DNA of 61,362 nucleotides from Minisyncoccota bacterium (GTDB taxonomy: Bacteria > Patescibacteriota > Minisyncoccia > Phycocordibacterales > Zambryskibacteraceae). Positions 1 through 61,362 of the stretch are shown here, piece after piece. Positions within the stretch are counted from its first letter, which is position 1; every line of letters starts with the position of its first letter. Below the pieces are notes generated by a model, which was not told where the DNA came from, did not search any database, and saw only the letters and a list, made by a program, of their open reading frames with translations. Location: assembly GCA_020059045.1 (NCBI GenBank), contig JAGVCW010000018.1:91320-152681 (forward strand). Reading direction: 5' to 3'. A program made the translations under genes and the position numbers.

Positions 1-507
1 AAGAAAAAAATATGTGTCGGGAAACATTTCACCTTCTTTTGCAATTTTTACAAATATTTTCGGGTCAAAAAGTGAAAACTGTTCACTAAGGATTTCTGCA
101 GTTTGAGCATTCGACAAACCTTCAGGGATTGTTACTCGCAGAGGAACCAAACCATATTCCCCTCTCACAACTCTGCTTGCAATTTGTAACACTCCTTCCG
201 GTTTAGCAAAATAGTAGTCTCCAGCGACCACACCCTTTGATCCCCCAAGTGCAGTCACCAGAGCTTTAAACCAAAAGTTAGAATGTACATAATGATTTTC
301 CTGCAGGACACTTGCGACCTCGGAAAGTGTGGCTCCCTTTTTTATCTCGAATGTTGTCTTTTGCGGGAAGCTTCCAGGAAACATCCACAGAGAAATATTT
401 AGAACTCCAAATAACCACACAAGCAGAAACACAAGAGAAAGAATAATCTCCCTCTTTGTGTTACTCGTAACAAAAGTATGTATTGTCTCTCTAAAGTCAT
501 TTAGCAT
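1..507 (-). CDS. mltG: MltG/YceG-like endolytic murein transglycosylase, N-terminal 169 codons (gene continues past left edge)
   Basis: Hand translation from the ATG at 507 gives MLNDFRETIH..., one TM segment, then the AGDYYF, VTIPEGLS and EGEMFPDTYFF blocks typical of the YceG family. The frame is open to nt 1. It is absent from the ORF track because there is no stop in the window. Confidence 0.75.
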   Translation of the reverse strand, partial: MLNDFRETIHTFVTSNTKREIILSLVFLLVWLFGVLNISLWMFPGSFPQKTTFEIKKGATLSEVASVLQENHYVHSNFWFKALVTALGGSKGVVAGDYYFAKPEGVLQIASRVVRGEYGLVPLRVTIPEGLSNAQTAEILSEQFSLFDPKIFVKIAKEGEMFPDTYFFL

Positions 508-528
508 TGGCCGTATCTATCAAGATAG

Positions 529-1770
529 TTATATAGGTAAATTTGCTGGAGCCTCAGCCTTTTTGGACACTAGACGCGCAAGAGTAGGTGTAGCTGAAAC
601 TTCACCTGGTAGATGGAAAATGGTCGCAAGCTCTTCGACACTCAAAACGAATGGCTTACCCTCAAAATGTTTATATGGTGGCTGGAAGAAGGATCTCCTC
701 TTATATGAGTCAATGATTATTCTTTCTTTCTCTCTCTTTCGCCTACCACGGAAGTCCTCCCATGGGTAAGCTATTCCAGTACTCCATTTCGGTGCAAAAC
801 CATTCAAGTTACTCGATCCGTACTGCTTGAAACCTCCCATAAGCCCACCAATATTTACTGGGTTGTAAACTTCTTTTTCTCCTATATAGACAGCGCGTAT
901 CATGGTATCGAATGCAAGCTTCCCTATACTTCTTTCAATTGCAGTTATGGTTTCCTTCTGAACTTCTGTTAGATCACTGAACTTCAAAGTTTTTCCCTCT
1001 TCCGGCTTTATATAGGATTCCTTCAACACTTTTTCAATTTCTTTTTTTGCTGCATCCTTCCAATCCTTTCTCACTGGGAATATTGCATCCTTCAAATCCA
1101 TTTTTCTGTGCGCCTGTATCATTATCTGAACCCAAGCTTGTTCCCCACGTTTTAGAGAACCCATAAATTCAAGCATGGGTGTCATAGGATCGATCTTGAA
1201 TTCCTCCTTCGGATCCTTATCTAGCCCGTAATCCATATAAGTTTTTATAGGGTAGGGATCAGGCTTTGTGAGTCTCATTTGTGCTCCCCAAAGCGAAATC
1301 TTGCTTGGATTATATGTAAAGTCCCGCGTGTAATCAGGCACCTCATGGACTTCAACGTTAGGAAATTGAGAATAAACCTGTGCCTCGACAAGATTTTTCA
1401 ATTTAGCATGCGTCCATATGAAAAATTTTACTTGTCCCTCAATTGACACAATCTCAAGTGAAAACCAGGCTCGCACCCTACCCTTCAAGTAGACGTCTAG
1501 GTAACTGCCAACAACTGGCTGGTGCAGAGCTCCTAGCATGACTTCCATTGCGGCCGGAGATTTACTCATCAACTTCGGAAGTCGAAGTTCTAGAAGCACA
1601 CTTCCTTGCTCAAGTATCCACTTCGAACGAATGTACTCGAGATAAACCTGAATAAAAATTGAAAAAAGAATTATAGGAAGCCAAATAGGTAAGGTCTTGA
1701 GGAAAACCCCCAGAACTGTAGAAAAAAGATCATTGCCAAACAATGCAAAGAATTCGCTAAAAACAGACAT
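529..1770 (-). CDS. conserved membrane protein of unknown function (Patescibacteria-type family)
   Basis: 413-aa ORF with N-terminal TM helices. Its stop lies 21 nt before the mltG start, so the two are a likely operon. The LLELRLPK...AMEVMLGALHQ...WFSLEIVS block resembles a widespread CPR hypothetical family. The family name is not certain. Confidence 0.75.
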   Translation of the reverse strand: MSVFSEFFALFGNDLFSTVLGVFLKTLPIWLPIILFSIFIQVYLEYIRSKWILEQGSVLLELRLPKLMSKSPAAMEVMLGALHQPVVGSYLDVYLKGRVRAWFSLEIVSIEGQVKFFIWTHAKLKNLVEAQVYSQFPNVEVHEVPDYTRDFTYNPSKISLWGAQMRLTKPDPYPIKTYMDYGLDKDPKEEFKIDPMTPMLEFMGSLKRGEQAWVQIMIQAHRKMDLKDAIFPVRKDWKDAAKKEIEKVLKESYIKPEEGKTLKFSDLTEVQKETITAIERSIGKLAFDTMIRAVYIGEKEVYNPVNIGGLMGGFKQYGSSNLNGFAPKWSTGIAYPWEDFRGRRKREKERIIIDSYKRRSFFQPPYKHFEGKPFVLSVEELATIFHLPGEVSATPTLARLVSKKAEAPANLPI

Positions 1771-1853
1771 ACCTAATATTGTACAAGACTACTACTATAT
1801 TTTCTACTCTTATTACAAAAAGTCGCATTCATAATTAATGAATGCGATCTATA

Positions 1854-2405
1854 CTATCGCTTACGATTCGCTGGATGTGTTAGCCACATGAAGTTACAGT
1901 ACACACACTCCTCAATGTGCTTTTTTATTTCCCTGAGAACTTCTGGAACAAAATCTTCATCGCTACAAGCTTCTATATCACTATCTGACCAGCACTCCAC
2001 AGTTGGCACTTGCATTAAATGAGGATTGTCACCGAGGCAAGCCAAACGATTTCTGTACACATCACGATCTTCTCGTGCATGAGCAATTTCCCTGTTGAGC
2101 TCCAATTTTCTAGTAACGACATATTCTCTGGCTGCCCTAGACGTGATTGGAAACATGGACATACGTGAGTAGAAAGTCTCCAGACCAACACCACTCACAT
2201 TTTTTTCATCAAAGTAGAAGATTATTTCCTGTTCAACCATGTCGTCTAGGGTCGTAACAAGAAATGTCCCTTTCTTGCGATTTACTCTTGTGATAACCGC
2301 TGGACACCTCATATTTTGAAATTCACTTGGCAGTGCTCGCTGGTACGTTATGAAGGTACCCACCTTGATATCCCTGGGTATAAGTCTAGTGTGCACTTTA
2401 GGCAC
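1854..2405 (-). CDS. hypothetical protein with C-terminal C-x24-H-x3-C-x2-C (ZAS-like) motif
   Basis: 183-aa ORF with a GTG start 5 nt after AGGAGG. A TTGACA/CATAAT promoter sits in the 2406-2541 spacer. The motif is ECW...KKHIEECVYC. Confidence 0.7.
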   Translation of the reverse strand: MPKVHTRLIPRDIKVGTFITYQRALPSEFQNMRCPAVITRVNRKKGTFLVTTLDDMVEQEIIFYFDEKNVSGVGLETFYSRMSMFPITSRAAREYVVTRKLELNREIAHAREDRDVYRNRLACLGDNPHLMQVPTVECWSDSDIEACSDEDFVPEVLREIKKHIEECVYCNFMWLTHPANRKR

Positions 2406-2541
2406 GGTTTCCTCCTTTGAAAAGGTTCATGGCATTTACATCTGTGATGATTATGTATTAAATATGCAGTATGTCAATTTCAAAACAAGAATCCTCATTT
2501 CTGAGAATTTTTGTAAAATTTTAATATCTAATTTTTAAACT

Positions 2542-3579
2542 TTAATTTACGATATGGTATTTCCCTTCTTTGTCTTTCGTAAAGAATTTTGGATTCTGCA
2601 AGTTCACAACAATAGTATTCTCTTTCACATATCTTTCTTTCAAAACCTTCTCTATGATCTTATCCTTAGTTAGAGGTCCGTGTTTCTCAATAATTTTCTT
2701 GATGACATCCTTCACCACACCCGATAGATAGCCCCATTCTGCTAGTGCATACAAACCTCGACCCACAAGCACAAAGCGTGGATCCTTAATAAGCTCGTTG
2801 TGAGTAGTAGCCACATGAGCTTTCTTGTTGAAGTATTGTGTAATTGCTTTAGCCACCTCCTTGAAGTGAATAGGTGAACCATGCTTGCGAATTACCAAGA
2901 ATGCATAATCTCTCATACCTTTTGCATTAACATTTGGTGAAGAAGTCTTTCCCCATTCACCAAGCGGATTCTTACTAATCTTTTTGGATAGAGTAAGCCA
3001 CCTCTTAAGTATTTCTTCCTTTTTGTATTGTTCGGATACATCCTCCACGTATTCGAGGAATGAGTTGATCATATCTGCTTCAAGAAGCAATTCGTCGTCA
3101 GAAAGTGAATTGTAAAGTTTCTTAAGAGAGAAGTGGATTTTCTCAGACAAGTCTTTATCCACGTGCCATCTATGCTTGAAGTCACCGTCTTCCTTTTCCT
3201 TAGTAAATTCCTCACCAAGAACAAGCATGAAATGCACATGGTTCTGAGTTTCTTTTTCCTTACTTACATGTTTTAAAAGATCCTCTTCAGAGACCACACC
3301 GCCAAGAGATGTGACAAAGTCCTTCAACTGATCAAATGCTGGCTTCTCCTTACCATACTCCTTAGATTTTCGAATATTTGCTATAGAATGGTTTTCAATT
3401 TGGCGCACTCTCTCACGGGTGATCCCGTATTTCTTGCCGATACCCTCAAGTGTCATTCTGCGTGCTCCATCAAGACCATACCGCTTAAGTATTACGTCTT
3501 TACCTCTAGGCGAAAGGGCTGAAAGTAGCCTCTTTGTTACTTGTTTTGGCTTAAATTTGATGGTATTTGTTTCACTCAT
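2542..3579 (-). CDS. sigma-70 region-4-like HTH protein with C-terminal HARE-HTH-like domain
   Basis: The N-terminus has MTLEGIGKKYGITRERVRQIENHSI (region 4.2-like). The C-terminus has HGSPIHFKEVAKAI...RFVLVGRGLYALAEWGY (HARE-HTH-like). No sigma regions 2/3 are recognisable. Confidence 0.7.
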   Translation of the reverse strand: MSETNTIKFKPKQVTKRLLSALSPRGKDVILKRYGLDGARRMTLEGIGKKYGITRERVRQIENHSIANIRKSKEYGKEKPAFDQLKDFVTSLGGVVSEEDLLKHVSKEKETQNHVHFMLVLGEEFTKEKEDGDFKHRWHVDKDLSEKIHFSLKKLYNSLSDDELLLEADMINSFLEYVEDVSEQYKKEEILKRWLTLSKKISKNPLGEWGKTSSPNVNAKGMRDYAFLVIRKHGSPIHFKEVAKAITQYFNKKAHVATTHNELIKDPRFVLVGRGLYALAEWGYLSGVVKDVIKKIIEKHGPLTKDKIIEKVLKERYVKENTIVVNLQNPKFFTKDKEGKYHIVN

Positions 3580-3693
3580 AATAATTTTTATAATCTGACA
3601 CTTATCGGCTATTAATGACTACTCACGTTTTTTGTGTCTCTATTTGTAGCATATAGTACTTTTTGCGTCAACACTTGTCAACAGTATTGACAT

Positions 3694-6600
3694 TTAACCA
3701 AGAACAAAGTTAATAATCCTCTCTTTTACATAGACTGTCTTTATAATGGTCTTGTCCTTAAGCCACTTATCCACTTCCTCCATGGCCTTGGCTCTTTCTA
3801 CTACAACACTCTCTTCTGCCCCCTTTTTAATCACAAGTGTCGCTCTAGTCTTACCATTCACTTGGACAGCAATCGTAGAGGTCTCTTCTAAAATTAGAGT
3901 TTCATCAAACTCTGGCCAACTTTCGGTGTGAATTGAGTTATTGTTTCCTAGGTCATGCCAAATCTCTTCCGTAACAAAGGGAGCAAAGGGTGCAAGAATT
4001 TTTAGAAAAAGTTCCAATTGTTCCTTCGACACAGATTCGCTTTTCTCAAGTTCATTTGCACAAACCATAAGCGAAGAAACTGCTGTGTTAAATCTCATTT
4101 CCTCAACATCTTCGGATACCTTCTTTATAGTTTTATGTATTGTCGAATCAATCTTGTTTGCTTTAGGTTGTTGGCTGTTGGTTACCCTGTCTGCAAGTTT
4201 CCAGATTCTTTCTAAGAATCTTCTTGGGCCAATTATTCCATCGCTTGACCACATTGCCATCTGATCAAAGGGGCCGACAAACATCTCGTACAGTCTCAAA
4301 GTATCTGCACCATATGTTTTGACAATGTCATCAGGGTTAACTACATTTCCTCTCGATTTGCTCATTTTCTCACCACCTTCCGCAAGAACTATCCCGTGAG
4401 AAGTCCTCTTTTTGTACGGTTCAGATGTTGGAACAATCTTTAAATCATACAAAAATTTATACCAGAAACGTGAATAGAGTAGGTGTAAGGTTGTGTGCTC
4501 CATACCTCCGTTGTACCAATCTACGGGTAACCAATGTTTAAACTTGCTTTGTACATCATCACTAAAAATTTCTTTTGAAACGAGCTCTTTTGACTTTAGA
4601 TTGTCCATAATGCAGAAAGCAAGAAAGTACCATGAGGATCCTGCCCAGTTTGGCATTGTGTCTGTCTCACGCGTTGCAGAACCCTTACAAATTGGGCATT
4701 TAACATCCACCCAAGATCGAATATTAGCAAGCGGCGACTCCCCAGTATCAGTTGGTTCGTACTTCTCTACTTTAGGTAGTTTAACTGGCAGGTCCTTTTC
4801 AGATACTGGGACTATTAAATGCTCTTGACCACTAATTAGTACATAATCCTGACCTTCCTTTAGTTCCTTATTATTTATTCCTAGTTCCTCCCAGCAAGTA
4901 CGACAATACATGACTGGTATTGGCTCTCCCCAGTACCTTTGGCGTGAGAATATCCAGTCACGAAGCTTGAATCGAGTTACGCCTTTACCCCCAATAAACT
5001 GAACAATTTCATTTTTTGTTTCTTGAGAGCTTTGACCAGTAAATTTGTCTGAATTAATCATAATGCCCTCACCGGTCCAGAGAGTGCTTGGATTCATTAG
5101 AGTTTCCCAAGAATATCTATGCGAAGCTGGAAGGTGAAACTTCTCCATCTCACTCTTCGTGAGCCAGACAATCTCATGAATATCATTTTCTCCATCTGCT
5201 AAACTTTCTCTTTTGTCATCCTGCAGTTCAAAGTAAAGAACATAAAAATGTGCAAATCTATTTACATCCTTTGGAACATGGAAAAACTTTGCATGAGTTC
5301 GAGGTAAAGCTTTCACAAACTTTAAGTTCTGATATCCTGTCTCTTCTCGAATTTCAGCCAAAGCCGCTTCTTCAGGAGTTTGATTATTTTCTACTCCTCC
5401 AGTTATAAGAGTCTCCCAATTTACTTTTTTCCATTTAAGCCCAATGTACTTGTCATCTCGCCAATGTTTAACTATGGCTGTAATAGCAACTCTCTCTACC
5501 CACTCTTTATCACTTCTCACCTTTCCAGGTTCTGTCTCTTGAATAAATATAGGTTCGATTACTTGTCTAATAGGTAAATTGTGGCTCTTGGCAAAATCAA
5601 AATCTCTCTCATCGTGTGCCGGAACCGCCATGATAGCTCCCGTTCCATAGTGAGGTAAAACGTAATCAGCTACCCAGATAGGAATCTCTTCCGATGTGGC
5701 AGGATTAATCGCGACCACTCCACGAAGCAGAATGCCTGTCTTTTCACCACCTAGGGCTGTTCTATCCATCTCAGAACGCTTCGTTGCAGTCTTTATGTAG
5801 GCTTTAACCTCCTCCTTGTTGTCTAATACATCGTGATCGTTATCAGTTGCAAGTGTTACCCATATGTGTTCGGGAGCAAGCACAACAAATGTGGCACCGT
5901 AAATAGTGTCAGGTCGTGTTGTAAAAACTTTTATAGCCGCTTTCTCACCTTGAGGGCCTCTATTCTCGTTTAACTTTGGTTTACTTTTGAAATCTAAAAG
6001 AAATTCAATTTCAGCACCCTCTGACCGGCCAATCCAATTTTTTTGCTGACTCTTCACTCTGTCTGGATAATCTGCGGTGTCTAAATCCTTATCGAGTCTT
6101 TCTGCATACTTTGTAATAGCAAGCATCCACTGCTCCTTATCTCTTTTTTCAACTGGCGTTCCACAGCGTTCACACTTACCATCAACAACTTCCTCGTTTG
6201 CAAGCCCAATTTTATCTTTCGGACACCAATTAATCGGCATTCGAGCTTTGTAAGCAAGACCATGTTTCAAAAGTTGCAAGAAAATCCATTGCGTCCATTT
6301 ATAATATTTTGGGTCAGATGTACTAACCTCCTTTGACCAATCGAATGAAAGTCCGAGTGAGTTAATTTGCTTTTTGTAGTTTGCAATATTTTTCTTTGTT
6401 GTGATCGAAGGGTGTACTCCAGTTTTAATTGCAAAGCTTTCTGCCGGAAGACCGAAGGCGTCCCAGCCCATTGGGTACATTACGTTATTACCCTCCATCC
6501 TTCTTTTCCGAGATAAAATATCAAACGCCGTGTAGCTCCTCACATGTCCCACGTGCAGACCATCACCAGATGGGTAAGGAAATTCCACAAGTTGATACCA

Positions 6601-6702
6601 TTTAGGTTTCGTACCGGACGAAATGTCGGCTTCATAAATTTTGTCTTTTGCCCACTTCGCACTCCATTTTTTTTCGATTTTACTAGGATCGTACTTTTTC
6701 AT
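3694..6702 (-). CDS. leuS: leucine--tRNA ligase with ~155-aa Nudix-like insertion
   Basis: 1002 aa with HVGH and KMSKS class-I motifs. CP1 editing blocks TTRPDT and GTGAIMAVPAHDERD are present, as is RDWIFSRQRYWGEPIP. Confidence 0.97.
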   Translation of the reverse strand: MKKYDPSKIEKKWSAKWAKDKIYEADISSGTKPKWYQLVEFPYPSGDGLHVGHVRSYTAFDILSRKRRMEGNNVMYPMGWDAFGLPAESFAIKTGVHPSITTKKNIANYKKQINSLGLSFDWSKEVSTSDPKYYKWTQWIFLQLLKHGLAYKARMPINWCPKDKIGLANEEVVDGKCERCGTPVEKRDKEQWMLAITKYAERLDKDLDTADYPDRVKSQQKNWIGRSEGAEIEFLLDFKSKPKLNENRGPQGEKAAIKVFTTRPDTIYGATFVVLAPEHIWVTLATDNDHDVLDNKEEVKAYIKTATKRSEMDRTALGGEKTGILLRGVVAINPATSEEIPIWVADYVLPHYGTGAIMAVPAHDERDFDFAKSHNLPIRQVIEPIFIQETEPGKVRSDKEWVERVAITAIVKHWRDDKYIGLKWKKVNWETLITGGVENNQTPEEAALAEIREETGYQNLKFVKALPRTHAKFFHVPKDVNRFAHFYVLYFELQDDKRESLADGENDIHEIVWLTKSEMEKFHLPASHRYSWETLMNPSTLWTGEGIMINSDKFTGQSSQETKNEIVQFIGGKGVTRFKLRDWIFSRQRYWGEPIPVMYCRTCWEELGINNKELKEGQDYVLISGQEHLIVPVSEKDLPVKLPKVEKYEPTDTGESPLANIRSWVDVKCPICKGSATRETDTMPNWAGSSWYFLAFCIMDNLKSKELVSKEIFSDDVQSKFKHWLPVDWYNGGMEHTTLHLLYSRFWYKFLYDLKIVPTSEPYKKRTSHGIVLAEGGEKMSKSRGNVVNPDDIVKTYGADTLRLYEMFVGPFDQMAMWSSDGIIGPRRFLERIWKLADRVTNSQQPKANKIDSTIHKTIKKVSEDVEEMRFNTAVSSLMVCANELEKSESVSKEQLELFLKILAPFAPFVTEEIWHDLGNNNSIHTESWPEFDETLILEETSTIAVQVNGKTRATLVIKKGAEESVVVERAKAMEEVDKWLKDKTIIKTVYVKERIINFVLG

Positions 6703-6742
6703 ATGTACTAAATATAGCCCTAGTTAAGCCATTTTTACAGCC

Positions 6743-6772
6743 TTGACTTTTTTATATAAAGTGTGATATAAT
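6743..6772 (+). promoter_or_regulatory. sigma-70-type promoter (TTGACT, 18-nt spacer, TGATATAAT)
   Basis: TTGACT at 6743-6748 and an extended -10 TGATATAAT ending at 6772, about 28 nt upstream of the ATG at 6801. Confidence 0.55.
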
Positions 6773-6800
6773 ATAGGTAGAACCTTCACAAGGAAACAAT

Positions 6801-6968
6801 ATGCTTGCAAACGTGAGTTGCTGCCTCACAGCTGTCGCCTTGATGGCAGTCGGTGCACATGCTGGGCACACGGCAGTATACGTGAACGGCTCCATCTTCT
6901 TCGGAATTGCCATGTGGCTGCTTCGAAGCGGTACACCGAATCTTCGCCCTTCACGAGCAAGGAGGTAG
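6801..6968 (+). CDS. small hydrophobic protein (55 aa)
   Basis: Hand-found ORF MLANVSCCLTAVALMAVGAHAGHTAVYVNGSIFFGIAMWLL..., preceded by AAGGAAA. It is G+C-rich and flanked by a promoter and a terminator. It is below the ORF-track size cut-off. Confidence 0.4.
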   Translation: MLANVSCCLTAVALMAVGAHAGHTAVYVNGSIFFGIAMWLLRSGTPNLRPSRARR

Positions 6969-6969
6969 C

Positions 6970-7074
6970 ATGCACATTGCTGTAGCAATCGTAGTATCGG
7001 TAGCCTTCGCCTTCGGGTACACCTGGTGGCGGACGAATTCTTTCCTGCGTGCCGTCGATAAACACGGCCGCTAA
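6970..7074 (+). CDS. small hydrophobic peptide (34 aa)
   Basis: AGGAGG lies 4 nt upstream of the ATG. The product is MHIAVAIVVSVAFAFGYTWWRTNSFLRAVDKHGR. A terminator follows immediately. Confidence 0.4.
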   Translation: MHIAVAIVVSVAFAFGYTWWRTNSFLRAVDKHGR

Positions 7075-7078
7075 ACCA

Positions 7079-7115
7079 CACCCCCTCGCAGTACGCGAGC
7101 GGGGTGTTTTCTTTT
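7079..7115 (+). terminator. rho-independent terminator
   Basis: G+C-rich hairpin CACCCCCTCGC / GCGAGCGGGGTG (one bulge) followed by TTTTCTTTT. Confidence 0.7.
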
Positions 7116-7230
7116 GGTATTGTATCTCCTCCCCAATTCAACTACTTACCTGATTCAACTCCTTTCTCATTTATCTGTCTACTAACTACTACTTACTTAA
7201 TACTGTCTACTATTTACTCTCTACTGTTCT

Positions 7231-8160
7231 CTATAGTTTAAACGGCGGATACCTATCTGGGTCAACTGCTCGGGAGAAACATTGTCTTCCTTCTTCATGC
7301 TGCCAATTTTCATTCTCCATTCCATCGTAATAGTAAGCACTACTGTAACCCGGCTTCTCGGCCATGTTAGTTGAGGAAGTATTGAATGTTGCACAGAGAT
7401 CAAAACTTAGCGGACCAGTAACCATGTATTCGTAGCTTTCACCGGTTTGAGGGTCAAGGGGAATATAGTTATAAGAAGAAAGTGGGTCTTGAGCATCATC
7501 TAGAGTTTGTGGAAGTGCTGACTTAGATTGCCAATATGACAATATCTGGCTCTGGATGTTCTGTAGATCAGAAACTTTTTGATCATCATATCGTGCAAGT
7601 CTTTGTGTTCGAGGCGACCCGATTACAGTGAACCCAGAAACAATAGAGCCGACTACCAATATCCCAGCTATTATTCTCCACATCATGCGACGAGAACCTG
7701 TTAGCCTGTCACGAAGATCATCCACGTAGTATCCGAATATTGATCCAGCAACCACTAGAATTGATAGCACTTTGAGCAAGAATCCTCCTGTGAGCTCCCT
7801 GCCATCAAGGAAATAGTATATTAGCGTTACCAGGTCTCCTGCAATTATAAGACCGGATACAAATAGTGTTATATACACAAGCCATTTTCTGAGACCACTT
7901 TCTTTTTTGGCTGGGTCACTCGCATACCCTTTGCGAATCAAGTTCGCAAGGATAAGGAAGAGTGGGAAAACAACTATGAGTGTTGCAACAGGTAGGCTGA
8001 TCGACGAAACAAAGAAGTACCTATCTGTCTGCGGATAGGCAACGTTAATAATAGTGAATAATAAGTTGAGCAGTGCCCCTGTTCCCACATATAGTGCAAC
8101 CATTGCACCCAAGTGAAGGAAAAAGTCCTTAGCACTAATTCTTGATTTATTTGGTTCCAT
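7231..8160 (-). CDS. multi-pass membrane protein (DUF5671-like N-terminus, recollection)
   Basis: 309 aa with about 5 TM helices, then a soluble C-terminal domain. The AKDFFLHLGAMVALY opening is typical of that CPR-common family. Confidence 0.7.
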   Translation of the reverse strand: MEPNKSRISAKDFFLHLGAMVALYVGTGALLNLLFTIINVAYPQTDRYFFVSSISLPVATLIVVFPLFLILANLIRKGYASDPAKKESGLRKWLVYITLFVSGLIIAGDLVTLIYYFLDGRELTGGFLLKVLSILVVAGSIFGYYVDDLRDRLTGSRRMMWRIIAGILVVGSIVSGFTVIGSPRTQRLARYDDQKVSDLQNIQSQILSYWQSKSALPQTLDDAQDPLSSYNYIPLDPQTGESYEYMVTGPLSFDLCATFNTSSTNMAEKPGYSSAYYYDGMENENWQHEEGRQCFSRAVDPDRYPPFKL

Positions 8161-8225
8161 TTAATGAGTATAACACAATTTCTGTTACAAAAAATGCATC
8201 GAAAGTTTCAATGCATTTGTCTCCA

Positions 8226-8456
8226 CTAGTCTGGCTTGTTTTGTTTTGCAAGCTTCTCTGCCTTAATCTGCGCTCTAATTTCCCTAATTGCTTGCTTGTA
8301 TTCAACAATGGACTTCTCGAGGGCTTTCTTTCCTCTTGAACTTTTAATTTTCATTTCTATCAGGGAAAGTCCGTATTCACAATTTTCTATTAATGCGAGC
8401 AACCTGCGTATTTCACCATACGGCCCTGTACCTGGAACTCCGAGTGTCATATTCAC
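8226..8456 (-). CDS. hypothetical small coiled-coil protein
   Basis: 76-aa ORF with an AAAGGAG RBS. The terminator hairpin AATGCAT..ATGCATT plus a T-run lies at 8185-8215 on the minus strand. Confidence 0.55.
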   Translation of the reverse strand: MNMTLGVPGTGPYGEIRRLLALIENCEYGLSLIEMKIKSSRGKKALEKSIVEYKQAIREIRAQIKAEKLAKQNKPD

Positions 8457-8524
8457 TCCTTTTGGGTCTGAACCCAGACTAGCATATTATTAATGAGTGC
8501 AGTGCAATAAAAAAAAGCACAATC

Positions 8525-8707
8525 TCACTTAGGAGATGTGCTTGCTACTCCAACCACCACTTTCATATCAAGTCTCTCTTGATTGTGGATTATGAGACTT
8601 CCTATCGCTTCGTTTACTGACTTGCCACTACCTTTTACCCGGAGGTCCCCTTTTAGGTAGCTCTCAAAGTGATCACCTACATGGTCAACAATAATATCTT
8701 GCTTCAT
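8525..8707 (-). CDS. hypothetical small protein (60 aa)
   Basis: The start overlaps the stop of the upstream ORF by 4 nt (ATGA). A terminator hairpin AGCACA..TGTGCT plus a T-run overlaps its stop. Confidence 0.5.
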   Translation of the reverse strand: MKQDIIVDHVGDHFESYLKGDLRVKGSGKSVNEAIGSLIIHNQERLDMKVVVGVASTSPK

Positions 8708-8991
8708 ACTGCGCCCGCAGCTGCTTCACCAGGACTTAAATGTGGCCAGGCTAATTCCTTGTTATCGATTCTTTGATTCAGGTCAGCGCGTAACTCATCT
8801 GGGATTTCCAGTTGTGCTACCCATCGTCGTAGTAATCTTGTTTTCTCTCGATCAGCCACAGTCCCATGATCACCAGTAAAGAGCAGGCCAAACTCAACTG
8901 CGACTTTCACAGGGATGTCTCCCCAATTTCCATCATACGGGTACATGCTCACAATTTCCCCATTGTAGAAGGTTAGGTTCTCAATCCACAA
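8704..8991 (-). CDS. hypothetical protein (95 aa)
   Basis: ORF translationally coupled to 8525-8707. No recognisable domain. Confidence 0.55.
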   Translation of the reverse strand: MWIENLTFYNGEIVSMYPYDGNWGDIPVKVAVEFGLLFTGDHGTVADREKTRLLRRWVAQLEIPDELRADLNQRIDNKELAWPHLSPGEAAAGAV

Positions 8992-9073
8992 TATATTTAT
9001 CCATTTGTTACGTCAAGCTATTTTTCAAATAATTTCCAATAAAAAAACCACCATCATTCGACAGTGGCCAATT

Positions 9074-9388
9074 CTAACTGGATACAGACTTTGTCTCTCT
9101 CATAACGTTAACTGCGGTGACAATCAAATTCGCAGTTGAATAATCACTTGTTTCAACAACCAAGTCCCAGAAACGATCAAGAACTGCATAATTTCTTGCG
9201 CCCATGCCACGCTCTTCAACGCCAATTTTCCACGGCCCGGGTAGTGGTTCAAAGAAGCCCTTGCGCGTCAGGGATGCTATCTTCTCGTCGTCTGTTCCAC
9301 TCTCAAGTGCCAGTGCATCCAAGATACTTGGGCGCTTAATATCTCGATAAGATTTCGGAGCCTTCTTCCTAACTGTACTCTTTTTCAA
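9074..9388 (-). CDS. hypothetical protein (104 aa, TTG start)
   Basis: An AAAGGAG RBS lies 4 nt before the TTG. A TTGACA-17-TACAAT promoter is upstream. A terminator hairpin plus T7 lies at about 9040-9070. Confidence 0.6.
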   Translation of the reverse strand: MKKSTVRKKAPKSYRDIKRPSILDALALESGTDDEKIASLTRKGFFEPLPGPWKIGVEERGMGARNYAVLDRFWDLVVETSDYSTANLIVTAVNVMRETKSVSS

Positions 9389-9456
9389 GGTGCTCCTTTG
9401 TTTGATGTCTGTAATTATTGTAGATCAACTTTCCATTTGTGTCAATGATTCGTAAT

Positions 9457-9501
9457 GGTTCAATAGCTTGGAATCACTTAGGTGGTTTAAGCTATTGAAC
9501 C
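9457..9501. repeat. 13-bp perfect inverted repeat (GGTTCAATAGCTT / AAGCTATTGAACC, 19-nt loop)
   Basis: Read directly. It lies between the divergent promoters of 9074-9388(-) and 9571-9744(+). Confidence 0.8.
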
Positions 9502-9513
9502 TATACGGCTATA

Positions 9514-9542
9514 TTGACGTTTTTACATAATTATATTATAGT
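9514..9542 (+). promoter_or_regulatory. sigma-70-type promoter (TTGACG-17-TATAGT)
   Basis: Hexamers at 9514-9519 and 9537-9542, upstream of the ATG at 9571. Confidence 0.5.
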
Positions 9543-9570
9543 CGTCGTAACATCAAAAGAGAGGTGCTTT

Positions 9571-9744
9571 ATGCTCGTTCAAATCAAAATCTTTCAAAAA
9601 TCTGATGCCGTCAAGTTGCAAGAAAGAGTAAACAAATGGTTGAAGAATTCCTCTAATTCTGGATCATTTATGGTTCGTCAATTAGTTCAAACTCAATCAT
9701 TCGGACGTTTAACTATCACTATTCTCTACTCGCAACAACCTTAG
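9571..9744 (+). CDS. small protein (57 aa), possibly Cse60-like
   Basis: The internal ATG is preceded by AGAGAGG. MLVQIKIFQKSDAVKLQERVNKWL...TITILY loosely recalls the Cse60 family pattern. The ORF-track start at 9514 would lie inside the promoter. Confidence 0.5.
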   Translation: MLVQIKIFQKSDAVKLQERVNKWLKNSSNSGSFMVRQLVQTQSFGRLTITILYSQQP

Positions 9745-9899
9745 CACACACCGTAACTGAAACATGTCACGGTTTTTTATATTCTAAACTCTACGACATC
9801 TCCCAATTTTGCCCATGGTACTACATGGCCGCAAAACTGAGGATCCCGAGCAGTACCAGTCGAGGAATAACAATCATCCTTTTATGATTTAAAACATTG

Positions 9900-10913
9900 C
9901 TATATTTTAAATTCAATCACATCCCCATCCTGTACAACATATTCCTTCCCTTCAGTTCTTACCCAACCCCTTTCACGAGCGGCGGCATACGATCCTGCTT
10001 CTAGAAGTTTGTTCCACTCTATAACTTCAGCACGTATAAACTTTTCTCGAAAGTCTGTGTGAATTGCCATACCGGCGACAGGTGCCGTAGAATTTCTAGG
10101 TATTGTCCATCCACGCGTTTCATCCTCACCAGTTGTAAAGTATGTAATGAGATCAAGGGTCTCATAACCTTTTTTTATTAGTTCATCAAGACCAGTACCA
10201 AATACTGAATCTATCTCAAGGTACGGTCCGGGAATTTTAGAATAATCAATATTTACTTTCTCGCTTGCCGCTGAAGAGTTGAGAATATAAAGCACCGGCT
10301 TCATTGTAAGAAGGCTTAGGCCCTTTACCGAGTGAATCTCACTTTGATCAAGAAGAGCACTTCGACACTGCTCAGTGTAAACAAATTTCTCAGCTTCTAG
10401 GGCCGACTTTATTTTTTCAAGTGCAGAGTGTTCCACAACTGCAGCCTTGTCTCCAGTCTTAATGTCGCGAGCAACACTGTCCATTCTTTTATTTACCACT
10501 TGCAGATCTGCAAGAATGAGTTCTAGGTTGATAACCACAATATCTCCCAATGGATCAACTTTGTTATGTACATGAATTATATCTGGGTCCTCAAATACTC
10601 GAACCACTTCTGCTATGGCATCAACTTCGCGAATATTTGTAAGGAATGCATTCCCAAGTCCCTCTCCAGCTGAAGCACCTTTCACAAGCCCAGCAATGTC
10701 TACAAATTCCACAACTGCTGGAAGAGTTTTTGCCGACTTACTGAACTCGGAAAGTCGAGTAAGTCTAGGGTCTGGTACAGGTACAACACCGACTGATGGA
10801 TCAATAGTACAAAAGGGATAATTCTCAGCTGGCACACTCTTCTTTGTAAGCGCGTTAAACAGCGTCGATTTGCCGACATTCGGTAACCCTACGATCCCAA
10901 TTGAGAGTTTCAT
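9900..10913 (-). CDS. ychF: ribosome-binding ATPase YchF
   Basis: MKLSIGIVGLPNVGKSTLFNALT P-loop, with TGS-like and C-terminal YchF blocks. The start was moved to the ATG at 10913 (the track ORF extends upstream). Confidence 0.93.
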   Translation of the reverse strand: MKLSIGIVGLPNVGKSTLFNALTKKSVPAENYPFCTIDPSVGVVPVPDPRLTRLSEFSKSAKTLPAVVEFVDIAGLVKGASAGEGLGNAFLTNIREVDAIAEVVRVFEDPDIIHVHNKVDPLGDIVVINLELILADLQVVNKRMDSVARDIKTGDKAAVVEHSALEKIKSALEAEKFVYTEQCRSALLDQSEIHSVKGLSLLTMKPVLYILNSSAASEKVNIDYSKIPGPYLEIDSVFGTGLDELIKKGYETLDLITYFTTGEDETRGWTIPRNSTAPVAGMAIHTDFREKFIRAEVIEWNKLLEAGSYAAARERGWVRTEGKEYVVQDGDVIEFKI

Positions 10914-10947
10914 AATACTTGCGGTGTGATTGAGCTTAATATTACCA

Positions 10948-11040
10948 CTACTTGCCCCGTTCAAAATCGACCGCTTGTAGGTCGTAATTTTTCTTGGGGC
11001 AGACATTCGGTAACTCCACAATTCCAATGGATAGTTTCAT
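10948..11040 (-). other. diverged duplicate of the ychF 5' end forming a 30-codon upstream ORF
   Basis: MKLSIGIVELPNV... copies MKLSIGIVGLPNV of ychF, including about 9 nt of leader. It then runs out of homology to a TAG at 10948-10950. Confidence 0.6.
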
Positions 11041-11140
11041 AATAACTGCAATATTAGCATGGGTAACCCTATCACCACACGGCCAGTAAAAAAACTTTTT
11101 TCTTTATGTATATGATCTTCTTTTAAGATTCCGTGATCTA

Positions 11141-11169
11141 TTGACTTCGGCGATTGAAGATGCTATTGT
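11141..11169 (+). promoter_or_regulatory. sigma-70-type promoter (TTGACT-17-TATTGT)
   Basis: Hexamers at 11141-11146 and 11164-11169, upstream of the ATG at 11197. Confidence 0.45.
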
Positions 11170-11196
11170 CATAACAGAATCTCACAGGAGAGACAC

Positions 11197-11310
11197 ATGC
11201 GGAAAATGATTAAACTAGTAGGTGCGGCCATTATGGGGGTAGTGTTCCTCATTGGCTGGACCTTACTTTGTACAGGGCAAGCAATTTTTGGGAAACCACA
11301 TCGTACCTGA
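11197..11310 (+). CDS. small membrane peptide (37 aa)
   Basis: CAGGAGAG RBS. The product is MRKMIKLVGAAIMGVVFLIGWTLLCTGQAIFGKPHRT. The terminator overlaps its stop. Confidence 0.45.
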   Translation: MRKMIKLVGAAIMGVVFLIGWTLLCTGQAIFGKPHRT

Positions 11311-11322
11311 TGTGGTTTTTTT
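11294..11322. terminator. bidirectional rho-independent terminator
   Basis: Hairpin AACCACATC / GATGTGGTT with a T-run after it. It sits between the convergent small ORF and the oxidoreductase 3' fragment. Confidence 0.7.
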
Positions 11323-11455
11323 ACTTGCCCTTACCACCAAGCTTATAGACCTTGCATTTAATACGTTCCCTTCTCCACATTCCAAAATGTTTCAAGTATC
11401 CAAATTTGTAAAGTCGAATTGGCGAAAACCCGGCAAACCAGAGTATCCACATCAT
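11321..11455 (-). pseudogene. displaced 3'-end fragment (44 codons) of flavodoxin-like NAD(P)H oxidoreductase gene
   Basis: Translates to MMWILWFAGFSPIRLYKFGYLKHFGMWRRERIKCKVYKLGGKGK*. The intact gene at 17063-17644 ends ...ILWFAGFSPIRLYKFGYLKHFGIWRRERIKKKVFKLGKKAK*. Confidence 0.8.
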
Positions 11456-11480
11456 AAAAAAAGCAGAGACTTATCTCTGC
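11456..11480 (-). terminator. rho-independent terminator of the 447-aa island gene
   Basis: Minus-strand hairpin GCAGAGA-TAAG-TCTCTGC followed by T7. Confidence 0.7.
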
Positions 11481-11501
11481 GTGTTTATTCACTATATTTC
11501 G

Positions 11502-12845
11502 TTAGCCTTTAGGTAGCTGATCAATGTAGATATGTGCCTTATCTCCAAAAACTTCCTTGATTCTGGCGATGAATTTTGGACGGCGTGATCGAGTTGTATG
11601 AGCCAAACTCGATCGTAATGCCCGAGCCAGGTTGGTATCATAATAGCCGAAATCCTCTTTGACTATCTGCTTCCACTCTGCAGGCCATTTACCATTGTTC
11701 TGGCTTTTGCGCCTCAGTATCTTTACAAGCCATTCAACTTGCTCTTCGTCTGAGAAATTCTGCCACTTGCGCCTTGTTGAGCGTGACCCACCATTTGGTA
11801 AGGCCTTATCTGCAAACTGTGGCACAGAAACTTGAGGACTTGCTACTCCTATTGCACGAAAGATATCCTGATACCGACTTTGGATATCAACCAGCGCGTT
11901 GTACTCATTTTCAGCCTCACCACCAACCAGCCGTACAAGAGCTTCGAGCTTGGAGCCTGTCTGTTTTTCATCTTTCATAACTTCTCCTCTAGGTTTGGCG
12001 GCCTTAACCGCGTAAGTGAATTTGGAGGACTTTCTTACTGCAACAAACTTTGTATCCTTATCAAAAAAAAGTGGACTCTCAAGCCAGACTTTCACTAGAG
12101 AGTTGGGCACCTTCTTAGGATGGGGTTCGAAGTGGAAAAAGTATGTTCGCATTCTGACGGGATATCCGGAATATCTACTGACATACACATAACGTTCAAT
12201 GGACGTACACGTCCAATGCTTCCCAATAATTTCTGACATATCAACCAGAACACCAAACTCGCGCTTTGCACCCTTTTCTGGGTCAAAGTTCTTGATACGA
12301 GGTAAGCGCCGCTTTTCTCCCTTAGGAATTCTCTTCTGCCAAGAGACAATATGCTCAAAAACTTTTTGCGAGTGTTTACCAAAAAGTTTTATACCCCGTT
12401 CCACATATTCTGGCCAATTCTCAAGAATTGCATTCCTTCTCGAATCAGAAAGAGTTATAGCAAGTGACCGTCCCTTACTTGCATATACAAGAGGCAGAAC
12501 GGGTGAGAAGTCTTTTATTACTTGGTCAGATAGCGTTCCACATAAATCAAGATGGAAACCATCAATTGCGCCTTGATCACCGTGTCCTTCAAGAATCTTA
12601 TGAAATGTTCCTAAACGGTTATGGCTTCTGTACTTTCCGTTAGAGCCGTTGGAAATAAGTTCTTTACGCCTACTACGGTTAAGCTCAATCTGCCACCCGT
12701 GATTACCGGGAATCCCCACTTCAGCCCATACTCGAGCTTCTATGCCTTGACCTCCAAGAGTTGCAAGTTGTGCTTGGGGTAAAGGAGTGTAGTGTGAGAG
12801 AAACTCGAGAAATCTATGAGCAATTCGCTCTTTCAGAGTTTTCAT
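11502..12845 (-). CDS. island protein A (447 aa), weak Rossmann/methyltransferase-like N-terminal motifs, basic C-terminus
   Basis: CTAAGGAG RBS. The motifs LATLGGQGIE, WQIELN and IDGFHLDLCGT loosely resemble MTase motifs I, II and the D-L-D-x-x-G of Trm1-type enzymes. No confident family assignment. Confidence 0.75.
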   Translation of the reverse strand: MKTLKERIAHRFLEFLSHYTPLPQAQLATLGGQGIEARVWAEVGIPGNHGWQIELNRSRRKELISNGSNGKYRSHNRLGTFHKILEGHGDQGAIDGFHLDLCGTLSDQVIKDFSPVLPLVYASKGRSLAITLSDSRRNAILENWPEYVERGIKLFGKHSQKVFEHIVSWQKRIPKGEKRRLPRIKNFDPEKGAKREFGVLVDMSEIIGKHWTCTSIERYVYVSRYSGYPVRMRTYFFHFEPHPKKVPNSLVKVWLESPLFFDKDTKFVAVRKSSKFTYAVKAAKPRGEVMKDEKQTGSKLEALVRLVGGEAENEYNALVDIQSRYQDIFRAIGVASPQVSVPQFADKALPNGGSRSTRRKWQNFSDEEQVEWLVKILRRKSQNNGKWPAEWKQIVKEDFGYYDTNLARALRSSLAHTTRSRRPKFIARIKEVFGDKAHIYIDQLPKG

Positions 12846-12887
12846 TGCAGCTCCTTAGGAAATTAATTCAAAAAACTATCTTTGCAG

Positions 12888-12944
12888 ATTGTACTATGAA
12901 CTGGCTAGATGTCAACTTGACATTAATATTACCTGTAGTATGCT
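12888..12944. promoter_or_regulatory. back-to-back divergent promoters sharing the palindrome ATGTCAACTTGACAT
   Basis: Minus strand: TTGACA (12910-12915) with a 16-nt spacer to TACAAT (12888-12893). Plus strand: TTGACA (12917-12922) with a 16-nt spacer to TATGCT. The 15-nt palindrome is at 12909-12923. Confidence 0.5.
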
Positions 12945-12985
12945 AAAAAAAGATCAAGCATCATTTCTTTTTTCCTCAATCCTCA

Positions 12986-13624
12986 ATGTCTACTGACTCC
13001 TCGAAACACCAAAGATCGGTGGAGCTTGAACTTCGTAATGGCGAGAAAACCATAAGGGCCGCTAAGTATGCCGAAGAACAACTTATTGATGTCTTGAGTG
13101 ATTCAAGAACTCTCAGCCCAACTGGTATGACAATTGTTCAGCAAATTCTGCACTTAGTCCAAAGTATTGGTTTCGGGCAAGACAACGTCACAGTGTGGGA
13201 AAAGTTTTATGCAGTTATCGAACATGTTACCACTGTCACACCACATGCCAAGCCGAACAAACCAAGCTCTAATGACGAGATCACTCCTATTGAAGTTGAA
13301 ATTGCAAGGCGTGCAAAGATACGCTCCCAAATTGTTTCAATTCAGGAACAACTTGAGAATGAACGTGACCAGAAGCAAAGGGACTTGGAAACTGTTGCAG
13401 AACTTTTGAAACGAGGACTTGATGAGGAAGCTCAAACAAAAAGAAGATCAGTAATTGAAACAGAACTACTGCCTCTGGATGAGACGATTAAGCAAATTAT
13501 CGTAGCCGTGGCAGATAACGATCGTAAAGTTGCAGCTCTCACGGCTTACAGATCAGCAGTTCTACTTGTAAAACATGGGCCACCTGAAGGTGTGATCGGT
13601 GGAGAGTTCAAACTTCCTGTTTGA
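12986..13624 (+). CDS. island protein B (212 aa), predicted coiled-coil
   Basis: The ORF is convergent with the GHKL gene. Its C-terminal half is heptad-rich and charged. No obvious SD, so the start is uncertain. Confidence 0.6.
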   Translation: MSTDSSKHQRSVELELRNGEKTIRAAKYAEEQLIDVLSDSRTLSPTGMTIVQQILHLVQSIGFGQDNVTVWEKFYAVIEHVTTVTPHAKPNKPSSNDEITPIEVEIARRAKIRSQIVSIQEQLENERDQKQRDLETVAELLKRGLDEEAQTKRRSVIETELLPLDETIKQIIVAVADNDRKVAALTAYRSAVLLVKHGPPEGVIGGEFKLPV

Positions 13625-13636
13625 GTGAAGGAATAT

Positions 13637-13669
13637 AAAAACCCAAGCTTCTAGCTTGGGGATTTTTTT
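13637..13669. terminator. bidirectional rho-independent terminator
   Basis: Hairpin CCCAAGCT-TCT-AGCTTGGG flanked by an A-run and a T-run, between convergent genes. Confidence 0.75.
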
Positions 13670-13676
13670 GTTCACT

Positions 13677-15191
13677 TTATTTTTTCATTAGTTCCGCTCG
13701 GACCTCATTTGCAAAAAGCGTGGCTTGGTAGGAATCACCGGGAAACTTTCCCTGGCCAATTGCAAATAGGATCTGTACCAAACAATGCTCGCGCCTAGCT
13801 TCCTTTGTGCTAGGTAAGGCCTTGTATCCTCCGCGAACATTTACAATTACCTGATTTGGGTTGTTTGCTGAAACTTGAGCAAAAACAAATGGGTCAATTG
13901 ACTGCCCCCGATAAAGAACATAAGTCTCATCTCGAACCTTTATCGAGACATAGCGCTGATATGTTGCTGGCTTCCTATGACCTTTTGGATCAGCCTTGGA
14001 GCCTTCTCCTTGCTTTTGTTTTACACCTGGCTTATTGCTATCTGCAAAACCAGGAGCGACAATTTCCTCAGGTTCACCAAAAGTGGTATTCACCATCTCA
14101 ACCACTTCATCAAGAGTAGCTGCAGCATCTCCCGAGATTGCGTCTCGCTCAATTAGCTGTTTTGCTCCTTGAACTACTGACCCGATCAGAAACATCATAA
14201 GCTTGTCCCACTCCCTGTTTCCCTTCTTCATAAAGTCTTTCGCAAGGGTGTTGCGCGCAGTGTTCTGATGTCGCAAAAGTCCTGGAGCAAAGATATCGCC
14301 CTTGAGATCTGGGAACCACAGAGGATCGGGAAGCAGGCGTCCAAGCACTCTGCAGCTTGCGACACGCAGTCCAGTCCCTTCATCGCAGAGCCAAACTCCT
14401 CCACTATCTGCATCCCCTACTCCGAGTCTTGCTCTGTATAAGCCGTTCTCAGATGTCACATTCACCGCACTTTCAAGCGGCGGCGGCTCAAGCGTCTTAC
14501 TTCCAACAGTAAGTGGAAACATTTTATCTCGTTCACGCGGAAGCAGCCACTTAATTGCCTCACAAATATCATCGCAGGATGAGAAAACTGGTGTTGGAAT
14601 AACAATAGCGGTAAATGGGCCCTTAATTTTTTTCAGGTGCCCCATCTCCGTTGAATCAGATGGAATGAACCTGTCTGTTCTAAAGCCACCTTCAAGCTCA
14701 TATTTCTCAGGGATCATTGAGACAAATCGGGCGTCACCTGTAACAGAAGTTCTCGAAAGCAGGTAATAGCCGTGCTTGATTCTTTTAGTTGCAGGATTTT
14801 TGTCACTTACACAATTGGAATTAAGAGCAAGAGCCGCAAGTCTCCCTATACCCTTTTGGGATGCCCCATTAGATTGCATCTTTGTCTGCTGATTCAAATC
14901 ATGTATCGAAGTACCCAGTCGTTTAAAATAACGATCAAGCATCGGATCTGTTAGCCCACAACCGTGATCAAGTACCACAAGGGTTGGAGCTTTCCCCCCA
15001 AGAGGATGATTCGGAACTAACGAAATCTCAATATTGGCAAGCTGCGGTTCCCATCTATTCTTTGCATCGGGCATACTTGCGACAAGACCGTTTCTAACTA
15101 GTTCCATTACACATTGACCAGGACTATCATACAGACCACTTCCCAGGTTTTCGATCATCATATAGGCAGTAACATCCATGCGCGTGTTCAT
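13677..15191 (-). CDS. GHKL-superfamily (MORC/HATPase_c_3-like) ATPase, 504 aa
   Basis: The Bergerat motifs appear in order: MELVRNGLVAS (N box), VLDHGCGL (G1) and GASQKGIGRLAALAL (G2). About 350 aa at the C-terminus are unassigned. Confidence 0.8.
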   Translation of the reverse strand: MNTRMDVTAYMMIENLGSGLYDSPGQCVMELVRNGLVASMPDAKNRWEPQLANIEISLVPNHPLGGKAPTLVVLDHGCGLTDPMLDRYFKRLGTSIHDLNQQTKMQSNGASQKGIGRLAALALNSNCVSDKNPATKRIKHGYYLLSRTSVTGDARFVSMIPEKYELEGGFRTDRFIPSDSTEMGHLKKIKGPFTAIVIPTPVFSSCDDICEAIKWLLPRERDKMFPLTVGSKTLEPPPLESAVNVTSENGLYRARLGVGDADSGGVWLCDEGTGLRVASCRVLGRLLPDPLWFPDLKGDIFAPGLLRHQNTARNTLAKDFMKKGNREWDKLMMFLIGSVVQGAKQLIERDAISGDAAATLDEVVEMVNTTFGEPEEIVAPGFADSNKPGVKQKQGEGSKADPKGHRKPATYQRYVSIKVRDETYVLYRGQSIDPFVFAQVSANNPNQVIVNVRGGYKALPSTKEARREHCLVQILFAIGQGKFPGDSYQATLFANEVRAELMKK

Positions 15192-15790
15192 ACAGACCTC
15201 GGGGAGGGAGTGTTGAGTGACGACATGTCCTTACTGGTCGCCGGCCGATTGATTGAATCACTTTTGTCCGAGAATCGAGCGTTGATTCCCATTCGCTTGC
15301 TAATACGACTCATGGCCGCACGCATCTGAATTCGATCACCATCTGTGGCATCCTTTTTCTCGATAGAGGCCACGTCAATAATCACGTATAGCGAGTTAAG
15401 CAATGTGATAACGTGACCAACCATCTTGCGATTGATCTCTGAGCTGTGAACATCACTGATCGGGAGTTTCTTGATTTTCACCGTAGGTGTTACAGATCTT
15501 TCTTCATCGGTGGAGTACACCGGTGTAGAAGGATCCTTTCTGAACGCCGCCATAGACTTTATGGCTTTCCTCACCTCATCTGCAGTCATTTTGGATGGAT
15601 TTACTAGCCATCTTAGAAGCTGCTGATAGTTTTTTTCTATCGGATCCCCCATATACCGTTTGGTATAAAGGAGTGGCCGGTTCTTACCAGATAAGGTTGA
15701 GACCATTTTTCTAAGTTCTTCTACAACCTGCGTGCGATCCCGTTTGTTTCGTAGTTCAGGAGTTCCACTCCTTAACGACTTTTTGGGCAT
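15188..15790 (-). CDS. island protein D (200 aa), helical/basic, unknown function
   Basis: GAGGAG RBS. The stop overlaps the GHKL start (ATGA at 15188-15191). Confidence 0.7.
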   Translation of the reverse strand: MPKKSLRSGTPELRNKRDRTQVVEELRKMVSTLSGKNRPLLYTKRYMGDPIEKNYQQLLRWLVNPSKMTADEVRKAIKSMAAFRKDPSTPVYSTDEERSVTPTVKIKKLPISDVHSSEINRKMVGHVITLLNSLYVIIDVASIEKKDATDGDRIQMRAAMSRISKRMGINARFSDKSDSINRPATSKDMSSLNTPSPRSV

Positions 15791-15907
15791 TTTGACTCCT
15801 CAATGATTAAACTTTGAAAGACCTAACTCTTTTTACATTAAATACTGTTGTATTAAATTTGTCAAGATACAAAAAACTACGCATCTAATAAATGCGTAGC
15901 CATTAAT

Positions 15908-16855
15908 CTAGCCCAATATTTTACTTAGCGCTTCAACAGTTGCTCTTGTTTCTGCCATTGAAGCAAGGATCTCAGTCCTCTCACCTTCCAGGGAGCTAAT
16001 ACTTGTCTCCTCTGACTGAATCCTGCTTCTTGCTTCTCCGATAGCATTATCGATTACTACAAGGCGAGCCTTACTGCGATCAGAAGCCTCCAGTTTATCC
16101 GTTAGCTCCTTCAGCCTTGTTACCACTTCACTTGTGCTAATAGTATTTTTGTGCACTTGACCATTAGAAGCAGGCGAAACAGGGCTCACCGCACCTACCA
16201 AACCCGATTTACTCCTAACAAGTTGTGCCCCTTGTGTTATCCATTGAGGGGACAAGCGAAACATTTCTTGACTGCCTGATAGAGGTATGAGTCTCTTGCC
16301 ATCGGCAATAGAGCTAAAGAAGTCCTCTGGGTCGTCCGTACCTAGTTCCCTCAATACTCGGAGACAATCAGCTCTAGAGACAATATTTGTTTCTGGTGAA
16401 AGATTCCATATCTCTTGCATGATCTGAGGCCACAGTGCCGGGGTCTTGGCCGACTTACTTGTCCCATTTCCACTGTGTGCATCCTCGGATCTAGCTGACT
16501 CAGTCTGAAGTTTGGCTTTCTCAAGCCTACTATGAAAATCAACCGTATCCATACCATGAGGGACACTCATAAGTAAAATATACCTCTCAGAGTTATCACC
16601 GAAATGAGCGCTAACCTCAATCATTCTTCGACTAAGAACCGGCTTGAACCTCAGGCCCTTGGTGTGAGTAGTTCCTTTTGCAGTATCGCTTAGTTTCAAC
16701 AGCACCGGACTTGCTACCTGCCCAGCATTAGCAAGAATTTGTCCCAACTCCTTTCTCAATTCAGTTGCGGAACCAATTCTTCTCTCAAGTTCAGGCGATC
16801 CATTAATTATGAACTTCAGTGCCGGGCCATTCGCGAGCTTCCGTGTGGCGCTCAT
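15908..16855 (-). CDS. island protein E (315 aa), unknown N-domain, possible wHTH, C-terminal coiled coil
   Basis: AAAAGGAG RBS. It is the first gene of the operon. The C-terminal 80 aa are heptad-like (LKELTDKLEASDRSKARLVVIDNAIGEARSRIQ...). Confidence 0.7.
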   Translation of the reverse strand: MSATRKLANGPALKFIINGSPELERRIGSATELRKELGQILANAGQVASPVLLKLSDTAKGTTHTKGLRFKPVLSRRMIEVSAHFGDNSERYILLMSVPHGMDTVDFHSRLEKAKLQTESARSEDAHSGNGTSKSAKTPALWPQIMQEIWNLSPETNIVSRADCLRVLRELGTDDPEDFFSSIADGKRLIPLSGSQEMFRLSPQWITQGAQLVRSKSGLVGAVSPVSPASNGQVHKNTISTSEVVTRLKELTDKLEASDRSKARLVVIDNAIGEARSRIQSEETSISSLEGERTEILASMAETRATVEALSKILG

Positions 16856-16899
16856 GTTTCTCCTTTTTTGAACAAAGTGGTGAAGATCTATCTAATTAC

Positions 16900-16927
16900 A
16901 CTATACTATATAAAAATAATTTGTCCA
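16900..16927 (-). promoter_or_regulatory. promoter of island operon (TGGACA-16-TATAGT)
   Basis: Hexamers on the minus strand at 16922-16927 and 16900-16905, about 45 nt upstream of the ATG at 16855. Confidence 0.5.
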
Positions 16928-17062
16928 GCGTCTTGCACATAAAAAATTTTGGGCATGGAGTTACTAAGAATTTGGTAGCATAAATATTACATGGACTAGT
17001 TCGTGCGAACTAGCCTATAGAACAGAATACTATTATATACATTAGAAAACAACTCTAAATTT

Positions 17063-17644
17063 CTACTTTGCTTTTTTTCCTAATTTGAAAACTTTTTTCT
17101 TTATTCTTTCACGTCGCCATATTCCAAAATGTTTCAGATACCCAAACTTGTATAAGCGGATTGGTGAAAATCCTGCAAACCAGAGTATCCCCCTACGCAT
17201 TTCGTTTGTTGTGTCGCCAAACACTAGGTGCAAAATAATTGGCATGGTGTCCGATGTGACAAACATCACTGCAGAGCGACCCTTGAGTAACCTCTGCCAA
17301 CTGTATCCTCCTTCCGGAAAGTGATAAGCAAATCCTGGCAGCCAAGCTCGGTCAAATATTCCTTTGAGCTTTGCCGGCATTGTAGAAAACCATGTTGGAT
17401 AAAAAACCACGAAGTGATCGCACCATTTCACATTTTCCTGAAATGCCACTAGGTCAGGTTCAAGATCTTGCTTAACCTTGTATCCCTTGTGCAATACTGG
17501 ATCAAAGTTCATTTCCTCTAGATTCATCCGTCTTACCTCATGACCATTCTCTGTTGCACCTTTTTCGTATTCACCCGCCAAAGTACCGTTAAAAGTATCT
17601 GTGTCTGGGTGCCCAAGTAATATAAAAATCTTCTTTTTTTGCAT
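17063..17644 (-). CDS. flavodoxin-like fold NAD(P)H-dependent oxidoreductase (Flavodoxin_2 / quinone reductase-type)
   Basis: KIFILLGHPDTDTFNG...WCDHFVVFYPTWFSTMPAKLKGIFDRAW is typical of this family. About 125 nt at its 3' end are duplicated at 11321-11455. Confidence 0.8.
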   Translation of the reverse strand: MQKKKIFILLGHPDTDTFNGTLAGEYEKGATENGHEVRRMNLEEMNFDPVLHKGYKVKQDLEPDLVAFQENVKWCDHFVVFYPTWFSTMPAKLKGIFDRAWLPGFAYHFPEGGYSWQRLLKGRSAVMFVTSDTMPIILHLVFGDTTNEMRRGILWFAGFSPIRLYKFGYLKHFGIWRRERIKKKVFKLGKKAK

Positions 17645-17664
17645 AATTTTGTAACTTCCAATTA

Positions 17665-18507
17665 CTAGCTCTTCCCAACATGCTTATTTAAGTAAGCGAG
17701 GGCACCATAGAGTCCACCGAGATCTCCTAACTCTGATTTTCTTAGAGGTGGAAGGTCGGGATAAATCTTTATCATCTGCCGTAGATGTGCTTCCACACGA
17801 TCAAGCGGGACACCGATTTTATTCATCATTGATCCACCGAGCACTACCACATCTGGTGACCAGTGAACGATTGTATTGTTGAGACCCACCGCCAAAATTC
17901 TTGCAGTCTTTTCCCAGAACTCACTATCCTCTATCTCGTGAGGCTTCTTGCCTATTCGAGCCTCCACCCATCTTCCTCCGATCATTGATTCCAAGTCAGT
18001 GCCAGGAGCGTCCGGAACAAAGGTTTTATCCATATCGACAATCTGATGTCCGGGCTCGAACCCAATTATTTTTTCATCAATCTTTCCTTCCACTATTCTT
18101 GCCCCACCCACCCCCGTGCTTACAGTAATATATACCACTATCCCAAAGCCCTTACCCGCACCAGTTGTTGCCTCACCAAGTCCCACCATTGCGGCATCAT
18201 TTTCAATAAATACATTTGTCTTGAAGCTTTCCTCCAAGTCACTCTTGAGTGGCTTTTCAATCCAATCTGAAAGATTAGGACTTGCAATAAGTATCTCTCT
18301 TTTTCTTGACCATGGACCAGCTATACCTCCAACAATTGTTTCAACCCTCTGCCCTCTTGAAAGAAGTAAAATCTTTTCTTTTATAATACTAAGCCCGTCC
18401 TCATATAAACTAGGTGTATCGAAGACTACCGGGTCATTGAAATTTTCCTTGTTTGTTGTCGAAGCAATTCTTGTTTTGGTACCTCCAATATCGAAAAGAA
18501 TATGCAT
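17665..18507 (-). CDS. ROK-family sugar kinase (glucokinase-like)
   Basis: N-terminal DIGGTKTR, ENDAAMVGLGE and GVGGARIV blocks of the ASKHA/ROK fold. It sits next to pgi. Confidence 0.7.
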   Translation of the reverse strand: MHILFDIGGTKTRIASTTNKENFNDPVVFDTPSLYEDGLSIIKEKILLLSRGQRVETIVGGIAGPWSRKREILIASPNLSDWIEKPLKSDLEESFKTNVFIENDAAMVGLGEATTGAGKGFGIVVYITVSTGVGGARIVEGKIDEKIIGFEPGHQIVDMDKTFVPDAPGTDLESMIGGRWVEARIGKKPHEIEDSEFWEKTARILAVGLNNTIVHWSPDVVVLGGSMMNKIGVPLDRVEAHLRQMIKIYPDLPPLRKSELGDLGGLYGALAYLNKHVGKS

Positions 18508-18562
18508 TGTTTTAGAATTGTATGAAGTCTTAATTATACCACAATTCTATATTCCTCATTCC

Positions 18563-19852
18563 TTATTCTTCCAGCAACGTTCTGGCCCTCTCCTTATATT
18601 CCTCTACATTCGGTTGATCAAACACGTTTACACCCATTAGCCTACCTAGATAGACAATACTAAACATACTGCAAATCATGTACTCTCCTAGAGACTTTTC
18701 GCTCACGACTGGGAGGATCGTCTCCATGTATGGCATTTTATGAATGTCATAAGATAGCTTCACCGAGTCATATATGATCTTTGTAATTTGTGATTGTGTC
18801 TTTCCTACAAACTTGCTGTCGAGATCACCAAGAGACTTACTATCAGGGAGGAGTTCTCCACCCTCACCTTCAGTCAAAACAAAGTGTGTTAAGCGCTTAT
18901 CAGGCTGTGCCAAGTTAAGTTGTAGCATCGAATGCAGATCTGTAGTGCCGACAGACACTACAGGAGTGTAAACTGGCATTACTTTAATATTTGTAGTTGT
19001 TTTCTCCTTACCAAGACTTTCTGCAAAAAGTTGTCTATACCACTTTCCAAGAGTTTCCAATCTCGGATGGAAAAGTGAAATATCCAATATATCTTTATCC
19101 TTAAGACTCTGATAGTAGAGAATAGTTGCAGACATGAAAGCATAATTTTCCGTGACACTTAACTTTAGGCACTGGTCAGACATCTCCTTTGCCCCAACTA
19201 AGAAGGATTTAACATCATGGCCAAGAAGATAAAGTGGAATAAGAGTGTTTAGTGCAAATGCCGAGAATCTATCACCAAGAGCTTTGGGTGTTTCAAATAT
19301 ATGTGTTTTAGTACCACTAAATTTCATCCACAAAGGTGAATCTCTATCTGTAGTAATTATTATCCTCTCATCGATTTCGCCAAACTTGCTTTCAAGTTGG
19401 CTAAGTAGCAATTCTGCATTCACAATCATCTCTATGGTAGCTCCAGATTTACTTAATATGCATACTACCAATTCGTCCTTCGCATTTAGTTTAGATATTA
19501 TTTCATCTATCTCCTTTGTGCTGAATGAGTTTGTTGTATCAAGATAAACAGCTTTTAGTTTATCCCCCTCATTTTTACTTAAAGCATCATTTATAGCCCT
19601 TGATGCGAGATTCGCACCTCCTATCCCTACTACAAAAACTACTTTGAGTTTATCCCTCAAGCTTGAAACTTTTTGCAACTCGGCATTTACATACTTCTCA
19701 CTTCTCGGGTACGACAGAAAGCAATACGGACTATCAAATTTTTCTTCCGTCGAGTATTCCGAGATATTGTGAATAACTTGCGTGAGAGTTTCTCCAGCAA
19801 AATCTAGAGTGCTCTTGAAATCAGGAGGCTGTGGAGAGTACGAGAATCGCAT
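18563..19852 (-). CDS. pgi: glucose-6-phosphate isomerase
   Basis: SIS-domain blocks GIGGANL, SKSGATIE, GDRFSAFALNTL and FAESLGKE. Confidence 0.85.
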   Translation of the reverse strand: MRFSYSPQPPDFKSTLDFAGETLTQVIHNISEYSTEEKFDSPYCFLSYPRSEKYVNAELQKVSSLRDKLKVVFVVGIGGANLASRAINDALSKNEGDKLKAVYLDTTNSFSTKEIDEIISKLNAKDELVVCILSKSGATIEMIVNAELLLSQLESKFGEIDERIIITTDRDSPLWMKFSGTKTHIFETPKALGDRFSAFALNTLIPLYLLGHDVKSFLVGAKEMSDQCLKLSVTENYAFMSATILYYQSLKDKDILDISLFHPRLETLGKWYRQLFAESLGKEKTTTNIKVMPVYTPVVSVGTTDLHSMLQLNLAQPDKRLTHFVLTEGEGGELLPDSKSLGDLDSKFVGKTQSQITKIIYDSVKLSYDIHKMPYMETILPVVSEKSLGEYMICSMFSIVYLGRLMGVNVFDQPNVEEYKERARTLLEE

Positions 19853-19914
19853 ATAAGTACTTTATACAGTATACCAAGAAAACATTCTTCACTCTAAAAG
19901 AAAAAGAGCCGTAG

Positions 19915-20133
19915 TTACGACTCCTTACGGTAGACATTATTAGCCACACTTGTCACTTTCTCCATCCTTTCCTTGCCAGTTGCATCAAATAGTAGAAATC
20001 CGAGAATTATCACCACAATGGTAAGCTCAAGCGAATTGTCCGCACCCTTGTTTGCTATTTCCTTAATAACCAAAGTCACCACTTTCCCTATGCCAACAAT
20101 TATCAGGATGTTAATCCAAAGCTGGATACCCAT
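19915..20133 (-). CDS. small membrane protein (72 aa)
   Basis: The internal ATG is preceded by AAGGAG and the product has two TM helices. The track ORF start was trimmed. A terminator hairpin plus T-run lies at its stop. Confidence 0.5.
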   Translation of the reverse strand: MGIQLWINILIIVGIGKVVTLVIKEIANKGADNSLELTIVVIILGFLLFDATGKERMEKVTSVANNVYRKES

Positions 20134-20311
20134 GCTAGTGACTCCTTGTCGGCTGTATGTTGAAGTTTCCTCTAATATAATTCTATAATGTACAAGATTA
20201 CTTGTCAACAAGAGGCATAATTATCCACATATGCCGACAAATATATGATTTTTCTCGCTATAATAAGTCCTGTAGATTATTAAGAGGTCGCATTAATTTG
20301 AAATTGTTATT

Positions 20312-20704
20312 ATGGCAAAAAAATTGAGTATGGTGTTCGGAATCATTTTCGTTATTGTAGGATTACTTGGTTTTGTACCAAACCCTATAGTAGGAATGGA
20401 TTCCCTATTCCACACTGATTCGCTTCATAACATTGTCCACCTTGTAATAGGTCTTATACTTTTGTATACGGGCACTAAGGCTGGCGGAAGTGCCCCAATG
20501 GCGCTTAAGGTCATAGGTATCATTTATCTATTACTTGCTATTCTTGGATGGATTGGAAGTGGCGAAAGCATTCTTGGTCTCGTTGAGATAAACGGGGCAG
20601 ATAACTGGCTTCATCTTGTTCTCGGTGTAGTTCTAGTTTGGGCAGGATTTGCAGGCAAGAAAAGTTCTGATATGGGTGGTATGTCACCTCAGCCGATGGC
20701 ATAA
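20312..20704 (+). CDS. membrane protein (DUF4383-like, recollection)
   Basis: 130 aa with 4 TM helices. The GLLGFVPNP...HNIVHLVIG pattern is present. Confidence 0.65.
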   Translation: MAKKLSMVFGIIFVIVGLLGFVPNPIVGMDSLFHTDSLHNIVHLVIGLILLYTGTKAGGSAPMALKVIGIIYLLLAILGWIGSGESILGLVEINGADNWLHLVLGVVLVWAGFAGKKSSDMGGMSPQPMA

Positions 20705-20723
20705 ATCTGTTTTCAAAACAAAA

Positions 20724-20752
20724 AACCTCTCAATATATTGAGAGGTTTTTTG
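20724..20752 (+). terminator. rho-independent terminator
   Basis: 12-bp hairpin AACCTCTCAATA/TATTGAGAGGTT followed by T5. Confidence 0.8.
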
Positions 20753-20809
20753 TTTGCTTCATAATTCTTTCGCTTAGTATAATTAGGTCAATTAGGTCAA
20801 TTCTACTTA

Positions 20810-21238
20810 TTATAACTTGAGTACCTTCTCCATATCTTCGTGAAATCCAGGCGTTGCCTCAAAGTTTTTCGCTTCCTCTGGAGTTATCCAGACAAGCTCT
20901 GTGTGCTCCCATGACAATTTAATATTTGGGTTTGTGATCTCGACTAGATATATATGTCTTATCCATTCACGATCAAGATCCTTATCAACGAAAAGATATG
21001 TTTCCCCTTCTTTAATTTCTTTAATGTCAGTAGTTTTGAGCCCTAGCTCTTCTTCAATCTCGAAAGCAACTTTCTCTTCCATGGTTTTCTCATCATCTAC
21101 GAACCCAGCGAGACATGACCACAGCCCCTGGTATGTAAGCATTTTTTCACTGCGTTTTACCAGGAGAAACTTGTCTCGATATCGAACAAAAATTACGATC
21201 ACAGGTGCCGATCGCGCATTAGTGTAATCAATGGACAT
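20810..21238 (-). CDS. Nudix-fold hydrolase (atypical Nudix box)
   Basis: GFVDDEKTMEEKVAFEIEEELGL aligns to the 23-residue Nudix box with K at position 7 and F at position 15. The start is set at MSIDY, with TATAAT 7 nt upstream. Confidence 0.7.
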   Translation of the reverse strand: MSIDYTNARSAPVIVIFVRYRDKFLLVKRSEKMLTYQGLWSCLAGFVDDEKTMEEKVAFEIEEELGLKTTDIKEIKEGETYLFVDKDLDREWIRHIYLVEITNPNIKLSWEHTELVWITPEEAKNFEATPGFHEDMEKVLKL

Positions 21239-21346
21239 ACATAACATTATACACCAAAGAATGCGTAGTCTACCCACAAAGTGGCTCAAGTTAGATGCAT
21301 AAAAAAACTGCCCACCGATTCGGTATGGCAGATAGGCAATAAAGAG

Positions 21347-21670
21347 CTACGTAGTACTTGTTGGTTGAGTTTCTGCAGTGTCAACATATGGTTCGCTCTT
21401 CTCTTCCTTTTTCTCATCCTTGCGACCACGAAGGTCAGCAAGAACTTCTTCTGCAAGAGCGACCACACGGGGGTGTGCCCTCGCTTTCTTGAGGGTCGCA
21501 GGCAATGTAGAGTGCTGCTCAGCAATTTTCTGGGCGTCATATTCTTTTATCTTACTTCTCCGCAGCACGTCGAGAAGTGCCTCTATAACTTCAATTGATG
21601 AATCACACAATGCCAATGAAATCACTTCATGGAACGGTCTCTTTTCAGCAGGCAAGATAGCACTCTCCAT
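21347..21670 (-). CDS. hypothetical protein (107 aa)
   Basis: It was chosen among four overlapping ORFs. The sequence is helical and protein-like, and it is followed on the minus strand by a hairpin plus T7 terminator (about 21305-21335). Confidence 0.5.
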   Translation of the reverse strand: MESAILPAEKRPFHEVISLALCDSSIEVIEALLDVLRRSKIKEYDAQKIAEQHSTLPATLKKARAHPRVVALAEEVLADLRGRKDEKKEEKSEPYVDTAETQPTSTT

Positions 21671-21784
21671 TTGAAGGGACGATTGAACAGAAAATATACT
21701 ATGATTATTTTATGAGTATGTCAATATTCATGCATAAACGACTCATCATTTGAGGCAATAAAAAAAGCGCCATACCTTGGCGCA

Positions 21785-22402
21785 TTAATATCCCATATCA
21801 ATCCCCCTTTCGGCCTTGTTCCGAAGCCGGAACAAAAAGGGCTGATCTCGATCGATCTTAACATTGTGTCCGATCTGCTCATAATTCCACTTTGCGTCGA
21901 TACCATCAAGGTAAGGTACGTGGGTCGCAAACTTGTCCTCCTCATGTCCAAGCTCAGCAATTAGGATTCTTTTGCCCGGTATACATGTTCGTTGATCATT
22001 CAGAATACGATGAGTTCCTGGGGGACAGAGCTCAACCAACTGGTTATCGAGAACGTCCTCACTCCATTCCCGAAGTCGAGTGGAATCAAGAATTTCTTGT
22101 ATAAAGCTGTCCCCTCGAAAATCAAGTTCATTAGGAGTCAGAAGTACCAATTCGTCCCTTCCAGTTGACCAGATACAGCTTAGTGTTGGATTCAATCGTA
22201 CCTTTCCCGCAAGTTCCTTTACTGAGTTACATATTGCGTCAATCATGGTATCAGCCATCTTGGCACCAACTTCCACAAGTCGCTGGGTTCGAAATTTTCC
22301 CGGCTTGTATCTCTCAAGAGCAATTCCAGCACCTCTCCGAGCATAGTCCTCAATCAAACGACGCACTTGCGTGTCCTGCCCAGATGTCATCGATGCAGTC
22401 AT
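21785..22402 (-). CDS. hypothetical protein (205 aa)
   Basis: The start is set at the ATG preceded by GAGGTGAT. The gene is G+C-rich with no recognised domain. Confidence 0.6.
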   Translation of the reverse strand: MTASMTSGQDTQVRRLIEDYARRGAGIALERYKPGKFRTQRLVEVGAKMADTMIDAICNSVKELAGKVRLNPTLSCIWSTGRDELVLLTPNELDFRGDSFIQEILDSTRLREWSEDVLDNQLVELCPPGTHRILNDQRTCIPGKRILIAELGHEEDKFATHVPYLDGIDAKWNYEQIGHNVKIDRDQPFLFRLRNKAERGIDMGY

Positions 22403-22461
22403 CGTGATCACCTCTATGATTGGCAAGCTCGATTCGCTCGAGCCCGGCGGCTAATCTCCGA

Positions 22462-22513
22462 TTGAGACAAGCTTCTAGAGTCCAAATGTTTGGGCACAAA
22501 AAGCTTGTCTCAA
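22462..22513. repeat. 13-bp perfect inverted repeat TTGAGACAAGCTT / AAGCTTGTCTCAA (26-nt loop)
   Basis: Read directly. It is intergenic between 22614-23057 and 21785-22402, and no T-run follows it. Confidence 0.8.
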
Positions 22514-22613
22514 ATATGAGGAACATCTAGTTGTAGACTGTCACAATCTGGAAATAGAGTCAACGTGAGTATGAAAAACCGCAAGAATATTTAAGTATTC
22601 TCGCGGTGATGTA

Positions 22614-23057
22614 TCAAAGCAACAAATTATTGTTACGGTTCTTGCTAGTCATGTTGTTTACTTCCTGAATAGCTCCAATGAGAGGGGTGGCCTCTTTAAC
22701 TACTTCCTCGCCAGAAGCAACCATCCTTTTTTGCTTGTCAGCAAGTTTCACGGCACTGACTATCTCATCTTCAAGGCGTTGCTCCTGGGTAGTTTCACTG
22801 ACAACGACTTGCTTCCACCATAAATGACCAGTTGTTATTTTTCTTACTTCATCTCCTTCAAAGACAGGGAACATAGTGTACGTGCCTTTTTTACTGCTTG
22901 CACAAATAGCCAAAATAGCAAATGGTCGTTCATAGCTATATAAGTCTTGAGTTCTCCTAAATTCACTGTCAGGAAAAGCAAAGAAAAGCACCATAAAGTG
23001 ACCGTTGTCATAGATCTCCTTTCCTTCAGCAAGATTAACTTCTGACCTTAAAGGCAC
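22614..23057 (-). CDS. hypothetical protein (147 aa, GTG start)
   Basis: AAGGGGGAG RBS, with TTGACA (23124-23129 on the minus strand) upstream. Confidence 0.6.
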   Translation of the reverse strand: MPLRSEVNLAEGKEIYDNGHFMVLFFAFPDSEFRRTQDLYSYERPFAILAICASSKKGTYTMFPVFEGDEVRKITTGHLWWKQVVVSETTQEQRLEDEIVSAVKLADKQKRMVASGEEVVKEATPLIGAIQEVNNMTSKNRNNNLLL

Positions 23058-23330
23058 GACTCCCCCTTGTAGTAGTTGTGATTGCGCCTGTTCCTAGGAT
23101 TTTCTATCAGAAATCTGTAACTTTGTCAAGCTTGTGGCTAAAAAAATTCATGTGATGCCGTTGTGGTCAGGAGTAACTTTTTACCTATGTGTCTTTTGTG
23201 GTCACGAATATTTTGTTCGTCGCCACAAACAAAATTTCTCGACCCTGGCTCAGTATCGCTCGTACTCTTGCGATATACTTCCGCCTTCCACAAAAGCACA
23301 AAACCCCTATCGGGGTTCTTGTGTCTTTTG

Positions 23331-23403
23331 TGGACCCTACCGGATTCGAACCGGTGACCTCCTCATTGCAAATGAGGCGCTCTACCAACTAAGCTAAGGG
23401 CCC
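23331..23403 (-). tRNA. tRNA-Ala (anticodon TGC)
   Basis: Cloverleaf read by hand: acceptor GGGCCCT with G3:U70, anticodon arm CCTCA-TTTGCAA-TGAGG, T-loop GGTTCGAATCC. CCA is not encoded. A terminator AACCCC-GATA-GGGGTT follows. Confidence 0.93.
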
Positions 23404-23587
23404 AGAAAGCTTCTATCTTACAGCTGTAAGCTAGAAAAGCCTTAATGCGATAAGAGATACAATACAGCAAAGAAGTAATCCTTTCAAATACTTTCGGGGT
23501 ATAAGAAAATCATATAAAATAAGATTTGGTCTAGTCTCCATAGTGCAAATGGACAGGGACCCGACTCAATAAATTTGGCAACAAACT

Positions 23588-23905
23588 ATGTACGAACAGC
23601 CTAAAAGCCCAGAGCAAATAGCACAAACCCGATTACACGAAACCATGAAAGAACGTGTAGAGCTTTGGGTATCACTCATTACAAGCTCAAATTTAAATGA
23701 GGACAATAAAAAGCGTTTTAACGAAATTGTAGATAGAACATTTGGTACAAACATACATATGGGTGTGTCTGATTTTTTTGTAAAAATGAAAAAAGATTTA
23801 CATAACGCTACAGTTTACTCATACCAAACAAATGAAGCACTAGCTTTGTATAAGAATATTGAAAGTGACATAGACGCCTATATGACTGAACTTTACCTCA
23901 GTTAA
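23588..23905 (+). CDS. hypothetical protein (105 aa)
   Basis: ORF 8 nt upstream of the next gene. Helical, no recognised domain. Confidence 0.6.
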   Translation: MYEQPKSPEQIAQTRLHETMKERVELWVSLITSSNLNEDNKKRFNEIVDRTFGTNIHMGVSDFFVKMKKDLHNATVYSYQTNEALALYKNIESDIDAYMTELYLS

Positions 23906-23913
23906 ATTTCAAT

Positions 23914-24294
23914 ATGAAAATTTTCTTAGACGATCAGTTTGATACAGATAGAACAAGCTGGGTCCCAGAAGGTTACTCGGGTGTGCGAAACTTTGCGGAG
24001 TTTATGTTAAAACTTGAGGAATCCATAGAAAGAGGAGAAAAAATAGAAGCAATAAGCTTTGACAATGATTTGGGTGATGGTGAGAAAGAAGGTTGGGAAA
24101 TTGCCAAATGGCTTACAGAAGTGCACCCAGAAATCTTTGCGGAGAATCCAGAATTACATGTGCACTCTGCAAACCCATCTGGTAGAGAAAGGATAGAGCA
24201 CCACCTAACGAGGGGTTTAACACATTATAGGGAACTTATTGAAGCTAAGAATTTACCTGATCCTTGGGGTAGAATTGAGAAAAAAATACTTTAG
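23914..24294 (+). CDS. standalone receiver-like domain (resembles cyclic-phosphate-processing REC-like family; recollection)
   Basis: The MKIFLDD...ISFDNDLGDGEKEGWEIAKWL...VHSANPSGRERI pattern matches the family signature IS-x-D-H/N-DLG ... HS-x-NP-x-G. Confidence 0.55.
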   Translation: MKIFLDDQFDTDRTSWVPEGYSGVRNFAEFMLKLEESIERGEKIEAISFDNDLGDGEKEGWEIAKWLTEVHPEIFAENPELHVHSANPSGRERIEHHLTRGLTHYRELIEAKNLPDPWGRIEKKIL

Positions 24295-24318
24295 AATTGA
24301 CCAAACGTTCTAATCGAG

Positions 24319-25362
24319 TCATCTCCCTTGACCGTAAAATTGTATCAAGAGAGCAACATGCTCATTGTAAGTTGCAGTGCAGTGGAATTCTCCATCGTCA
24401 TCGTGAAAGTAGAAAATGCAATCTGTGTCTCTAGGGTTGAGGGCGGCGAGAATAGCATCGAGGGACGCACTAGATATTGGAGCAGGCGGGAGTCCTTCAT
24501 TTTTGTAAGTATTAAATGGAGATACTATACTTTTGTCACTTGGCCTTACTTTTGGCCACCATGGTTCATTTACATTGGTGCCCTTAGCGTACTGTAAGGT
24601 CGCATCAATCTGGAGATTAATATCAGTAAAAAGCCGATTCCATATAATTCCAGATATTAAGCGCATGTCCTCAAACTCACTCGCCTCTCGCTCGATAAGT
24701 GATGCTATTGTGAGAGCATCCTTTAGTGGAACTTGCTTCTCAAGTGAATTGCTATAGCGAGAAGCTACCTCGTTATTAAACCTACTAATAACAAGATCTG
24801 CTACTTCAGTTGACCCAGCATTTAAGGTCGTAACATAAGTTCCAGGAGCAAATATTCCGTCTGAAATACTAGGATAAAAGTCTACAACTTGCTTTAAAAA
24901 TTCTTGTCTGTCGGCTCGATCCCAATTTAGAATTTTGCCGAAATTCTCTGCCACTTGTTCCTTCCTCTCCCCCGATTGTATTACTAGTACTCGACCCGTG
25001 GGTGATGCTACACTTTGATACCAGTCGACTGTCGTGAGTCTTGCAAATACACGTCGAAGCATACTTGTGGCAGAACTCGTGTTTGTAGATTTAGAGGCTA
25101 TATGTTTCTTAAAATACGCATCAACATTTGGGTTTTCAGTAATGGTCTTTTTGTGTGGATTTACTCCAACAGGGAATGTTGCAAGAGGTTTAACACTGTT
25201 TGATTGATAGTTTCGTACTTGGGTAACTACTATGTTCGTACTTAAGTACAAATAGCTACTGAAAATTAGCAGGAGTAGTAAAGCAGTAAGTAATGAATTA
25301 GCAGACCTGCTTCGCCTCTTTTGAATCCATTTTCTGAAAAGTGTAATTTGTATAATTTTCAT
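24319..25362 (-). CDS. mltG: MltG/YceG-like endolytic murein transglycosylase (full length)
   Basis: ASLIEREA, LQIDATLQYA, SPFNTYKNEGLPPAPISSASLDAILAALNP and YFHDDDGEFHCTATYNEH blocks. Confidence 0.88.
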   Translation of the reverse strand: MKIIQITLFRKWIQKRRSRSANSLLTALLLLLIFSSYLYLSTNIVVTQVRNYQSNSVKPLATFPVGVNPHKKTITENPNVDAYFKKHIASKSTNTSSATSMLRRVFARLTTVDWYQSVASPTGRVLVIQSGERKEQVAENFGKILNWDRADRQEFLKQVVDFYPSISDGIFAPGTYVTTLNAGSTEVADLVISRFNNEVASRYSNSLEKQVPLKDALTIASLIEREASEFEDMRLISGIIWNRLFTDINLQIDATLQYAKGTNVNEPWWPKVRPSDKSIVSPFNTYKNEGLPPAPISSASLDAILAALNPRDTDCIFYFHDDDGEFHCTATYNEHVALLIQFYGQGR

Positions 25363-25472
25363 GCCATTATCTTTTATTCATCTCTCCTCATTCATCACTC
25401 TTTATTCATTATTCTTACTTCTTTATTCTTTATTCCTCATCCTTTCTTTTTCATTCTTTACTCTATCAAACC

Positions 25473-26468
25473 CTACTTCGCCCAGTGTGACTCAATATAA
25501 GAGTTCACTTCACTCACCTTAAGCGGCGACGTAGTATTACCAGTACGAATAAAGAACTCCTCATCTCCATTCTGACGTAGATACACCGGCTTCGGACTTG
25601 GTGAGACGTAAATCAAGCATATTTGCCGCCCTTCGATCTGCTCAAACGTAAGATCCACATACTGTCTGAATTCTGCACCTATCATTTGCTTAAGCATTTG
25701 GTTGAAATGATTTTCAAAACCATCTCTATCTTTTCTCACAAGCGAGTTTATATCCTCATCGAGACCATAGATTTTTCCATTATCAGTTACACCTATTATG
25801 AGATGCCCGCCATCTCCATTTAGAAAAGCAGTTACGGTTTTAAGTACAGCTTTCTCTAGGTCCTTGCTTGTAATCTTCTTTTTTGTATCCCATCGAAAGG
25901 TTTGTTTAAATTCAAGTTTCTTCCCTTCTCCTTCCAAAATGAGTTCAACCGCAGTTACCACTCTTCGATTGCGGACACTTGCCTGCCGATCATCATTCTC
26001 TATAGTAGTTTTGATAACATTTCTATAAACCTCTGCGTTCTCAATACTTTTTATTTTAAAAGGTTTCTCTCTGTCCTTTATTGTTAGAACTATAGTTCCA
26101 TAATTGAACATGAACTCAAAACCGCTTCGCTTGTACTCCACCTTCTCCACATCTCTTAGAAAAAAAGAGTTTTCTCTGTTAAAGAAGAAGCCCTTACGAT
26201 GCACAATTTCACTCTCTCTGACTCGAAACTCTTCATTATGCCAACTTACAAAGATTAGAAATGTAATAAGAAGCTGTATAAGTGAAGCGGCAAGAGCAAG
26301 AAATATGTCATATCTTATAATACCCGCCACAGCGCTCCCTCTATAAAATTCTTCGTAATTAGTGAAAAATGAAACAGAAACAAGGAAAATAACTAAAATA
26401 AGCTCCATTCGTGCAATCCTGCTAATAAGCACGAATGGGCTCTGTCTTATCACAACCGGGTACTTCAT
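25473..26468 (-). CDS. membrane bPH (YdbT/DUF304-like) domain fused to AlbA_2 (Schlafen-type) domain
   Basis: Two TM helices plus a bPH-like segment. The C-terminus has EGEGKKLEFKQTF...KAVLKTVTAFLNGDGGHLIIGVTDNGKIYGL, typical of AlbA_2. Confidence 0.65.
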   Translation of the reverse strand: MKYPVVIRQSPFVLISRIARMELILVIFLVSVSFFTNYEEFYRGSAVAGIIRYDIFLALAASLIQLLITFLIFVSWHNEEFRVRESEIVHRKGFFFNRENSFFLRDVEKVEYKRSGFEFMFNYGTIVLTIKDREKPFKIKSIENAEVYRNVIKTTIENDDRQASVRNRRVVTAVELILEGEGKKLEFKQTFRWDTKKKITSKDLEKAVLKTVTAFLNGDGGHLIIGVTDNGKIYGLDEDINSLVRKDRDGFENHFNQMLKQMIGAEFRQYVDLTFEQIEGRQICLIYVSPSPKPVYLRQNGDEEFFIRTGNTTSPLKVSEVNSYIESHWAK

Positions 26469-26480
26469 TCCTATATATTA

Positions 26481-27479
26481 TCATGCACGCCCATTGCGAG
26501 TAAGGGCAAGTTCTAAGACGTGATCGAGAAACTCTGGTGCAGTTACTCCAGAAGCACTCAAGGCTTTGGGGTACAAAGAGTTGGGCGTAAGTCCTGGTAA
26601 TGAATTGGTTTCAAGTATATATATTCCTCTGTCAGTATTAACAATAAAGTCAGATCTCGAGTAGTGTGTAAGGCCGAGTGCGTGGTGCGCGTCAATAGCC
26701 AAGTGTTGAAGTTTGGTCTTTGTCGACTCGTCAAACGTACTTGGACAGAACTCTTGCACCGGAGCATCATACTTTGACTCATAATCAAAAAAGTCTTTGT
26801 GTTCGTGTTTAACAATCTCCACTGGTAAAAGTGCGAAAGTGTTGGTGCCATTCCTTGATTCAAGTACACCGCACGTAGCCTCTCGTCCAGAGATGTACTC
26901 TTCAATGATTACTCCGTGAGAATGACGAAATGCATTTTCTATTGCTTTTTGAAATGAAAAGAAATCTCGAGCAAGAGTAACTCCAAGTGAGGAACCTCCT
27001 GTGATCGGCTTTACAATAGATGGTTGCGGGAAGGAACGGAATACCTCGACAATATACTTGTTCGTATGGTTCTTGTGGTTTATGACAATATGGGCCGGAG
27101 TTTTAATCCCAAACTTTTCATACATCTTTTTTGACAACCCTTTATGCATACCTATAGAACTTGCAAGTGACCCCGAGCCTGTAAATGGAATCTTGTGCAT
27201 TTCGAGAAGCGACTGAACCTTACCATCTTCACCATATTTTCCGTGCAATGCATTGAAGATAACATCGACATGTCTGAGCACTTGTTCAGGCCTACGCGTA
27301 AAGCCGCCCACATGCCAATCCCCTTCTTTTGAAACTAGAATATCCAGAGGAATGTATTTTCCCGGCATATGATTCAGAACATGAGCACCAGTATCAAGTG
27401 ATACGGCATATTCATTTGATGGGCCACCACGAAGAACACCTACCCTAACTCTTCCACGACTTAAAGTATCGATACTCAT
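26481..27479 (-). CDS. ddl: D-alanine--D-alanine ligase
   Basis: VGVLRGGPSNEYAVSL, FNALHGKYGEDGKVQSLLE and ATP-grasp blocks. The start is set at MSIDTLS. Confidence 0.92.
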   Translation of the reverse strand: MSIDTLSRGRVRVGVLRGGPSNEYAVSLDTGAHVLNHMPGKYIPLDILVSKEGDWHVGGFTRRPEQVLRHVDVIFNALHGKYGEDGKVQSLLEMHKIPFTGSGSLASSIGMHKGLSKKMYEKFGIKTPAHIVINHKNHTNKYIVEVFRSFPQPSIVKPITGGSSLGVTLARDFFSFQKAIENAFRHSHGVIIEEYISGREATCGVLESRNGTNTFALLPVEIVKHEHKDFFDYESKYDAPVQEFCPSTFDESTKTKLQHLAIDAHHALGLTHYSRSDFIVNTDRGIYILETNSLPGLTPNSLYPKALSASGVTAPEFLDHVLELALTRNGRA

Positions 27480-27529
27480 ATATAGATAATACAACCTCAA
27501 GCTTATATAAAAAAGTCCCTTCAAGCCCT

Positions 27530-27868
27530 ATGCCGACAAAAGAGAGAAGTTGGTAATAACGAGCAAGGCCACCAGCTTACAACTGCTGGTGGCCCTTTAG
27601 GATGCGAATGCTCTGAGAGCGTGACTGAAGCAGCGGCTTCCGTCAAGTTGATCTCGCGATTTCACAGCGAACTACCGGAAAACCGTTCGCGGAAGGAAGC
27701 AAGCGCATCACAAGTGGTGGAAATGAGGCAGATGCGATCTGTGGCACCAGCCAAGGGTACTTGCAAGAAGCTTTCGCTACTTACGTTACCTTGAATGAGC
27801 ATCGACAGACTGAGCCTCTGGCCCCAAATCCACCAAAACAATTTTACAATGGTGCTCTAACTACCAAG
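27530..27868. ncRNA. G+C-rich ORF-free region, candidate structured RNA or long structured uvrC 3' UTR (class unknown)
   Basis: No ORF of 60 aa or more lies wholly within it (two track ORFs only clip its right end). It has a 10-bp hairpin GGCCACCAGC/GCTGGTGGCC (27567-27594), a GCGAAC/GTTCGC hairpin (27667-27690) and a possible long-range GCTTCC/GGAAGC pairing. Composition differs from the flanking genes. Confidence 0.35.
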
Positions 27869-29260
27869 TTACTCTTCTCCTCTTCTATCGTCAATACGAA
27901 AGCTGTTGCCTCTTTGGGGATATCTTTTTGCAACACGAAATGGCTTTCTGAGCAAATTACGATGGTATGCAATGGCAAATCTGTGCGCCTCAGAATTGGC
28001 AAGCAAAATCTCTTTATTGTGTAGTGACACTGTACCTTTCGACCCAATTATCTCTCTAGCTTTATGTTTGTCATCTTTTGTTACTGCCACGATCTCAATA
28101 TTGTTACCTCTTTCCGTTAGTACTTCCTTTGCTGTATTCCACTGTGCTTGACCTCCGTCTATTACTACCAAGTTCGGTAGTGGCCACTCTGAGTGACCCA
28201 GACGTCTTACAAGCACCTCCTTTAGATTTCCTGTATCATCTATTCCTACTACTCCATTTCTTCCTCTTATCCTAAATTTTCGATATTCCTCTTTTTTAGC
28301 CTCACCGTTTATAACCGCAACCATCACTCCAACTGTTGCAGATCCGGCAATATGAGCAATGTCATATGCTTCAATACGAAATTCTTTTCGATTTATTGCT
28401 TCGTTTGCTTCAGCAAGAAAGTTTTCTGCTGTATCCGCTTCTCTAAACACCTCACGCTTGAGTAGTGATACGTCATGAATATGATTAAGGGCAAAGAGTT
28501 GACGTTTTGTTACGTCTGCTTTCTCAAACTCTTTTATTTTCGCATAAGCCTTCATCTCCCGCTCCAAATTCTTTGCAATTCTATCCTTCCTACCTTCAAA
28601 AAATAAAATAAGGTTCTTAATATTTTTTCCATATTCCTTGTATGTAATTTTACCAGCACACACACCGGGGCAGAGCCCAATCTGACTATTGAAGCAAGTA
28701 ATGGGAACAAAATCTCTAGGCACGCGTGAAGTAGATTTACGATTATCAAATTTCTCTTTCTGGGTCTCATAAGGTATACACTTATCACGAAACGGAAATA
28801 TACGTCTAATAATCTTTAATGCTTCTCGCAGTTGGCCTCCATGAGGGAAAGGCCCAAAGGCAGCCTTAAATTGCTTCCCTTCAGCCTCATAAAGAAGATT
28901 ACGCCCTCTAACAGTTAGCACTCGAGGCCATCTTTCATTAGTAATAACAACATAATTGAAGCTTTTATCATCTTTTGAAAGGATATTAGCGTCAGGTTTA
29001 TATTTCTTTATGTTGAAAGCTTCCAGAATAAGTGCTTCTAAAACTGAACTTGTCGTCTTATACGTAACTGTATCAGAATTTTCTATCATTCTTACTATTC
29101 TTCCACCTCTAGTTAGTACAAGATCACGAGAGAAATAACTTTTTACTCGATCATTAAGGGAAGTAGCCTTCCCTATGTAGAGAATCTTTCCGCCGGATTT
29201 AAAAAAGTAAACTCCAGGAGTATCGGGTAAGTTAAGTTTTTTAAAATCTTCTATTTTCAT
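27869..29260 (-). CDS. uvrC: excinuclease ABC subunit C (short form, no recognisable C-terminal HhH2)
   Basis: GIY-YIG motif PGVYFFKSGGKILYIGKATSLNDRVKSYF, a UVR domain and an RNase-H-like endonuclease domain ending RFAIAYHRNLLRK. Total length 463 aa. Confidence 0.9.
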   Translation of the reverse strand: MKIEDFKKLNLPDTPGVYFFKSGGKILYIGKATSLNDRVKSYFSRDLVLTRGGRIVRMIENSDTVTYKTTSSVLEALILEAFNIKKYKPDANILSKDDKSFNYVVITNERWPRVLTVRGRNLLYEAEGKQFKAAFGPFPHGGQLREALKIIRRIFPFRDKCIPYETQKEKFDNRKSTSRVPRDFVPITCFNSQIGLCPGVCAGKITYKEYGKNIKNLILFFEGRKDRIAKNLEREMKAYAKIKEFEKADVTKRQLFALNHIHDVSLLKREVFREADTAENFLAEANEAINRKEFRIEAYDIAHIAGSATVGVMVAVINGEAKKEEYRKFRIRGRNGVVGIDDTGNLKEVLVRRLGHSEWPLPNLVVIDGGQAQWNTAKEVLTERGNNIEIVAVTKDDKHKAREIIGSKGTVSLHNKEILLANSEAHRFAIAYHRNLLRKPFRVAKRYPQRGNSFRIDDRRGEE

Positions 29261-29370
29261 TAAAATTTAAGATATCCACATCTTGACGCGTGCCGAGATC
29301 AAACATACCCTAAACATAGACACGAATCAATGTTCTTTCTTTCACTCAAACGCCTAACCATAGAGCAAAC

Positions 29371-29565
29371 ATGAATGCGAAAGAAATGGTTCATGCGTGG
29401 GGTGAATTGCGTAAGATTTTACGCAAGAGGCCTGCAGACATAACAGATGGAGATATGCGGACCATCAAAAGACTTGAGAGTGAATGCCCGACAATTCCAA
29501 TGGCTGAACGCAGAGGTATTGACGAGTTACGACATAGATGTGGTAATAGCGAGAGAGTTACGTAG
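29371..29565 (+). CDS. hypothetical small protein (64 aa)
   Basis: G+C-richer ORF. The terminator AGAGAG/CTCTCT plus T6 (29552-29576) overlaps its stop. Confidence 0.5.
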   Translation: MNAKEMVHAWGELRKILRKRPADITDGDMRTIKRLESECPTIPMAERRGIDELRHRCGNSERVT

Positions 29566-29581
29566 CTCTCTTTTTTGTATT

Positions 29582-29614
29582 AAAAAAGCATCGAGTTTAA
29601 ACAAACCTCGATGC
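29582..29614 (-). terminator. rho-independent terminator
   Basis: Minus-strand hairpin GCATCGAG/CTCGATGC followed by T6. Confidence 0.7.
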
Positions 29615-29621
29615 CCAGACA

Positions 29622-29795
29622 TTACCTACGAGAGTGGTGACCTCCCCATTTATTTTCAGTTTCAAGTTCAAACTCGTCCGGAGCCACAACTACCTGACTT
29701 GTTTTAGAAAGCTTGGGACCTCCGTTTTTCTCAACTTGAGAATCGCTTGTCGTTTTAGATTCCGCTTTTGTCTCAGCCTTACGAGGTTTAGCCAC
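29622..29795 (-). CDS. small charged protein (57 aa, GTG start)
   Basis: Hand-found. TAAGGAG lies 5 nt before the GTG. The product is VAKPRKAETKAESKTTSDSQVEKNGGPKLSKTSQVVVAPDEFELETENKWGGHHSRR. A terminator follows. It is below the track size cut-off. Confidence 0.5.
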   Translation of the reverse strand: MAKPRKAETKAESKTTSDSQVEKNGGPKLSKTSQVVVAPDEFELETENKWGGHHSRR

Positions 29796-29859
29796 AGTAG
29801 CTCCTTAAGACGGAAGTAAGTGCATTCTACAAAAATTATATAGAAATTTGAAACAACAA

Positions 29860-32535
29860 TCAATGAGAGTTTTTGAGAGCCTTTTTCAAATATTTTGCTG
29901 TGTACGAACTACTTATACCCGCAAGATACTCCGGGTTTCCCGCCGCAATAAGCTTGCCACCACCACTTCCACCTTCTGGCCCAAAGTCGATCACGTAATC
30001 AGAGGATTTTATTAGATCCATATTGTGTTCAATCACAAGCACTGTGTTGCCATGATCTACTAACTTTTGCAGTATCTCAATAAGTTTCTTTACATCATCA
30101 TAATGTAGACCAATGGTAGGCTCATCAAGCAGGTATATCGTCTTTTGCATGTGCGGCCGATAGAGCTCTGATGATATCTTTACTCTTTGTGCTTCACCGC
30201 CAGATAGAGTTGTGGCTGATTGCCCGAGTTCAAGATACCCAAGCCCCACATCATCCATCGTCTTCAATCTGTCATAAATTGCAGGAATATCTTCAAAAAA
30301 CTTAAGTGCCTCCTCCACAGTCATCTTTAGTATTTGAGAAATGTTTTTCTTTTTGTATTCAACTTCGAGTGTCTCTTTCATAAAACGCTTTCCTCGACAA
30401 ACATCACAAGGCACATAAACAGTTGGAAGAAAATGCATTTCCACCGCTATCTCTCCGTTACCTTGACATGTCTCGCATCTACCACCTTGCACATTGAATG
30501 AGAAGCGGTTTGCCTTCCATCCACGAGCTCGTGCTTCCGACGTTTCCGCAAAGAGCTCCCTTATGAAAGTCCATGACCCTGTATAAGTTGCAGGATTAGA
30601 GCGGGGTGTACGTCCAATCGGTGATTGATCAATAAGTATCGATCGCCCCAAGTATTCAGTACCTTTAAACTCCTTACAATTGTAAACATCTGCTGAGCGG
30701 TACCGTCTATCGAATCTTGCTTGAAGATTTTTGTGCAAGATTTCATACATAAATGACGACTTTCCGGACCCAGATACTCCAGTTACAACTATAAAGCGTC
30801 CAAGTGGTACATCAACATTTAAATTTTGTATATTAAAAATATTTCCTCCTCGTACCTGCAGTGCCCCACGATTCTCAGTACGTCTTTCAGAAGGTAACTC
30901 AATTTTGAGTTCGCCTCGAAGATAGGCAAGCGTTCTTGAGTGGCCATCAATTCTTTTGGCAACTAACAAATCTTCAAGCCACCCCGAGGTTACGATTTCA
31001 CCTCCATGTACGCCGGCCCCGGGGCCAATGTCCACAATATAGTCAGACGAAAATATTGTGTCTTCGTCATGCTCCACAACGATTATTGTGTTACCAAGAT
31101 CACGCAGATTTAAAAGAGTTTTTATGAGCCTATCATTGTCACGTGAATGTAAGCCAATTGTCGGTTCATCAAGCACATAGAGTGCCCCCACAAGCCCACT
31201 GCCGAGCTGGGATGCCAGTCTAATTCGCTGTGCTTCACCACCAGACAGAGTATGAGCTCGCCTATCAAGTGAGAGGTATTCGATCCCCACATTTATCATA
31301 AATTGAAGTCTAGATTCAATTTCTTTCAACACTACTTTTGCAATTTCTTTTTCTACTTTTGTTAAGTTGAGATTGTTAAAAAAGTCAAAAGCGTCAGAAA
31401 TTGACATTCTAGTAACTTGCACAATGTTTTTTGCCCCGTGCGAAGTAGCCCCTCCTTGGGATGGGGCGTAAGTTCGCTTGGGGTTCCCACCGATTAAAAC
31501 ATTTAGGGCTTCTGGTCGAAGTCTCGCGCCCGCACACACTGGGCACACTTCATCACCAAAAAAGTGCTTTGTTCCCAACCCATTACATTCCGGGCATGCA
31601 CCATATGGAGAGTTGAAAGAGAAGAGTCTTGGCTCAATTTCTGGAAATGAAAATCCGTCATTCGGACAGGCAAATTTGGATGACATAAGATAGTCATCTT
31701 CTAGAGATCGCATGTCGTGAAGTGTTTTTGAATCAGTAAACAGAAAACGTACGAGCCCATCGCTTTCTGAAATTGCTTTTTCAAGAGATTCGAAAAGTCT
31801 TTCATTCGCACTCTTCGGATCTTCTGTAAAATCTGATATCTCTATTTGATCGACAAGTACGTCTATATCATGCCTTTTTGTTTTCGAAAGAATTATTTGA
31901 TCACGAAGTTTCTTACGCACTCCATCTACTACTACATCACTGTATCCCTTGCCTAAAAGGTCATAAAGAAGCTGGTAATACTCTCCTTTTCGGCCTCTTA
32001 CCATGGGCGCAAATATCTCTACATAGTATGGAAACGTGATTCGATTAGTTCCCTTGGATAAGACCTTTCTCTTCTCAGAGATTTTTTGAAGCACAATATT
32101 TTTTATCTCCTCTATTGAAAGACGCTTGATCTCTTGCCCACATAGAAGACAGTGTGGGTGCCCAATGCGTGCGAAAAGTACTCGAAGATAGTCATAAATC
32201 TCGGTGATAGTAGCAACGGTTGAGCGCGGATTATTGGACCGTGACTTTTGATCAATAGATATAGCGGGAGATAACCCTACAATCTCGTCTACATCAGGTT
32301 TTTGCATCTGCCTTAGAAACTGCCTTGCATATGATGATAATGACTCCACATACCTGCGCTGGCCTTCCGCGAAAATTGTGTCAAAGGCAAGTGAAGACTT
32401 ACCGGATCCAGATAATCCAGTAAATACCACCATCTTATTGCGAGGCATCTCGACAGTCACATCCTTAAGATTGTGTGTACGTGCTCCTCTTACTATAAGC
32501 AAGTCACTAGATGTTTTTTTAGTATCTTTCTTCAT
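29860..32535 (-). CDS. uvrA: excinuclease ABC subunit A
   Basis: Two ABC modules ([24 protein letters not shown]), LSGGEAQR signatures twice, and zinc modules. The start is set at MKKDTKK (ATG at 32535). Confidence 0.97.
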
Positions 32536-32686
32536 ATTGAAATACATCTCGCCCCGTACGAAGTAGACCATGATTGGTCGTGACTTCGTGTGGGGTGTGT
32601 ACGTGCTCCTCTTACTATAAGCAAGTCACTAGATGTTTTTTTAGTATCTTTCTTCATATTGAAATACATCTCGCCCCGTACGAAGT
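32473..32686. repeat. perfect 92-bp tandem direct repeat (32473-32564 and 32595-32686, period 122 bp) covering the uvrA start region
   Basis: Base-by-base comparison shows the copies are identical over 92 nt. Each contains 29 nt of leader, the ATG and the first 21 uvrA codons. Confidence 0.9.
32532..32657 (-). other. 41-codon upstream ORF created by the duplication; its TGA overlaps the uvrA ATG (ATGA)
   Basis: [21 protein letters not shown] (identical to UvrA residues 1-21), then [20 protein letters not shown]. The stop is at 32532-32534 and the uvrA ATG at 32533-32535. Confidence 0.5.
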
Positions 32687-32798
32687 GGCCTTCCTATTTT
32701 TCATTTTAATCTTTCATTTTTGCCTTATATACAATATTCCCCCGGGTTTGCCCTAGGGGTTAGGTAGCTATTATAGCAGGAACACCACACACATTGAA

Positions 32799-32841
32799 AG
32801 CACTCTCACTTGGACGTCCAACGTCCAAGTGAGAGTGCTTG
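32799..32841. repeat. 19-bp perfect inverted repeat (AAGCACTCTCACTTGGACG-TCCAA-CGTCCAAGTGAGAGTGCTT)
   Basis: Read directly. It has no flanking T-run and ends 3 nt before a TTGACA hexamer. Confidence 0.85.
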
Positions 32842-32844
32842 TCT

Positions 32845-32873
32845 TGACATATCAATAATAAATTGTAGCATAC
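32845..32873 (+). promoter_or_regulatory. possible promoter (TTGACA, 16-nt spacer, TAGCAT)
   Basis: TTGACA at 32845-32850 with a weak -10. It would give a leader of about 105 nt before the ATG at 32982. Confidence 0.35.
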
Positions 32874-32981
32874 AGTTCAGAACACCTGAGCCCATAGGAG
32901 TCTGAAGTATCACGAGATGGCCGGAAACCACCTTTGTGATGTGGCACGGACGCCACCGAAAGCTATTGGGAGGGACGCCCC

Positions 32982-33533
32982 ATGACATTCCGCAAGGCAT
33001 TTTACCAAGAACTCATCTCACCTGTATTATTTGAGCTTTGGAGAAGTGCAAATTCAAAGAGCAAAGAAACAATCTCTAACTACAGGCCTGCCTGGCTAAT
33101 TCTTTTGGGTCTGGGAAATGGTTTGTTGGTTTTTGTTCCGAAAGAACAGGTAGCTTTTCTCATTTTCGGAGTTATTATCTTGACAGTCAGTGGACTTCTC
33201 TACCAGGACGATCCCGAGAGAACCTTTCTCAAGGACTCTACAAAGCTTGTTGCTTATCTTCCTAGGGCTGCTCTTGTAGATTCAGTAATGATCCAGAAGT
33301 ATGTAGACAATTTTCTGATTGGATGTGCAGAGGAAATTTGCCTCCTTGAGGACAGAGGTCAACAATTGTCAGGGATGCATGAAGCGTTGACCAAAAGACT
33401 TGGTAACGGATACGACGTATTCAAGAGGTTTGGCTTAACTGATAAACGTGGTTACGAAGCATACTTCGTTCACGCCCGACAAAACATTACTAACCGAGAA
33501 AAAGAGAACCTTGGTCTGTCACACAAGATCTAG
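32982..33533 (+). CDS. hypothetical membrane protein (183 aa)
   Basis: GGGAGGG RBS, two central TM helices, G+C-richer than the backbone. Confidence 0.6.
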   Translation: MTFRKAFYQELISPVLFELWRSANSKSKETISNYRPAWLILLGLGNGLLVFVPKEQVAFLIFGVIILTVSGLLYQDDPERTFLKDSTKLVAYLPRAALVDSVMIQKYVDNFLIGCAEEICLLEDRGQQLSGMHEALTKRLGNGYDVFKRFGLTDKRGYEAYFVHARQNITNREKENLGLSHKI

Positions 33534-33543
33534 AAACGCATTT

Positions 33544-33576
33544 ACCACCTTGAGTTTATCGAAAGGTGGTTTTTTA
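33544..33576 (+). terminator. rho-independent terminator
   Basis: Hairpin ACCACCTT/AAGGTGGT followed by T5. Confidence 0.7.
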
Positions 33577-33636
33577 TAATTCAAAATGAAAAAAGCCTTG
33601 GGTGATTTGTGGTCAAAACCCAAAGCTTCGAGATAT

Positions 33637-34305
33637 CTATACTGTACCCATTGGCAACATAGGGATATACCCTTGCCCCATGTAAATATTATCAATCCGT
33701 GCACAACCAATACTAACAACCTGCCTCATCGGATTAAACGAAAGATCCGGAACAAGAGTGTATCCATTTAGTGACCCACCCTTAACGCGTATTACTGACT
33801 TCCAGAGGCAAAGCGACCTGTCTGTGACATTCCTTTCATTCCATTCTAACGGCCACAGCCATGGTCTTTTAGCAATTTCCTCGCCATCTCGGAGCGAGAG
33901 GCACTGCCCTATAGTACCTGTAGCCTTAAGAGAGTTATACAAATCCTTGCCCGCAGAATGATCTAGTCTTTCAGAAATACCAAACGGGGCTTTGCTAAAT
34001 ATAACATCCGACAGCACAATCTCATTTGGACCGTGATTCTCAAGATCAGGCTCAAGAACTTCAACTTCAACATCCCCAAATCTCGCTTCCGGAAATAAGT
34101 TCATGTATTGCGGTGGCTTTGTTCTATCTACTCGTACAAACATCTCTACAGGCACTACTTTGTGTGTGCCTTCGAGGACCCGGCGAAAATCTCGAAGATG
34201 ATTTCTGCTCTTGAGCAGATTGATCTGTTCATTTGTCCATCCGTGCCTCCGGAATCCATCTTTTAGATCTGCCGCGGTCTCGACATCGAGTCTAAATTCA
34301 CTCAT
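33637..34305 (-). CDS. hypothetical protein (222 aa)
   Basis: G+C-richer ORF with an AAGGA RBS. No recognised domain. Confidence 0.6.
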   Translation of the reverse strand: MSEFRLDVETAADLKDGFRRHGWTNEQINLLKSRNHLRDFRRVLEGTHKVVPVEMFVRVDRTKPPQYMNLFPEARFGDVEVEVLEPDLENHGPNEIVLSDVIFSKAPFGISERLDHSAGKDLYNSLKATGTIGQCLSLRDGEEIAKRPWLWPLEWNERNVTDRSLCLWKSVIRVKGGSLNGYTLVPDLSFNPMRQVVSIGCARIDNIYMGQGYIPMLPMGTV

Positions 34306-34563
34306 TGTCTATCCTTGGACTGTGTTCTTTCGAACGGTGTCCGTTGACGGTTGCGCTATGGCTTGGCCAGTATGGTTTCGCCACAGCCCTAAATAAATAT
34401 TGTGTATCTTTACTTACGGCTTTGGCGAATAAGTATCAAAGAACCTTCTCTTTTCAAAGTCTACACATTAAGGACTTTTAAGCAACAAAATTCCTTTCTC
34501 AAGATTTATAGTTATTCCTCCCAAAACATAGATTAATTTTGCTTCTCTTTATCGTTTTCAACA

Positions 34564-34591
34564 TTAACATTTCTCGCGATCGCGAGAAATG
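34564..34591. repeat. 28-nt perfect palindrome AACATTTCTCGCGATCGCGAGAAATGTT
   Basis: Read directly. It lies about 95 nt downstream of the lysS stop, and no T-run follows it on either strand. Confidence 0.85.
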
Positions 34592-34684
34592 TTAAGTTAA
34601 GTCATTAGGGTCAATGTCCCATAGTCAGACAACTCAAGCTCAAGTATAAAATGGATTGACGTAACATTGAGAAATCAGAGAAAA

Positions 34685-36196
34685 CTAATCCTTTTTAGGT
34701 CTTAGTGTTGGAAAAAGTATTACCTCTCGGATATTTTTCACATTTGTAAGTAACATTACAAGCCTATCAATTCCTATTCCTACACCACCAGCAGGCGGCA
34801 TGCCATACTCCATAGCTTCAATAAAATCATCATCTATCCTTTGTGCATCCTTCTCACCATCATTCATTAGCTTCTCTTGATTCTCAAATCTTTCTCGCTG
34901 ATCTATAGGATCATTTAATTCGGAGAATGCTTTCACTAGTTCCACACCCCCTACTACTAGCTGGAATGCATCTACTATTCCCTCCTCACCACTTTTCTTC
35001 TTTGCAAGTGGCAAGTAGTTAGCTGGATAGTCCACCACAAAGGTGGGTTGAACAAGTTTTGGCCTGCAAGTCTTTTTATATATATTGTCCATTATTTTAT
35101 ACAGTGAGTCAGAGGGAGCTACATTGACCCCAAGCTGAGCCGCCTTCACTGCAAGCTCTTCCCTTGATATTCCTTCAGGATTTGGGATGAGTGCATTGCG
35201 TTTTAGCAGATCGAAGTACTTAGCTACAGGGAATTTCTTTGAAAAATCAATCTCGTGGTCATTCCACAGAATTTTGCTTGATTTGAAAATATTTTTTAAA
35301 AGAGTTTTAAACATCTTCTCCACAAAATCTCTCTGCTTTGTGGCATCACTGTAACTTTCATAAAATTCAAGCATCGTAAATTCTGGGTTATGCGTCACAT
35401 CCACCCCTTCATTACGAAAGTCCCTAGCAATTTCATAAACCTTAGGGAACCCCCCCACAAGAAGTCTCTTTAGATATAGTTCATCAGAAATACGCAAATA
35501 TAGATCCATATCTAAAGCGTTATGATGCGTAATAAACGGCTCAGCAGATGCTCCACCATAAATTGGCTGGAGAACGGGAGTTTCCACTTCAAGATATCCT
35601 GCATCATCTAGAAACTTTCTTACTTCGCTTACTATTTTTGAGCGCAAAACGAATCTCTCCATCACTTCCTTGTTCATGAGAGTGTCAAGATATCTATGTC
35701 TTGATCTTTCCTCCACATCTTGAAGCCCGTGCCACTTCTCAGGAAGCTGTCTTAGAGCCTTAGCAAGCATTCGCCATGACACAACTTGTAAAGTCTTTTC
35801 GTTTCTTTTTGTAAGAAATAGACTACCACTAACTTCTATGAAATCCCCAACGTCAACAGTGTTAGCAAAAAGTTCAAAATCTACAGGAGTTATATGTAGT
35901 TCTCCTTTTTTTGGTTTCACACCACTTTCTGGATCTGCTTTTTTAAGTAGGCCTTGAAACTTTTCTGTTCCATCTGAAAAATTGAAAAAGATAAGTCCTC
36001 CTTGTGGTCGTAGCGCAAGCACTCGTCCTACAAGTGATATTGGCGTTTTAGACTTAGAAAGTTTTGTGAAGTTGTTTACAACTGCGAGAAGCTCATAGTC
36101 TTGTCGAGACTCAAGCGGGTACGGATTCATGCCAGCTTCTACAAGCTTATGGAGCTTTTCTAATCTTGTATTGCGTATTTCATCTAGAGATGACAC
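34685..36196 (-). CDS. lysS: lysine--tRNA ligase (class II)
   Basis: OB-fold N-domain plus class II motifs (FRNEGVDVTHNPEFTMLEFY, GGVGIGIDRLVMLL). GTG start. Confidence 0.95.
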   Translation of the reverse strand: MSSLDEIRNTRLEKLHKLVEAGMNPYPLESRQDYELLAVVNNFTKLSKSKTPISLVGRVLALRPQGGLIFFNFSDGTEKFQGLLKKADPESGVKPKKGELHITPVDFELFANTVDVGDFIEVSGSLFLTKRNEKTLQVVSWRMLAKALRQLPEKWHGLQDVEERSRHRYLDTLMNKEVMERFVLRSKIVSEVRKFLDDAGYLEVETPVLQPIYGGASAEPFITHHNALDMDLYLRISDELYLKRLLVGGFPKVYEIARDFRNEGVDVTHNPEFTMLEFYESYSDATKQRDFVEKMFKTLLKNIFKSSKILWNDHEIDFSKKFPVAKYFDLLKRNALIPNPEGISREELAVKAAQLGVNVAPSDSLYKIMDNIYKKTCRPKLVQPTFVVDYPANYLPLAKKKSGEEGIVDAFQLVVGGVELVKAFSELNDPIDQRERFENQEKLMNDGEKDAQRIDDDFIEAMEYGMPPAGGVGIGIDRLVMLLTNVKNIREVILFPTLRPKKD

Positions 36197-36285
36197 GGAG
36201 GTAGTAAATAGTGAATTAGTGATAAGCAGGCAGCAAAAATATAATTACTTTTTACTGATGAGGACTCCCGTTTGCTCTACCTGCT

Positions 36286-36753
36286 TTACTTAATATCAGT
36301 AATTTTGTAAATCATTGTACCACTTGGAGATGTAAATGAAAATGATTCGCCTTTCTTCTTCCCAAGTGAAGCGGCACCAAGGGGAGACTTAACAGATATC
36401 TTACCTGCACTCATATCTGCTTCCTCGGATCCAACAATAGTAAAAGTTCTTTTGTCCTTCTCACCATCTTTTAGCACGGTTATAGCAGAGCCGATAGATA
36501 CTGCACTTGTTTCGTGCGTAGAAATAATTGTTGCCAATTTTAATATTCTTTCAATGTGCGCGATTCTGTCTTCGACAGCTGCTTGTGTGTCGCGTGCCTC
36601 ATGATACTCCGCGTTCTCGGCAAGATCACCTAGACCTTTAGCGTACTCAAGATTTTGAGCAACTTCTTTACGTCTTGTGGTTTTCAAATGTTCAAGTTCT
36701 TTCTTGAATTCCTCAAACTTTTCTTTTGTTAGATACTCGTGTTCGTCGGACAT
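36286..36753 (-). CDS. greA: transcription elongation factor GreA
   Basis: LGDLAENAEYHEARDTQA coiled-coil tip motif and a C-terminal FKBP-like domain. The start is set at MSDEHEY. Confidence 0.9.
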   Translation of the reverse strand: MSDEHEYLTKEKFEEFKKELEHLKTTRRKEVAQNLEYAKGLGDLAENAEYHEARDTQAAVEDRIAHIERILKLATIISTHETSAVSIGSAITVLKDGEKDKRTFTIVGSEEADMSAGKISVKSPLGAASLGKKKGESFSFTSPSGTMIYKITDIK

Positions 36754-36922
36754 ATAATTGACGGACATCATACAGTAACCACGAACAAAAGCAAGGAAAA
36801 CCAATGAGGCATTGCTTTTTGGAGGTGTAAAAGTGTGATTATCAACAATAATTAGAAATACCTTTGTTTTTGGCCATTATTTGTATCTTTTTTGTTTTAA
36901 ATTTTTTGTATAATTATTTTCC

Positions 36923-36950
36923 TTGACAATAATTATGGATATGATATAAT
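36923..36950 (+). promoter_or_regulatory. sigma-70-type promoter (TTGACA-16-TGATATAAT)
   Basis: Hexamers at 36923-36928 and 36945-36950. The leader to the csp ATG is about 100 nt. Confidence 0.6.
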
Positions 36951-37056
36951 ACAAGCAGATAGGTTCTACCCCAAATTATCGGGGAACTCCATAGACGCCC
37001 AACTACGGAGTTGCCTACACACGGGCACCTCACACACGAACAAAGGAGAAAAGGCA

Positions 37057-37347
37057 ATGGCCAAGAAGCCGAAGAAGAACCCCACCGACAAGGTGGGCAC
37101 GAACGGAAACGGTCACGCGGACAATGGTGGGGGAAAGGGCAACACCGTCACCGGCACGGTCAAGTGGTTCAACGACGCGAAAGGCTTCGGCTTCATCACC
37201 CCGGACGACGGCGGAAAGGACATGTTTGTCCATCACTCCGGGATCCTGTCACAGGGATTTCGATCCCTCTCCGAAGGTGAGAAGGTCGAGTTTGTGGTGA
37301 TGCAGGGCAAGAAGGGGCCACAGGCAGAGCAGGTCGTGCGGACGTAG
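37057..37347 (+). CDS. cold-shock domain protein with ~30-aa Gly/Lys/Asn-rich N-terminal extension
   Basis: [29 protein letters not shown] contains RNP1/RNP2-like motifs. AAAGGAG RBS. Very G+C-rich (39/60 in my sample at 37081-37140). Confidence 0.88.
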
Positions 37348-37363
37348 TGTGCGGGTAGTGAAA

Positions 37364-37396
37364 AGGCGCTCACCAAACGGTGAGCGCCTAGTTTTT
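37364..37396. terminator. rho-independent terminator (shared with convergent mrdA)
   Basis: 11-bp hairpin AGGCGCTCACC/GGTGAGCGCCT followed by AGTTTTT. Confidence 0.8.
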
Positions 37397-37405
37397 ATCT
37401 AAATT

Positions 37406-39124
37406 TTACTTCACATGTTCAGGTGTCTCGACATACATCCATTCAAACAACTGTCTCATAACAAATGTTGCACCTATTTGATTGTGAACATCGCCCCGCT
37501 CCATTATAACCGCGAAGGCATACTTAGGATTCTCGTATGGGAAGAAGCCCGTGACCCAAGAATTCACATCTTGTTTCGATACACCAAGCTCAGCAGTACC
37601 AGTTTTTGCCGCTACACTTATTCCAGGCATCGAAAGCCCCTTGGCTGTTCCATCAGTTACAGATTGCCTCATTCCCTCTCTTACAATTTCTAAATGCGAA
37701 GGATTGATTGGTAACCGCTCTGCGTTCCTTACGGGAAGTGGGTTATTTGCAAGTAGGCTAGGCGCCAAAAGCGTCCCACCATTTGCGAGAGCTGCAATTC
37801 CTCGTACCACTTGAATTGGGGTAACTTGGAATCCATACTGCCCAATGGAGCTATTGTAAGTATCACCTATTCGCCAATCATCATCCTCGAAATTTTCTGC
37901 TTTCCACGCGGGGCTCGGTACGTTACCTTTACCCTCACCAGCTAGATCAATATTTGAAATGTCACCGAATCCAAACATTCTCATATACTTTTCGATATTT
38001 GAAATACCAATTCCTTTCTGTCCATCATAGCCACCTCCTACAGAAAAGAAATATACATTCGAGGAAACTGATATTGCTCCTCTCAGATCTACCCAACCAT
38101 GTGCCTTCCAGTCCTTAAATATTGTTTTCTTTGTTGGATCATATGGGTTCGGAACTGTTATGGAACCTGTACTAAGAATCTGCTTGCTTGGATCAACCAC
38201 TCCTTCAGTAAGCACTCCTGTGGCAATAAACGGCTTAACAATAGAACCAGGAATATATAGTCCAGATACTGCCCTGTTTAAGAACGGGTTACTTTTTGCA
38301 TTCAAGAAACCATTAATAGCTGCGACATCAGTACCATCTGTCATAACATTTGCACTGTATTCAGGGTAACTTGTAAGTGCAAGCACTTCCCCATTTAAAA
38401 CATTCATGATCACTCCAGCCCCTCCACTAAAACCTCTCTCAATTGCGGTACTTTCTATAAGCTCGTAAAACTTGCTCTGAACCCGCGAATCGATTGAAAG
38501 CGTCAAGTTCTCTCCATCGACAGGTGGTGTAAGAAGGCTCTCTGATTGGATCTCACCAAGTGCATCTGTCTCTGTTATTTTAAGGCCATTCGCGCCCAAA
38601 AGTTCCGTGTTGTAGTATTCTTCAACCCCGTCTTGAGGAACAAATTCTTTTTCATAATATATTCCAAACTTATCCTGAGAGGGATACTTCACATATCCGA
38701 CGACATGAGAAAAGCCTGGGCTATCGATATAGCTACGCTTCGCGAAATCACCAAGAGGGTTCAATGAATTCCCCGCAAGAACCACTTTATTTCTATCAAG
38801 TATTAAACCTCTATCTGCAAATATAGTTGTATGCGACAGACGATTATTCTCACTGCGTACCTCAAATGCTTCTCCCTGGTTGATCTGGAGAATCCACAAC
38901 CTTCCAGTAAATATTATTCCCACCACAAGGAAGATCACTCCTGCAAAAAAGAAAGTACTTCGCTCAATTGGTTTCTCAATTCTGCCTTCAAATTGATACG
39001 TGTTAAACGATGGCAAGTTGGATGAATCAAGGAAAATCTCATCAGGATCAATCTCCTCCTGTGTATTAATTTTACCCTTTGACCATATTCTTCTCCTTAG
39101 ACGTTTAAGCATAATTGTGAGCAT
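37406..39124 (-). CDS. mrdA: penicillin-binding protein 2 (elongasome transpeptidase)
   Basis: SIVK (SxxK), SSN and KTGT motifs. It sits immediately downstream of mreBCD. Confidence 0.85.
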   Translation of the reverse strand: MLTIMLKRLRRRIWSKGKINTQEEIDPDEIFLDSSNLPSFNTYQFEGRIEKPIERSTFFFAGVIFLVVGIIFTGRLWILQINQGEAFEVRSENNRLSHTTIFADRGLILDRNKVVLAGNSLNPLGDFAKRSYIDSPGFSHVVGYVKYPSQDKFGIYYEKEFVPQDGVEEYYNTELLGANGLKITETDALGEIQSESLLTPPVDGENLTLSIDSRVQSKFYELIESTAIERGFSGGAGVIMNVLNGEVLALTSYPEYSANVMTDGTDVAAINGFLNAKSNPFLNRAVSGLYIPGSIVKPFIATGVLTEGVVDPSKQILSTGSITVPNPYDPTKKTIFKDWKAHGWVDLRGAISVSSNVYFFSVGGGYDGQKGIGISNIEKYMRMFGFGDISNIDLAGEGKGNVPSPAWKAENFEDDDWRIGDTYNSSIGQYGFQVTPIQVVRGIAALANGGTLLAPSLLANNPLPVRNAERLPINPSHLEIVREGMRQSVTDGTAKGLSMPGISVAAKTGTAELGVSKQDVNSWVTGFFPYENPKYAFAVIMERGDVHNQIGATFVMRQLFEWMYVETPEHVK

Positions 39125-39188
39125 TATAACTCTTTATTTGCTCAACCCAAAAGTCATCACTTCATGAAGACGACGCTCACACAGATTC

Positions 39189-39461
39189 TTACTGCCTAAA
39201 CATTAACCGCTCTTTTGCCCAAAATGAGAATACGAAAATGATTGAAACGAAAATAGTAATAGGGTAACCGAAAGCAATTTCATGCCCACCTTGGCCGTAT
39301 AAGACGTCGAGAAGCAACCCGAGCAAAAGAACTTCCGGGAAAAATGCTAAATAGAAAGTGAAGACTACCCCAAGTACCAGAGTCGCCCACCAAGGCAGGA
39401 AGAAAAGCGCAAAAACTAAAAACAGGTCAACTCCAATTCTTTTTATATATTTCCTATTCAT
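39189..39461 (-). CDS. mreD: rod shape-determining protein MreD-like
   Basis: 90-aa polytopic membrane protein in the canonical position after mreC. Confidence 0.6.
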   Translation of the reverse strand: MNRKYIKRIGVDLFLVFALFFLPWWATLVLGVVFTFYLAFFPEVLLLGLLLDVLYGQGGHEIAFGYPITIFVSIIFVFSFWAKERLMFRQ

Positions 39462-40248
39462 TTAATATTCGGACCCACTTTAGCTCAAATATGTTCAAGG
39501 GGTAAGAAAGATAAACCGTTTTAAACGAATCTGCCTCAGTCTCCTCAATACTATCTACCGTTGCAAGAATATATGATCTAATTCCTGGATAAAGTGCGAA
39601 ATCATCACTATCAATCTGAAGTCCTTTTGGTACTGTAACTGTGAAGTTACCACCACCTCGACCGACAAGTGTGAGTGGCACAGATAGTTGTGAAAGTACG
39701 CTTTCAGTTTGTACATTTGCACTTGAGTAAAGCTCAACGCGCGCCGTCCTTTCATTCACTTCTATTATTTCACCAAGCATTACAAGATTCGATCCCACTA
39801 CTTTCTGGCCCACTGCGGCTCCTCTATAAGGAAGCTCTACAACAAATGTATCAAAGGGCGCCTGATCCGCTCTTGATATTACTCTTCCCGTAATACCATC
39901 TGCTGTAGATGTGGCCAAGTTCTTAAGAAGAGTGTTTTCTCTTATTAGATCATCATAATGGAGCAAGGCAACATTTGCCTCTGTGATCTCCTCTCTCAAT
40001 CTTTCGTTTTCAGTTATAAGAGAATCTTTCGTGCTAAGGAATGAAAAAGTTTTAGAAAAACTATTGTAAACCGCTGTTTTTGCCCGCCAAAGTGGTATAG
40101 AGATTGATTCGACAATATTTCCAAAAAAAGCAGGTGACAAGCGTGAGACAAGCAAAACAGTCATTATGAAAATAATCGCAAGAACAAATGCTCTCCGTGC
40201 TCCAATATTTTTCCTTGGTTTACTTTTGATAAGGGAGTTCATCTTCAT
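39454..40248 (-). CDS. mreC: rod shape-determining protein MreC
   Basis: N-terminal TM helix, a coiled-coil and beta-barrel domains. Positioned between mreB and mreD. Confidence 0.8.
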   Translation of the reverse strand: MKMNSLIKSKPRKNIGARRAFVLAIIFIMTVLLVSRLSPAFFGNIVESISIPLWRAKTAVYNSFSKTFSFLSTKDSLITENERLREEITEANVALLHYDDLIRENTLLKNLATSTADGITGRVISRADQAPFDTFVVELPYRGAAVGQKVVGSNLVMLGEIIEVNERTARVELYSSANVQTESVLSQLSVPLTLVGRGGGNFTVTVPKGLQIDSDDFALYPGIRSYILATVDSIEETEADSFKTVYLSYPLNIFELKWVRILNE

Positions 40249-41284
40249 TTTGTATTAGTACTTCTTTGAAACTTTCAAGATCTTCGAGAATTATACCTGT
40301 CCCCCTTGCAACAGATGTAAGTGGATCTTCTGCCATGTGCACAGGAATTTTGATTTCTTCTTCGAGTAGTTCTGCAAGACCTTTAATGAGTGCCCCACCG
40401 CCTGCAAGATATATTCCTCTATTCATAATGTCAGACAGTACTTCGGGTGGTGTGGTTTCAAGGACCTCTCTTGTAGCTTCGACTAGACTTGCAATAGATT
40501 GAGAGATTGCTTCACGAATATCTGAATCCGTAATTATAACTTCTCTTGGGAGACCCGTGACCAGGTCTCTGCCTTTTACTGACGCTTCAAGAGGAGCCTC
40601 ACCTGCAAGTACTGCCCCAATTGCAATTTTAATATTTTCTGCAGTTTTTTCACCAATAAGTATTTTAAATTCACTTCGAATATAGGAAATTATATCGTCA
40701 TCGAGCTTGTCTCCTGCTATGCGCAGGTTTCTTGCCCTCACTACTCCTCCGAGAGATATGACTGCAATGTCAGTAGTACCTCCTCCTATGTCTATGACCA
40801 TACTACCCACCGGGTCCTTCACTGGAAGGCGGATACCGATTGCCGCAGCCATGGGCTCCTCTACAATATGAACTTCACCTGCACCAGCATTTCGTGTTGC
40901 ATCTCGTACTGCTCGGATTTCTACATTCGTAATTCCAGACGGAACTCCCACAACCACTCGCGGCCCAAAAAGTTTTTTGTTATTTTGCTGTGCAGTGTTT
41001 AGAAGGTAAGTTATCATCTCCTCAGTCACTTCAAAGTCTGATATCACACCGTCAACGATCGGGCGTACTGCCACAATGTGTGCTGGTGTTCGTCCAAGCA
41101 TTTGCTTTGCAGTTTTTCCTACTGCTACCACCCGACCAGTCTTCTGATTCACTGCAACTACCGATGGCTCGTTTATTACAATTCCTGTACCACGTACGTA
41201 GACAAGCGTGTTTGCTGTGCCTAAGTCAATACCAATATCATTTGAGGTAAGGCGACGTAATTTTTCAAAACGGTTTAATATCAT
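40220..41284 (-). CDS. mreB: rod shape-determining protein MreB
   Basis: Actin-fold blocks DLGTANTLVY, VIDIGGGTTDIAVISLGG and GIYLAGGGALI. Confidence 0.95.
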   Translation of the reverse strand: MILNRFEKLRRLTSNDIGIDLGTANTLVYVRGTGIVINEPSVVAVNQKTGRVVAVGKTAKQMLGRTPAHIVAVRPIVDGVISDFEVTEEMITYLLNTAQQNNKKLFGPRVVVGVPSGITNVEIRAVRDATRNAGAGEVHIVEEPMAAAIGIRLPVKDPVGSMVIDIGGGTTDIAVISLGGVVRARNLRIAGDKLDDDIISYIRSEFKILIGEKTAENIKIAIGAVLAGEAPLEASVKGRDLVTGLPREVIITDSDIREAISQSIASLVEATREVLETTPPEVLSDIMNRGIYLAGGGALIKGLAELLEEEIKIPVHMAEDPLTSVARGTGIILEDLESFKEVLIQNEDELPYQK

Positions 41285-41339
41285 TACTGTAAGTTATTGA
41301 GGCCTAAATATAGCATTATATATGGCTATTTTTACAGCA

Positions 41340-41368
41340 TTGACTTTAATAACATAAATTGATATAAT
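41340..41368 (+). promoter_or_regulatory. sigma-70-type promoter (TTGACT-17-TGATATAAT)
   Basis: Hexamers at 41340-41345 and 41363-41368. The surrounding ~100 bp resembles 6701-6800. Confidence 0.6.
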
Positions 41369-41404
41369 ACTATATAGACAAACCTTGAAAGGAGTTCCTC
41401 TCAG

Positions 41405-41647
41405 ATGAAAATGCTTACCATAATCGAGGTAACTGCGCCTTACAATTCAGAAGACGCCGGAGGTGATGTGGAAAAAACATACGGACCATATGCCAACGAA
41501 TTTGTAGCAGCCAGACATCTCGAGCGATCTGGTTGGGCCAAAAATTATTCAGCGTCTAAATTCTGGTACAAAAACAAGTTCGGTACATCTATCCGAGCGG
41601 AAGTAAAAAGCCAAGCATTCTTGACTGCAATCACCGAACTCCCCTAG
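41405..41647 (+). CDS. hypothetical small protein (80 aa)
   Basis: AAAGGAG RBS with a flanking promoter and terminator. Confidence 0.6.
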   Translation: MKMLTIIEVTAPYNSEDAGGDVEKTYGPYANEFVAARHLERSGWAKNYSASKFWYKNKFGTSIRAEVKSQAFLTAITELP

Positions 41648-41701
41648 CCAATCACTCAAGTTCCAGTGATCTGAACTAGACACATCTTCTCTTGCCACCA
41701 C

Positions 41702-41732
41702 GCACCGACACGCTAGTTGTCGGTGCTTTTTT
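41702..41732 (+). terminator. rho-independent terminator
   Basis: Hairpin GCACCGACA/TGTCGGTGC followed by T6. Confidence 0.8.
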
Positions 41733-41741
41733 AATATACAT

Positions 41742-41768
41742 TTGACAATAAGCTCAAATACTTATACT
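41742..41768 (+). promoter_or_regulatory. possible promoter (TTGACA, 15-nt spacer, TATACT)
   Basis: Hexamers at 41742-41747 and 41763-41768. The spacer is short. Confidence 0.4.
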
Positions 41769-41808
41769 CTGACAAACAGACTGTTACCTAATCAAACAAG
41801 GAGTTCTC

Positions 41809-42147
41809 ATGTCATCAAAAGTTTCCCCACTTATGCCGGCTGGTCCCTTGACCTACTCAGACGGAAAAAAGGTAGTCGAAACACGCCTCAAGCCCGGAGA
41901 CGATATTACTTTTCAAGTGATACCTGGACACATTTTGATTTCACTTGCTGGGAGACGAAAGGATGCTTGGGTAAATATCTTGTGGCCAAACAAAGCTGAC
42001 AAGTTCCTCATCTATACTGGAGACATCCAACCGGAGAGAATGTTTGAATACATTGCCACCGTTATGGCTGCAATTCTAGGATTTAGGCTTAAGCCAATTC
42101 TGGCTGATCCTGAGAGATACGCAGGGTTCACATTTGCTAGGCGCTAG
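41809..42147 (+). CDS. hypothetical protein (112 aa)
   Basis: CAAGGAG RBS, followed by a terminator. Confidence 0.6.
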   Translation: MSSKVSPLMPAGPLTYSDGKKVVETRLKPGDDITFQVIPGHILISLAGRRKDAWVNILWPNKADKFLIYTGDIQPERMFEYIATVMAAILGFRLKPILADPERYAGFTFARR

Positions 42148-42165
42148 AACAAATAAGCACTTTTG

Positions 42166-42190
42166 ACATCGACATCTGTCGATGTTTTTT
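42166..42190. terminator. rho-independent terminator (between convergent genes)
   Basis: Hairpin ACATCGAC/GTCGATGT followed by T5. Confidence 0.75.
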
Positions 42191-42197
42191 AATACTA

Positions 42198-43439
42198 TTA
42201 AATATTACTAGTGAATAAATCCTCCTCTGTGACTACCTTAGACTCTCCTGTCTTTCTGTTCTTTATTTCAACGGTGCCATCCTTTTCCCCTCTTTCACTT
42301 ACTATAACCTGCGTTGGTATCCCAATGAGTTCAGCGTCAGCAAACTTCTCTCCGGCACGCATGTCTCTGTCGTCGTATAGCACTTCATAATTTTCTGAAA
42401 GTTTTTCATATATTCCTTCCGCGCGACCACCTTTTGACTCTTTTCCAGATGCTATTTCTATTAGGTGATATTTGAATGGTGAAATTGTTTCTGGCCAAAC
42501 TATTCCCTTCTCATCTGCAAGAACTTCCACTACAGTTCCCATAAGCCGAGTTGTTCCTATACCATAGCAACCGACAATTGGATATTTAGATTCTCCATTC
42601 TTATTTTTATAAGTAAACTCAAAACTTTTAGGATATTTTTCACCAAGATCAAACACGTTACCCACTTCGGCTGCACGAGCAGCTTTAAGTTTAGACTTGC
42701 CACATTTTGGACAATCTCCTCCTTCAAGAACCTTTGACACATCCACATTGGCACAATGAGTACAAGACTCACAATATAAAATATTATCTTCACCTGCATC
42801 GGTGAGCACCATAAACTCATAAGACAATTTTTCTGAGAAACTGCCGCCTGATGCCTCGGTAACTTTCGCATCAAGGCCAGCTCGCTTGAAAACTTGAAAA
42901 TATGCTTGCTTTGCAATTTCGTAGAATCTTTCGAAATCTTCTTGGCTCTCGTGGAAACTATACATATCCTTCATACCAAACTCCCTTCCTCTCATAATTC
43001 CACTTTTTGCTCGGAGCTCATCTCGATATTTCTGCCCAATCTGATATATGGCGACAGGTAAGTCCTTGTAAGAGGTTACATATTCCTGGGCAATGGGAGT
43101 CACTATCTCTTCTTCACTTTGTCCAAGTGCGTATTCTTTATCTGTACGGCTTTGCAATTTGAAGAGTACATCCACAGCATCCCATCCTCCTGTCTTCTTC
43201 CAATTATCGCTTGGATGAAGTGTGGCCATTCTGATCTCTTGTCCGCCAATTTTATTCATCTCATCACGAATAATATCTTCAATCTTTTTCATCACACGGA
43301 TACCTAAAGGCAATAAAGAGTAGACACCTGCCATTTCCTTGTGTATATATCCCCCACGAACAAGTAGTTCTGCGTTCTTTGTAATCTCGTCCTTAGGAGC
43401 CTCTCGACGAGTTTTTGTAAAAAGTTGTGATTGTAGCAT
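42198..43439 (-). CDS. proS: proline--tRNA ligase, short form with Cys-rich mini-insert instead of INS domain
   Basis: Class II motifs (FRDELRAKSGIMRGREF, GCYGIGTTRL) and an anticodon-binding domain. Total length 413 aa. Confidence 0.9.
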   Translation of the reverse strand: MLQSQLFTKTRREAPKDEITKNAELLVRGGYIHKEMAGVYSLLPLGIRVMKKIEDIIRDEMNKIGGQEIRMATLHPSDNWKKTGGWDAVDVLFKLQSRTDKEYALGQSEEEIVTPIAQEYVTSYKDLPVAIYQIGQKYRDELRAKSGIMRGREFGMKDMYSFHESQEDFERFYEIAKQAYFQVFKRAGLDAKVTEASGGSFSEKLSYEFMVLTDAGEDNILYCESCTHCANVDVSKVLEGGDCPKCGKSKLKAARAAEVGNVFDLGEKYPKSFEFTYKNKNGESKYPIVGCYGIGTTRLMGTVVEVLADEKGIVWPETISPFKYHLIEIASGKESKGGRAEGIYEKLSENYEVLYDDRDMRAGEKFADAELIGIPTQVIVSERGEKDGTVEIKNRKTGESKVVTEEDLFTSNI

Positions 43440-43488
43440 TTAGAAATAATATCCTACTTAGATCATTATTTAAATAGAAACATCATAC

Positions 43489-43517
43489 TTGACATTATGT
43501 CAGATAGATCATATTCT
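43489..43517 (+). promoter_or_regulatory. sigma-70-type promoter (TTGACA-17-TATTCT)
   Basis: Hexamers at 43489-43494 and 43512-43517. Confidence 0.5.
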
Positions 43518-43555
43518 ACTTTCTAGAACATCACCCACCACTCTCGGGAGGCAGA

Positions 43556-43909
43556 ATGTCCACTGAGGTAGCTACAGATCAAACCAAACCTACGAGTGAA
43601 TTTGTACAAAGCTTCACGAGATATTGGGTTGAGTCCAGTGAGGAGAGCGTTGTACAAGTAGACATATTTAGAGAAGTTGGTGGAGAATTTTCGTTTCAAA
43701 TTTACTTTGGTCGTAAAAACAGCCCGGAACTTCTTACTAAATCCGGAAATCTTCCACAGCTAGCGAGAACAACAAAAAAACAGGTTACACTTGGTACAAA
43801 CTGTGTAGAAATGGCTATTACATACCTACGGATAGGATCTAATTCTTTGGAAGCATTGAGGCTATGCATCCTCGATGTCCAAATGTTTGTAGCAAGAAAT
43901 TTGCAGTAG
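43556..43909 (+). CDS. hypothetical protein (117 aa)
   Basis: GGGAGG RBS, promoter upstream. Confidence 0.6.
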   Translation: MSTEVATDQTKPTSEFVQSFTRYWVESSEESVVQVDIFREVGGEFSFQIYFGRKNSPELLTKSGNLPQLARTTKKQVTLGTNCVEMAITYLRIGSNSLEALRLCILDVQMFVARNLQ

Positions 43910-43939
43910 TACGAGCGCCAACGGTGCTCTTTTTCATAA

Positions 43940-44218
43940 TTAGACAAGTGTAGAAGACTCGTCCATTTCTGCAACAATTTCTGCCACAAGTGATACTAAG
44001 TCTTTCTCATACCTTCTTTTAAGCTCCTCCGGATTTGCGCTAAATTGCCTCTCAAAAATTATTCGAAACTTTGATGAATTATCATCAATCCACTTAGCGA
44101 CCTCCCGTTTGTCATCAAACCCTTGACCAAGTATTGCCTTTATCACCTCACGCTGAATCGTTACTTTCATCAAAAGCACTTCATGGGGCATGGGTTCTGG
44201 AACTCGTTCTTGCTTCAT
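43940..44218 (-). CDS. hypothetical protein (92 aa)
   Basis: ORF with protein-like helical sequence. No domain recognised. Confidence 0.5.
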   Translation of the reverse strand: MKQERVPEPMPHEVLLMKVTIQREVIKAILGQGFDDKREVAKWIDDNSSKFRIIFERQFSANPEELKRRYEKDLVSLVAEIVAEMDESSTLV

Positions 44219-44297
44219 TTGATTTTATACTTGAAAAAATTATACAGAAAGGCACCATGCTTTTCAACATTACACTGGCAATGTAACCTCCCAGTTT

Positions 44298-44852
44298 CTA
44301 TAACTCCTTATTGGACACCACCGACTTATTTTGCTTTGTTACATCCTCCTTTGAGTCGTATTTATCCTTCTTTTTTGCAAGTAGCCACAAGTTTTTGCGC
44401 TTCATTTTGAATAGCGAGAATCCTCCACAAAGTTTCTTACCATCCAGTACAAAATCAAGCTGACCTTTTTTATAACCATTTTGCATTATCTTTTCTACGC
44501 TCTCGTGATTCATAGCGCTAGGAAGGGTGTATATTCCTCTGTCCCAGATGATAACGGTACCTGCTCCATAATTATCCTTTTCTATCGTTCCTTCAAAATC
44601 CTTGTAGCTGTATGGATGATCCTCCACAGCAATTGCGAGTCTCCTGTGTGTGGAATTAAGCGACGGTCCTTTAGGCACTGCCCAACTTTTAAGAACTCCT
44701 TCCATTTCTAGTCGAAAGTCGTAATGTAGGCTTCTTGCTTTGTGCTTCTGAACTACGAAAATATGATCTCCTCGCACACTTCTACCTACACGTCCTACAG
44801 GCTCCTTCGTAGTATTGAATTTTCTTTTTTCATTGTAGTTGCTTAGTTTCAT
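44298..44852 (-). CDS. standalone LigD-type 3'-phosphoesterase (PE) domain protein
   Basis: FVVQKHKARSLHYDFRLEMEGVLKSWAVPKGPS...VEDHPYSYKDFEGTI...YGAGTVIIWDRGIY matches the LigD PE signature. Confidence 0.8.
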   Translation of the reverse strand: MKLSNYNEKRKFNTTKEPVGRVGRSVRGDHIFVVQKHKARSLHYDFRLEMEGVLKSWAVPKGPSLNSTHRRLAIAVEDHPYSYKDFEGTIEKDNYGAGTVIIWDRGIYTLPSAMNHESVEKIMQNGYKKGQLDFVLDGKKLCGGFSLFKMKRKNLWLLAKKKDKYDSKEDVTKQNKSVVSNKEL

Positions 44853-44998
44853 GGGTTAAATTGGGATATGGAACGAAGAAATTTTCGCCCATTGTGAAGT
44901 AAACCTACATTTTCGGTTTCATATATACACTAATGGAAAACGTATTAAGAAATGATTAACCTATTTAAAGTCTTGAGATCAACTCACTAAGAAACAGC

Positions 44999-46093
44999 TT
45001 AAAAAAGTTTCATAACATCATTAAAAGTTACAACTATCATAAGAAGTATGAGGAGAGCAAAACCAATTCCATTCAAAGCGTTCGTAACCCGAGGTGGAAT
45101 GGATTTCTGCATTATTGCCTCAATGAGCAAGAAGAGTAGCCGCCCACCATCAAGAGCTGGCAGTGGTAGTAAGTTAATGATTGCCAAGTTAATAGATATG
45201 ATTGCAGTAAATGAGAGCAGGTATACAAACCCAAGGTTTGTCACGTCACCCACAAGCCCCACTATTCCTACGGGGCCTGTCACTTGAGAAAGATCACCTT
45301 GCCCCTTGAATGCGTCAGCTATAAAACTTCCAAGTCCGAGAGCCGTAGCGGCGGTCGCTCCAATTGCAGTCTTGCCTCCCTCCCACACTGCAAGATGAGG
45401 TGGCAGTTTTAGCGTGCCTATTATTTCCATCGAGATTCCTATGGCGAAACGCCCCGCGACTATTCCCTCCTGCGCAATTACATTTGATGAAGACATGATT
45501 TCCTTCCCGCGACCAAGCTGAAACACTACACCTTCTTTTCCATGAGCTTCTATAAAGTTAGAAACAAGCTGTGGTGAGAGCTCCTTAAGAACATATTTCT
45601 CAGATGAAGCCTCAAGTATTACATCTCCTGCTTTTAACCCACCAGCAAACGCTGGGGATTCTGGCGCAACACTTGTAACAACAAGAGCAGGATTTGTAAC
45701 CATTCCAGGGCCAACATAATCTGCTGGAGTAGGAAGCCCTATAATGTAACCTGCTGATATAAGTAGCCATGCAAAGAGAAAGTTGAAGAACACTCCACCA
45801 AAGAGTACTGCGGCTTGAACAATCCGAGGTTTACTTGTGATACTTCGCGCACTTTCGGGACCATTTAGCGATAGGTCATCTGGATCCTCACCAAATATTT
45901 TCACATATCCGCCAAAGGGAACTGCGTTCACAGAATAAAGTGTTTCTCCTTTTTGCTTCGTCCACAACCGTGGGGGAAAACCAATACCAAATTCAGTGAC
46001 CTTGATTTCAAACTTCTTTGCAGTAAGGAAATGTCCAAGTTCATGGACAAAAACAAGTATTGCTAAAACGATTATAAAAATAATGAAAGACAT
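44999..46093 (-). CDS. rseP: RIP metalloprotease RseP (site-2 protease, M50)
   Basis: HELGHF zinc motif, a PDZ region and a C-terminal LPLPALDGG motif. Confidence 0.9.
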   Translation of the reverse strand: MSFIIFIIVLAILVFVHELGHFLTAKKFEIKVTEFGIGFPPRLWTKQKGETLYSVNAVPFGGYVKIFGEDPDDLSLNGPESARSITSKPRIVQAAVLFGGVFFNFLFAWLLISAGYIIGLPTPADYVGPGMVTNPALVVTSVAPESPAFAGGLKAGDVILEASSEKYVLKELSPQLVSNFIEAHGKEGVVFQLGRGKEIMSSSNVIAQEGIVAGRFAIGISMEIIGTLKLPPHLAVWEGGKTAIGATAATALGLGSFIADAFKGQGDLSQVTGPVGIVGLVGDVTNLGFVYLLSFTAIISINLAIINLLPLPALDGGRLLFLLIEAIMQKSIPPRVTNALNGIGFALLILLMIVVTFNDVMKLF

Positions 46094-46175
46094 AATTAAA
46101 TGTTATATGTGTTATAGATGTTCTAGATGTTTAAACTGTTAATTACATTTACAACAAATATAACAACTACTACTC

Positions 46176-46727
46176 TTAGGTGCTAATTTCCTTTTCCTTC
46201 CTCTCTGCAGCTTCGTCCAGCTTCTTGTTTGTCTCATCTATCATCTTTTGCATATCCTCAAGAAGCCTAAACTTGTCATCCTCACCCATTTCTCCTTTTT
46301 TCTCCTTTTCTTCAATATCACTTTTCACTGCATCTCTCTCTTTACGCAGAGATATTCTAGCTTCCTCGTGCTTCTGCTTAGCAACCTTTATAAGTGAGAC
46401 TCTCCTTTCTGCAGTTAGGTCAGGGAAAATCACTCTAAGGCCTTTTTCATCTGTGACTACAGACAACCCAAGCCCCGCATCAATTATTCCCTTCTCTATT
46501 GATTTAACCAAGGTTGCGTCCCATGGACTGACACGAAGAGTTTTAGCATCCTCCACAGTAATACTTGCTACTTGATTTATAGCCATTCGTGATCCATATG
46601 AGTCAACAGATATTGCATCCAATATGATGGGTGTTGCCCTGCCCGTTCGGATAGAGGAAAATTCTTTCTTTAGCCACTCCTCAGTGTCGGTGATTTTTTG
46701 TTTTAATAGAGTGAAGTTGTACGCCAT
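46176..46727 (-). CDS. frr: ribosome recycling factor
   Basis: Typical 183-aa RRF with SIRTGRATPIILD and LTAERR blocks. Confidence 0.95.
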   Translation of the reverse strand: MAYNFTLLKQKITDTEEWLKKEFSSIRTGRATPIILDAISVDSYGSRMAINQVASITVEDAKTLRVSPWDATLVKSIEKGIIDAGLGLSVVTDEKGLRVIFPDLTAERRVSLIKVAKQKHEEARISLRKERDAVKSDIEEKEKKGEMGEDDKFRLLEDMQKMIDETNKKLDEAAERKEKEIST

Positions 46728-46781
46728 TTCTTTATACTAGCAAAAAATAATCAGTTCTCAAATAAAGCATTAGTACGAAAT

Positions 46782-47480
46782 CTAAGCACCTAGATGCGGA
46801 AGAATACCGGAGACATGCTCTAGAATCATTTTTATCGACGGAGAACGATCGCGCAGATAGTCTCTAGCAAGCGCAAGCTCGTCTAACGCGAAAACTATTT
46901 CCTTAGAATAATTTTTCCTGCCAATTTCTTTTGAGAGTACTGCCTCAATCGAGTTTAAAAGTTTTTCAGCCTCATTTTTATCCTTGCTTTCTGCAATGTC
47001 ATTTACAATAGAGAACCTATCCTTAAGTGAGGAGTTTAGAAAATCCTGGCCAACGCCTCCCACTTCATTTGAGTAAACACCAGTACATTGAATGTATTGC
47101 ATTCGTGATCTAAGAGTTGGAAGCAAACTTTCAAATGATCGCAGAATTACAAAGAAATGCGTACCAGCATTTGGCTCCTCAAACATTTTAAGAAGTGCGT
47201 TCTGTGCCTCACGAGTAATCTCCCCTATAAGCAGAACAAACACTTTTCTTGAATTAGAAAAAGATTTTTTTAGCTCCAGTTTCCCAAGCTCTCTTGCCTC
47301 ATCAATCCCGAGAGTTTCATAGTCCTTCTCATGGTAGTCAGGATTGGCTTGTATAGAGTACTCAAGGGTCTTTTCAAAGAAATTTTTAAGTTCCTCTAGC
47401 ACTACATGTCTTTCTCCTTCTAGAGCATAGGCATGATGCAGAAATTTATTTTTTTTATATAACGACGTAAGCTGTTCCAT
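46782..47480 (-). CDS. holB: DNA polymerase III delta-prime-like subunit
   Basis: HAYALEG..., AQNALLKMFEEP and LLPTLRSRMQ blocks of clamp-loader delta-prime. Confidence 0.75.
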   Translation of the reverse strand: MEQLTSLYKKNKFLHHAYALEGERHVVLEELKNFFEKTLEYSIQANPDYHEKDYETLGIDEARELGKLELKKSFSNSRKVFVLLIGEITREAQNALLKMFEEPNAGTHFFVILRSFESLLPTLRSRMQYIQCTGVYSNEVGGVGQDFLNSSLKDRFSIVNDIAESKDKNEAEKLLNSIEAVLSKEIGRKNYSKEIVFALDELALARDYLRDRSPSIKMILEHVSGILPHLGA

Positions 47481-47518
47481 GTAGAGTAATTATCTCATTC
47501 ATTTTACGAAGAATAATC

Positions 47519-47547
47519 TTGACATATCACAATAACCATTCTATTCT
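47519..47547 (+). promoter_or_regulatory. sigma-70-type promoter (TTGACA-17-TATTCT)
   Basis: Hexamers at 47519-47524 and 47542-47547. Confidence 0.5.
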
Positions 47548-47583
47548 ACCTTTAGAAGGTCAACTCACTCTCAAGGAGTAACC

Positions 47584-47781
47584 ATGGAACCAGTTATGAA
47601 GTTGACTGAAGTAGAGTTCGCAGAACGAACAGCTGGAGTAGAGCTGAGCCTTGCAGAACTTGCAGTTCTAAGAAAGGACGTTGGTCTTCCACTACTTCCC
47701 GGCATGACTGTACCAGAGGAAGATGTGTACCGAAAGCGGATCCAAGCGAAAGCTTGGGCAAAACTGCCAATTCAAGGATAG
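47584..47781 (+). CDS. hypothetical small protein (65 aa)
   Basis: CAAGGAG RBS, G+C-richer than the backbone. Confidence 0.55.
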   Translation: MEPVMKLTEVEFAERTAGVELSLAELAVLRKDVGLPLLPGMTVPEEDVYRKRIQAKAWAKLPIQG

Positions 47782-47804
47782 AACAATCTGAAAGCAAGGC
47801 AATA

Positions 47805-48143
47805 ATGAGCGAAAGGGTACGAGAAAAATTTACATCTTGGCTTTCGAAACAGCAGGCAACACCCCATGGAGCAAAGTTGCTGACTGACAATGTCCTCAAA
47901 GCAATGGAAGAAGTGGTGTCAAAGGGAGTTTCGCCAAGAGAGAATGCGTTGATCCGTCAGATTGTGAAAAAAAGATTGCAGATAAAAATTGATCTTGCCA
48001 AGATACCGTTGACGCCCCGTGATATTACTTCACGGGATTTTTTATATAACGTCCATTACCTAGTCCGTGCGAAGTTCGGTCGCGGGATCTTCACTCTTCC
48101 TTATTCAACGATTCCTTATTCTTCCCTTACCTTTTCGCAATAA
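47805..48143 (+). CDS. hypothetical protein (112 aa)
   Basis: The start is set at the ATG after the AAGCAAGG RBS. The 3' end overlaps the convergent mreB paralog by 17 nt. Confidence 0.5.
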   Translation: MSERVREKFTSWLSKQQATPHGAKLLTDNVLKAMEEVVSKGVSPRENALIRQIVKKRLQIKIDLAKIPLTPRDITSRDFLYNVHYLVRAKFGRGIFTLPYSTIPYSSLTFSQ

Positions 48144-49140
48144 TACTCCTCTTGTACGTATCCAGGTGTTCAAGCGCTATACCTGTGCCGTTTGCTACAC
48201 AATACAGAGCTTCCTTTGCAAGCACAGCTTTCACTCCTGTACGTCTGAACACAAGCTCAGGAAGATTGCGGAGCTGAGACGAGCCTCCTGTCATTATGAT
48301 TCCCCTATCAATAATGTCTGATGAGAGTTCAGGTGGAGTGTCTTGTAAAACATCTTTGATCGCCTTTATCATTTCTCGAAGTTCCTTACTTATTGCTTTT
48401 ACGATTTCATTTGTCTTCACCTCGACAGATCGTGGAAGACCAAGTACATAATCTCGACCTCTTATAGACATTGTGAGTTCCTCATCAATCGGGATCGCTG
48501 AACCTACTTTTATTTTTATTTCCTCAGCAGTCTTGTCGCCAATGGCAAGATTAAAAGTTCTTTTAATATAGTCTGCTATTGCCGCGTCAATTCTGTTTCC
48601 AGCACATTTCACTGAAGTCGACGACACAATCCCACCAAGAGAAATTACGGCAACATCAGTGGTTCCTCCCCCAATGTCTACAATCATGTGCCCGATCGGC
48701 TCATGTATGGGAATCCCAGCACCTATCGCAGCAAGTATTGGCTCTTTCACTACATAAGCATTCCTTGCACCAGCTTTTATTGCAGCTTCTACCACAGCAC
48801 GGCGTTCAGTAGAAGTCACTCCGGCAGGAACCGAAATGAGCACTTCTGGCTTTGCTATATTCCACTTACCAAGGGCTTTTGTAATATAGTACCGAAGCAT
48901 TGCTTCAGTCACTCTATAGTCTGCAATAACTCCATCCTTCATTGGCCTATAGGCAACGATTGATTCTGGAGTCTTGCCTATCATCTGTTTAGCTTCGAGC
49001 CCTATGGCAAGAATTTTATTATCTTCTTCAGAAATTGCCACAACCGATGGCTCGTTTAGCACAATTCCCTTTCCTGGCACATAGACAAGTACGCTAGTTG
49101 TTCCAAGATCAATACCAAGTTTTTTAGAAAATATTCCCAT
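48127..49140 (-). CDS. mreB: MreB paralog (actin-like)
   Basis: LGIDLGTTSVLVYV, IVDIGGGTTDVAVISLGG and GIIMTGGSSQL blocks. Confidence 0.92.
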   Translation of the reverse strand: MGIFSKKLGIDLGTTSVLVYVPGKGIVLNEPSVVAISEEDNKILAIGLEAKQMIGKTPESIVAYRPMKDGVIADYRVTEAMLRYYITKALGKWNIAKPEVLISVPAGVTSTERRAVVEAAIKAGARNAYVVKEPILAAIGAGIPIHEPIGHMIVDIGGGTTDVAVISLGGIVSSTSVKCAGNRIDAAIADYIKRTFNLAIGDKTAEEIKIKVGSAIPIDEELTMSIRGRDYVLGLPRSVEVKTNEIVKAISKELREMIKAIKDVLQDTPPELSSDIIDRGIIMTGGSSQLRNLPELVFRRTGVKAVLAKEALYCVANGTGIALEHLDTYKRSIIAKR

Positions 49141-49272
49141 GGCGAGTAGAGTTTAGCTTCCAGCTTATAGCTTTTAGCTTTCGAACACAAGAATGGTTTG
49201 ACAAAATATTGTGTATATGTTAATTCTAGAGTAGTACTTTTAGAATCCTCCAAACCGCACATGAGGTTAAGT

Positions 49273-49503
49273 ATGAAGATGAGTGTAATCAAGTCTTCCG
49301 TCCATCTTTCAAAGGGTGGCCCAGCAGTGCTTGTACCTGGAGGTTATAGTGCTGCAGTAGTAGAGATCACAGCGGAGACTGACGCAGAGTTTGCATTGAT
49401 TCGGAAATTAAGGGAGCAAGGTTTAGCTAAAGTAGCGGAAAAAGGTGTAATCAAGATGTTGGTAGTAAAAATTAGCTCAATTAGTAACAGCACTCAGTGG
49501 TAG
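49273..49503 (+). CDS. hypothetical small protein (76 aa)
   Basis: The start is set at the ATG 6 nt after GAGG. Confidence 0.45.
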   Translation: MKMSVIKSSVHLSKGGPAVLVPGGYSAAVVEITAETDAEFALIRKLREQGLAKVAEKGVIKMLVVKISSISNSTQW

Positions 49504-49685
49504 AAAACTATATAGTCCCAGTAAGCGCAAGCTGTATTGGGATTTTTTGTATATGGCATATTACTCATTATAAGTTGAAGGGTGATGTGAAGTTATTGTG
49601 ATATTATGCATATTTGACTTTATCTAATTAGTACCATAGAGTTTGCCCAGATTGCTGACATAAACCACAACCCAAGGAGTACACT

Positions 49686-50240
49686 ATGTTTTGGGATCCT
49701 AGGTATAGAGGAGATGTGAATCAGATTCTCACTGGTGAAGAAGTACTTTCATTTTGCCCTTGGCTTTGGGCATTCAATCAGATATGGTCAAAAGGGTGGG
49801 CATCAAATAGTGGATCAATGCACCCACTCAATCTTCATGTACTAACAAAGGAAATCCATGATGCCTCAAGCGAGAATATCATGTTCTTCGGGTCAAGCTC
49901 TAATATCTTGGAAGCAAGACAGGTACGTAAAGCCACTTCAAGATTTGATCCATTTCACAGAGGATTGGATATCGCAGGCAAAACAGCCCTATCGATAGTC
50001 CCGGGAGATGAAGGAAGAACAGTTGCAGAGAAGATCATCTCGAGATTGGGGGGTGGCTTGAGCAGTGACGAACGTGTAACCCAGCTTGTAATTGCTGTGG
50101 ATGATGAAGTGGCGGACAGGACAACACACTACTATATCTACACCCATCCGGATGGCTGGAATAGTAACTTGTTGCCGATGATTTTCGAAGCGGCACAAGA
50201 TTTTCAGCCTACGTGGCGAGGACAACATGCTACAGCATAA
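49686..50240 (+). CDS. hypothetical protein (184 aa)
   Basis: CAAGGAG RBS, G+C-richer than the backbone. Confidence 0.6.
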   Translation: MFWDPRYRGDVNQILTGEEVLSFCPWLWAFNQIWSKGWASNSGSMHPLNLHVLTKEIHDASSENIMFFGSSSNILEARQVRKATSRFDPFHRGLDIAGKTALSIVPGDEGRTVAEKIISRLGGGLSSDERVTQLVIAVDDEVADRTTHYYIYTHPDGWNSNLLPMIFEAAQDFQPTWRGQHATA

Positions 50241-50297
50241 CAAGATGGTGTAGCTTTTTTATTTATGAAGACTTCCATCATATTGTATGATTAACCC

Positions 50298-52181
50298 ATG
50301 CAGGTCTACACCGTCATACCCATTACGAAAGGCATTGGTAAGGAAACTCTTAGCTACTTTGGGCCAGACTCAATTGATCTTGGCTCCCTAGTCAATATCC
50401 CCTTGCGGTCTAAAACGAGAAACGCGATAGTAGTTGAGAAGCGTGACATAGGGACAGAAAAAGCAAATATCAAATCTTCAACTTTTGCTTTACGGAAAAT
50501 AGGCAAAGTGGTGGCCGAAAGTTTACTCTCAAGCGGGTTTATGGAAGCAGCCCGTCTTACTGCAACATTTTCAGCTTGCACTACAGGAGCAATCCTTGCA
50601 CATGTTGTACCCAAGTTAGTACTCGAATACCCAAGCAAGAAACCCTCACCAAAGAGGTTGAAGGAGGGCGTGCGCCGAGAACCACTTGTTCTGCAAGCAG
50701 ATGATCAGGATCGTATAGCACATTACAAGAGTTTCATTAGAGGCGAGTTTGCACGGAATGCTTCTGTTTTTTTCTGTGTGCCTACCATAGAAGACATCCG
50801 ATTCATTAAAGATGAGATCGGTAAAGGCATTTCAGATTACACAGCAATCTTTCACTCAGGTCTTTCTAAAAAAGAGTTTCAGAGAGAGCTCGACAAGGTT
50901 CTCGACAAGTCACACCCGGTACTAATACTTGGCACTCCGGCATTTCTATCCATTGAGCGTGACGATGTTGGAAGTATAATACTTGATCGCGAGAATTCCC
51001 GCAGTTACCGAGTCCAGACAAGACCATACTTTGACCTACGAGTTTTCGTTAAACATTTTGCCACATGTTCCAGTAGGAAACTCATTTTCGGAGACATGAT
51101 GCTAAGTGTTGAAGCCCTATATAAGCTCAAAAATGATGAATATTCCGAGCTCTCTCCTATAAAATCAAGACTGCTTTCTTCTGCCGAAAACCTGTTAGTA
51201 GACATGAAAGGAGAAAAGAACAAAATCATAAAGGACTTTCGTGTTCTTTCTTTAGAGTTAGAAGCTCTCATTGATAAGACCAAAGAAGAAAGCGAACAGT
51301 TATTTATTTTTAGTGGGCGCAAGGGTCTGGCTCCTGTAACCGTCTGTGGAGACTGCGGTCAAGTGGTTACCTGCCGAGTCTGCTCTGCTCCTGTAGTACT
51401 CTACTCTTCGAAAAGCAGGAACTTTTTCAAATGTAACAAATGTGGTGAGGAGAGAGACTCGATGGAGCGCTGTACCAACTGTGATAGCTGGAAGCTGACT
51501 ACTCTAGGTATCGGCATAGAATTAGTAGAAAGCGAGATAAAAAAGAAGTTCCCAAATATAAAAATATTAAGAATAGACAAGGAAACTATAAAAACTGAGA
51601 AGAAGGCGCAAGAAATAGTTAAGAAGTTTGAAGATAGCCCCGGAAGCATTCTCCTGGGTACAGAGATGGCACTCGTCTACTTGAAGCACTCTGTTGAAAA
51701 CGTGGCTGTCGCATCTATCGACTCACTACTCTCAATCCCGGACTTTCGAATTAACGAAAAAATTTTTTATACCCTACTCACATTGCGTGGTCGCGCTCGA
51801 AAAGTCTTCGTAGTCCAGACACGCAATGCAAGTAACACTATTTTTGATTATGCATTGAAAGGTAATATCACTGACTTTTATCGGGAGGAAGTAGATGATA
51901 GGAAGAAGTTTTCATATCCTCCTTTTTCTATTTTTATAAAGCTCTCTATCGAAGGTAGAGATTCTACCGCTCGTATGGAGGCTGAGAGAATTGCAACAAT
52001 TTTTGAAGAAGAGAGTCCAATTGTTTTTGAAAGTAGAGCACTATCCAAGCGAGGTGGGAGTGTGGTAAATATTCTTATTCGTTTACCTGCGAGTTCGTGG
52101 CCAAATCTAGATATAATTAAGAAAATTGAGTCACTCCCCCTAAGTGTTGCAATACGTGTCGACCCTGAGACACTTCTTTAA
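50298..52181 (+). CDS. priA: PriA-like primosomal protein N' with degenerate helicase motifs
   Basis: N-terminal 3'-DNA-binding-like domain, IFHSGLSKKEF, and the Cys-rich CGDCGQVVTCRVCSAPV...CNKCGE...CTNC region. The Walker A and DEEH positions read QADDQDRIAHY and DREN. Confidence 0.8.
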   Translation: MQVYTVIPITKGIGKETLSYFGPDSIDLGSLVNIPLRSKTRNAIVVEKRDIGTEKANIKSSTFALRKIGKVVAESLLSSGFMEAARLTATFSACTTGAILAHVVPKLVLEYPSKKPSPKRLKEGVRREPLVLQADDQDRIAHYKSFIRGEFARNASVFFCVPTIEDIRFIKDEIGKGISDYTAIFHSGLSKKEFQRELDKVLDKSHPVLILGTPAFLSIERDDVGSIILDRENSRSYRVQTRPYFDLRVFVKHFATCSSRKLIFGDMMLSVEALYKLKNDEYSELSPIKSRLLSSAENLLVDMKGEKNKIIKDFRVLSLELEALIDKTKEESEQLFIFSGRKGLAPVTVCGDCGQVVTCRVCSAPVVLYSSKSRNFFKCNKCGEERDSMERCTNCDSWKLTTLGIGIELVESEIKKKFPNIKILRIDKETIKTEKKAQEIVKKFEDSPGSILLGTEMALVYLKHSVENVAVASIDSLLSIPDFRINEKIFYTLLTLRGRARKVFVVQTRNASNTIFDYALKGNITDFYREEVDDRKKFSYPPFSIFIKLSIEGRDSTARMEAERIATIFEEESPIVFESRALSKRGGSVVNILIRLPASSWPNLDIIKKIESLPLSVAIRVDPETLL

Positions 52182-52256
52182 TTCCACAAGTATTACGGTT
52201 GTTTACCGTTCCTATATCTATTTTATATATGTGGTGGCTATGCACAACTGCTGTGC

Positions 52257-52286
52257 TTGACTCTTATGCACAATCTGTGATATAGT
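52257..52286 (+). promoter_or_regulatory. sigma-70-type promoter (TTGACT-18-TGATATAGT)
   Basis: Hexamers at 52257-52262 and 52281-52286. Confidence 0.5.
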
Positions 52287-52342
52287 CCAGTATAGATCAA
52301 TGAGTTTGATCAATCATCGTTCTTTCACAAGGAGGAAAACGC

Positions 52343-53443
52343 ATGCGCATTCGAGCAAACGCTTGGCACTTGTGGGTGTACGAGCAAGCTTACGTACATG
52401 ACCGCTACTGGTTGGACTCGAAAAGTATCGGTCCGGTGGAGTTCCCCGAGCTTCCTGAGACAGCAACCTACAGAGAGTTCGAGAGGAAGTATTACAAGAT
52501 GCCTGAAGAAGAGCAGCTTAGCAAGGAGACACGGAACAGGCTCTGGGAGTTAGCAGAGGCTTCGCAGGAAGCCTACTCGAAATGGCACGAGGAGCAGGAG
52601 ACAATCTACACAACAAACAGGTCTCGCGAAGTGAGTGAACGACTGCACGCTGGGAGAATGTCCCTATGCCCATACTTCTGGAGTGTTATCTCGGCTCTTG
52701 TTTTCTACTATGGATTTGTTCGTAGTACACGACCGTTTCGTCGACTCTTCAGGCGCGTCGCACCGGCACTTGAAACTGCTATGGCCACTCTGATGCTTGT
52801 TGTAGTATATGGAGGGCTCGTGGGAATCGTGGGATTCATCGGTTACGGTTTCTACGAGATCCGAGATCAAATTCCGACACCAGCGAGCATCGTTGTTAGC
52901 GTCAAGACAGAGTACCGCGAGTACAGGGAGAGTCAACGACAAGAAGCCGAGCATCAGGCCGAGCGAGCTCGTGAACAACAGGAATGGGAACGAGCCAATC
53001 CGCAGGAAGCTATGCTTCGACGGCAACAGGAGGAGCAACTCCGAGCGCAACAGCCTACTTGGCGCGATTTTGCACGCGACATGGTGCGAGATCTCTGGGG
53101 TACCTTCAAAAGTGCCGTATTTTATGTAGGTGCACTTGTCGGTAGTGTTATTGCTTTAGTCCTCGTAATCTCTCTACTCATGTATCTCTCACTCCTTTTC
53201 GGAAAGGCTTTTTCTTTCCTTGCGCGACTACTTAGTCCCGCAGTCCAGTCTTTATCGATCAAGTCGATGCCCGAGAGTGCTTTCCGCATTTGGCTTATTC
53301 GACAGTTTCGGCGAGTCGCAAACGCATGGGCAGCATGGTGGCAGTTCTGGAATGACACCCGAGAACTCGTCACAGCTTTCGCTAAAGCGAAGAAGGAACG
53401 CGTGTGTCCCTACCTCACAATTGAGAACGAGAGGCCGGTGTAA
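52343..53443 (+). CDS. hypothetical membrane protein (366 aa) with central Glu/Arg/Gln-rich helix
   Basis: CAAGGAGG RBS. TM helices flank the charged segment EYRESQRQEAEHQAERAREQQEWERANPQEAMLRRQQEEQLRAQQ. Confidence 0.65.
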   Translation: MRIRANAWHLWVYEQAYVHDRYWLDSKSIGPVEFPELPETATYREFERKYYKMPEEEQLSKETRNRLWELAEASQEAYSKWHEEQETIYTTNRSREVSERLHAGRMSLCPYFWSVISALVFYYGFVRSTRPFRRLFRRVAPALETAMATLMLVVVYGGLVGIVGFIGYGFYEIRDQIPTPASIVVSVKTEYREYRESQRQEAEHQAERAREQQEWERANPQEAMLRRQQEEQLRAQQPTWRDFARDMVRDLWGTFKSAVFYVGALVGSVIALVLVISLLMYLSLLFGKAFSFLARLLSPAVQSLSIKSMPESAFRIWLIRQFRRVANAWAAWWQFWNDTRELVTAFAKAKKERVCPYLTIENERPV

Positions 53444-53620
53444 CCAGCAAGGGTTTCTTCTTTATTTCACGAGTCTGCAGTTCTACGGAGTTGCAGGCTC
53501 ATTTTATTAATATCAAAAACGTCGTGCTGGTTAGATGTGAATGACCATAGAATTCGGAAAAGTATAAATACCAATTACCAATACTCTAAAATAGAGCTAT
53601 AATACTTGCTTTTTTCTTCA

Positions 53621-53650
53621 TTGACATTTAATAGTTAAGTGTGATATAAT
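53621..53650 (+). promoter_or_regulatory. sigma-70-type promoter (TTGACA-18-TGATATAAT)
   Basis: Hexamers at 53621-53626 and 53645-53650. The AAGTGTGATATAAT string is shared with the 6743-6772 promoter. Confidence 0.6.
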
Positions 53651-53697
53651 ACTAATAGAGTCCTTTCACACAGCCGACAACCCTTGATAAGGAAAAC

Positions 53698-54108
53698 ATG
53701 GGAAACAACGTACGAAGGAAAAACCTGGTAAAGGCGTTCTTCGTCTTCCCGCTCACCTTCATCCCCTTCCTCGCATTTGGGATGTGGTCCCTACTGCACG
53801 CGATCGGCGCTGAAACCACAAGCAGAGCAATACCTGCGATCTCGATCGTGATGGGAAGCACCGTCTGGCTGGGGGTCATCTTCCTCGCATGGAGAAGCAG
53901 GACCACGTGGGACACACTGTCGCTGATGGAACGCGGCATGTGTGCCGGAGTGTTCAGCGGCTTTGGGTGGTTCTATGTCAGCGTTACACTCGCATTTCTA
54001 CTGCACGGAGTGTACCTGGCAGTTACCAACCACTTGATACTAGCTGTGGGAATGGCAGTCAGTGCAGTGATTGCCACAGCTGTCTATTACAGGCAACGCT
54101 CGAGCTAG
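53698..54108 (+). CDS. hypothetical 4-TM membrane protein (136 aa)
   Basis: TAAGGAAAA RBS, G+C-rich, followed by a terminator. Confidence 0.65.
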   Translation: MGNNVRRKNLVKAFFVFPLTFIPFLAFGMWSLLHAIGAETTSRAIPAISIVMGSTVWLGVIFLAWRSRTTWDTLSLMERGMCAGVFSGFGWFYVSVTLAFLLHGVYLAVTNHLILAVGMAVSAVIATAVYYRQRSS

Positions 54109-54124
54109 CCGGCAAGTGCTGGTC

Positions 54125-54157
54125 ACAGGGTCGAACCAAATGGTTTGACCCTGTTTT
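54125..54157 (+). terminator. rho-independent terminator
   Basis: Hairpin CAGGGTCGAACC/GGTTTGACCCTG followed by T5. Confidence 0.8.
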
Positions 54158-54190
54158 TATTTACGTGAGGAGTTGTGCTAGAGTTTTCAT

Positions 54191-54754
54191 ATGAGTACAG
54201 AAATAGTAGAGAGGGAGAATAAGATTTTGAGAGAAACTGCAAATGAGGTGCCTATTACGTCTATTACCACTCCTAAAGTAAAAAAGGTTCTTAGTGATAT
54301 GAAGCAAGCACTTGCGTCTCAGGAAGATGGCGTGGCTATTGCAGCTCCTCAGATAGGGATTCCTCTAAGAATTTTTGTTGTATCCGGAAGAATTATTGGT
54401 TACATCAAGGAGGGGCTCGAGGCAGAAGTTGGAGCGAGGCCCAAAGTAGAGTACAAGGACGAAATATATATAAATCCAGTTATAACAAAGTATTCAAAGG
54501 AGAAGGAATATCTCGAGGAAGGTTGTCTCTCCATAAGATACTTATACGGCAAGGTAAAAAGATCTAAGAAAGTGACTATAGAGGCGTACGATGAGAATGG
54601 TAAATTTTTTACTCGTGGCTCAAGTGGCCTTATGGCTCAAATATTTCAACATGAGACAGACCACTTAAACGGAATACTTTTTATAGATACGGCCAAAGAT
54701 GTTGAAGAAGTACTGCCAGAAGAAATGAAAGCAAGATCAAAATATAAGAAATAA
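54191..54754 (+). CDS. def: peptide deformylase
   Basis: GVAIAAPQIG, EGCLS and QHETDHLNG motifs. Confidence 0.95.
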   Translation: MSTEIVERENKILRETANEVPITSITTPKVKKVLSDMKQALASQEDGVAIAAPQIGIPLRIFVVSGRIIGYIKEGLEAEVGARPKVEYKDEIYINPVITKYSKEKEYLEEGCLSIRYLYGKVKRSKKVTIEAYDENGKFFTRGSSGLMAQIFQHETDHLNGILFIDTAKDVEEVLPEEMKARSKYKK

Positions 54755-54843
54755 TTACAAGTTGTAAATGTTATAATTGATAAAATTGTTATATTTGTTC
54801 TACAACTAGAACATCTAGAACACATAAAGCAATTAGAACACCG

Positions 54844-55707
54844 ATGTCTAACCTAAAATTTGTTTTCTTCGGAACACCACGTTTCGCCGTCACAGCACTT
54901 GATATTCTTTTGGAGCACGGTTTTATACCCACTCACATTGTGACGAGACCTGATGCTCCCCAAGGCCGTGGCCTTACACTTACTCCTCCGCCGACGAAAG
55001 TATGGGGTGAAAAGAACGGCATCCCCGTCCTCCAACCACACAAGCTCGACAGAGAATTTAGTGATAAGTTGTCGGTTGTTGGTTGTCAGTTATTTATCGT
55101 TGCCTCCTACGGGAAAATCATTCCAGAAAGTATTTTTACAATTCCAAAATTTGGGACATTGAACATTCATCCATCGCTCCTTCCCAAATTACGAGGACCA
55201 TCACCCATTGAAAGCGCCATTCTTGAGGAAAACGAAACCGGAGTAACAATAATGAAAATCGCGGCGGGTGTCGACGATGGTGAAATACTTGCAAAAAAAT
55301 CTCTGCCTGCATGGGAGCCTACTAACCTACCTTATTTTAGAGATCTAGAAGATCTTCTTGCGCGCACTGGTGCAAATCTTCTTGCCGATTGTATTCCACT
55401 CTATCTAAATGGTGAGATAGAACTTGCTACACAAGTTACAAGTGAGGCGACGTTTTCAAAAAAGATTAAGAAGGAAGATGCTTTAATCGATCTAAGCGAA
55501 GACCCAGTATTAAACTTGAGGAAAATCAGAGCATTCGAAGAGTGGCCTCGTGCCTACACTTACTTCGATATTCGAGGAAAGAGTACCAGAGTAGTAATTA
55601 GTCGCGCATCGATTGAAAGCGATAAATTAGTTATAGAAAAAGTTGTTCCAGAGGGTCGCAAGGAAATGAGCTGGAAGGAGTTCAGTGAAAACTTTTTGAA
55701 ATCCTAA
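54844..55707 (+). CDS. fmt: methionyl-tRNA formyltransferase
   Basis: FFGTPRFAV and NIHPSLLPKLRGPSPIESAIL motifs. Downstream of def. Confidence 0.93.
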   Translation: MSNLKFVFFGTPRFAVTALDILLEHGFIPTHIVTRPDAPQGRGLTLTPPPTKVWGEKNGIPVLQPHKLDREFSDKLSVVGCQLFIVASYGKIIPESIFTIPKFGTLNIHPSLLPKLRGPSPIESAILEENETGVTIMKIAAGVDDGEILAKKSLPAWEPTNLPYFRDLEDLLARTGANLLADCIPLYLNGEIELATQVTSEATFSKKIKKEDALIDLSEDPVLNLRKIRAFEEWPRAYTYFDIRGKSTRVVISRASIESDKLVIEKVVPEGRKEMSWKEFSENFLKS

Positions 55708-55736
55708 CTTACTACTATTATTCAGGTCTCAAGTAT

Positions 55737-56117
55737 TTAATTTCTGTTTCTAAAATTTACAAGACCTTTCAATGCATTTTTCACTTTGAGAGCACCTTTT
55801 TTCATGAGAGTAGTACTCTTGTCTTTGTGGGCAGTAATCTGGCGAACTATTTCATCTTTAACCTCGTCAATTGCAGCATACAGATCATCCTTTTCTGAAA
55901 CTGCGTAGAAATTTTTCCCAGCTGTGTGGAGATTCACTTCTGCTTTAAACACGTCACCCGATTTGTGATGAAGTGTAGTTTTGCCTACTTCTATTGAACA
56001 CTTAGCACTAGTGTCACTTGCATGTATGAATCGATCAAATGTGCTAAATTTTTTATCAATATACTCATCGATCGCTGGCGTAAGTGTAATATTTGTTGCT
56101 TTAATATTTTTTATCAT
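55737..56117 (-). CDS. hpf: ribosome hibernation promoting factor / RaiA family
   Basis: S30AE-family N-terminus IKATNITLTPAIDEYIDKKF. 126 aa. Confidence 0.85.
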   Translation of the reverse strand: MIKNIKATNITLTPAIDEYIDKKFSTFDRFIHASDTSAKCSIEVGKTTLHHKSGDVFKAEVNLHTAGKNFYAVSEKDDLYAAIDEVKDEIVRQITAHKDKSTTLMKKGALKVKNALKGLVNFRNRN

Positions 56118-56185
56118 ATTTATATTCTATTTTATTTAAAAAAAAGCGCCAATACCCTTAAGTACTAGCTGCTTACAACCTGCTT

Positions 56186-56350
56186 TTAGTCTGCGTCGGC
56201 CGCTTTCTTGGCATCATCGGCCCTATCTTGCGCCACATCTGCTTCCTTCTGTGTAGCATCAGCCTCGCGCTCTCGAGCATTTGCTACATCTTTCTCTGCT
56301 TCTGCAACATCTTCTTGTGCTTCTTTACGGTCGCGTGTTGGATCAGTCAT
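56186..56350 (-). CDS. small acidic repeat protein (54 aa)
   Basis: The start is set at the ATG 5 nt after GAGG. It has reiterated E/D-A-x-x-D-V-A units (EDVAEAEKDVANAREREADATQKEADVAQDRADDAKKAADAD). Confidence 0.5.
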   Translation of the reverse strand: MTDPTRDRKEAQEDVAEAEKDVANAREREADATQKEADVAQDRADDAKKAADAD

Positions 56351-56486
56351 GAAAGCCTCGGTTAGGGTCCAGGTCAAATATACTTAGTATGCATGTGAAT
56401 GCCATGAAGAACTGTAGGAAAACTTGAAAAAAAACGTCCTTACGAATTATCGTTAGATGGTTTTATCTTCAACCTTAGCCACCAGG

Positions 56487-56912
56487 CTATTTGAAGTATA
56501 CTGTGAAAGCTAAGGTGACCCTACTGCCTTTACTTCCAATTACTTCTTTTTCATCTTTGTCGTAGAGTGGCCAATCTTCATTCATCACTTTGACGTACAC
56601 ACTTTTAGTTGGCTTACGTAGCGCAAGTTTTCTGCACGCTGCAATAATCCTCTGTGGATCAATTACTTGCCCACATCCATTTGCTGCATACTTCTTCAGG
56701 TTGGGTATATAACCGGTTGCCATTATCGTACAGCTGTGGATATCCCCTAAAACTGAACCAACACTGAAAGTCATACTGGCAAAGAAACCATTCTTACGAA
56801 TATTCTGGAATGCAGCAAGAAACTCAGGGGCCTTAGAAAAAGGGTCAGCTTTGGGCACCGTAGTGACTCCGTGGAAGATGTGAGGGATGTAGCCAAAACA
56901 ATCTAAGTACAA
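56487..56912 (-). CDS. hypothetical protein (start uncertain)
   Basis: The track ORF begins at a TTG without an SD. An internal GTG preceded by GGAG is an alternative start. Confidence 0.45.
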   Translation of the reverse strand: MYLDCFGYIPHIFHGVTTVPKADPFSKAPEFLAAFQNIRKNGFFASMTFSVGSVLGDIHSCTIMATGYIPNLKKYAANGCGQVIDPQRIIAACRKLALRKPTKSVYVKVMNEDWPLYDKDEKEVIGSKGSRVTLAFTVYFK

Positions 56913-57013
56913 AATAGCACGACATGAGAGTTATGTCAATCGACTAAAGATTTAAATTTTGAACAAAAAAACACCAGTCAATCTGACCTGGCGCTATGTA
57001 GTGCAACGAATTG

Positions 57014-57610
57014 CTACTGCCGTTCTGACAATTTTGAAGTGTCAGTCGGCGGTATGACCACTTGAGTTTCCATGTTGAGAATAATTCGAGGAACACTTAA
57101 GGGTTGCTCGGTGATATGGATCATCTGGCCCCCTTCGGGGTAGTGCTGGTGATACACCCCTTTTGAGTCGAACCAGAAGAGATACGGGATTGATGACCCA
57201 TATGTACCATCGTCTTGGATCATCTCCTCAGTACAATGCCGGGTATCCCCCACCAAGAAACCAACTCCTCCACCATCATAGCAGCCATCAGATCGATCAG
57301 AGGAAGTAACCGTCGTTGGTGTCATGCGCTTACTCGAGGATGTGACTTTGCCAGCAACTGTCGAATAGATCAGTATCTGGCCGGAGTAAGCAGAGATCAC
57401 GTACAAATGTTTAATTGATCCAGGTCTGTTGTCGCGTGTGATGCGCTCTGCAATGTTGATTTGCTCGATGGTCAGACCATTTGACTGAGTTTGTACATCC
57501 ACTGTGGCTTGCTTGACGCCTGAGGCAGAAACTGGCTGTTCAGTGCTACACTCTGCAGCCATGAGTAATGGCGCAAACGTGAACACCAACAGCTTTCGAT
57601 GATTACTCAT
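57014..57610 (-). CDS. hypothetical secreted protein (198 aa)
   Basis: AGGAGA RBS and an N-terminal signal-like segment KLLVFTFAPLLMAAEC (an atypical lipobox). Confidence 0.6.
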   Translation of the reverse strand: MSNHRKLLVFTFAPLLMAAECSTEQPVSASGVKQATVDVQTQSNGLTIEQINIAERITRDNRPGSIKHLYVISAYSGQILIYSTVAGKVTSSSKRMTPTTVTSSDRSDGCYDGGGVGFLVGDTRHCTEEMIQDDGTYGSSIPYLFWFDSKGVYHQHYPEGGQMIHITEQPLSVPRIILNMETQVVIPPTDTSKLSERQ

Positions 57611-57638
57611 CTATATCTCCTGTATGTAGGTGGTTGAT

Positions 57639-58121
57639 TTACTTCGTGTGATATGGCTCAATCGTTCGTGGAGCGTCACCTTCAGCATTCTTCCAGTTAA
57701 ACTTGGAAGAGTTCGAGTTGTACTCAGCTGCGAGCGAGTTGTAACTCGCAACGACACCGACGTGTTCGCTCCTCGCTTGATTCGCCTGTTCGCGGACATC
57801 GCGAGGCCACTTGGAGTGATCCTTACCATAGTCGCGTTCGAAGGAAGCCAGACGATCCTCGTATAGAGCGATGTCCGCCTTCTTCTTCGCGAGCTCAGCT
57901 GATGCGTCCTTGAACCACTCATATTTCACGAGTGTAGCCCGTGCTCCAAACTCTTCTCGCGCAACTTGCGCCGTCTCGCTGAACCAACCGAGAGGAATTC
58001 CCGCGAGCATGATGACCAAGCCGAGGCCAGCAATCCATATGATTCCTTTGCTGACAACAGTGAATGCTCCTTTCGGACCACTCTCGAGGTCCTTCTCGTA
58101 CCTATCCCAGCCGCTAGCCAT
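57639..58121 (-). CDS. hypothetical membrane-anchored protein (160 aa)
   Basis: The start is set at MASGWDRY after AGGAGA. It has a single TM helix and forms an operon with 57014-57610. Confidence 0.6.
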   Translation of the reverse strand: MASGWDRYEKDLESGPKGAFTVVSKGIIWIAGLGLVIMLAGIPLGWFSETAQVAREEFGARATLVKYEWFKDASAELAKKKADIALYEDRLASFERDYGKDHSKWPRDVREQANQARSEHVGVVASYNSLAAEYNSNSSKFNWKNAEGDAPRTIEPYHTK

Positions 58122-58273
58122 GATAGCAATTCTCCTGAAAAGAACTCCGCGACGCCCTCGCGTGGGGGAAACTCCTATATTAATTACTAGCACGTTATGT
58201 GCTAAAAGTCAAGCTTCCCGTTATACATACGAATCTATTGATCTTATTTAGTGAACCTGTATAGCCAAAAATC

Positions 58274-58750
58274 TTATTCCGTTGGTTTGAGCTTGACACT
58301 TGTATTTATGAACTCGTCTGCTACAGAGTTGTTAAAGATTTCCGCACATCTTTTAATAATAAGAGGATTTGATACCTGTTCGAGACTTATTCCCCTTTCA
58401 GAAAAGCGTCGTTTATTGATTTCGCTATGGTCAGGGTCAGAAGCACCATACACAACTTTACTAATCCCCGATTCGATAATTAAAGAAGTGCAGTCTTTCA
58501 ATTCTATATTTGTTCTCTTTGTACAAGGCTCTAGTGTGGAATATAAAATAATTTCAGGAGTTATTGTAATATTTTCCGCTCGCACAATTTCTAAAAGAAT
58601 TTCTTCGGCATGACGAAGCCCATCATCTGAACTTGCAGCAGAAGCTATCACTTCATTATTTTTAACCAGGCAAGCCGAAACAGCACCGCGTGGGTCTTTG
58701 GATCGCTGAGCTATTTCAGATAGATGCTCAAATATTTGCTTCTGAGTCAC
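58274..58750 (-). CDS. cytidine/deoxycytidylate deaminase-fold zinc enzyme (RibD-N/dCMP deaminase-like)
   Basis: HAEEILL ... LEPCTKR...C motif (H-A-E ... P-C-x(n)-C). Confidence 0.65.
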   Translation of the reverse strand: MTQKQIFEHLSEIAQRSKDPRGAVSACLVKNNEVIASAASSDDGLRHAEEILLEIVRAENITITPEIILYSTLEPCTKRTNIELKDCTSLIIESGISKVVYGASDPDHSEINKRRFSERGISLEQVSNPLIIKRCAEIFNNSVADEFINTSVKLKPTE

Positions 58751-58856
58751 AACATAAAGATACCAAGTATTTCTAAGTTATCCCACTAATATATGCTTCA
58801 TAATTTAAGTTTGTACAAAAAAAGCCGCCAGAGCCTTCATCATGGCGGTGAATATT

Positions 58857-59231
58857 TCAAACAATGTGTGGGAATCCAACTGTTTCCTTCTCTGCAAGAT
58901 GCATATTGAAAACCTCATCATCGTCACAATTAAGAAGTTCCAGATCAGGAACAATACCTGTGACAATTTCGAGAGCTTTCACTGTATCACCTTGAAGGTG
59001 GAGGCACGGGAAGAACATATTTGTCTCGTACGGTAGACCCGTTTTCTCTCGCAGTAGCGCTAAAATATCGATTGGTGCATAGATTAATGTAACAATTTCA
59101 TCAGGCATAACACTAGGTTCCAATTCCTGGAACAAATTCTGGTAGAGAACCAATCTGCCATTACTCACAACTTCGTATGGACCAGTTGCGTCGCTGATTC
59201 TCGACCCGTACACCAATTGTCGCTTTTTCAT
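58857..59231 (-). CDS. hypothetical protein (124 aa)
   Basis: ORF only. No recognised domain. Confidence 0.5.
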   Translation of the reverse strand: MKKRQLVYGSRISDATGPYEVVSNGRLVLYQNLFQELEPSVMPDEIVTLIYAPIDILALLREKTGLPYETNMFFPCLHLQGDTVKALEIVTGIVPDLELLNCDDDEVFNMHLAEKETVGFPHIV

Positions 59232-59514
59232 CTTTCCTCTTATTCGAATGAATGAGTCAACAACCGATTTCTTTTATCCACAAGACGTCTGTATACCCTT
59301 TCGGCTATTACGAAAATAGCTGGCCATCTGGCGTGCTCCATCATGTTTGCACTTCAGTAATTCTGCGTTCAATTTTTTCGATTCTCCACTTCAAGAATTT
59401 GCTGAGATACTTTTTGAACATGTTGCCTCCCGATATTCATAAGTTGTGGTTTGAAAAAGCTGGGATCTAATTTGATCCTATCATTTATTTGTACAGCGTC
59501 AAATGTGTCTAGAC

Positions 59515-59928
59515 TCATATTAGCCCAGGCTTTTTTGCGGCGGCTAAAAGAGCTTTCTTAAGTACAGGTAGATTCACGTCCTCAAGTTTTTTAAATCTAA
59601 TACAACTTTTACCAACATTCACTTTCCCAAGTTCTTTCTTATACTTTTCTGCGACATATTGGCCAGCATCGATAGAACAGATATATAGACTGATGTAATT
59701 TTTCTGATTCGCTAGAGCTATGGTCGGCCAGCTGATCAGTTCTTTTCTATAGTTTTTGTATGGAAATGATCCGTATCCGAGCATGTTGTAGGCAAAGTGC
59801 GGCTTCAGTTTTGGTACAGTCTTTCGTATGAAATTATCGAGCTTCTTTATCGTATCTTTTCGATCTAGAGGAAGTGCCGCAATGTATTCTGCAGACGTCT
59901 TCGCTTTTGTAGGTTTAAACATATTCAT
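59515..59928 (-). CDS. DUF1801 (YdhG-like) domain protein (recollection)
   Basis: SAEYIAALPLDRKDTIKKLDNFIRKTVPKLKP...GKSCIRFKKLEDV pattern. Confidence 0.6.
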   Translation of the reverse strand: MNMFKPTKAKTSAEYIAALPLDRKDTIKKLDNFIRKTVPKLKPHFAYNMLGYGSFPYKNYRKELISWPTIALANQKNYISLYICSIDAGQYVAEKYKKELGKVNVGKSCIRFKKLEDVNLPVLKKALLAAAKKPGLI

Positions 59929-60067
59929 AAGCCAATTATGAACTAAAAGGGTTACTAAATAAACTGGTTTATATAAAAGATGCTTTATATAGTGAACAAA
60001 TTCGAAACAAGAATTGTATAAAAAAACCTCAACCGAAGCTGAAGTACTGCATCTACCGACGGTAGCT

Positions 60068-60190
60068 TTATGGCATTATCTTCCACCTTTTCAGTGCACG
60101 AACTGCCTCAGCAAAAGTGATATCACCCTCACGATACGCCCTTAGGATACTGCCGGGGCTGTACCAGTATGATAATCTCATCTTTACCAT
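60068..60190 (-). CDS. possible small ORF (40 aa) overlapping the stop of the upstream gene
   Basis: Hand-found. The ATG lies within AAATGGTAA of the upstream stop. The product is MVKMRLSYWYSPGSILRAYREGDITFAEAVRALKRWKIMP. Confidence 0.3.
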   Translation of the reverse strand: MVKMRLSYWYSPGSILRAYREGDITFAEAVRALKRWKIMP

Positions 60191-60474
60191 TTGTTCGAAT
60201 GCTCTTCCCAGACTATCTCCAAGATCTTCTGAAGATAATTCCGATCAACTCGTCTCACCCATGGATCGACGCCTGGCGTAAGACCCTCCTGAATATCGAG
60301 AGTCAGGCCGTAAGAAGTGTTGTTTCCCTGGATATTGGAATTGATCGCCTTGATGTGAGCGATCATTGGCTGTGTTACCTGACTACTAAGTTGCGCGCGG
60401 TTTTCACCCCCATGGATAAAAGTGAATAGTGCTGCAATGTTTGGCCCCGGAACTTCCTCGAACTTTACAATCAT
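60184..60474 (-). CDS. hypothetical protein (96 aa)
   Basis: The start is set at MIVKFEE, 6 nt after AAGGGG. Confidence 0.55.
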   Translation of the reverse strand: MIVKFEEVPGPNIAALFTFIHGGENRAQLSSQVTQPMIAHIKAINSNIQGNNTSYGLTLDIQEGLTPGVDPWVRRVDRNYLQKILEIVWEEHSNKW

Positions 60475-60563
60475 AATGAGCCCCTTACAGTTGAACACCC
60501 CACAGAGGTGTGTCGTGGAAACATTCCACGATGTTTTTACACTAGAAAAACTAACCCATCATG

Positions 60564-60953
60564 TCAAGGTAGTTCAACTGCGAAGGGTCTACAGTAAAAC
60601 TCTAGACGGTATCCATTTGGGTCATCAAACCAAATAAACTCCTTCTTCCCATACTTATCAATTTTCACTCCGCTATTTTGAATATTGCATTCATTAAGAA
60701 TCTTTTCCAGACCTCTTAGCTCATCCATGGTTCTAATACCGAAAGCCAAATGATTTAGACCGTCCCTGTCCTTATCAATTTTCTGAAATTCTCCATAAGG
60801 TAACACAAAGAATATTTTGGTCTCTCCAACCTTGTAGGATAGTGCCTCCTCGTCCGAATGGTCTGGATTACCTAAAAAATTACTGTAGAAATTCTCAGTT
60901 TCCTTCAAATCTTTCACTATTAAGACCATGTGGTCAATAAAACTTGGAAGCAT
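60564..60953 (-). CDS. VOC-family (glyoxalase/bleomycin-resistance/dioxygenase fold) protein
   Basis: IDHMVLIVKDLKETENFYSNFLG ... GLNHLAFGI ... DPNGYRLEF pattern. Confidence 0.75.
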   Translation of the reverse strand: MLPSFIDHMVLIVKDLKETENFYSNFLGNPDHSDEEALSYKVGETKIFFVLPYGEFQKIDKDRDGLNHLAFGIRTMDELRGLEKILNECNIQNSGVKIDKYGKKEFIWFDDPNGYRLEFYCRPFAVELP

Positions 60954-61112
60954 ATTATAAATTTTAATCTAAAAACTTATAAAAGAAAAGAAATCAGCGA
61001 CCAGAGACCTCTTTCATTACATGAACTGTATGGGTTTCGTATCGTACTTCGTTTCACTCGTGCGATATGCTCAACCCTTTCGAGCCCTTAAGAAAGCTCT
61101 GCTTTCTTTCGC

Positions 61113-61140
61113 AGGCAAAACAAAACCCCTTGTGGGGTTT
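61113..61140 (-). terminator. rho-independent terminator
   Basis: Minus-strand AAACCCC-ACAA-GGGGTTT followed by TGTTTTG. Confidence 0.7.
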
Positions 61141-61146
61141 GTGTTT

Positions 61147-61263
61147 GCTCCGCGACCGAGGGTCTCTCACCTACAGCGCGTGACTTTCAGGTTTCTTTTA
61201 CGAAACATAGAAAGTCTTTCTCGCCCTGGCCGCAAGCAAAGTAGTTTGCTTACTTCGCGGAGC
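61147..61263 (-). ncRNA. 117-nt structured RNA candidate with tRNA-Asn-like 9-bp terminal helix (class unknown)
   Basis: The ends GCTCCGCGA / TCGCGGAGC pair with each other. Internal hairpins are AAGCAAA-CTAC-TTTGCTT and GACTTTC...GAAAGTC. The region is bracketed by two terminator-like hairpins. No canonical D or T loops. Confidence 0.35.
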
Positions 61264-61290
61264 ACAAAATCAAAAACCCCTTTCGGGGTT
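61264..61290 (-). terminator. terminator-like hairpin after tRNA-Asn
   Basis: Minus-strand AACCCC-GAAA-GGGGTT followed by TTTGATTTTGT. Confidence 0.6.
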
Positions 61291-61303
61291 AAGATTTTTA
61301 GGG

Positions 61304-61362
61304 CTCCGCGACCAGGGCTCGAACCTGGGACATCCTCCTTAACAGGGAGGCGCTCTACCGAC
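61304..61362 (-). tRNA. tRNA-Asn (anticodon GTT), 3' portion; 5' end beyond right edge
   Basis: Minus strand ...GTCGGTAGAGCGCCTCCCTGTTAAGGAGGATGTCCCAGGTTCGAGCCCTGGTCGCGGAG. The anticodon loop is CTGTTAA and the T-loop TTCGAGC. CCA is not encoded. Confidence 0.85.

What the first reader, a model, noticed from the sequence alone, without database searches (positions are those of the whole stretch)
11321..17190. Integrated ~5.7 kb G+C-rich island bounded by a duplicated gene 3' end and a 16-mer core, with no recognisable integrase
Minus-strand nt 11321-11455 translate to MMWILWFAGFSPIRLYKFGYLKHFGMWRRERIKCKVYKLGGKGK*. This is a near copy of the C-terminus of the intact flavodoxin-like oxidoreductase gene 5.7 kb away (17063-17644, ...ILWFAGFSPIRLYKFGYLKHFGIWRRERIKKKVFKLGKKAK*). 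The copies are direct repeats that differ at many positions. Homology stops abruptly just past an identical 16-mer, GCAAACCAGAGTATCC (11433-11448 and 17175-17190). This is the classic footprint of site-specific integration into a gene's 3' end by an element that supplies its own replacement 3' end. The displaced host fragment still abuts the host bidirectional terminator at 11294-11322. The enclosed DNA is G+C-richer: my hand counts of single 60-nt samples gave 34/60 at 14281-14340 and 24/60 in leuS at 4021-4080. It has its own promoters, strong SD sites and terminators, and encodes five proteins. I cannot assign any of them to tyrosine, serine or DDE recombinases. Either integration is ancient and the integrase was lost, the element is mobilised in trans, or one ORF is a novel recombinase.
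Basis: partly seen in the sequence, partly recalled or inferred. Interest (0 to 1): 0.85.

Follow-up and report, generated by a model that had tools for sequence, protein, structure and literature searches.

The report
Integrase-less five-gene island in flavodoxin-like gene
A 5.7 kb block of foreign DNA was inserted into the end of a flavodoxin-like gene of an uncultured ultra-small (CPR/Patescibacteria) bacterium, bringing a replacement gene end but no integrase; its cargo is an uncharacterised five-gene cassette built around a methyltransferase-like protein and an Hsp90/MORC-like ATPase.

Summary
The core observation holds. Window 11318-11448 and 17060-17190 are 131-nt direct repeats, 72% identical. 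They start at an identical 16-mer and end 3 nt past the stop codon. Of 27 differing codons, 22 are synonymous. Most of the 29 related Patescibacteria genomes have fld directly followed by ychF, which is the empty site, so the 5,742 bp between the repeats is an insertion.

The G+C claim is weak: 0.437 against 0.415, and 11% of equal-sized windows match or exceed it.

None of the five ORFs looks like a recombinase. o447 has a SAM-methyltransferase fold. o504 is an Hsp90/MORC-like GHKL ATPase. o315, o200 and o212 are poorly conserved, and o315 and o212 give only coiled-coil-type matches.

The island is exactly one copy of a five-gene cassette. That cassette recurs in 20 or more CPR loci, in different housekeeping contexts. 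The annotated neighbourhoods hold no adjacent integrase, and the ten tested loci have no flanking repeats.

Best reading (about 0.55): a circular DNA carrying the cassette plus an attP-like fld 3' end integrated by a single crossover (Campbell-type), using a recombinase acting in trans or since lost. This resembles e14/icd integration and an integrase-less cis-mobilizable element (CIME). Homeologous or illegitimate recombination remains possible. A cassette-encoded novel recombinase is unlikely.

The parts
17063..17644 (-). Intact flavodoxin-like NAD(P)H oxidoreductase gene (fld, 193 aa). This is the target gene. Its last 42 codons (17063-17190) belong to repeat copy 2.
   Evidence: Pfam Flavodoxin_2 E 3.5e-28 and FMN_red E 4.8e-14. 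Orthologues of 49-86% identity in 29 Patescibacteria genomes.
17060..17190 (-). Direct repeat copy 2 (attL-like). It is the functional 3' end of fld and is inferred to have been supplied by the incoming DNA. The 16-mer core lies at 17175-17190.
   Evidence: Its last 58 nt are closest to the fld end of L007 (0.76), unlike copy 1.
16856..17062 (-). Non-coding right end of the island. It holds a hairpin just after the fld stop (about 16985-17020) and promoter-like sites for o315 (16927-16900; 17059-17032).
   Evidence: promoter scan. (fold -20.5 kcal/mol, z -2.6). No homology to the host flank: 11/40 identities.
15908..16855 (-). o315, the first cassette gene. It has a conserved ~120-aa N-terminal domain, a middle domain and a C-terminal coiled coil. 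Function unknown.
   Evidence: No Pfam, NCBIfam or PDB hit. 41 remote homologues besides the query in an exhaustive phmmer search. 28% identical (E 5e-34) to the first gene of the L060 cassette. Only 4 invariant columns, none a Ser or Tyr.
15188..15790 (-). o200, the second cassette gene. Its stop overlaps the o504 start by 4 nt, so the two probably form an operon. Function unknown.
   Evidence: Homologues at the same position in L030, L032, L060, L062, L065 and L066. Only a sub-threshold DUF5343 hit. No PDB profile hit.
13677..15191 (-). o504, a GHKL ATPase of the Hsp90/MORC/SMCHD1 type (ATPase domain plus transducer-like middle domain).
   Evidence: Pfam HATPase_c_3 E 7e-6, above the gathering score. 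Conserved E30, N34, D75, G77 and G79. AF2 model pLDDT 86, pTM 0.81. Foldseek top hits are HtpG, GRP94, TRAP1, SMCHD1 and MORC2, E 1e-13 to 1e-10.
12986..13624 (+). o212, the opposite-strand cassette gene. It is poorly conserved. In more distant cassettes a longer (366-585 aa) protein takes its place.
   Evidence: 3 invariant columns; only coiled-coil noise against PDB.
11502..12845 (-). o447, the last cassette gene. It has a class I Rossmann-fold SAM-methyltransferase-like N-terminal domain (residues about 1-270) and a helical C-terminal domain.
   Evidence: 70 homologues; every one that carries a source name is from CPR/Patescibacteria, and none has a Pfam domain. Invariant GGxGxE, E54 and D95-x2-H98-x-D100-x2-G103. 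AF2 pLDDT 86. All 50 listed Foldseek PDB hits are methyltransferases or methyltransferase-fold proteins, E 1e-5 to 8e-4.
11449..11501 (-). Non-coding left end of the island. The o447 terminator hairpin (11463-11480) and its U-run lead directly into the core.
11318..11448 (-). Direct repeat copy 1 (attR-like). It is the displaced 3' end of fld (42 codons plus stop, no disabling mutation). The 16-mer core lies at 11433-11448.
   Evidence: Its last 58 nt are closest to the fld end of L004 (0.76).
11290..11322 (.). Host hairpin terminator immediately after the displaced fragment's stop codon. It is shared with the convergent 38-aa ORF at 11197-11313 (+).
   Evidence: -15.6 and -16.3 kcal/mol on the two strands, z about -4.3.
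9900..10916 (-). ychF (ribosome-binding ATPase/GTPase), the gene that follows fld directly in the empty sites of relatives.
   Evidence: Pfam YchF-GTPase_C and MMR_HSR1. Synteny in L001-L029.

Best explanation
The 5,742 bp between the two repeat copies (11449-17190, or equivalently 11433-17174) is horizontally acquired DNA. It entered the 3' end of the host flavodoxin-like gene by a single reciprocal crossover (Campbell-type) between the chromosome and a circular molecule. That circle consisted of one five-gene cassette plus an attP-like copy of the last ~128 nt of a related bacterium's fld gene. The crossover lay at or near the 16-nt identity at the 5' edge of the homology. The host gene therefore now ends in the incoming 3' end and stays intact. 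The original 3' end sits as a silent fragment next to the old terminator. No gene in the island encodes a recombinase, so the reaction was most likely catalysed by a site-specific recombinase acting in trans, from a helper element or encoded elsewhere in the genome, or by one since lost. The island is thus an integrase-less element bounded by att-like sites, comparable to a cis-mobilizable element (CIME) or a satellite. The cargo is a CPR-restricted module: variable first gene, o200, Hsp90/MORC-like GHKL ATPase, opposite-strand gene, and a SAM-methyltransferase-like protein. By analogy with GHKL/paraMORC restriction-modification-like systems it is most plausibly a DNA-modification or defence (conflict) system. 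Shown: the repeat, the insertion, the empty sites, the cassette's recurrence, the two folds, and the absence of recognisable recombinases. Inferred: the circular intermediate, the crossover position, the trans-acting recombinase and the cassette's function.
For: The repeat has sharp edges at the 16-mer and at the stop codon plus 3 nt. The 16-mer is exact in both copies. The 13 orthologues compared differ from it by 2-7 nt, and 0 of 78 orthologue pairs share an identical 16-mer there. The first 70 nt of the repeat are 84% identical and the last 58 nt only 55%. Orthologue pairs that are equally diverged in the last 58 nt average 70% in the first 70 nt. This fits a recombination zone at the 5' edge. 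Differences are 22 synonymous against 5 non-synonymous codons, and 25 of 37 changes fall at third positions, so both copies evolved as working gene ends in different lineages. Most relatives show empty sites, with fld and ychF 25-430 nt apart. The island holds only the cassette, with 53 and 207 nt of non-coding DNA at its ends. All five genes have counterparts in the same order in L060. The cassette recurs in 20 or more CPR loci at unrelated positions, so it is accessory and horizontally transferred. Precedents are e14 in icd, with a 163-bp pseudo-icd' duplicate (PMC6379469), and CIMEs, which keep attL/attR but have lost their integration genes (PMC5704250).
Against: No integrase was found in the island. 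None was found among ten unassigned ORFs elsewhere in the window. The genes called next to the cassette in the six annotated neighbourhoods carry no integrase family; the nearest is a serine recombinase about 6.7 kb away in L060, beyond a housekeeping gene. In ten other loci the cassette has no flanking direct repeat detectable by blastn or tblastx, while the same test recovers the window's repeat. There is therefore no evidence that cassette plus att forms a recurrent mobile unit. No cassette relative and no fld fragment was found on IMG/VR viral contigs. The closest cassette is only 49% identical in o447, so recent mobility is undocumented. Composition is barely atypical. A second identical 16-mer inside the repeat weakens the argument that the boundary 16-mer is a special 'core'. 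Which copy is host-derived rests on weak similarity signals.
Confidence: 0.55

Rival explanations
1. No site-specific recombinase was involved. DNA from a related Patescibacterium, in which the cassette lay just downstream of fld, was taken up, for example by natural transformation. It circularised and integrated through host recombination across the homeologous 131-nt fld segment, or through homology-facilitated illegitimate recombination. The 3' edge of the repeat at the stop codon then only marks where conserved coding sequence ends, and the 5' edge marks the end of the donor fragment.
For: There is no integrase in the island, the window sample or the annotated cassette neighbourhoods. Elsewhere the cassette sits between housekeeping genes without repeats, which suggests it usually moves by means that are not site-specific. 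The fld-ychF junction is variable in relatives, with unrelated and partly GC-richer inserts in L005, L007 and L010 that also lack integrases. Both copies look like ordinary orthologous fld ends.
Against: The longest perfect identity is 16 nt within 72% overall identity. From established knowledge of RecA, which needs roughly 25-30 nt of identity for efficient exchange, that makes a poor substrate. The homology edge coincides with a 16-nt exact match that none of the 13 compared orthologues shares, as expected for a crossover core but only a coincidence under this model. None of about 40 cassette-bearing loci has fld next to the cassette, so the postulated donor arrangement has not been seen.
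Confidence: 0.22
2. The cassette moves itself. One of its five proteins, or a complex of them, is a recombinase of a new type that integrates the element into gene ends.
For: All five proteins lack any functional annotation beyond the two folds. o315, o200 and o212 have no recognised fold. The island has no other candidate enzyme. o315 and o447 flank the two att-like sites.
Against: o447 and o504 model with high confidence as a methyltransferase fold and an Hsp90/MORC-like ATPase. The o315, o200 and o212 families are weakly conserved: 4, 14 and 3 invariant columns, with no invariant Ser or Tyr in o315 or o212. Their profile searches against PDB find nothing significant, and those for o315 and o212 return only coiled-coil matches. 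Ten other cassette copies have no terminal direct repeats and share no target gene.
Confidence: 0.06
3. An integrase-bearing element (ICE, IME or prophage) integrated here, and everything except the cassette was later deleted. This would be a classic CIME formed by decay in situ.
For: Both att-like repeats are retained. The CIME precedent exists (PMC5704250). From general knowledge, CPR genomes are strongly streamlined, so deletion bias is plausible.
Against: No pseudogene or remnant is present. Non-coding DNA at the island ends is 53 and 207 nt. The remaining content equals exactly the five-gene unit seen elsewhere, which would require a remarkably precise deletion.
Confidence: 0.12
4. The structure is an artefact or a purely local event: a metagenome assembly chimera, or a local duplication followed by paralogue decay.
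For: The sequence comes from a metagenome-type contig seen only once.
Against: Host synteny (pgi-rok-fld ... ychF) continues on both sides exactly as in 29 relatives. The only shared sequence is 16 nt, too short to cause a mis-join. The DNA between the repeats is a foreign cassette known from other genomes, not duplicated host DNA.
Confidence: 0.03

Closest known systems
e14 and phage 21 integration into the E. coli icd gene (an element supplies a replacement 3' end and leaves a pseudo-icd' fragment)
   Same: Integration inside the 3' part of a protein-coding gene. The duplicate 3' end is of similar size (163 bp for e14, 131 nt here). The copies differ mainly by conservative or synonymous changes. 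The target gene stays functional (PMC6379469).
   Different: From established knowledge, e14 and phage 21 encode their own tyrosine integrase next to att. This island has none. The host is a CPR bacterium, and the cargo is a five-gene cassette rather than a prophage.
CIMEs (cis-mobilizable elements): islands that keep attL/attR but have lost their integration and transfer genes
   Same: [quoted passage not shown] No integrase and no transfer genes (PMC5704250).
   Different: CIMEs are defined as decay products of ICEs or IMEs and usually carry remnants or sit in tandem with a functional element. Here there is no remnant and no neighbouring element within the window. Mobilisation by a helper is untested.
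Prokaryotic MORC/paraMORC GHKL ATPases in restriction-modification-like systems (Iyer, Abhiman and Aravind 2008)
   Same: A GHKL ATPase with a transducer-like middle domain sits in a compact, patchily distributed operon together with a methyltransferase-fold protein (PMC2292703).
   Different: No superfamily II helicase or recognisable endonuclease partner. The methyltransferase-like protein lacks the (D/N/S)PP(Y/F) motif of DNA amino-methyltransferases and has HLDLCGT instead. There are no PADLOC hits. The three further genes have no known counterpart.
Genomic islands integrated in protein-coding gene ends by dedicated integrase families (for example the dusA-specific integrases)
   Same: A protein-coding gene serves as the attachment site and its coding sequence is restored (abstract of PMC4482086, seen).
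   Different: Those islands are defined by a conserved integrase adjacent to the att site and by recurrent use of the same target. Here there is no integrase, and fld is the target in only this one genome among 29 relatives and about 40 cassette loci.

Membership tests
Site-specifically integrated element restoring the 3' end of a protein-coding target gene (e14/icd type) | Direct repeats (attL/attR) formed by a duplicated 3' segment of the target gene, with a sharp homology edge | tested here: met
   131-nt repeat with edges at the 16-mer and at the stop codon plus 3 nt.
Site-specifically integrated element restoring the 3' end of a protein-coding target gene (e14/icd type) | Uninterrupted (empty) site in related genomes | tested here: met
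   fld is directly followed by ychF in L001-L004, L006, L009, L013 and others. No island ORF occurs in any of the 29 loci.
Site-specifically integrated element restoring the 3' end of a protein-coding target gene (e14/icd type) | Element-encoded tyrosine or serine integrase next to an att site | tested here: not met
   No hit in Pfam, NCBIfam, PHROGs, PADLOC or PDB. AF2 plus Foldseek give a methyltransferase fold for o447 and a GHKL ATPase for o504.
Site-specifically integrated element restoring the 3' end of a protein-coding target gene (e14/icd type) | Excision to a circular form, regenerating attB and attP | not testable with these tools
   No reads are available. Proteins P0001 (o447) and P0072 (o315) are each recorded on a single contig.
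CIME (cis-mobilizable element) | Retains attL and attR but lacks integration and transfer genes | tested here: met
   Repeats are present. No recombinase, relaxase or transfer family was found in the five ORFs.
CIME (cis-mobilizable element) | Derived by decay of an ICE or IME (remnants, or tandem accretion with a related element) | tested here: not met
   No remnant ORFs. Only 53 and 207 nt of non-coding ends. No neighbouring element or integrase among the tested window ORFs.
CIME (cis-mobilizable element) | Mobilised by the integrase of a related element | not testable with these tools
   This needs the full genome, the co-resident elements and an experiment.
Tyrosine, serine or DDE recombinases (any of the five island proteins) | Catalytic domain recognisable by profile or fold, with conserved nucleophile and active-site residues | tested here: not met
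   Invariant residues in the o315, o212 and o200 families do not form a recombinase-like set. The three small proteins were not structure-modelled.
paraMORC/GHKL restriction-modification-like systems | GHKL ATPase with Bergerat-fold motifs and a transducer/S5-like domain | tested here: met
   HATPase_c_3 above the gathering score. Motif residues E30, N34, D75, G77 and G79 conserved. Foldseek hits to Hsp90, SMCHD1 and MORC2 over about 430 columns.
paraMORC/GHKL restriction-modification-like systems | Linked DNA methyltransferase | tested here: inconclusive
   o447 has a SAM-methyltransferase fold with a GGxGxE loop and an acidic residue after strand 2. It lacks the DPPY-type motif, and its nearest structures are small-molecule, sugar and rRNA methyltransferases, so the substrate is unknown.
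paraMORC/GHKL restriction-modification-like systems | Linked superfamily II helicase and/or endonuclease | tested here: not met
   No such domain was found in any cassette protein.
Catalogued anti-phage defence systems (PADLOC-DB v2) | Any component matching a system model | tested here: not met
   0 hits for all five proteins at E up to 0.1.

The most novel reading that the evidence does not exclude
The five-gene cassette (o315-like, o200-like, Hsp90/MORC-like GHKL ATPase, opposite-strand partner, SAM-methyltransferase-like protein) is a previously undescribed defence or epigenetic conflict system; every homologue that carries a source name comes from CPR bacteria. It travels as a minimal integrase-less unit, and this window has caught it with its attachment sites still in place. 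The stronger and much less likely version is that the cassette itself encodes a new kind of integration machinery.
Probability: 0.35. Interest if true: 0.65.

Novelty: new member of a known kind. Interest (0 to 1): 0.45.

Why it matters
Very little is documented about how CPR/Patescibacteria, with their tiny genomes, acquire accessory genes. This locus is a clean, base-resolved example of an insertion into the end of a protein-coding gene that keeps the gene intact, with empty sites in relatives and yet no integrase. It gives explicit predicted attB and attP junctions that can be searched for in reads. It also defines a compact, conserved cassette of five genes (four in more distant versions) that is found so far only in CPR-annotated or unnamed metagenomic sequences and is absent from the Pfam, PADLOC and PHROGs annotations. 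The cassette pairs a methyltransferase fold with an Hsp90/MORC-like ATPase and is a reasonable candidate for a new defence or DNA-modification system. If a helper integrase is found, the island would be one of the few described trans-mobilised elements in this radiation.

Tried and rejected
- **Recombinase searches.** Pfam, NCBIfam, PHROGs, PADLOC and PDB sequence and profile searches of all five ORFs found none.
- **Structure tests of the two largest ORFs.** o447 has a methyltransferase fold and o504 is a GHKL ATPase, so neither is a novel integrase.
- **o315 as an ORFan.** The word-indexed search found only the query itself. The exhaustive search and tblastn found a family and a cassette counterpart. 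o315 is not related to the c4 first-gene family by hhalign.
- **att-like repeats around ten other cassette copies.** blastn with word size 7 and tblastx found none, while the window served as a positive control.
- **Terminal inverted repeats in the island.** Nothing convincing.
- **Viral contigs (IMG/VR).** No match for the cassette or for fld fragments.
- **Integrases elsewhere.** None among ten unassigned window ORFs. None in the unrelated inserts at the same junction in L005, L007 and L010.
- **Deciding which repeat copy is host-derived.** Identity to 13 orthologues gives only a weak signal.
- **The small 38-aa ORF as part of a conserved empty-site architecture.** It is not conserved in relatives.
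- **Composition as evidence of foreignness.** Weak for both GC and tetranucleotides.
- **Literature.** Searches for CPR integrative elements or a matching GHKL-methyltransferase system found nothing specific.

Full report
**1. The observation**

The minus-strand ORF at 11321-11455 encodes MMWILWFAGFSPIRLYKFGYLKHFGMWRRERIKCKVYKLGGKGK*. This copies the C-terminus of the 193-aa protein at 17063-17644. That protein is a Flavodoxin_2/FMN_red NAD(P)H oxidoreductase, here called fld (Pfam E 3.5e-28).

At the DNA level the two copies are ungapped direct repeats of 131 nt: 11318-11448 and 17060-17190, spaced 5,742 nt apart.
- They are 94/131 (71.8%) identical.
- 22 codons differ synonymously and 5 non-synonymously. 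25 of the 37 substitutions fall at third codon positions.
Upstream of it only 7 of 40 nt match.
- Homology ends 3 nt beyond the stop codon. Downstream only 11 of 40 nt match.
- The 16-mer occurs exactly twice in the window even with 2 mismatches allowed, against 0.05 expected.
- One correction: a second identical 16-mer (TGAAACATTTTGGAAT) lies inside the repeat.

The displaced fragment is followed at once by a strong hairpin with a U-run (-15.6 kcal/mol, z -4.3).

The compositional claim is weak. Island GC is 0.437 against 0.415 for the rest of the window. 11% of equal-length windows are at least as GC-rich, and 11% are at least as deviant in tetranucleotide use. The 52-54 kb region is much more deviant.

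**2. It is an insertion**

A scan of one genome per species found 29 loci with fld orthologues (49-86% identical). All are Patescibacteria (Paceibacteria, Zambryskibacteria and similar labels). Where the locus reaches far enough, the order is pgi-rok-fld-ychF, as in the window. In most loci fld is followed by ychF after only 25-430 nt (L001-L004, L006, L009, L013 and others). No locus contains a homologue of any island ORF or a second fld 3' fragment.

The fld-ychF junction varies in some relatives. Unrelated inserts occur in L005 (4.4 kb, GC 0.45 against 0.36 in the flanks), L007 (1.2 kb, GC 0.52 against 0.40), L010, L012 and L015. None carries an integrase or a duplicated fld end.

**3. What the island contains**

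There are five ORFs in three or four transcription units, with promoter-like and terminator-like sites.
- **o447 (11502-12845, minus strand).** It has 70 homologues. Every one that carries a source name is from CPR bacteria, and none has a Pfam domain. Invariant motifs are GGxGxE, E54, DGFHLDLCGT, AITVxDxRRN and RMRTY. The AlphaFold2 model (pLDDT 86) has a Rossmann alpha/beta N-terminal domain. All 50 listed Foldseek PDB neighbours are methyltransferases or methyltransferase-fold proteins.
- **o504 (13677-15191, minus strand).** It matches HATPase_c_3 above the gathering score. The Bergerat-fold residues are conserved. The model has pLDDT 86 and pTM 0.81. It resembles HtpG, GRP94, TRAP1, SMCHD1 and MORC2 over about 430 columns, E down to 1e-13.
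- **o315.** It looked like an ORFan in the word-indexed search. An exhaustive phmmer search found 41 remote relatives. It is 28% identical (E 5e-34) to the first gene of the closest cassette. Its family has a conserved ~120-aa N-terminal domain and a C-terminal coiled coil, with only four invariant columns.
- **o200 and o212.** Both are likewise poorly conserved.
- No profile of the three small families finds anything significant in PDB or Pfam. For o315 and o212 the only matches are coiled-coil noise.

Nothing matches PADLOC or any informative PHROG. The statement 'no recognisable integrase' is therefore confirmed as far as these tools reach. The 'novel recombinase' option is unlikely.

**4. 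The island equals one copy of a recurrent cassette**

Searching metagenome contigs with the o447 alignment, plus exact look-ups of homologues, gave about 40 loci. In the closer ones the order is the same as in the window: [265-340-aa first gene] [o200-like] [o504-like] [o212-like, opposite strand] [o447-like], spanning 5.0-5.8 kb. In more distant ones the first and the opposite-strand genes are replaced by other families, while o504 and o447 stay linked.

The cassettes sit at unrelated positions between housekeeping genes:
- PPDK in L060.
- Peptidase_M48 and DnaB in L062.
- Peptidase_M13 and an alanyl-tRNA-synthetase-like gene in L065.
- Rce1-like and an ABC transporter in L066.
- A tRNA-synt_1b gene in L067.
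- Pth and Mfd in L068.

None of these annotated neighbourhoods has an adjacent integrase. The nearest is a large serine recombinase about 6.7 kb away in L060, beyond PPDK. In ten tested loci there is no flanking direct repeat, although the same test recovers the window's repeat. The cassette is absent from IMG/VR viral contigs. It is therefore an accessory, horizontally moving unit. This window is the only place where it is seen with att-like ends.

**5. Mechanism**

The geometry is host 5' part, core, new 3' end, cassette, core, old 3' end, old terminator. That is what a single crossover between the chromosome and a circle carrying cassette plus fld 3' end produces.

Three observations favour a site-specific event at the 5' edge:
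- The homology edge coincides with a 16-nt exact identity. None of the 13 compared orthologues shares it (2-7 mismatches each), and 0 of 78 orthologue pairs are identical there.
- The first 70 nt of the repeat are 84% identical and the last 58 nt only 55%. Orthologue pairs equally diverged in the last 58 nt average 70% in the first 70 nt.
- A 16-nt maximum identity in a 72% background is a poor substrate for RecA-type recombination. This point rests on established knowledge and was not tested here.

In the last 58 nt the fragment is closest to L004 (0.76) and the intact end is closest to L007 (0.76). The two ends therefore come from different lineages, which fits an imported replacement end. 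Which copy is native remains only weakly indicated.

No enzyme is identified. The island's non-coding ends are only 53 and 207 nt, so in-situ loss of an integrase would have needed a very clean deletion.

My confidences are:
- Recombinase acting in trans or since lost, a CIME/satellite-like island: about 0.55.
- Homeologous or illegitimate recombination of donor DNA: about 0.22.
- Specifically in-situ decay of a larger element: about 0.12.
- Cassette-encoded novel recombinase: about 0.06.
- Artefact or local duplication: about 0.03.

**6. Function of the cargo (inference)**

A methyltransferase-fold protein is linked to an Hsp90/MORC-like GHKL ATPase in a patchily distributed, mobile operon. 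This recalls the GHKL/paraMORC restriction-modification-like systems of Iyer et al. 2008 (PMC2292703). Some neighbours also point to defence-rich surroundings: ParB_N-N6_N4_Mtase in L062, and Mrr_cat, PDDEXK_1 and UDG in L065.

However, no helicase or nuclease partner is recognisable. The methyltransferase lacks a DPPY-type motif, and there is no PADLOC hit. Membership in any known system is therefore not established. 'Defence or DNA-modification system' is a hypothesis.

**7. Comparison with known systems and novelty**

The integration footprint works like e14 or phage 21 in icd (PMC6379469). The integrase-less, att-bounded state resembles a CIME (PMC5704250). The defining integrase and the ICE/IME remnants of those families were tested and not found.

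I file the locus as a new member of a known kind: a genomic island inserted in a gene's 3' end with restoration of the gene. It is notable for its host clade, its minimal size, the lack of any recombinase and an uncharacterised cargo cassette.

**8. Limits**

- Only 61 kb of the genome was available.
- No reads were available.
- The three small proteins were not structure-modelled.
- The nearest relatives are only about 75-85% identical in protein, so neither the exact pre-insertion allele nor the age of the event can be determined.

Noticed in passing
window 10999-11093 (minus strand) vs 10872-10966; L001 10609-10661 vs 10734-10790; L013 10787-10842 vs 10888-10946: A truncated copy of the ychF 5' end lies about 125 nt upstream of the real ychF start. 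It runs from about 30 nt upstream of the ATG to codon 14 (MKLSIGIVELPNV, then diverging as CPKKN...). The same pseudo-5' end, with the same breakpoint (GGC|CCCAA), is present in L001, and L013 gives a double hit. It is therefore old: possibly a conserved upstream ORF or leader, or an ancient attachment-site footprint at the other edge of the same variable junction.
   Followed up: partly
window 32473-32564 and 32595-32686: A perfect 92-nt direct repeat separated by 30 nt. It duplicates the 5' end of the 903-aa gene at 29860-32571 (minus strand), which reads like uvrA from its N-terminal sequence (not tested with any profile search), including its start region ([21 protein letters not shown]). 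This is a second gene-start duplication in the window. It could be a recent event or an assembly artefact.
   Followed up: partly
L005 6461-10830; L007 1943-3183; L010 10579-13878 (between fld and ychF): The fld-ychF junction holds unrelated inserts in other Patescibacteria, some clearly GC-richer than their flanks (0.45 vs 0.36; 0.52 vs 0.40). Most of their ORFs have no Pfam match. None has an integrase or a duplicated fld end. The junction looks like a hot spot for accessory DNA.
   Followed up: partly
window about 52000-54000 (ORF 52343-53443, +): This is the most compositionally deviant segment of the window (GC up to 0.52, largest tetranucleotide distance). It contains a 366-aa ORF with only a sub-threshold DUF3043 hit. 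It is a better candidate for 'foreign by composition' than the island under study.
   Followed up: no
window 36500-38000 and 57000-58500: Further GC peaks (0.495 and 0.50). The stretch 36805-37405 has no ORF of 100 aa or more and no Rfam hit. ORFs 57014-57610 and 57639-58193 have no Pfam family.
   Followed up: no
window 25473-26468 (minus strand): A 331-aa protein combines a bacterial PH domain (bPH_2) with a Schlafen AlbA_2 domain. This domain is often seen in conflict or defence contexts.
   Followed up: no
window 40413-41235 vs 48299-49118: Two diverged paralogous genes (56% nt identity over about 820 nt), at 40220-41284 and 48127-49140, both on the minus strand. Their N-terminal sequences look MreB/actin-like; this was not tested.
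   Followed up: no
window 23289-23389 vs 61263-61362: The tRNA-Ala(TGC) gene at 23330-23403 and its flank are 67% similar to the region of a second, cut-off tRNA at the window end (61304-61362).
   Followed up: no
L060 18072-20018 (minus strand): In the genome with the closest cassette, a 648-aa large serine recombinase (Resolvase, Recombinase, Zn_ribbon_recom, plus a Replic_Relax hit) lies about 6.7 kb from the cassette. A housekeeping PPDK gene and several small ORFs separate them, so it probably belongs to a separate element.
   Followed up: no

Follow-up and report, generated by a model that had tools for sequence, protein, structure and literature searches.

The gene encoding a GHKL-type ATPase in a Minisyncoccota bacterium (assembly GCA_020059045.1, contig JAGVCW010000018.1) raises the question of which neighbouring genes form a unit with it and what such a unit may do. 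An earlier note on the window, i.e., the whole stretch of 61,362 nucleotides analysed here, had described three minus-strand genes as a single operon and as a possible defence module, an observation that is now partly confirmed and an interpretation that is partly supported.

Extent and distribution of the cassette

The three minus-strand open reading frames, A (15908-16855, 315 aa), B (15188-15790, 200 aa) and C (13677-15191, 504 aa), are present as described; however, the conserved module consists of five genes at 11502-16855, since it also takes in D (12986-13624, plus strand, 212 aa) and E (11502-12845, minus strand, 447 aa). The neighbourhoods of the GHKL homologues, whose comparison had been proposed earlier, revealed the same order of A, B, C, D (on the opposite strand) and E in about 20 independent Patescibacteria-type genomes, and this order is kept across independent contigs whose flanks differ. 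C and E were both present in all of the approximately 20 distinct genomes with enough flank, searches started from E included, and a deep split is common to the trees of the two proteins, a sign of co-evolution. The two-enzyme core (GHKL protein C and methyltransferase-fold protein E) is the invariant part of the cassette, and E, the most conserved partner of C, had been left outside the earlier finding.

The cassette is confined to Patescibacteria-type genomes, in which it occurs as one copy per genome, and a pattern-limited scan of species representatives detected it in 12 of 185,579, which indicates a patchy distribution. Clustered at 90% identity, the families fall into 53 and 71 groups. 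Between the window and another locus, L001, identity was 61% for C, 49% for E, 39% for D, 34% for B and 28% for A. Two further loci, L004 and L009, have common flanks and carry the cassette in a matching syntenic position, with C only about 45% identical to that of the window, suggesting that the cassette has been stably and vertically inherited in some lineages. Its surroundings are ordinary housekeeping genes; no defence-island context was found around the cassette loci, and no copies were found on plasmids, phages or viral contigs. PADLOC gave no match for the cassette, in line with the earlier impression that no named system fits, and neither the five proteins nor their divergent orthologues yielded a nuclease, helicase, TIR, PLD or other effector domain. 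The cassette is a candidate for a previously undescribed conflict or defence module.

Insertion into the chromosome

In the window, the cassette forms a block of 5.7 kb at 11.3-17.2 kb between two boundary repeats on the minus strand. The right repeat (17060-17190) is the 3' end of an intact flavodoxin-like gene (17063-17644), and the left repeat (11318-11448) reproduces the last 41 codons of this gene in displaced and diverged form (ILWFAGFSPIRLYKFGYLKHFGMWRRERIKCKVYKLGGKGK*), with about 71% identity between the two. The 131-nt repeat is a duplication of the 3' end of the target gene and encloses exactly the five genes, and the corresponding flav-YchF junction is empty in the close relatives L030 and L032. 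Because the duplicated 3' end brackets the cassette and the junction is empty in relatives, the integrated island assumed in the earlier note is proven, and the cassette was acquired horizontally as one piece. Flanking repeats were present only in the window and at none of eight other cassette loci, and the cassette contains no conventional integrase; the repeat could alternatively stem from illegitimate, homology-facilitated recombination of donor DNA. Other inserts at the same flav-YchF junction carry metabolic genes.

Transcription units

The proposal of a single operon from A to C did not hold. An intrinsic-terminator-like hairpin (15875-15901, minus strand; 12-bp stem and T-run) lies directly 3' of the stop codon of A, and promoter-like boxes, TTGACA and TTTAAT separated by 17 nt, are found upstream of B-C (15837-15865, minus strand; TTGACA box at 15865-15860). 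A GC hairpin with a U-tract follows A in all eight loci folded, and the TTGACA box occupies the equivalent place downstream of this terminator in all eight A-B spacers, so that A is its own transcription unit and only B and C are coupled. The ATGA stop/start overlap of B and C reported earlier was found at 15188-15191, through which the two genes are translationally coupled. At the place of the promoter assigned to A (16900-16927, minus strand), a promoter-like site is present as a consensus match only (TGGACA-16-TATAGT, 10 of 12 matches), in a region where such sites are not more frequent than in shuffled sequences (12 versus 10.1 expected). The convergent genes C and D are separated by a bidirectional terminator-like hairpin (13642-13660), and divergent promoter-like sites for E and D are located at 12888-12944, of which the E site (TTGACA-16-TACAAT) has 11 of 12 matches and whose -35 boxes make the palindrome TGTCAA-C-TTGACA. 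Together with a terminator-like hairpin after E (11463-11480), these putative signals show a layout of four transcripts.

The GHKL protein C

C consists of an ATPase domain of the GHKL (Bergerat) type and a transducer/middle domain, followed by a disordered linker (residues 378-408) and, at the C-terminus, a small alpha/beta domain (residues 414-503). The GHKL assignment of the earlier note was borne out by Pfam HATPase_c_3, which matched residues 26-125 with 26.5 bits (cut-off 25) and 33 of 43 family members, as well as by E30, N34 and D75, which are invariant in all 43 homologues. At least 41 of the 43 have the QKGxGR lid. The middle domain contains a conserved LPRE loop, which we take to resemble the catalytic-Arg loop of Hsp90. 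C was also considered as a housekeeping GHKL enzyme, such as a sensor kinase, MutL or a topoisomerase subunit, all of which were rejected in favour of a HATPase_c_3-type GHKL protein with conserved partners.

Foldseek searches with the AF2 model of C (pLDDT 88, pTM 0.84) returned HtpG, GRP94 and TRAP1 (E-values of 1e-12 to 1e-10), MORC2 (9cdj, 2e-10) and SMCHD1 (6mw7, 7e-10), with about 430-455 aligned columns. The top 24 matches were all of the Hsp90 family (HtpG, GRP94, TRAP1, Hsp90). Beyond Pfam, the only matches at the sequence level were TRAP1/Hsp90 N-domains (E 0.006) and the NCBIfam 'HSP90 family protein' (E 1.4e-4), and the curated Hsp90 models failed (PF00183 in 0 of 43 members; PRK14083 with 20 bits against a cut-off of 455). 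The MORC S5 signature GhXhhpXXRhl was not found either, as the family has K, Q, R or A where the signature has Arg. The term 'MORC-like' used earlier is therefore appropriate for the GHKL clamp fold, which includes MORC2 and SMCHD1, but not for the nearest relatives, which are Hsp90-family structures. Neither DUF4263 nor another recognisable nuclease was detected in C. Judged by its motifs and model, C is predicted to be a competent ATPase of the clamp class, presumably a dimerising one.

The methyltransferase-fold protein E

The absence of a methyltransferase motif stated earlier is true within the three genes, but the adjoining obligate partner E has a methyltransferase fold. Residues 1-270 of E are predicted to adopt a class-I SAM-methyltransferase fold and residues 299-441 (approximately) a helical C-terminal domain, and the protein is strongly basic (pI 9.9). 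Its AF2 model (pLDDT 87) matched class-I methyltransferases only, the best being sugar, lipid, catechol and rRNA methyltransferases. G31, G32, G34, E36, E54, D95, H98, D100 and G103 are invariant, by which motif I (GGxGxE), the acidic residue of beta-2 (E54) and a motif-IV-like DLCG are kept; the DPPY and PCQ catalytic motifs of DNA methyltransferases are absent. No Pfam, NCBIfam or PDB sequence match was found for E, whose family is closed, with 218 representatives. E is an orphan with a complete modelled class-I SAM-methyltransferase fold and intact SAM-binding motifs.

The accessory proteins A, B and D

In A, an N-terminal domain of type 1 and a middle region precede the C-terminal coiled coil recognised before, and the database matches of the protein were to coiled coils only, with no known domain. 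Homologues occupy the same slot in L001, L004, L009 and L017, a second, non-homologous N-terminal type fills it in other loci, and L007, L015 and L024 have either no A or none that can be recognised, which makes A the least conserved slot and the N-terminal domain an apparently exchangeable one, with a swap of domain type. The basic character ascribed to B was confirmed (pI 10.2); this helical protein has a conserved DGDR motif, and searches against Pfam, PDB and PADLOC gave nothing for it. An Xre-type HTH in B was tested and found unsupported. D is an acidic coiled-coil protein whose place and orientation are kept in most loci; its PDB matches were likewise to coiled coils only, with no known domain, and it has an additional conserved C-terminal domain in divergent lineages. 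A, B and D are fast-evolving, probably non-enzymatic partners of C and E.

Comparison with known systems

Like C, prokaryotic MORC/paraMORC proteins (Iyer, Abhiman & Aravind 2008, PMC2292703) start with a GHKL domain whose ATP motifs are intact, continue with a transducer (S5-like) domain and bear extra family-specific C-terminal domains, and their genes, like the cassette, occur sporadically, move laterally and show linkage to a gene of the methyltransferase type. However, the signature Arg of GhXhhpXXRhl is not conserved in the family of C, which is MORC-like at the fold level only, and the MORC/paraMORC operons are defined by SF-II helicase and RE-fold/HNH/Vsr nuclease partners (PMC2292703) that the cassette does not have. 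Instead, the partners are three orphans (two coiled-coil, one basic), the family is restricted to Patescibacteria, and E belongs to no known DNA methylase family. VcSduA, a paraMORC3-type (type I-D) Shedu protein (PMC12137116), likewise joins a GHKL ATPase to a clamp-like middle domain, but it consists of one polypeptide whose C-terminal part is a DUF4263 PD-(D/E)xK nuclease, whereas C has no DUF4263 and four partner genes.

The Hsp90 family (HtpG, TRAP1, GRP94) provides the best structural match over the N-terminal and middle domains, with weak sequence matches in the N-domain; C, however, is about 120-150 aa shorter, ends in a different small C-terminal domain, fails the curated models, and is mobile, rare and part of a conserved five-gene cassette, whereas Hsp90 is encoded by a solitary housekeeping chaperone gene. 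Eukaryotic MORC2 and SMCHD1 share the GHKL and transducer ATPase module at the fold level, as well as a tie to methylation marks, which in the cassette is a gene linkage only, and coiled-coil regions or partners; identity is 12-16%, and C has no CW, hinge or chromatin-reader domains. The defence systems BREX and DISARM likewise bring together, in cassettes of several genes, a methyltransferase, an ATPase and a number of proteins whose role is unclear, and to our knowledge they have no classical restriction nuclease and, like the present cassette, no obvious nuclease effector. No BREX or DISARM component family was detected in the cassette by PADLOC models; its ATPase is of the GHKL rather than the AAA+/Lon or helicase type, and its methyltransferase fold is an orphan.

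Possible functions

The best explanation, to which we give a probability of roughly 40%, is a conflict system directed at nucleic acid, serving defence or exclusion, in which methylation is coupled to an ATP clamp. E would place a methyl mark, most plausibly on DNA, B, A and D would position the C clamp, and C would spend ATP on engaging nucleic acid and neutralising it in line with this mark, either by compaction or silencing, as in eukaryotic MORC/SMCHD1, or by means of a catalytic site that has so far escaped recognition. We infer the DNA substrate, the self/non-self logic and the way of neutralisation, as well as the defence role, the last because of the mobility, patchy distribution and fast-evolving accessory genes. 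The contrast in rates (from 61% for C to 28% for A) and the domain-type swap in A are typical of conflict systems, and the strongly basic B and E hint at nucleic acid. Among prokaryotes, MORC/paraMORC genes show linkage to those of DNA methylases within restriction-modification-like operons (PMC2292703), and ATPase-dependent phage defence has been shown experimentally for VcSduA, a precedent for GHKL clamps acting in immunity (PMC12137116). Of the defence module suggested earlier, the conserved partners and the island stand; defence itself would be an interpretation, with neither an effector nor a defence-island context found.

Counting against the conflict system, the nearest structures of C are protein chaperones rather than DNA clamps and those of E are small-molecule/rRNA rather than DNA methyltransferases, to which the housekeeping neighbourhoods, the metabolic inserts at the same junction, the vertical retention in L004/L009, the empty PADLOC result and the lack of effector domains and phage or plasmid copies can be added. 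It is possible, though unlikely, that the cassette is a chaperone-plus-modification machine acting on proteins or RNA, in which C handles client proteins by an ATP-driven clamp as Hsp90 does, the methylation substrate of E is a protein, an RNA or a small molecule, and A, B and D are co-chaperone-like adaptors. The cassette would then serve episymbiotic CPR cells in proteostasis or in host interaction, as an accessory trait rather than as an immune system. The Hsp90-family structural and N-domain matches of C, its LPRE loop, the best matches of E and the absence of a nuclease would fit such a machine; the failure of the curated Hsp90 models, the nearly as good matches to the DNA and chromatin clamps MORC2 and SMCHD1 and the highly basic B and E would not, and mobility, patchiness and fast-evolving partners are unusual in proteostasis genes. 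It is just as unlikely that E sets a DNA methylation pattern which C, together with its coiled-coil partners, reads in order to silence or structure certain regions of the chromosome for the benefit of the host, as a prokaryotic counterpart of MORC/SMCHD1 silencing in gene regulation rather than immunity. The architecture of C and E speaks for this module as it does for the conflict system, no effector was found, the shared site of L004 and L009 suggests long vertical retention, and four separately promoted units with a palindromic divergent promoter suggest regulated stoichiometry; however, the cassette is dispensable, as it is missing in close relatives and the vast majority of CPR species, its accessory genes diverge rapidly, and the DNA substrate of E is presumed here as well.

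The att-like repeats that duplicate the 3' end of the target gene, the existing empty site, and the movement of the cassette as a unit into unrelated contexts with no conventional integrase inside could also point to selfish functions, the five genes being maintenance, addiction or integration machinery with an unrecognised recombinase or partition factor among the orphans. This appears distinctly improbable, given that the repeats flank the cassette only in the window and may have arisen by illegitimate recombination, that GHKL and methyltransferase folds are no known recombinase folds, that plasmids, phages and viral contigs carry no copies, and that a single copy per genome and syntenic retention in L004/L009 oppose active transposition. 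Very improbable indeed is a self-contained GHKL-based defence system of A, B and C: the three genes are adjacent and co-oriented and B and C overlap, but a conserved terminator and promoter part A from B-C, A is the slot with two types that is absent or unrecognisable in three loci, and E, which lies outside the three-gene coordinates, is the invariant partner of C.

Conservation and distribution of the cassette

The conserved, horizontally mobile unit is a set of five genes, which in the window are A (15908-16855, minus strand, 315 aa), B (15188-15790, minus strand, 200 aa), C (13677-15191, minus strand, 504 aa; the GHKL ATPase), D (12986-13624, plus strand, 212 aa), and E (11502-12845, minus strand, 447 aa; the protein with a methyltransferase fold). 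The three minus-strand open reading frames A, B, and C stand at the coordinates that the earlier note had claimed for them, and a check of gene neighbourhoods found them kept as neighbours in other genomes, in a unit that is larger and includes D and E. In every neighbourhood fetched (for C homologues of 33-62% identity), C was preceded by genes resembling A and B, in this order, and followed by a gene of opposite orientation and then by one of 437-490 aa on the strand of C. BLAST detected homologues of all five window proteins at matching positions in other loci, with identities to the window of 33-62% for C and 30-49% for E, and with D, B, and A far more diverged than these two; in L001, a cassette locus of another genome, the identities were 61% for C, 49% for E, 39% for D, 34% for B, and 28% for A.

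A pattern-limited scan in which each GTDB species was represented by a single genome revealed the cassette in 12 of 185,579 species representatives, and C and E occurred together in all 12 of these further loci. When the most distant E homologues were taken as the starting point, a GHKL-type neighbour of ~505-660 aa was found beside them. Altogether, C and E co-occur in ~20 independent genomes, with no exception among the loci that have enough flanking sequence, and their neighbor-joining trees have the same deep split. On the basis of sequences and structural models, C is predicted to be a catalytically intact GHKL clamp ATPase that is obligately paired with E, a catalytically plausible enzyme of SAM-methyltransferase fold.

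The cassette is rare and patchy. All named sources belong to Patescibacteria, including Parcubacteria/Paceibacterota, Zambryskibacteria, Taylorbacteria, Adlerbacteria, Doudnabacteria, and Uhrbacteria, as well as some bins labelled Saccharibacteria. One cassette locus, L024 (CAYOCJ010000001.1), is titled 'uncultured Gammaproteobacteria bacterium', but L051, which is related to the window's lineage, has an AtpD with 87% identity to the fragment in L024, so that this label is probably due to mis-binning. No relatives of the cassette were found in 2.9 million viral contigs (IMG/VR), 50,697 phage records (INPHARED), or 72,556 plasmids (PLSDB). In the cassette loci L004/L005 and L009, where C is ~45% identical to that of the window, the cassette occupies the same syntenic site, with MgtC, PDDEXK_1, DNA_binding_1, UDG, and peptidase genes upstream and AlaRS downstream; the flanks common to L004 and L009 point to vertical retention in at least one lineage.

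Gene layout and predicted transcription

The stop codon of B and the start codon of C overlap as ATGA at 15188-15191 on the minus strand, as had been described, and this 4-nt overlap was seen again in many cassette loci. The proposal that A, B, and C form a single operon did not hold. Directly 3' of the A stop codon lies a hairpin with a 12-pair stem and a T-run (15901-15875, minus strand), followed by a perfect TTGACA box (15865-15860, minus strand) with a TTTAAT element 17 nt downstream. Folding of the A-B spacers of eight loci revealed a GC-rich hairpin, a U-tract, TTGACA, and an AT-rich element resembling a -10 box in all eight, and this terminator-then-promoter design indicates that A is a transcription unit of its own. 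B and C are predicted to be a translationally coupled pair with its own promoter. The promoter previously suggested upstream of A is present as a sigma-70-like consensus match (TGGACA-16-TATAGT, 16927-16900, minus strand); however, such sites are no commoner in the region than in shuffled sequence (12 found vs 10.1 expected), which makes this site alone weak evidence.

Additional hairpins follow C/D (13642-13660) and E (11463-11480). D and E start divergently from a common 140-bp region, in which their two divergent -35 boxes form the palindrome TGTCAA-C-TTGACA (12910-12922); the palindrome is perfect and could double as an operator. Taken together, the cassette would have a four-transcript layout.

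Integration between a flavodoxin-like gene and YchF

The claim that the genes sit on an integrated island is borne out by flanking repeats and by an empty site in relatives. The five cassette genes lie exactly between two 131-nt direct repeats on the minus strand, which are ~71% identical in DNA. The right copy (17060-17190) is the 3' end of an intact flavodoxin-like gene (17063-17644, minus strand), and the left copy (11318-11448) is a diverged duplicate of the last 41 codons of this gene. The displaced 3' end forms a 44-aa ORF with an ATG start (11321-11455, minus strand; MMWILWFAGFSPIRLYKFGYLKHFGMWRRERIKCKVYKLGGKGK), whose amino acids are ~85% identical to those of the other copy; as the protein has been kept although the DNA has diverged to only ~71%, one repeat copy came from the gene of another lineage. 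Both copies are ~65-74% identical to relatives, so that similarity favours neither of them as native.

In L030 and L032, metagenomic relatives in which the flavodoxin-like protein is 80% and YchF 82-83% identical to those of the window, the site is empty: the genes for PGI, ROK, the flavodoxin-like protein, and YchF follow one another, with a gap of ~90-130 bp between the last two. The flavodoxin-like gene is directly followed by YchF in eight further loci. This empty junction implies that the cassette arrived as one block. A 37-aa hydrophobic small ORF (MRKMIKLVGAAIMGVVFLIGWTLLCTGQAIFGKPHRT) lies on the plus strand at 11197-11310, between the remnant of the flavodoxin-like gene and YchF, and the stretch may also be foreign, since the relatives with an empty site have only ~90-130 bp there.

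None of the five proteins has a recombinase or integrase domain, and at eight other cassette loci no repeats were found that bracket the cassette. Site-specificity for the flavodoxin-like gene was considered and rejected, because no other cassette locus lies near such a gene and the genomic contexts are unrelated. The repeat footprint could stem from integration that was site-specific and in trans, or from illegitimate recombination of donor DNA facilitated by homology. In nine relatives (L028, L031, L038, L040, L043, L046, L056, L060, and L062), the same junction carries other inserts of 1-4.4 kb, with genes for pyruvate kinase, a thioredoxin-reductase-like protein, an ABC ATPase, a 469-aa oxidoreductase-like protein, and an 835-aa protein without assignment. 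As these are unrelated metabolic genes, the junction is a site of variable content and not a hotspot for defence genes. The sole complete tRNA gene of the window is tRNA-Ala(TGC) at 23330-23403, and another is cut off by the window end (61304-61362, minus strand; Rfam tRNA, 38.4 bits).

Protein C, a GHKL ATPase related in fold to Hsp90 and MORC

The assignment of C as a GHKL (Bergerat-fold) ATPase by its N, G1, and G2 boxes was corroborated by Pfam, with residues 26-125 matching HATPase_c_3 at 26.5 bits (curated cut-off 25). This domain was matched by 33 of the 43 C-family members at E<=1 (best 9.6e-9), and the divergent copy of L011, another cassette locus, scored 33.3 bits. In motif I (N box, ExxxN; MELVRNG in the window), the catalytic Glu (E30) and the Mg-binding Asn (N34) are present in 43/43 members; in motif II (G1 box, DxGxG), D75, G77, and G79 are found in 43, 42, and 41 members, respectively; and in the ATP-lid (G2, QKGxGR), G109, Q112, K113, G114, G116, and R117 are each kept in at least 41. 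These invariant residues and the HATPase_c_3 matches make the GHKL call sound. A profile search intended to extend the family returned the same 53 clusters.

The AlphaFold (AF2) model of C (pLDDT 88, pTM 0.84) shows a GHKL domain and an alpha/beta middle domain, joined by a disordered linker (378-408) to a small C-terminal domain (414-503) that is built from four strands and two helices and in which E468 is invariant and H469 (39/43), N451, R453, and Y456 are also conserved. The best 24 Foldseek matches in PDB were all members of the Hsp90 family (HtpG, GRP94, TRAP1, and Hsp90), with E-values of 1e-12 to 2e-10, ~430-455 aligned columns, and TM scores of ~0.42-0.45. The MORC2 ATPase module (9cdj; E 2e-10, ~437 columns) and SMCHD1 (E 7e-10) came next. 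Housekeeping GHKL proteins (MutL, GyrB/ParE, Topo VI-B, and sensor kinases) can be discarded as identities for C, because there were no such Pfam or NCBIfam matches and because the best 50 fold matches listed were all Hsp90-family proteins, MORC2, or SMCHD1.

The resemblance to Hsp90 comprises the fold of the N-terminal and middle domains, and the family profile weakly matches TRAP1/Hsp90 N-domains (E 0.006). In the middle domain, an LPRE loop contains P218 (43/43) and R219 (42/43); we take R219 to be a possible phosphate-contacting Arg, equivalent to that of the Hsp90 middle-domain loop (gamma-phosphate). However, Pfam HSP90 (PF00183) matches 0/43 members at E<=1, which places C outside the Hsp90 family, and the NCBIfam model PRK14083 ('HSP90 family protein') gives only 20.4 bits against a cut-off of 455. 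The MORC family is defined by a GHKL domain followed by an S5-fold transducer with the signature GhXhhpXXRhl (Iyer et al. 2008, PMC2292703). The description of C as 'MORC-like' stands at the level of fold only, where C aligns to the MORC2 ATPase module and SMCHD1 and has a GHKL domain followed by an S5-fold transducer, but not for the signature motif: in the best S5 candidate stretch (G274-F/L-R-V-A-S-C-x-x-L-G), residue 282, where the signature Arg should stand, is K in 19, Q in 7, R in 4, A in 4, and others in the remaining members, and this failure at the signature Arg places C outside MORC. Judging from sequence and model, C belongs to the GHKL-plus-transducer clamp class as a member of neither Hsp90 nor MORC.

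Protein E, a putative SAM-dependent methyltransferase

The earlier note had seen no nuclease, methyltransferase, or helicase in the operon. No nuclease or helicase Pfam domain was indeed found inside the cassette in any locus examined; the linked protein E, however, has a methyltransferase fold. In the AlphaFold model (pLDDT 87), every significant Foldseek match in PDB and BFVD was a class-I SAM-dependent methyltransferase, the matches being weak (best 1.5e-5; ~250-270 columns, residues 1-270) yet unanimous. The seven-stranded Rossmann-like fold has the canonical strand order, running from beta1 to beta5, through a helical insert, to a beta6-beta7 hairpin. Across 66 sequences, G31, G32, G34, and E36 of motif I (L-G31-G32-x-G34-x-E36) and the acidic residue at the end of beta-2 (E54) are invariant, and these residues fit a predicted working SAM site.

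E differs from amino- and C5-type DNA methyltransferases in lacking their motif IV: neither a DPPY ((D/N/S)PP(Y/F/W)) nor a PCQ catalytic motif is present, the motif-IV-like stretch is D95-x-F-H98-L-D100-L-C-G103, whose numbered residues are likewise invariant and belong to the set that fits the SAM site, and the motif-IV position itself reads D100-L-C-G. As the cassette locus L008 has Ser in place of C102, this residue is not an essential nucleophile. In structure, E is closest to methyltransferases of sugars, lipids, catechol, and rRNA. E and nine orthologues had no Pfam or NCBIfam match, and neither phmmer nor two profile searches with E found anything in PDB by sequence. When 1.84 billion representatives were searched exhaustively by HMM, 218 matches were obtained (161 at <=1e-30), none of them a bridge to other methyltransferase families, so that E forms a closed family. 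Neither extra domains in long E homologues nor Rosetta-stone fusions were found. In the Doudnabacteria-labelled locus L015 (9554-10946), E appears split into ORFs of 118 and 313 aa; the gene may be frameshifted or a pseudogene, or the assembly may be in error.

The accessory proteins A, B, and D

A, B, and D are three fast-evolving, non-enzymatic partners, and no transmembrane segment was detected in any of the five proteins. B is helical and basic (pI 10.2), in agreement with its first description, and has a conserved DGDR motif and an RxFxRxxL...WLxG pattern. Single weak matches occurred in other B members (HTH_3 0.12, dnstrm_HI1420 0.16), but a Xre-type HTH was rejected at an hhalign probability of 0.3% against approximate sequences of classic HTH domains. 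A DUF5343 match was confined to the window protein (E 0.024) and, not being repeated in 19 orthologues, was attributed to chance.

A and D gave generic coiled-coil matches only, and no informative domain was found in divergent loci, either in the larger A and D proteins or in those flanking them. Two versions of gene A exist, with unrelated N-terminal domains and a common C-terminal coiled coil: one in L003, L008, L010, L014, L019, L022, L023, and L025, and the other in the window, L001, L004, L009, and L017. The two versions are interspersed on the neighbor-joining tree of C (built without support values), which suggests gene swapping inside the cassette. In a divergent clade, D is longer (356-566 aa; L006 6512-7738, L007 9588-10982, L008 6181-7248, L013 6786-7883, and L024 8566-10263) and has an extra conserved C-terminal domain of ~150 aa, with the pattern SLYE/D..L ... 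FGW ... YLxF+G ... F.RT...W and no Pfam match.

Comparison with known systems

The five-gene set is described neither in PADLOC v2 nor in the literature searched. As the earlier note had presumed, no named system was matched: the component models of PADLOC-DB v2.0 gave zero matches at E<=1 for all five proteins, and the PHROGs phage families gave only noise. The association of a GHKL clamp with a methylase in a mobile cassette is a theme known from comparative genomics (PMC2292703). The families paraMORC1-5 are restriction-modification-associated GHKL proteins, operonic with SF-II helicases and/or RE-fold, HNH, or Vsr nucleases (PMC2292703); the cassette lacks such partners in the loci examined. 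Linkage to a DNA methylase is another trait of their operons. E accompanies C in every case and is of class-I methyltransferase fold, yet it matches no DNA methylase family and has neither DPPY nor PCQ. The C-terminal features reported for these families are ExxxH in paraMORC2, an RE nuclease in paraMORC3, TIR in paraMORC4, and HxH in paraMORC5 (PMC2292703). Compared by motif pattern, E468/H469 of C fit none of those published, and among the 43 C-family members Pfam detected neither TIR nor any nuclease domain, RE and DUF4263 included. Shedu type I-D (VcSduA/paraMORC3), in which a GHKL domain is fused to a DUF4263 PD-(D/E)xK nuclease, differs in this respect from the C family, which lacks DUF4263; VcSduA is an experimentally validated GHKL-nuclease (PMC12137116). 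By their defining tests, the cassette falls outside MORC, paraMORC operons, Hsp90, and Shedu type I-D.

Possible functions

The proposal of a candidate defence module may still be the best reading, and we tentatively consider the cassette to be a conflict system, with a probability of roughly 0.4. It is favoured by the mobility and patchiness of the cassette, a rate of evolution that differs between core and accessory genes, the interchangeability of gene A, the fact that B and E are basic, and the precedents of prokaryotic MORC/paraMORC-methylase operons (PMC2292703) and VcSduA (PMC12137116). Against it speak the lack of a detected effector domain in the five proteins, the location of the cassette outside defence-island contexts, and the nearest structures, which are chaperones for C and enzymes other than DNA methyltransferases for E. 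It seems rather unlikely that the cassette is instead a machine made of an Hsp90-like chaperone and a protein or RNA methyltransferase; if so, C would be a mobile Hsp90-like chaperone and the cassette a new kind of accessory proteostasis module. A role in host epigenetics or chromosome organisation is similarly doubtful, and selfish-element functions are more improbable still.

A more specific and quite unlikely reading is a nuclease-free, methylation-coupled DNA-clamp system for immunity or silencing. E would mark DNA, and the Hsp90/MORC-like clamp C, on coiled-coil scaffolds, would topologically entrap or compact unmarked (or marked) invading DNA, which would thereby be silenced. If this were true, the cassette would be a bacterial functional analogue of eukaryotic MORC/SMCHD1 epigenetic silencing, and possibly an evolutionary window onto it, in a system confined to ultra-small Patescibacteria. 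A nuclease-free system of this kind, in which an ATP-driven clamp is coupled to methylation, would be a new mode of action in prokaryotic immunity and would offer a simple bacterial model in which to study the reading of epigenetic marks by MORC/SMCHD1-type ATPases.

Patescibacteria (CPR), whose genomes measure ~1 Mb, account for a large part of bacterial diversity, and to our knowledge few defence systems have been recognised in them, so that a horizontally exchanged accessory cassette of 5.4 kb is a substantial investment. Four of the five proteins have no family assignment, and the fifth is a GHKL clamp between Hsp90 and MORC. Under either the DNA-clamp or the chaperone reading, C and E represent two new protein families whose clear catalytic motifs are open to mutation.

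Features of individual cassette loci

Several loci have additional genes or repeats nearby. An ATP-cone/Mrr_cat gene lies close to the cassette in L004. In the Taylorbacteria locus L010, a tyrosine recombinase gene (Phage_integrase; 11819-12757) directly downstream of E may serve either mobility or housekeeping (XerC/D), and upstream (4971-5437) a small gene adjoins a faint match to a ParD-like antitoxin. In L006, a 433-aa gene that closely follows E is flanked by three consecutive direct repeats of 71-97 nt (9359-9673 and 11583-12010; 80-89% identical, spacing ~2.2-2.3 kb), an arrangement that resembles a small mobile unit or the duplication of an intergenic segment.
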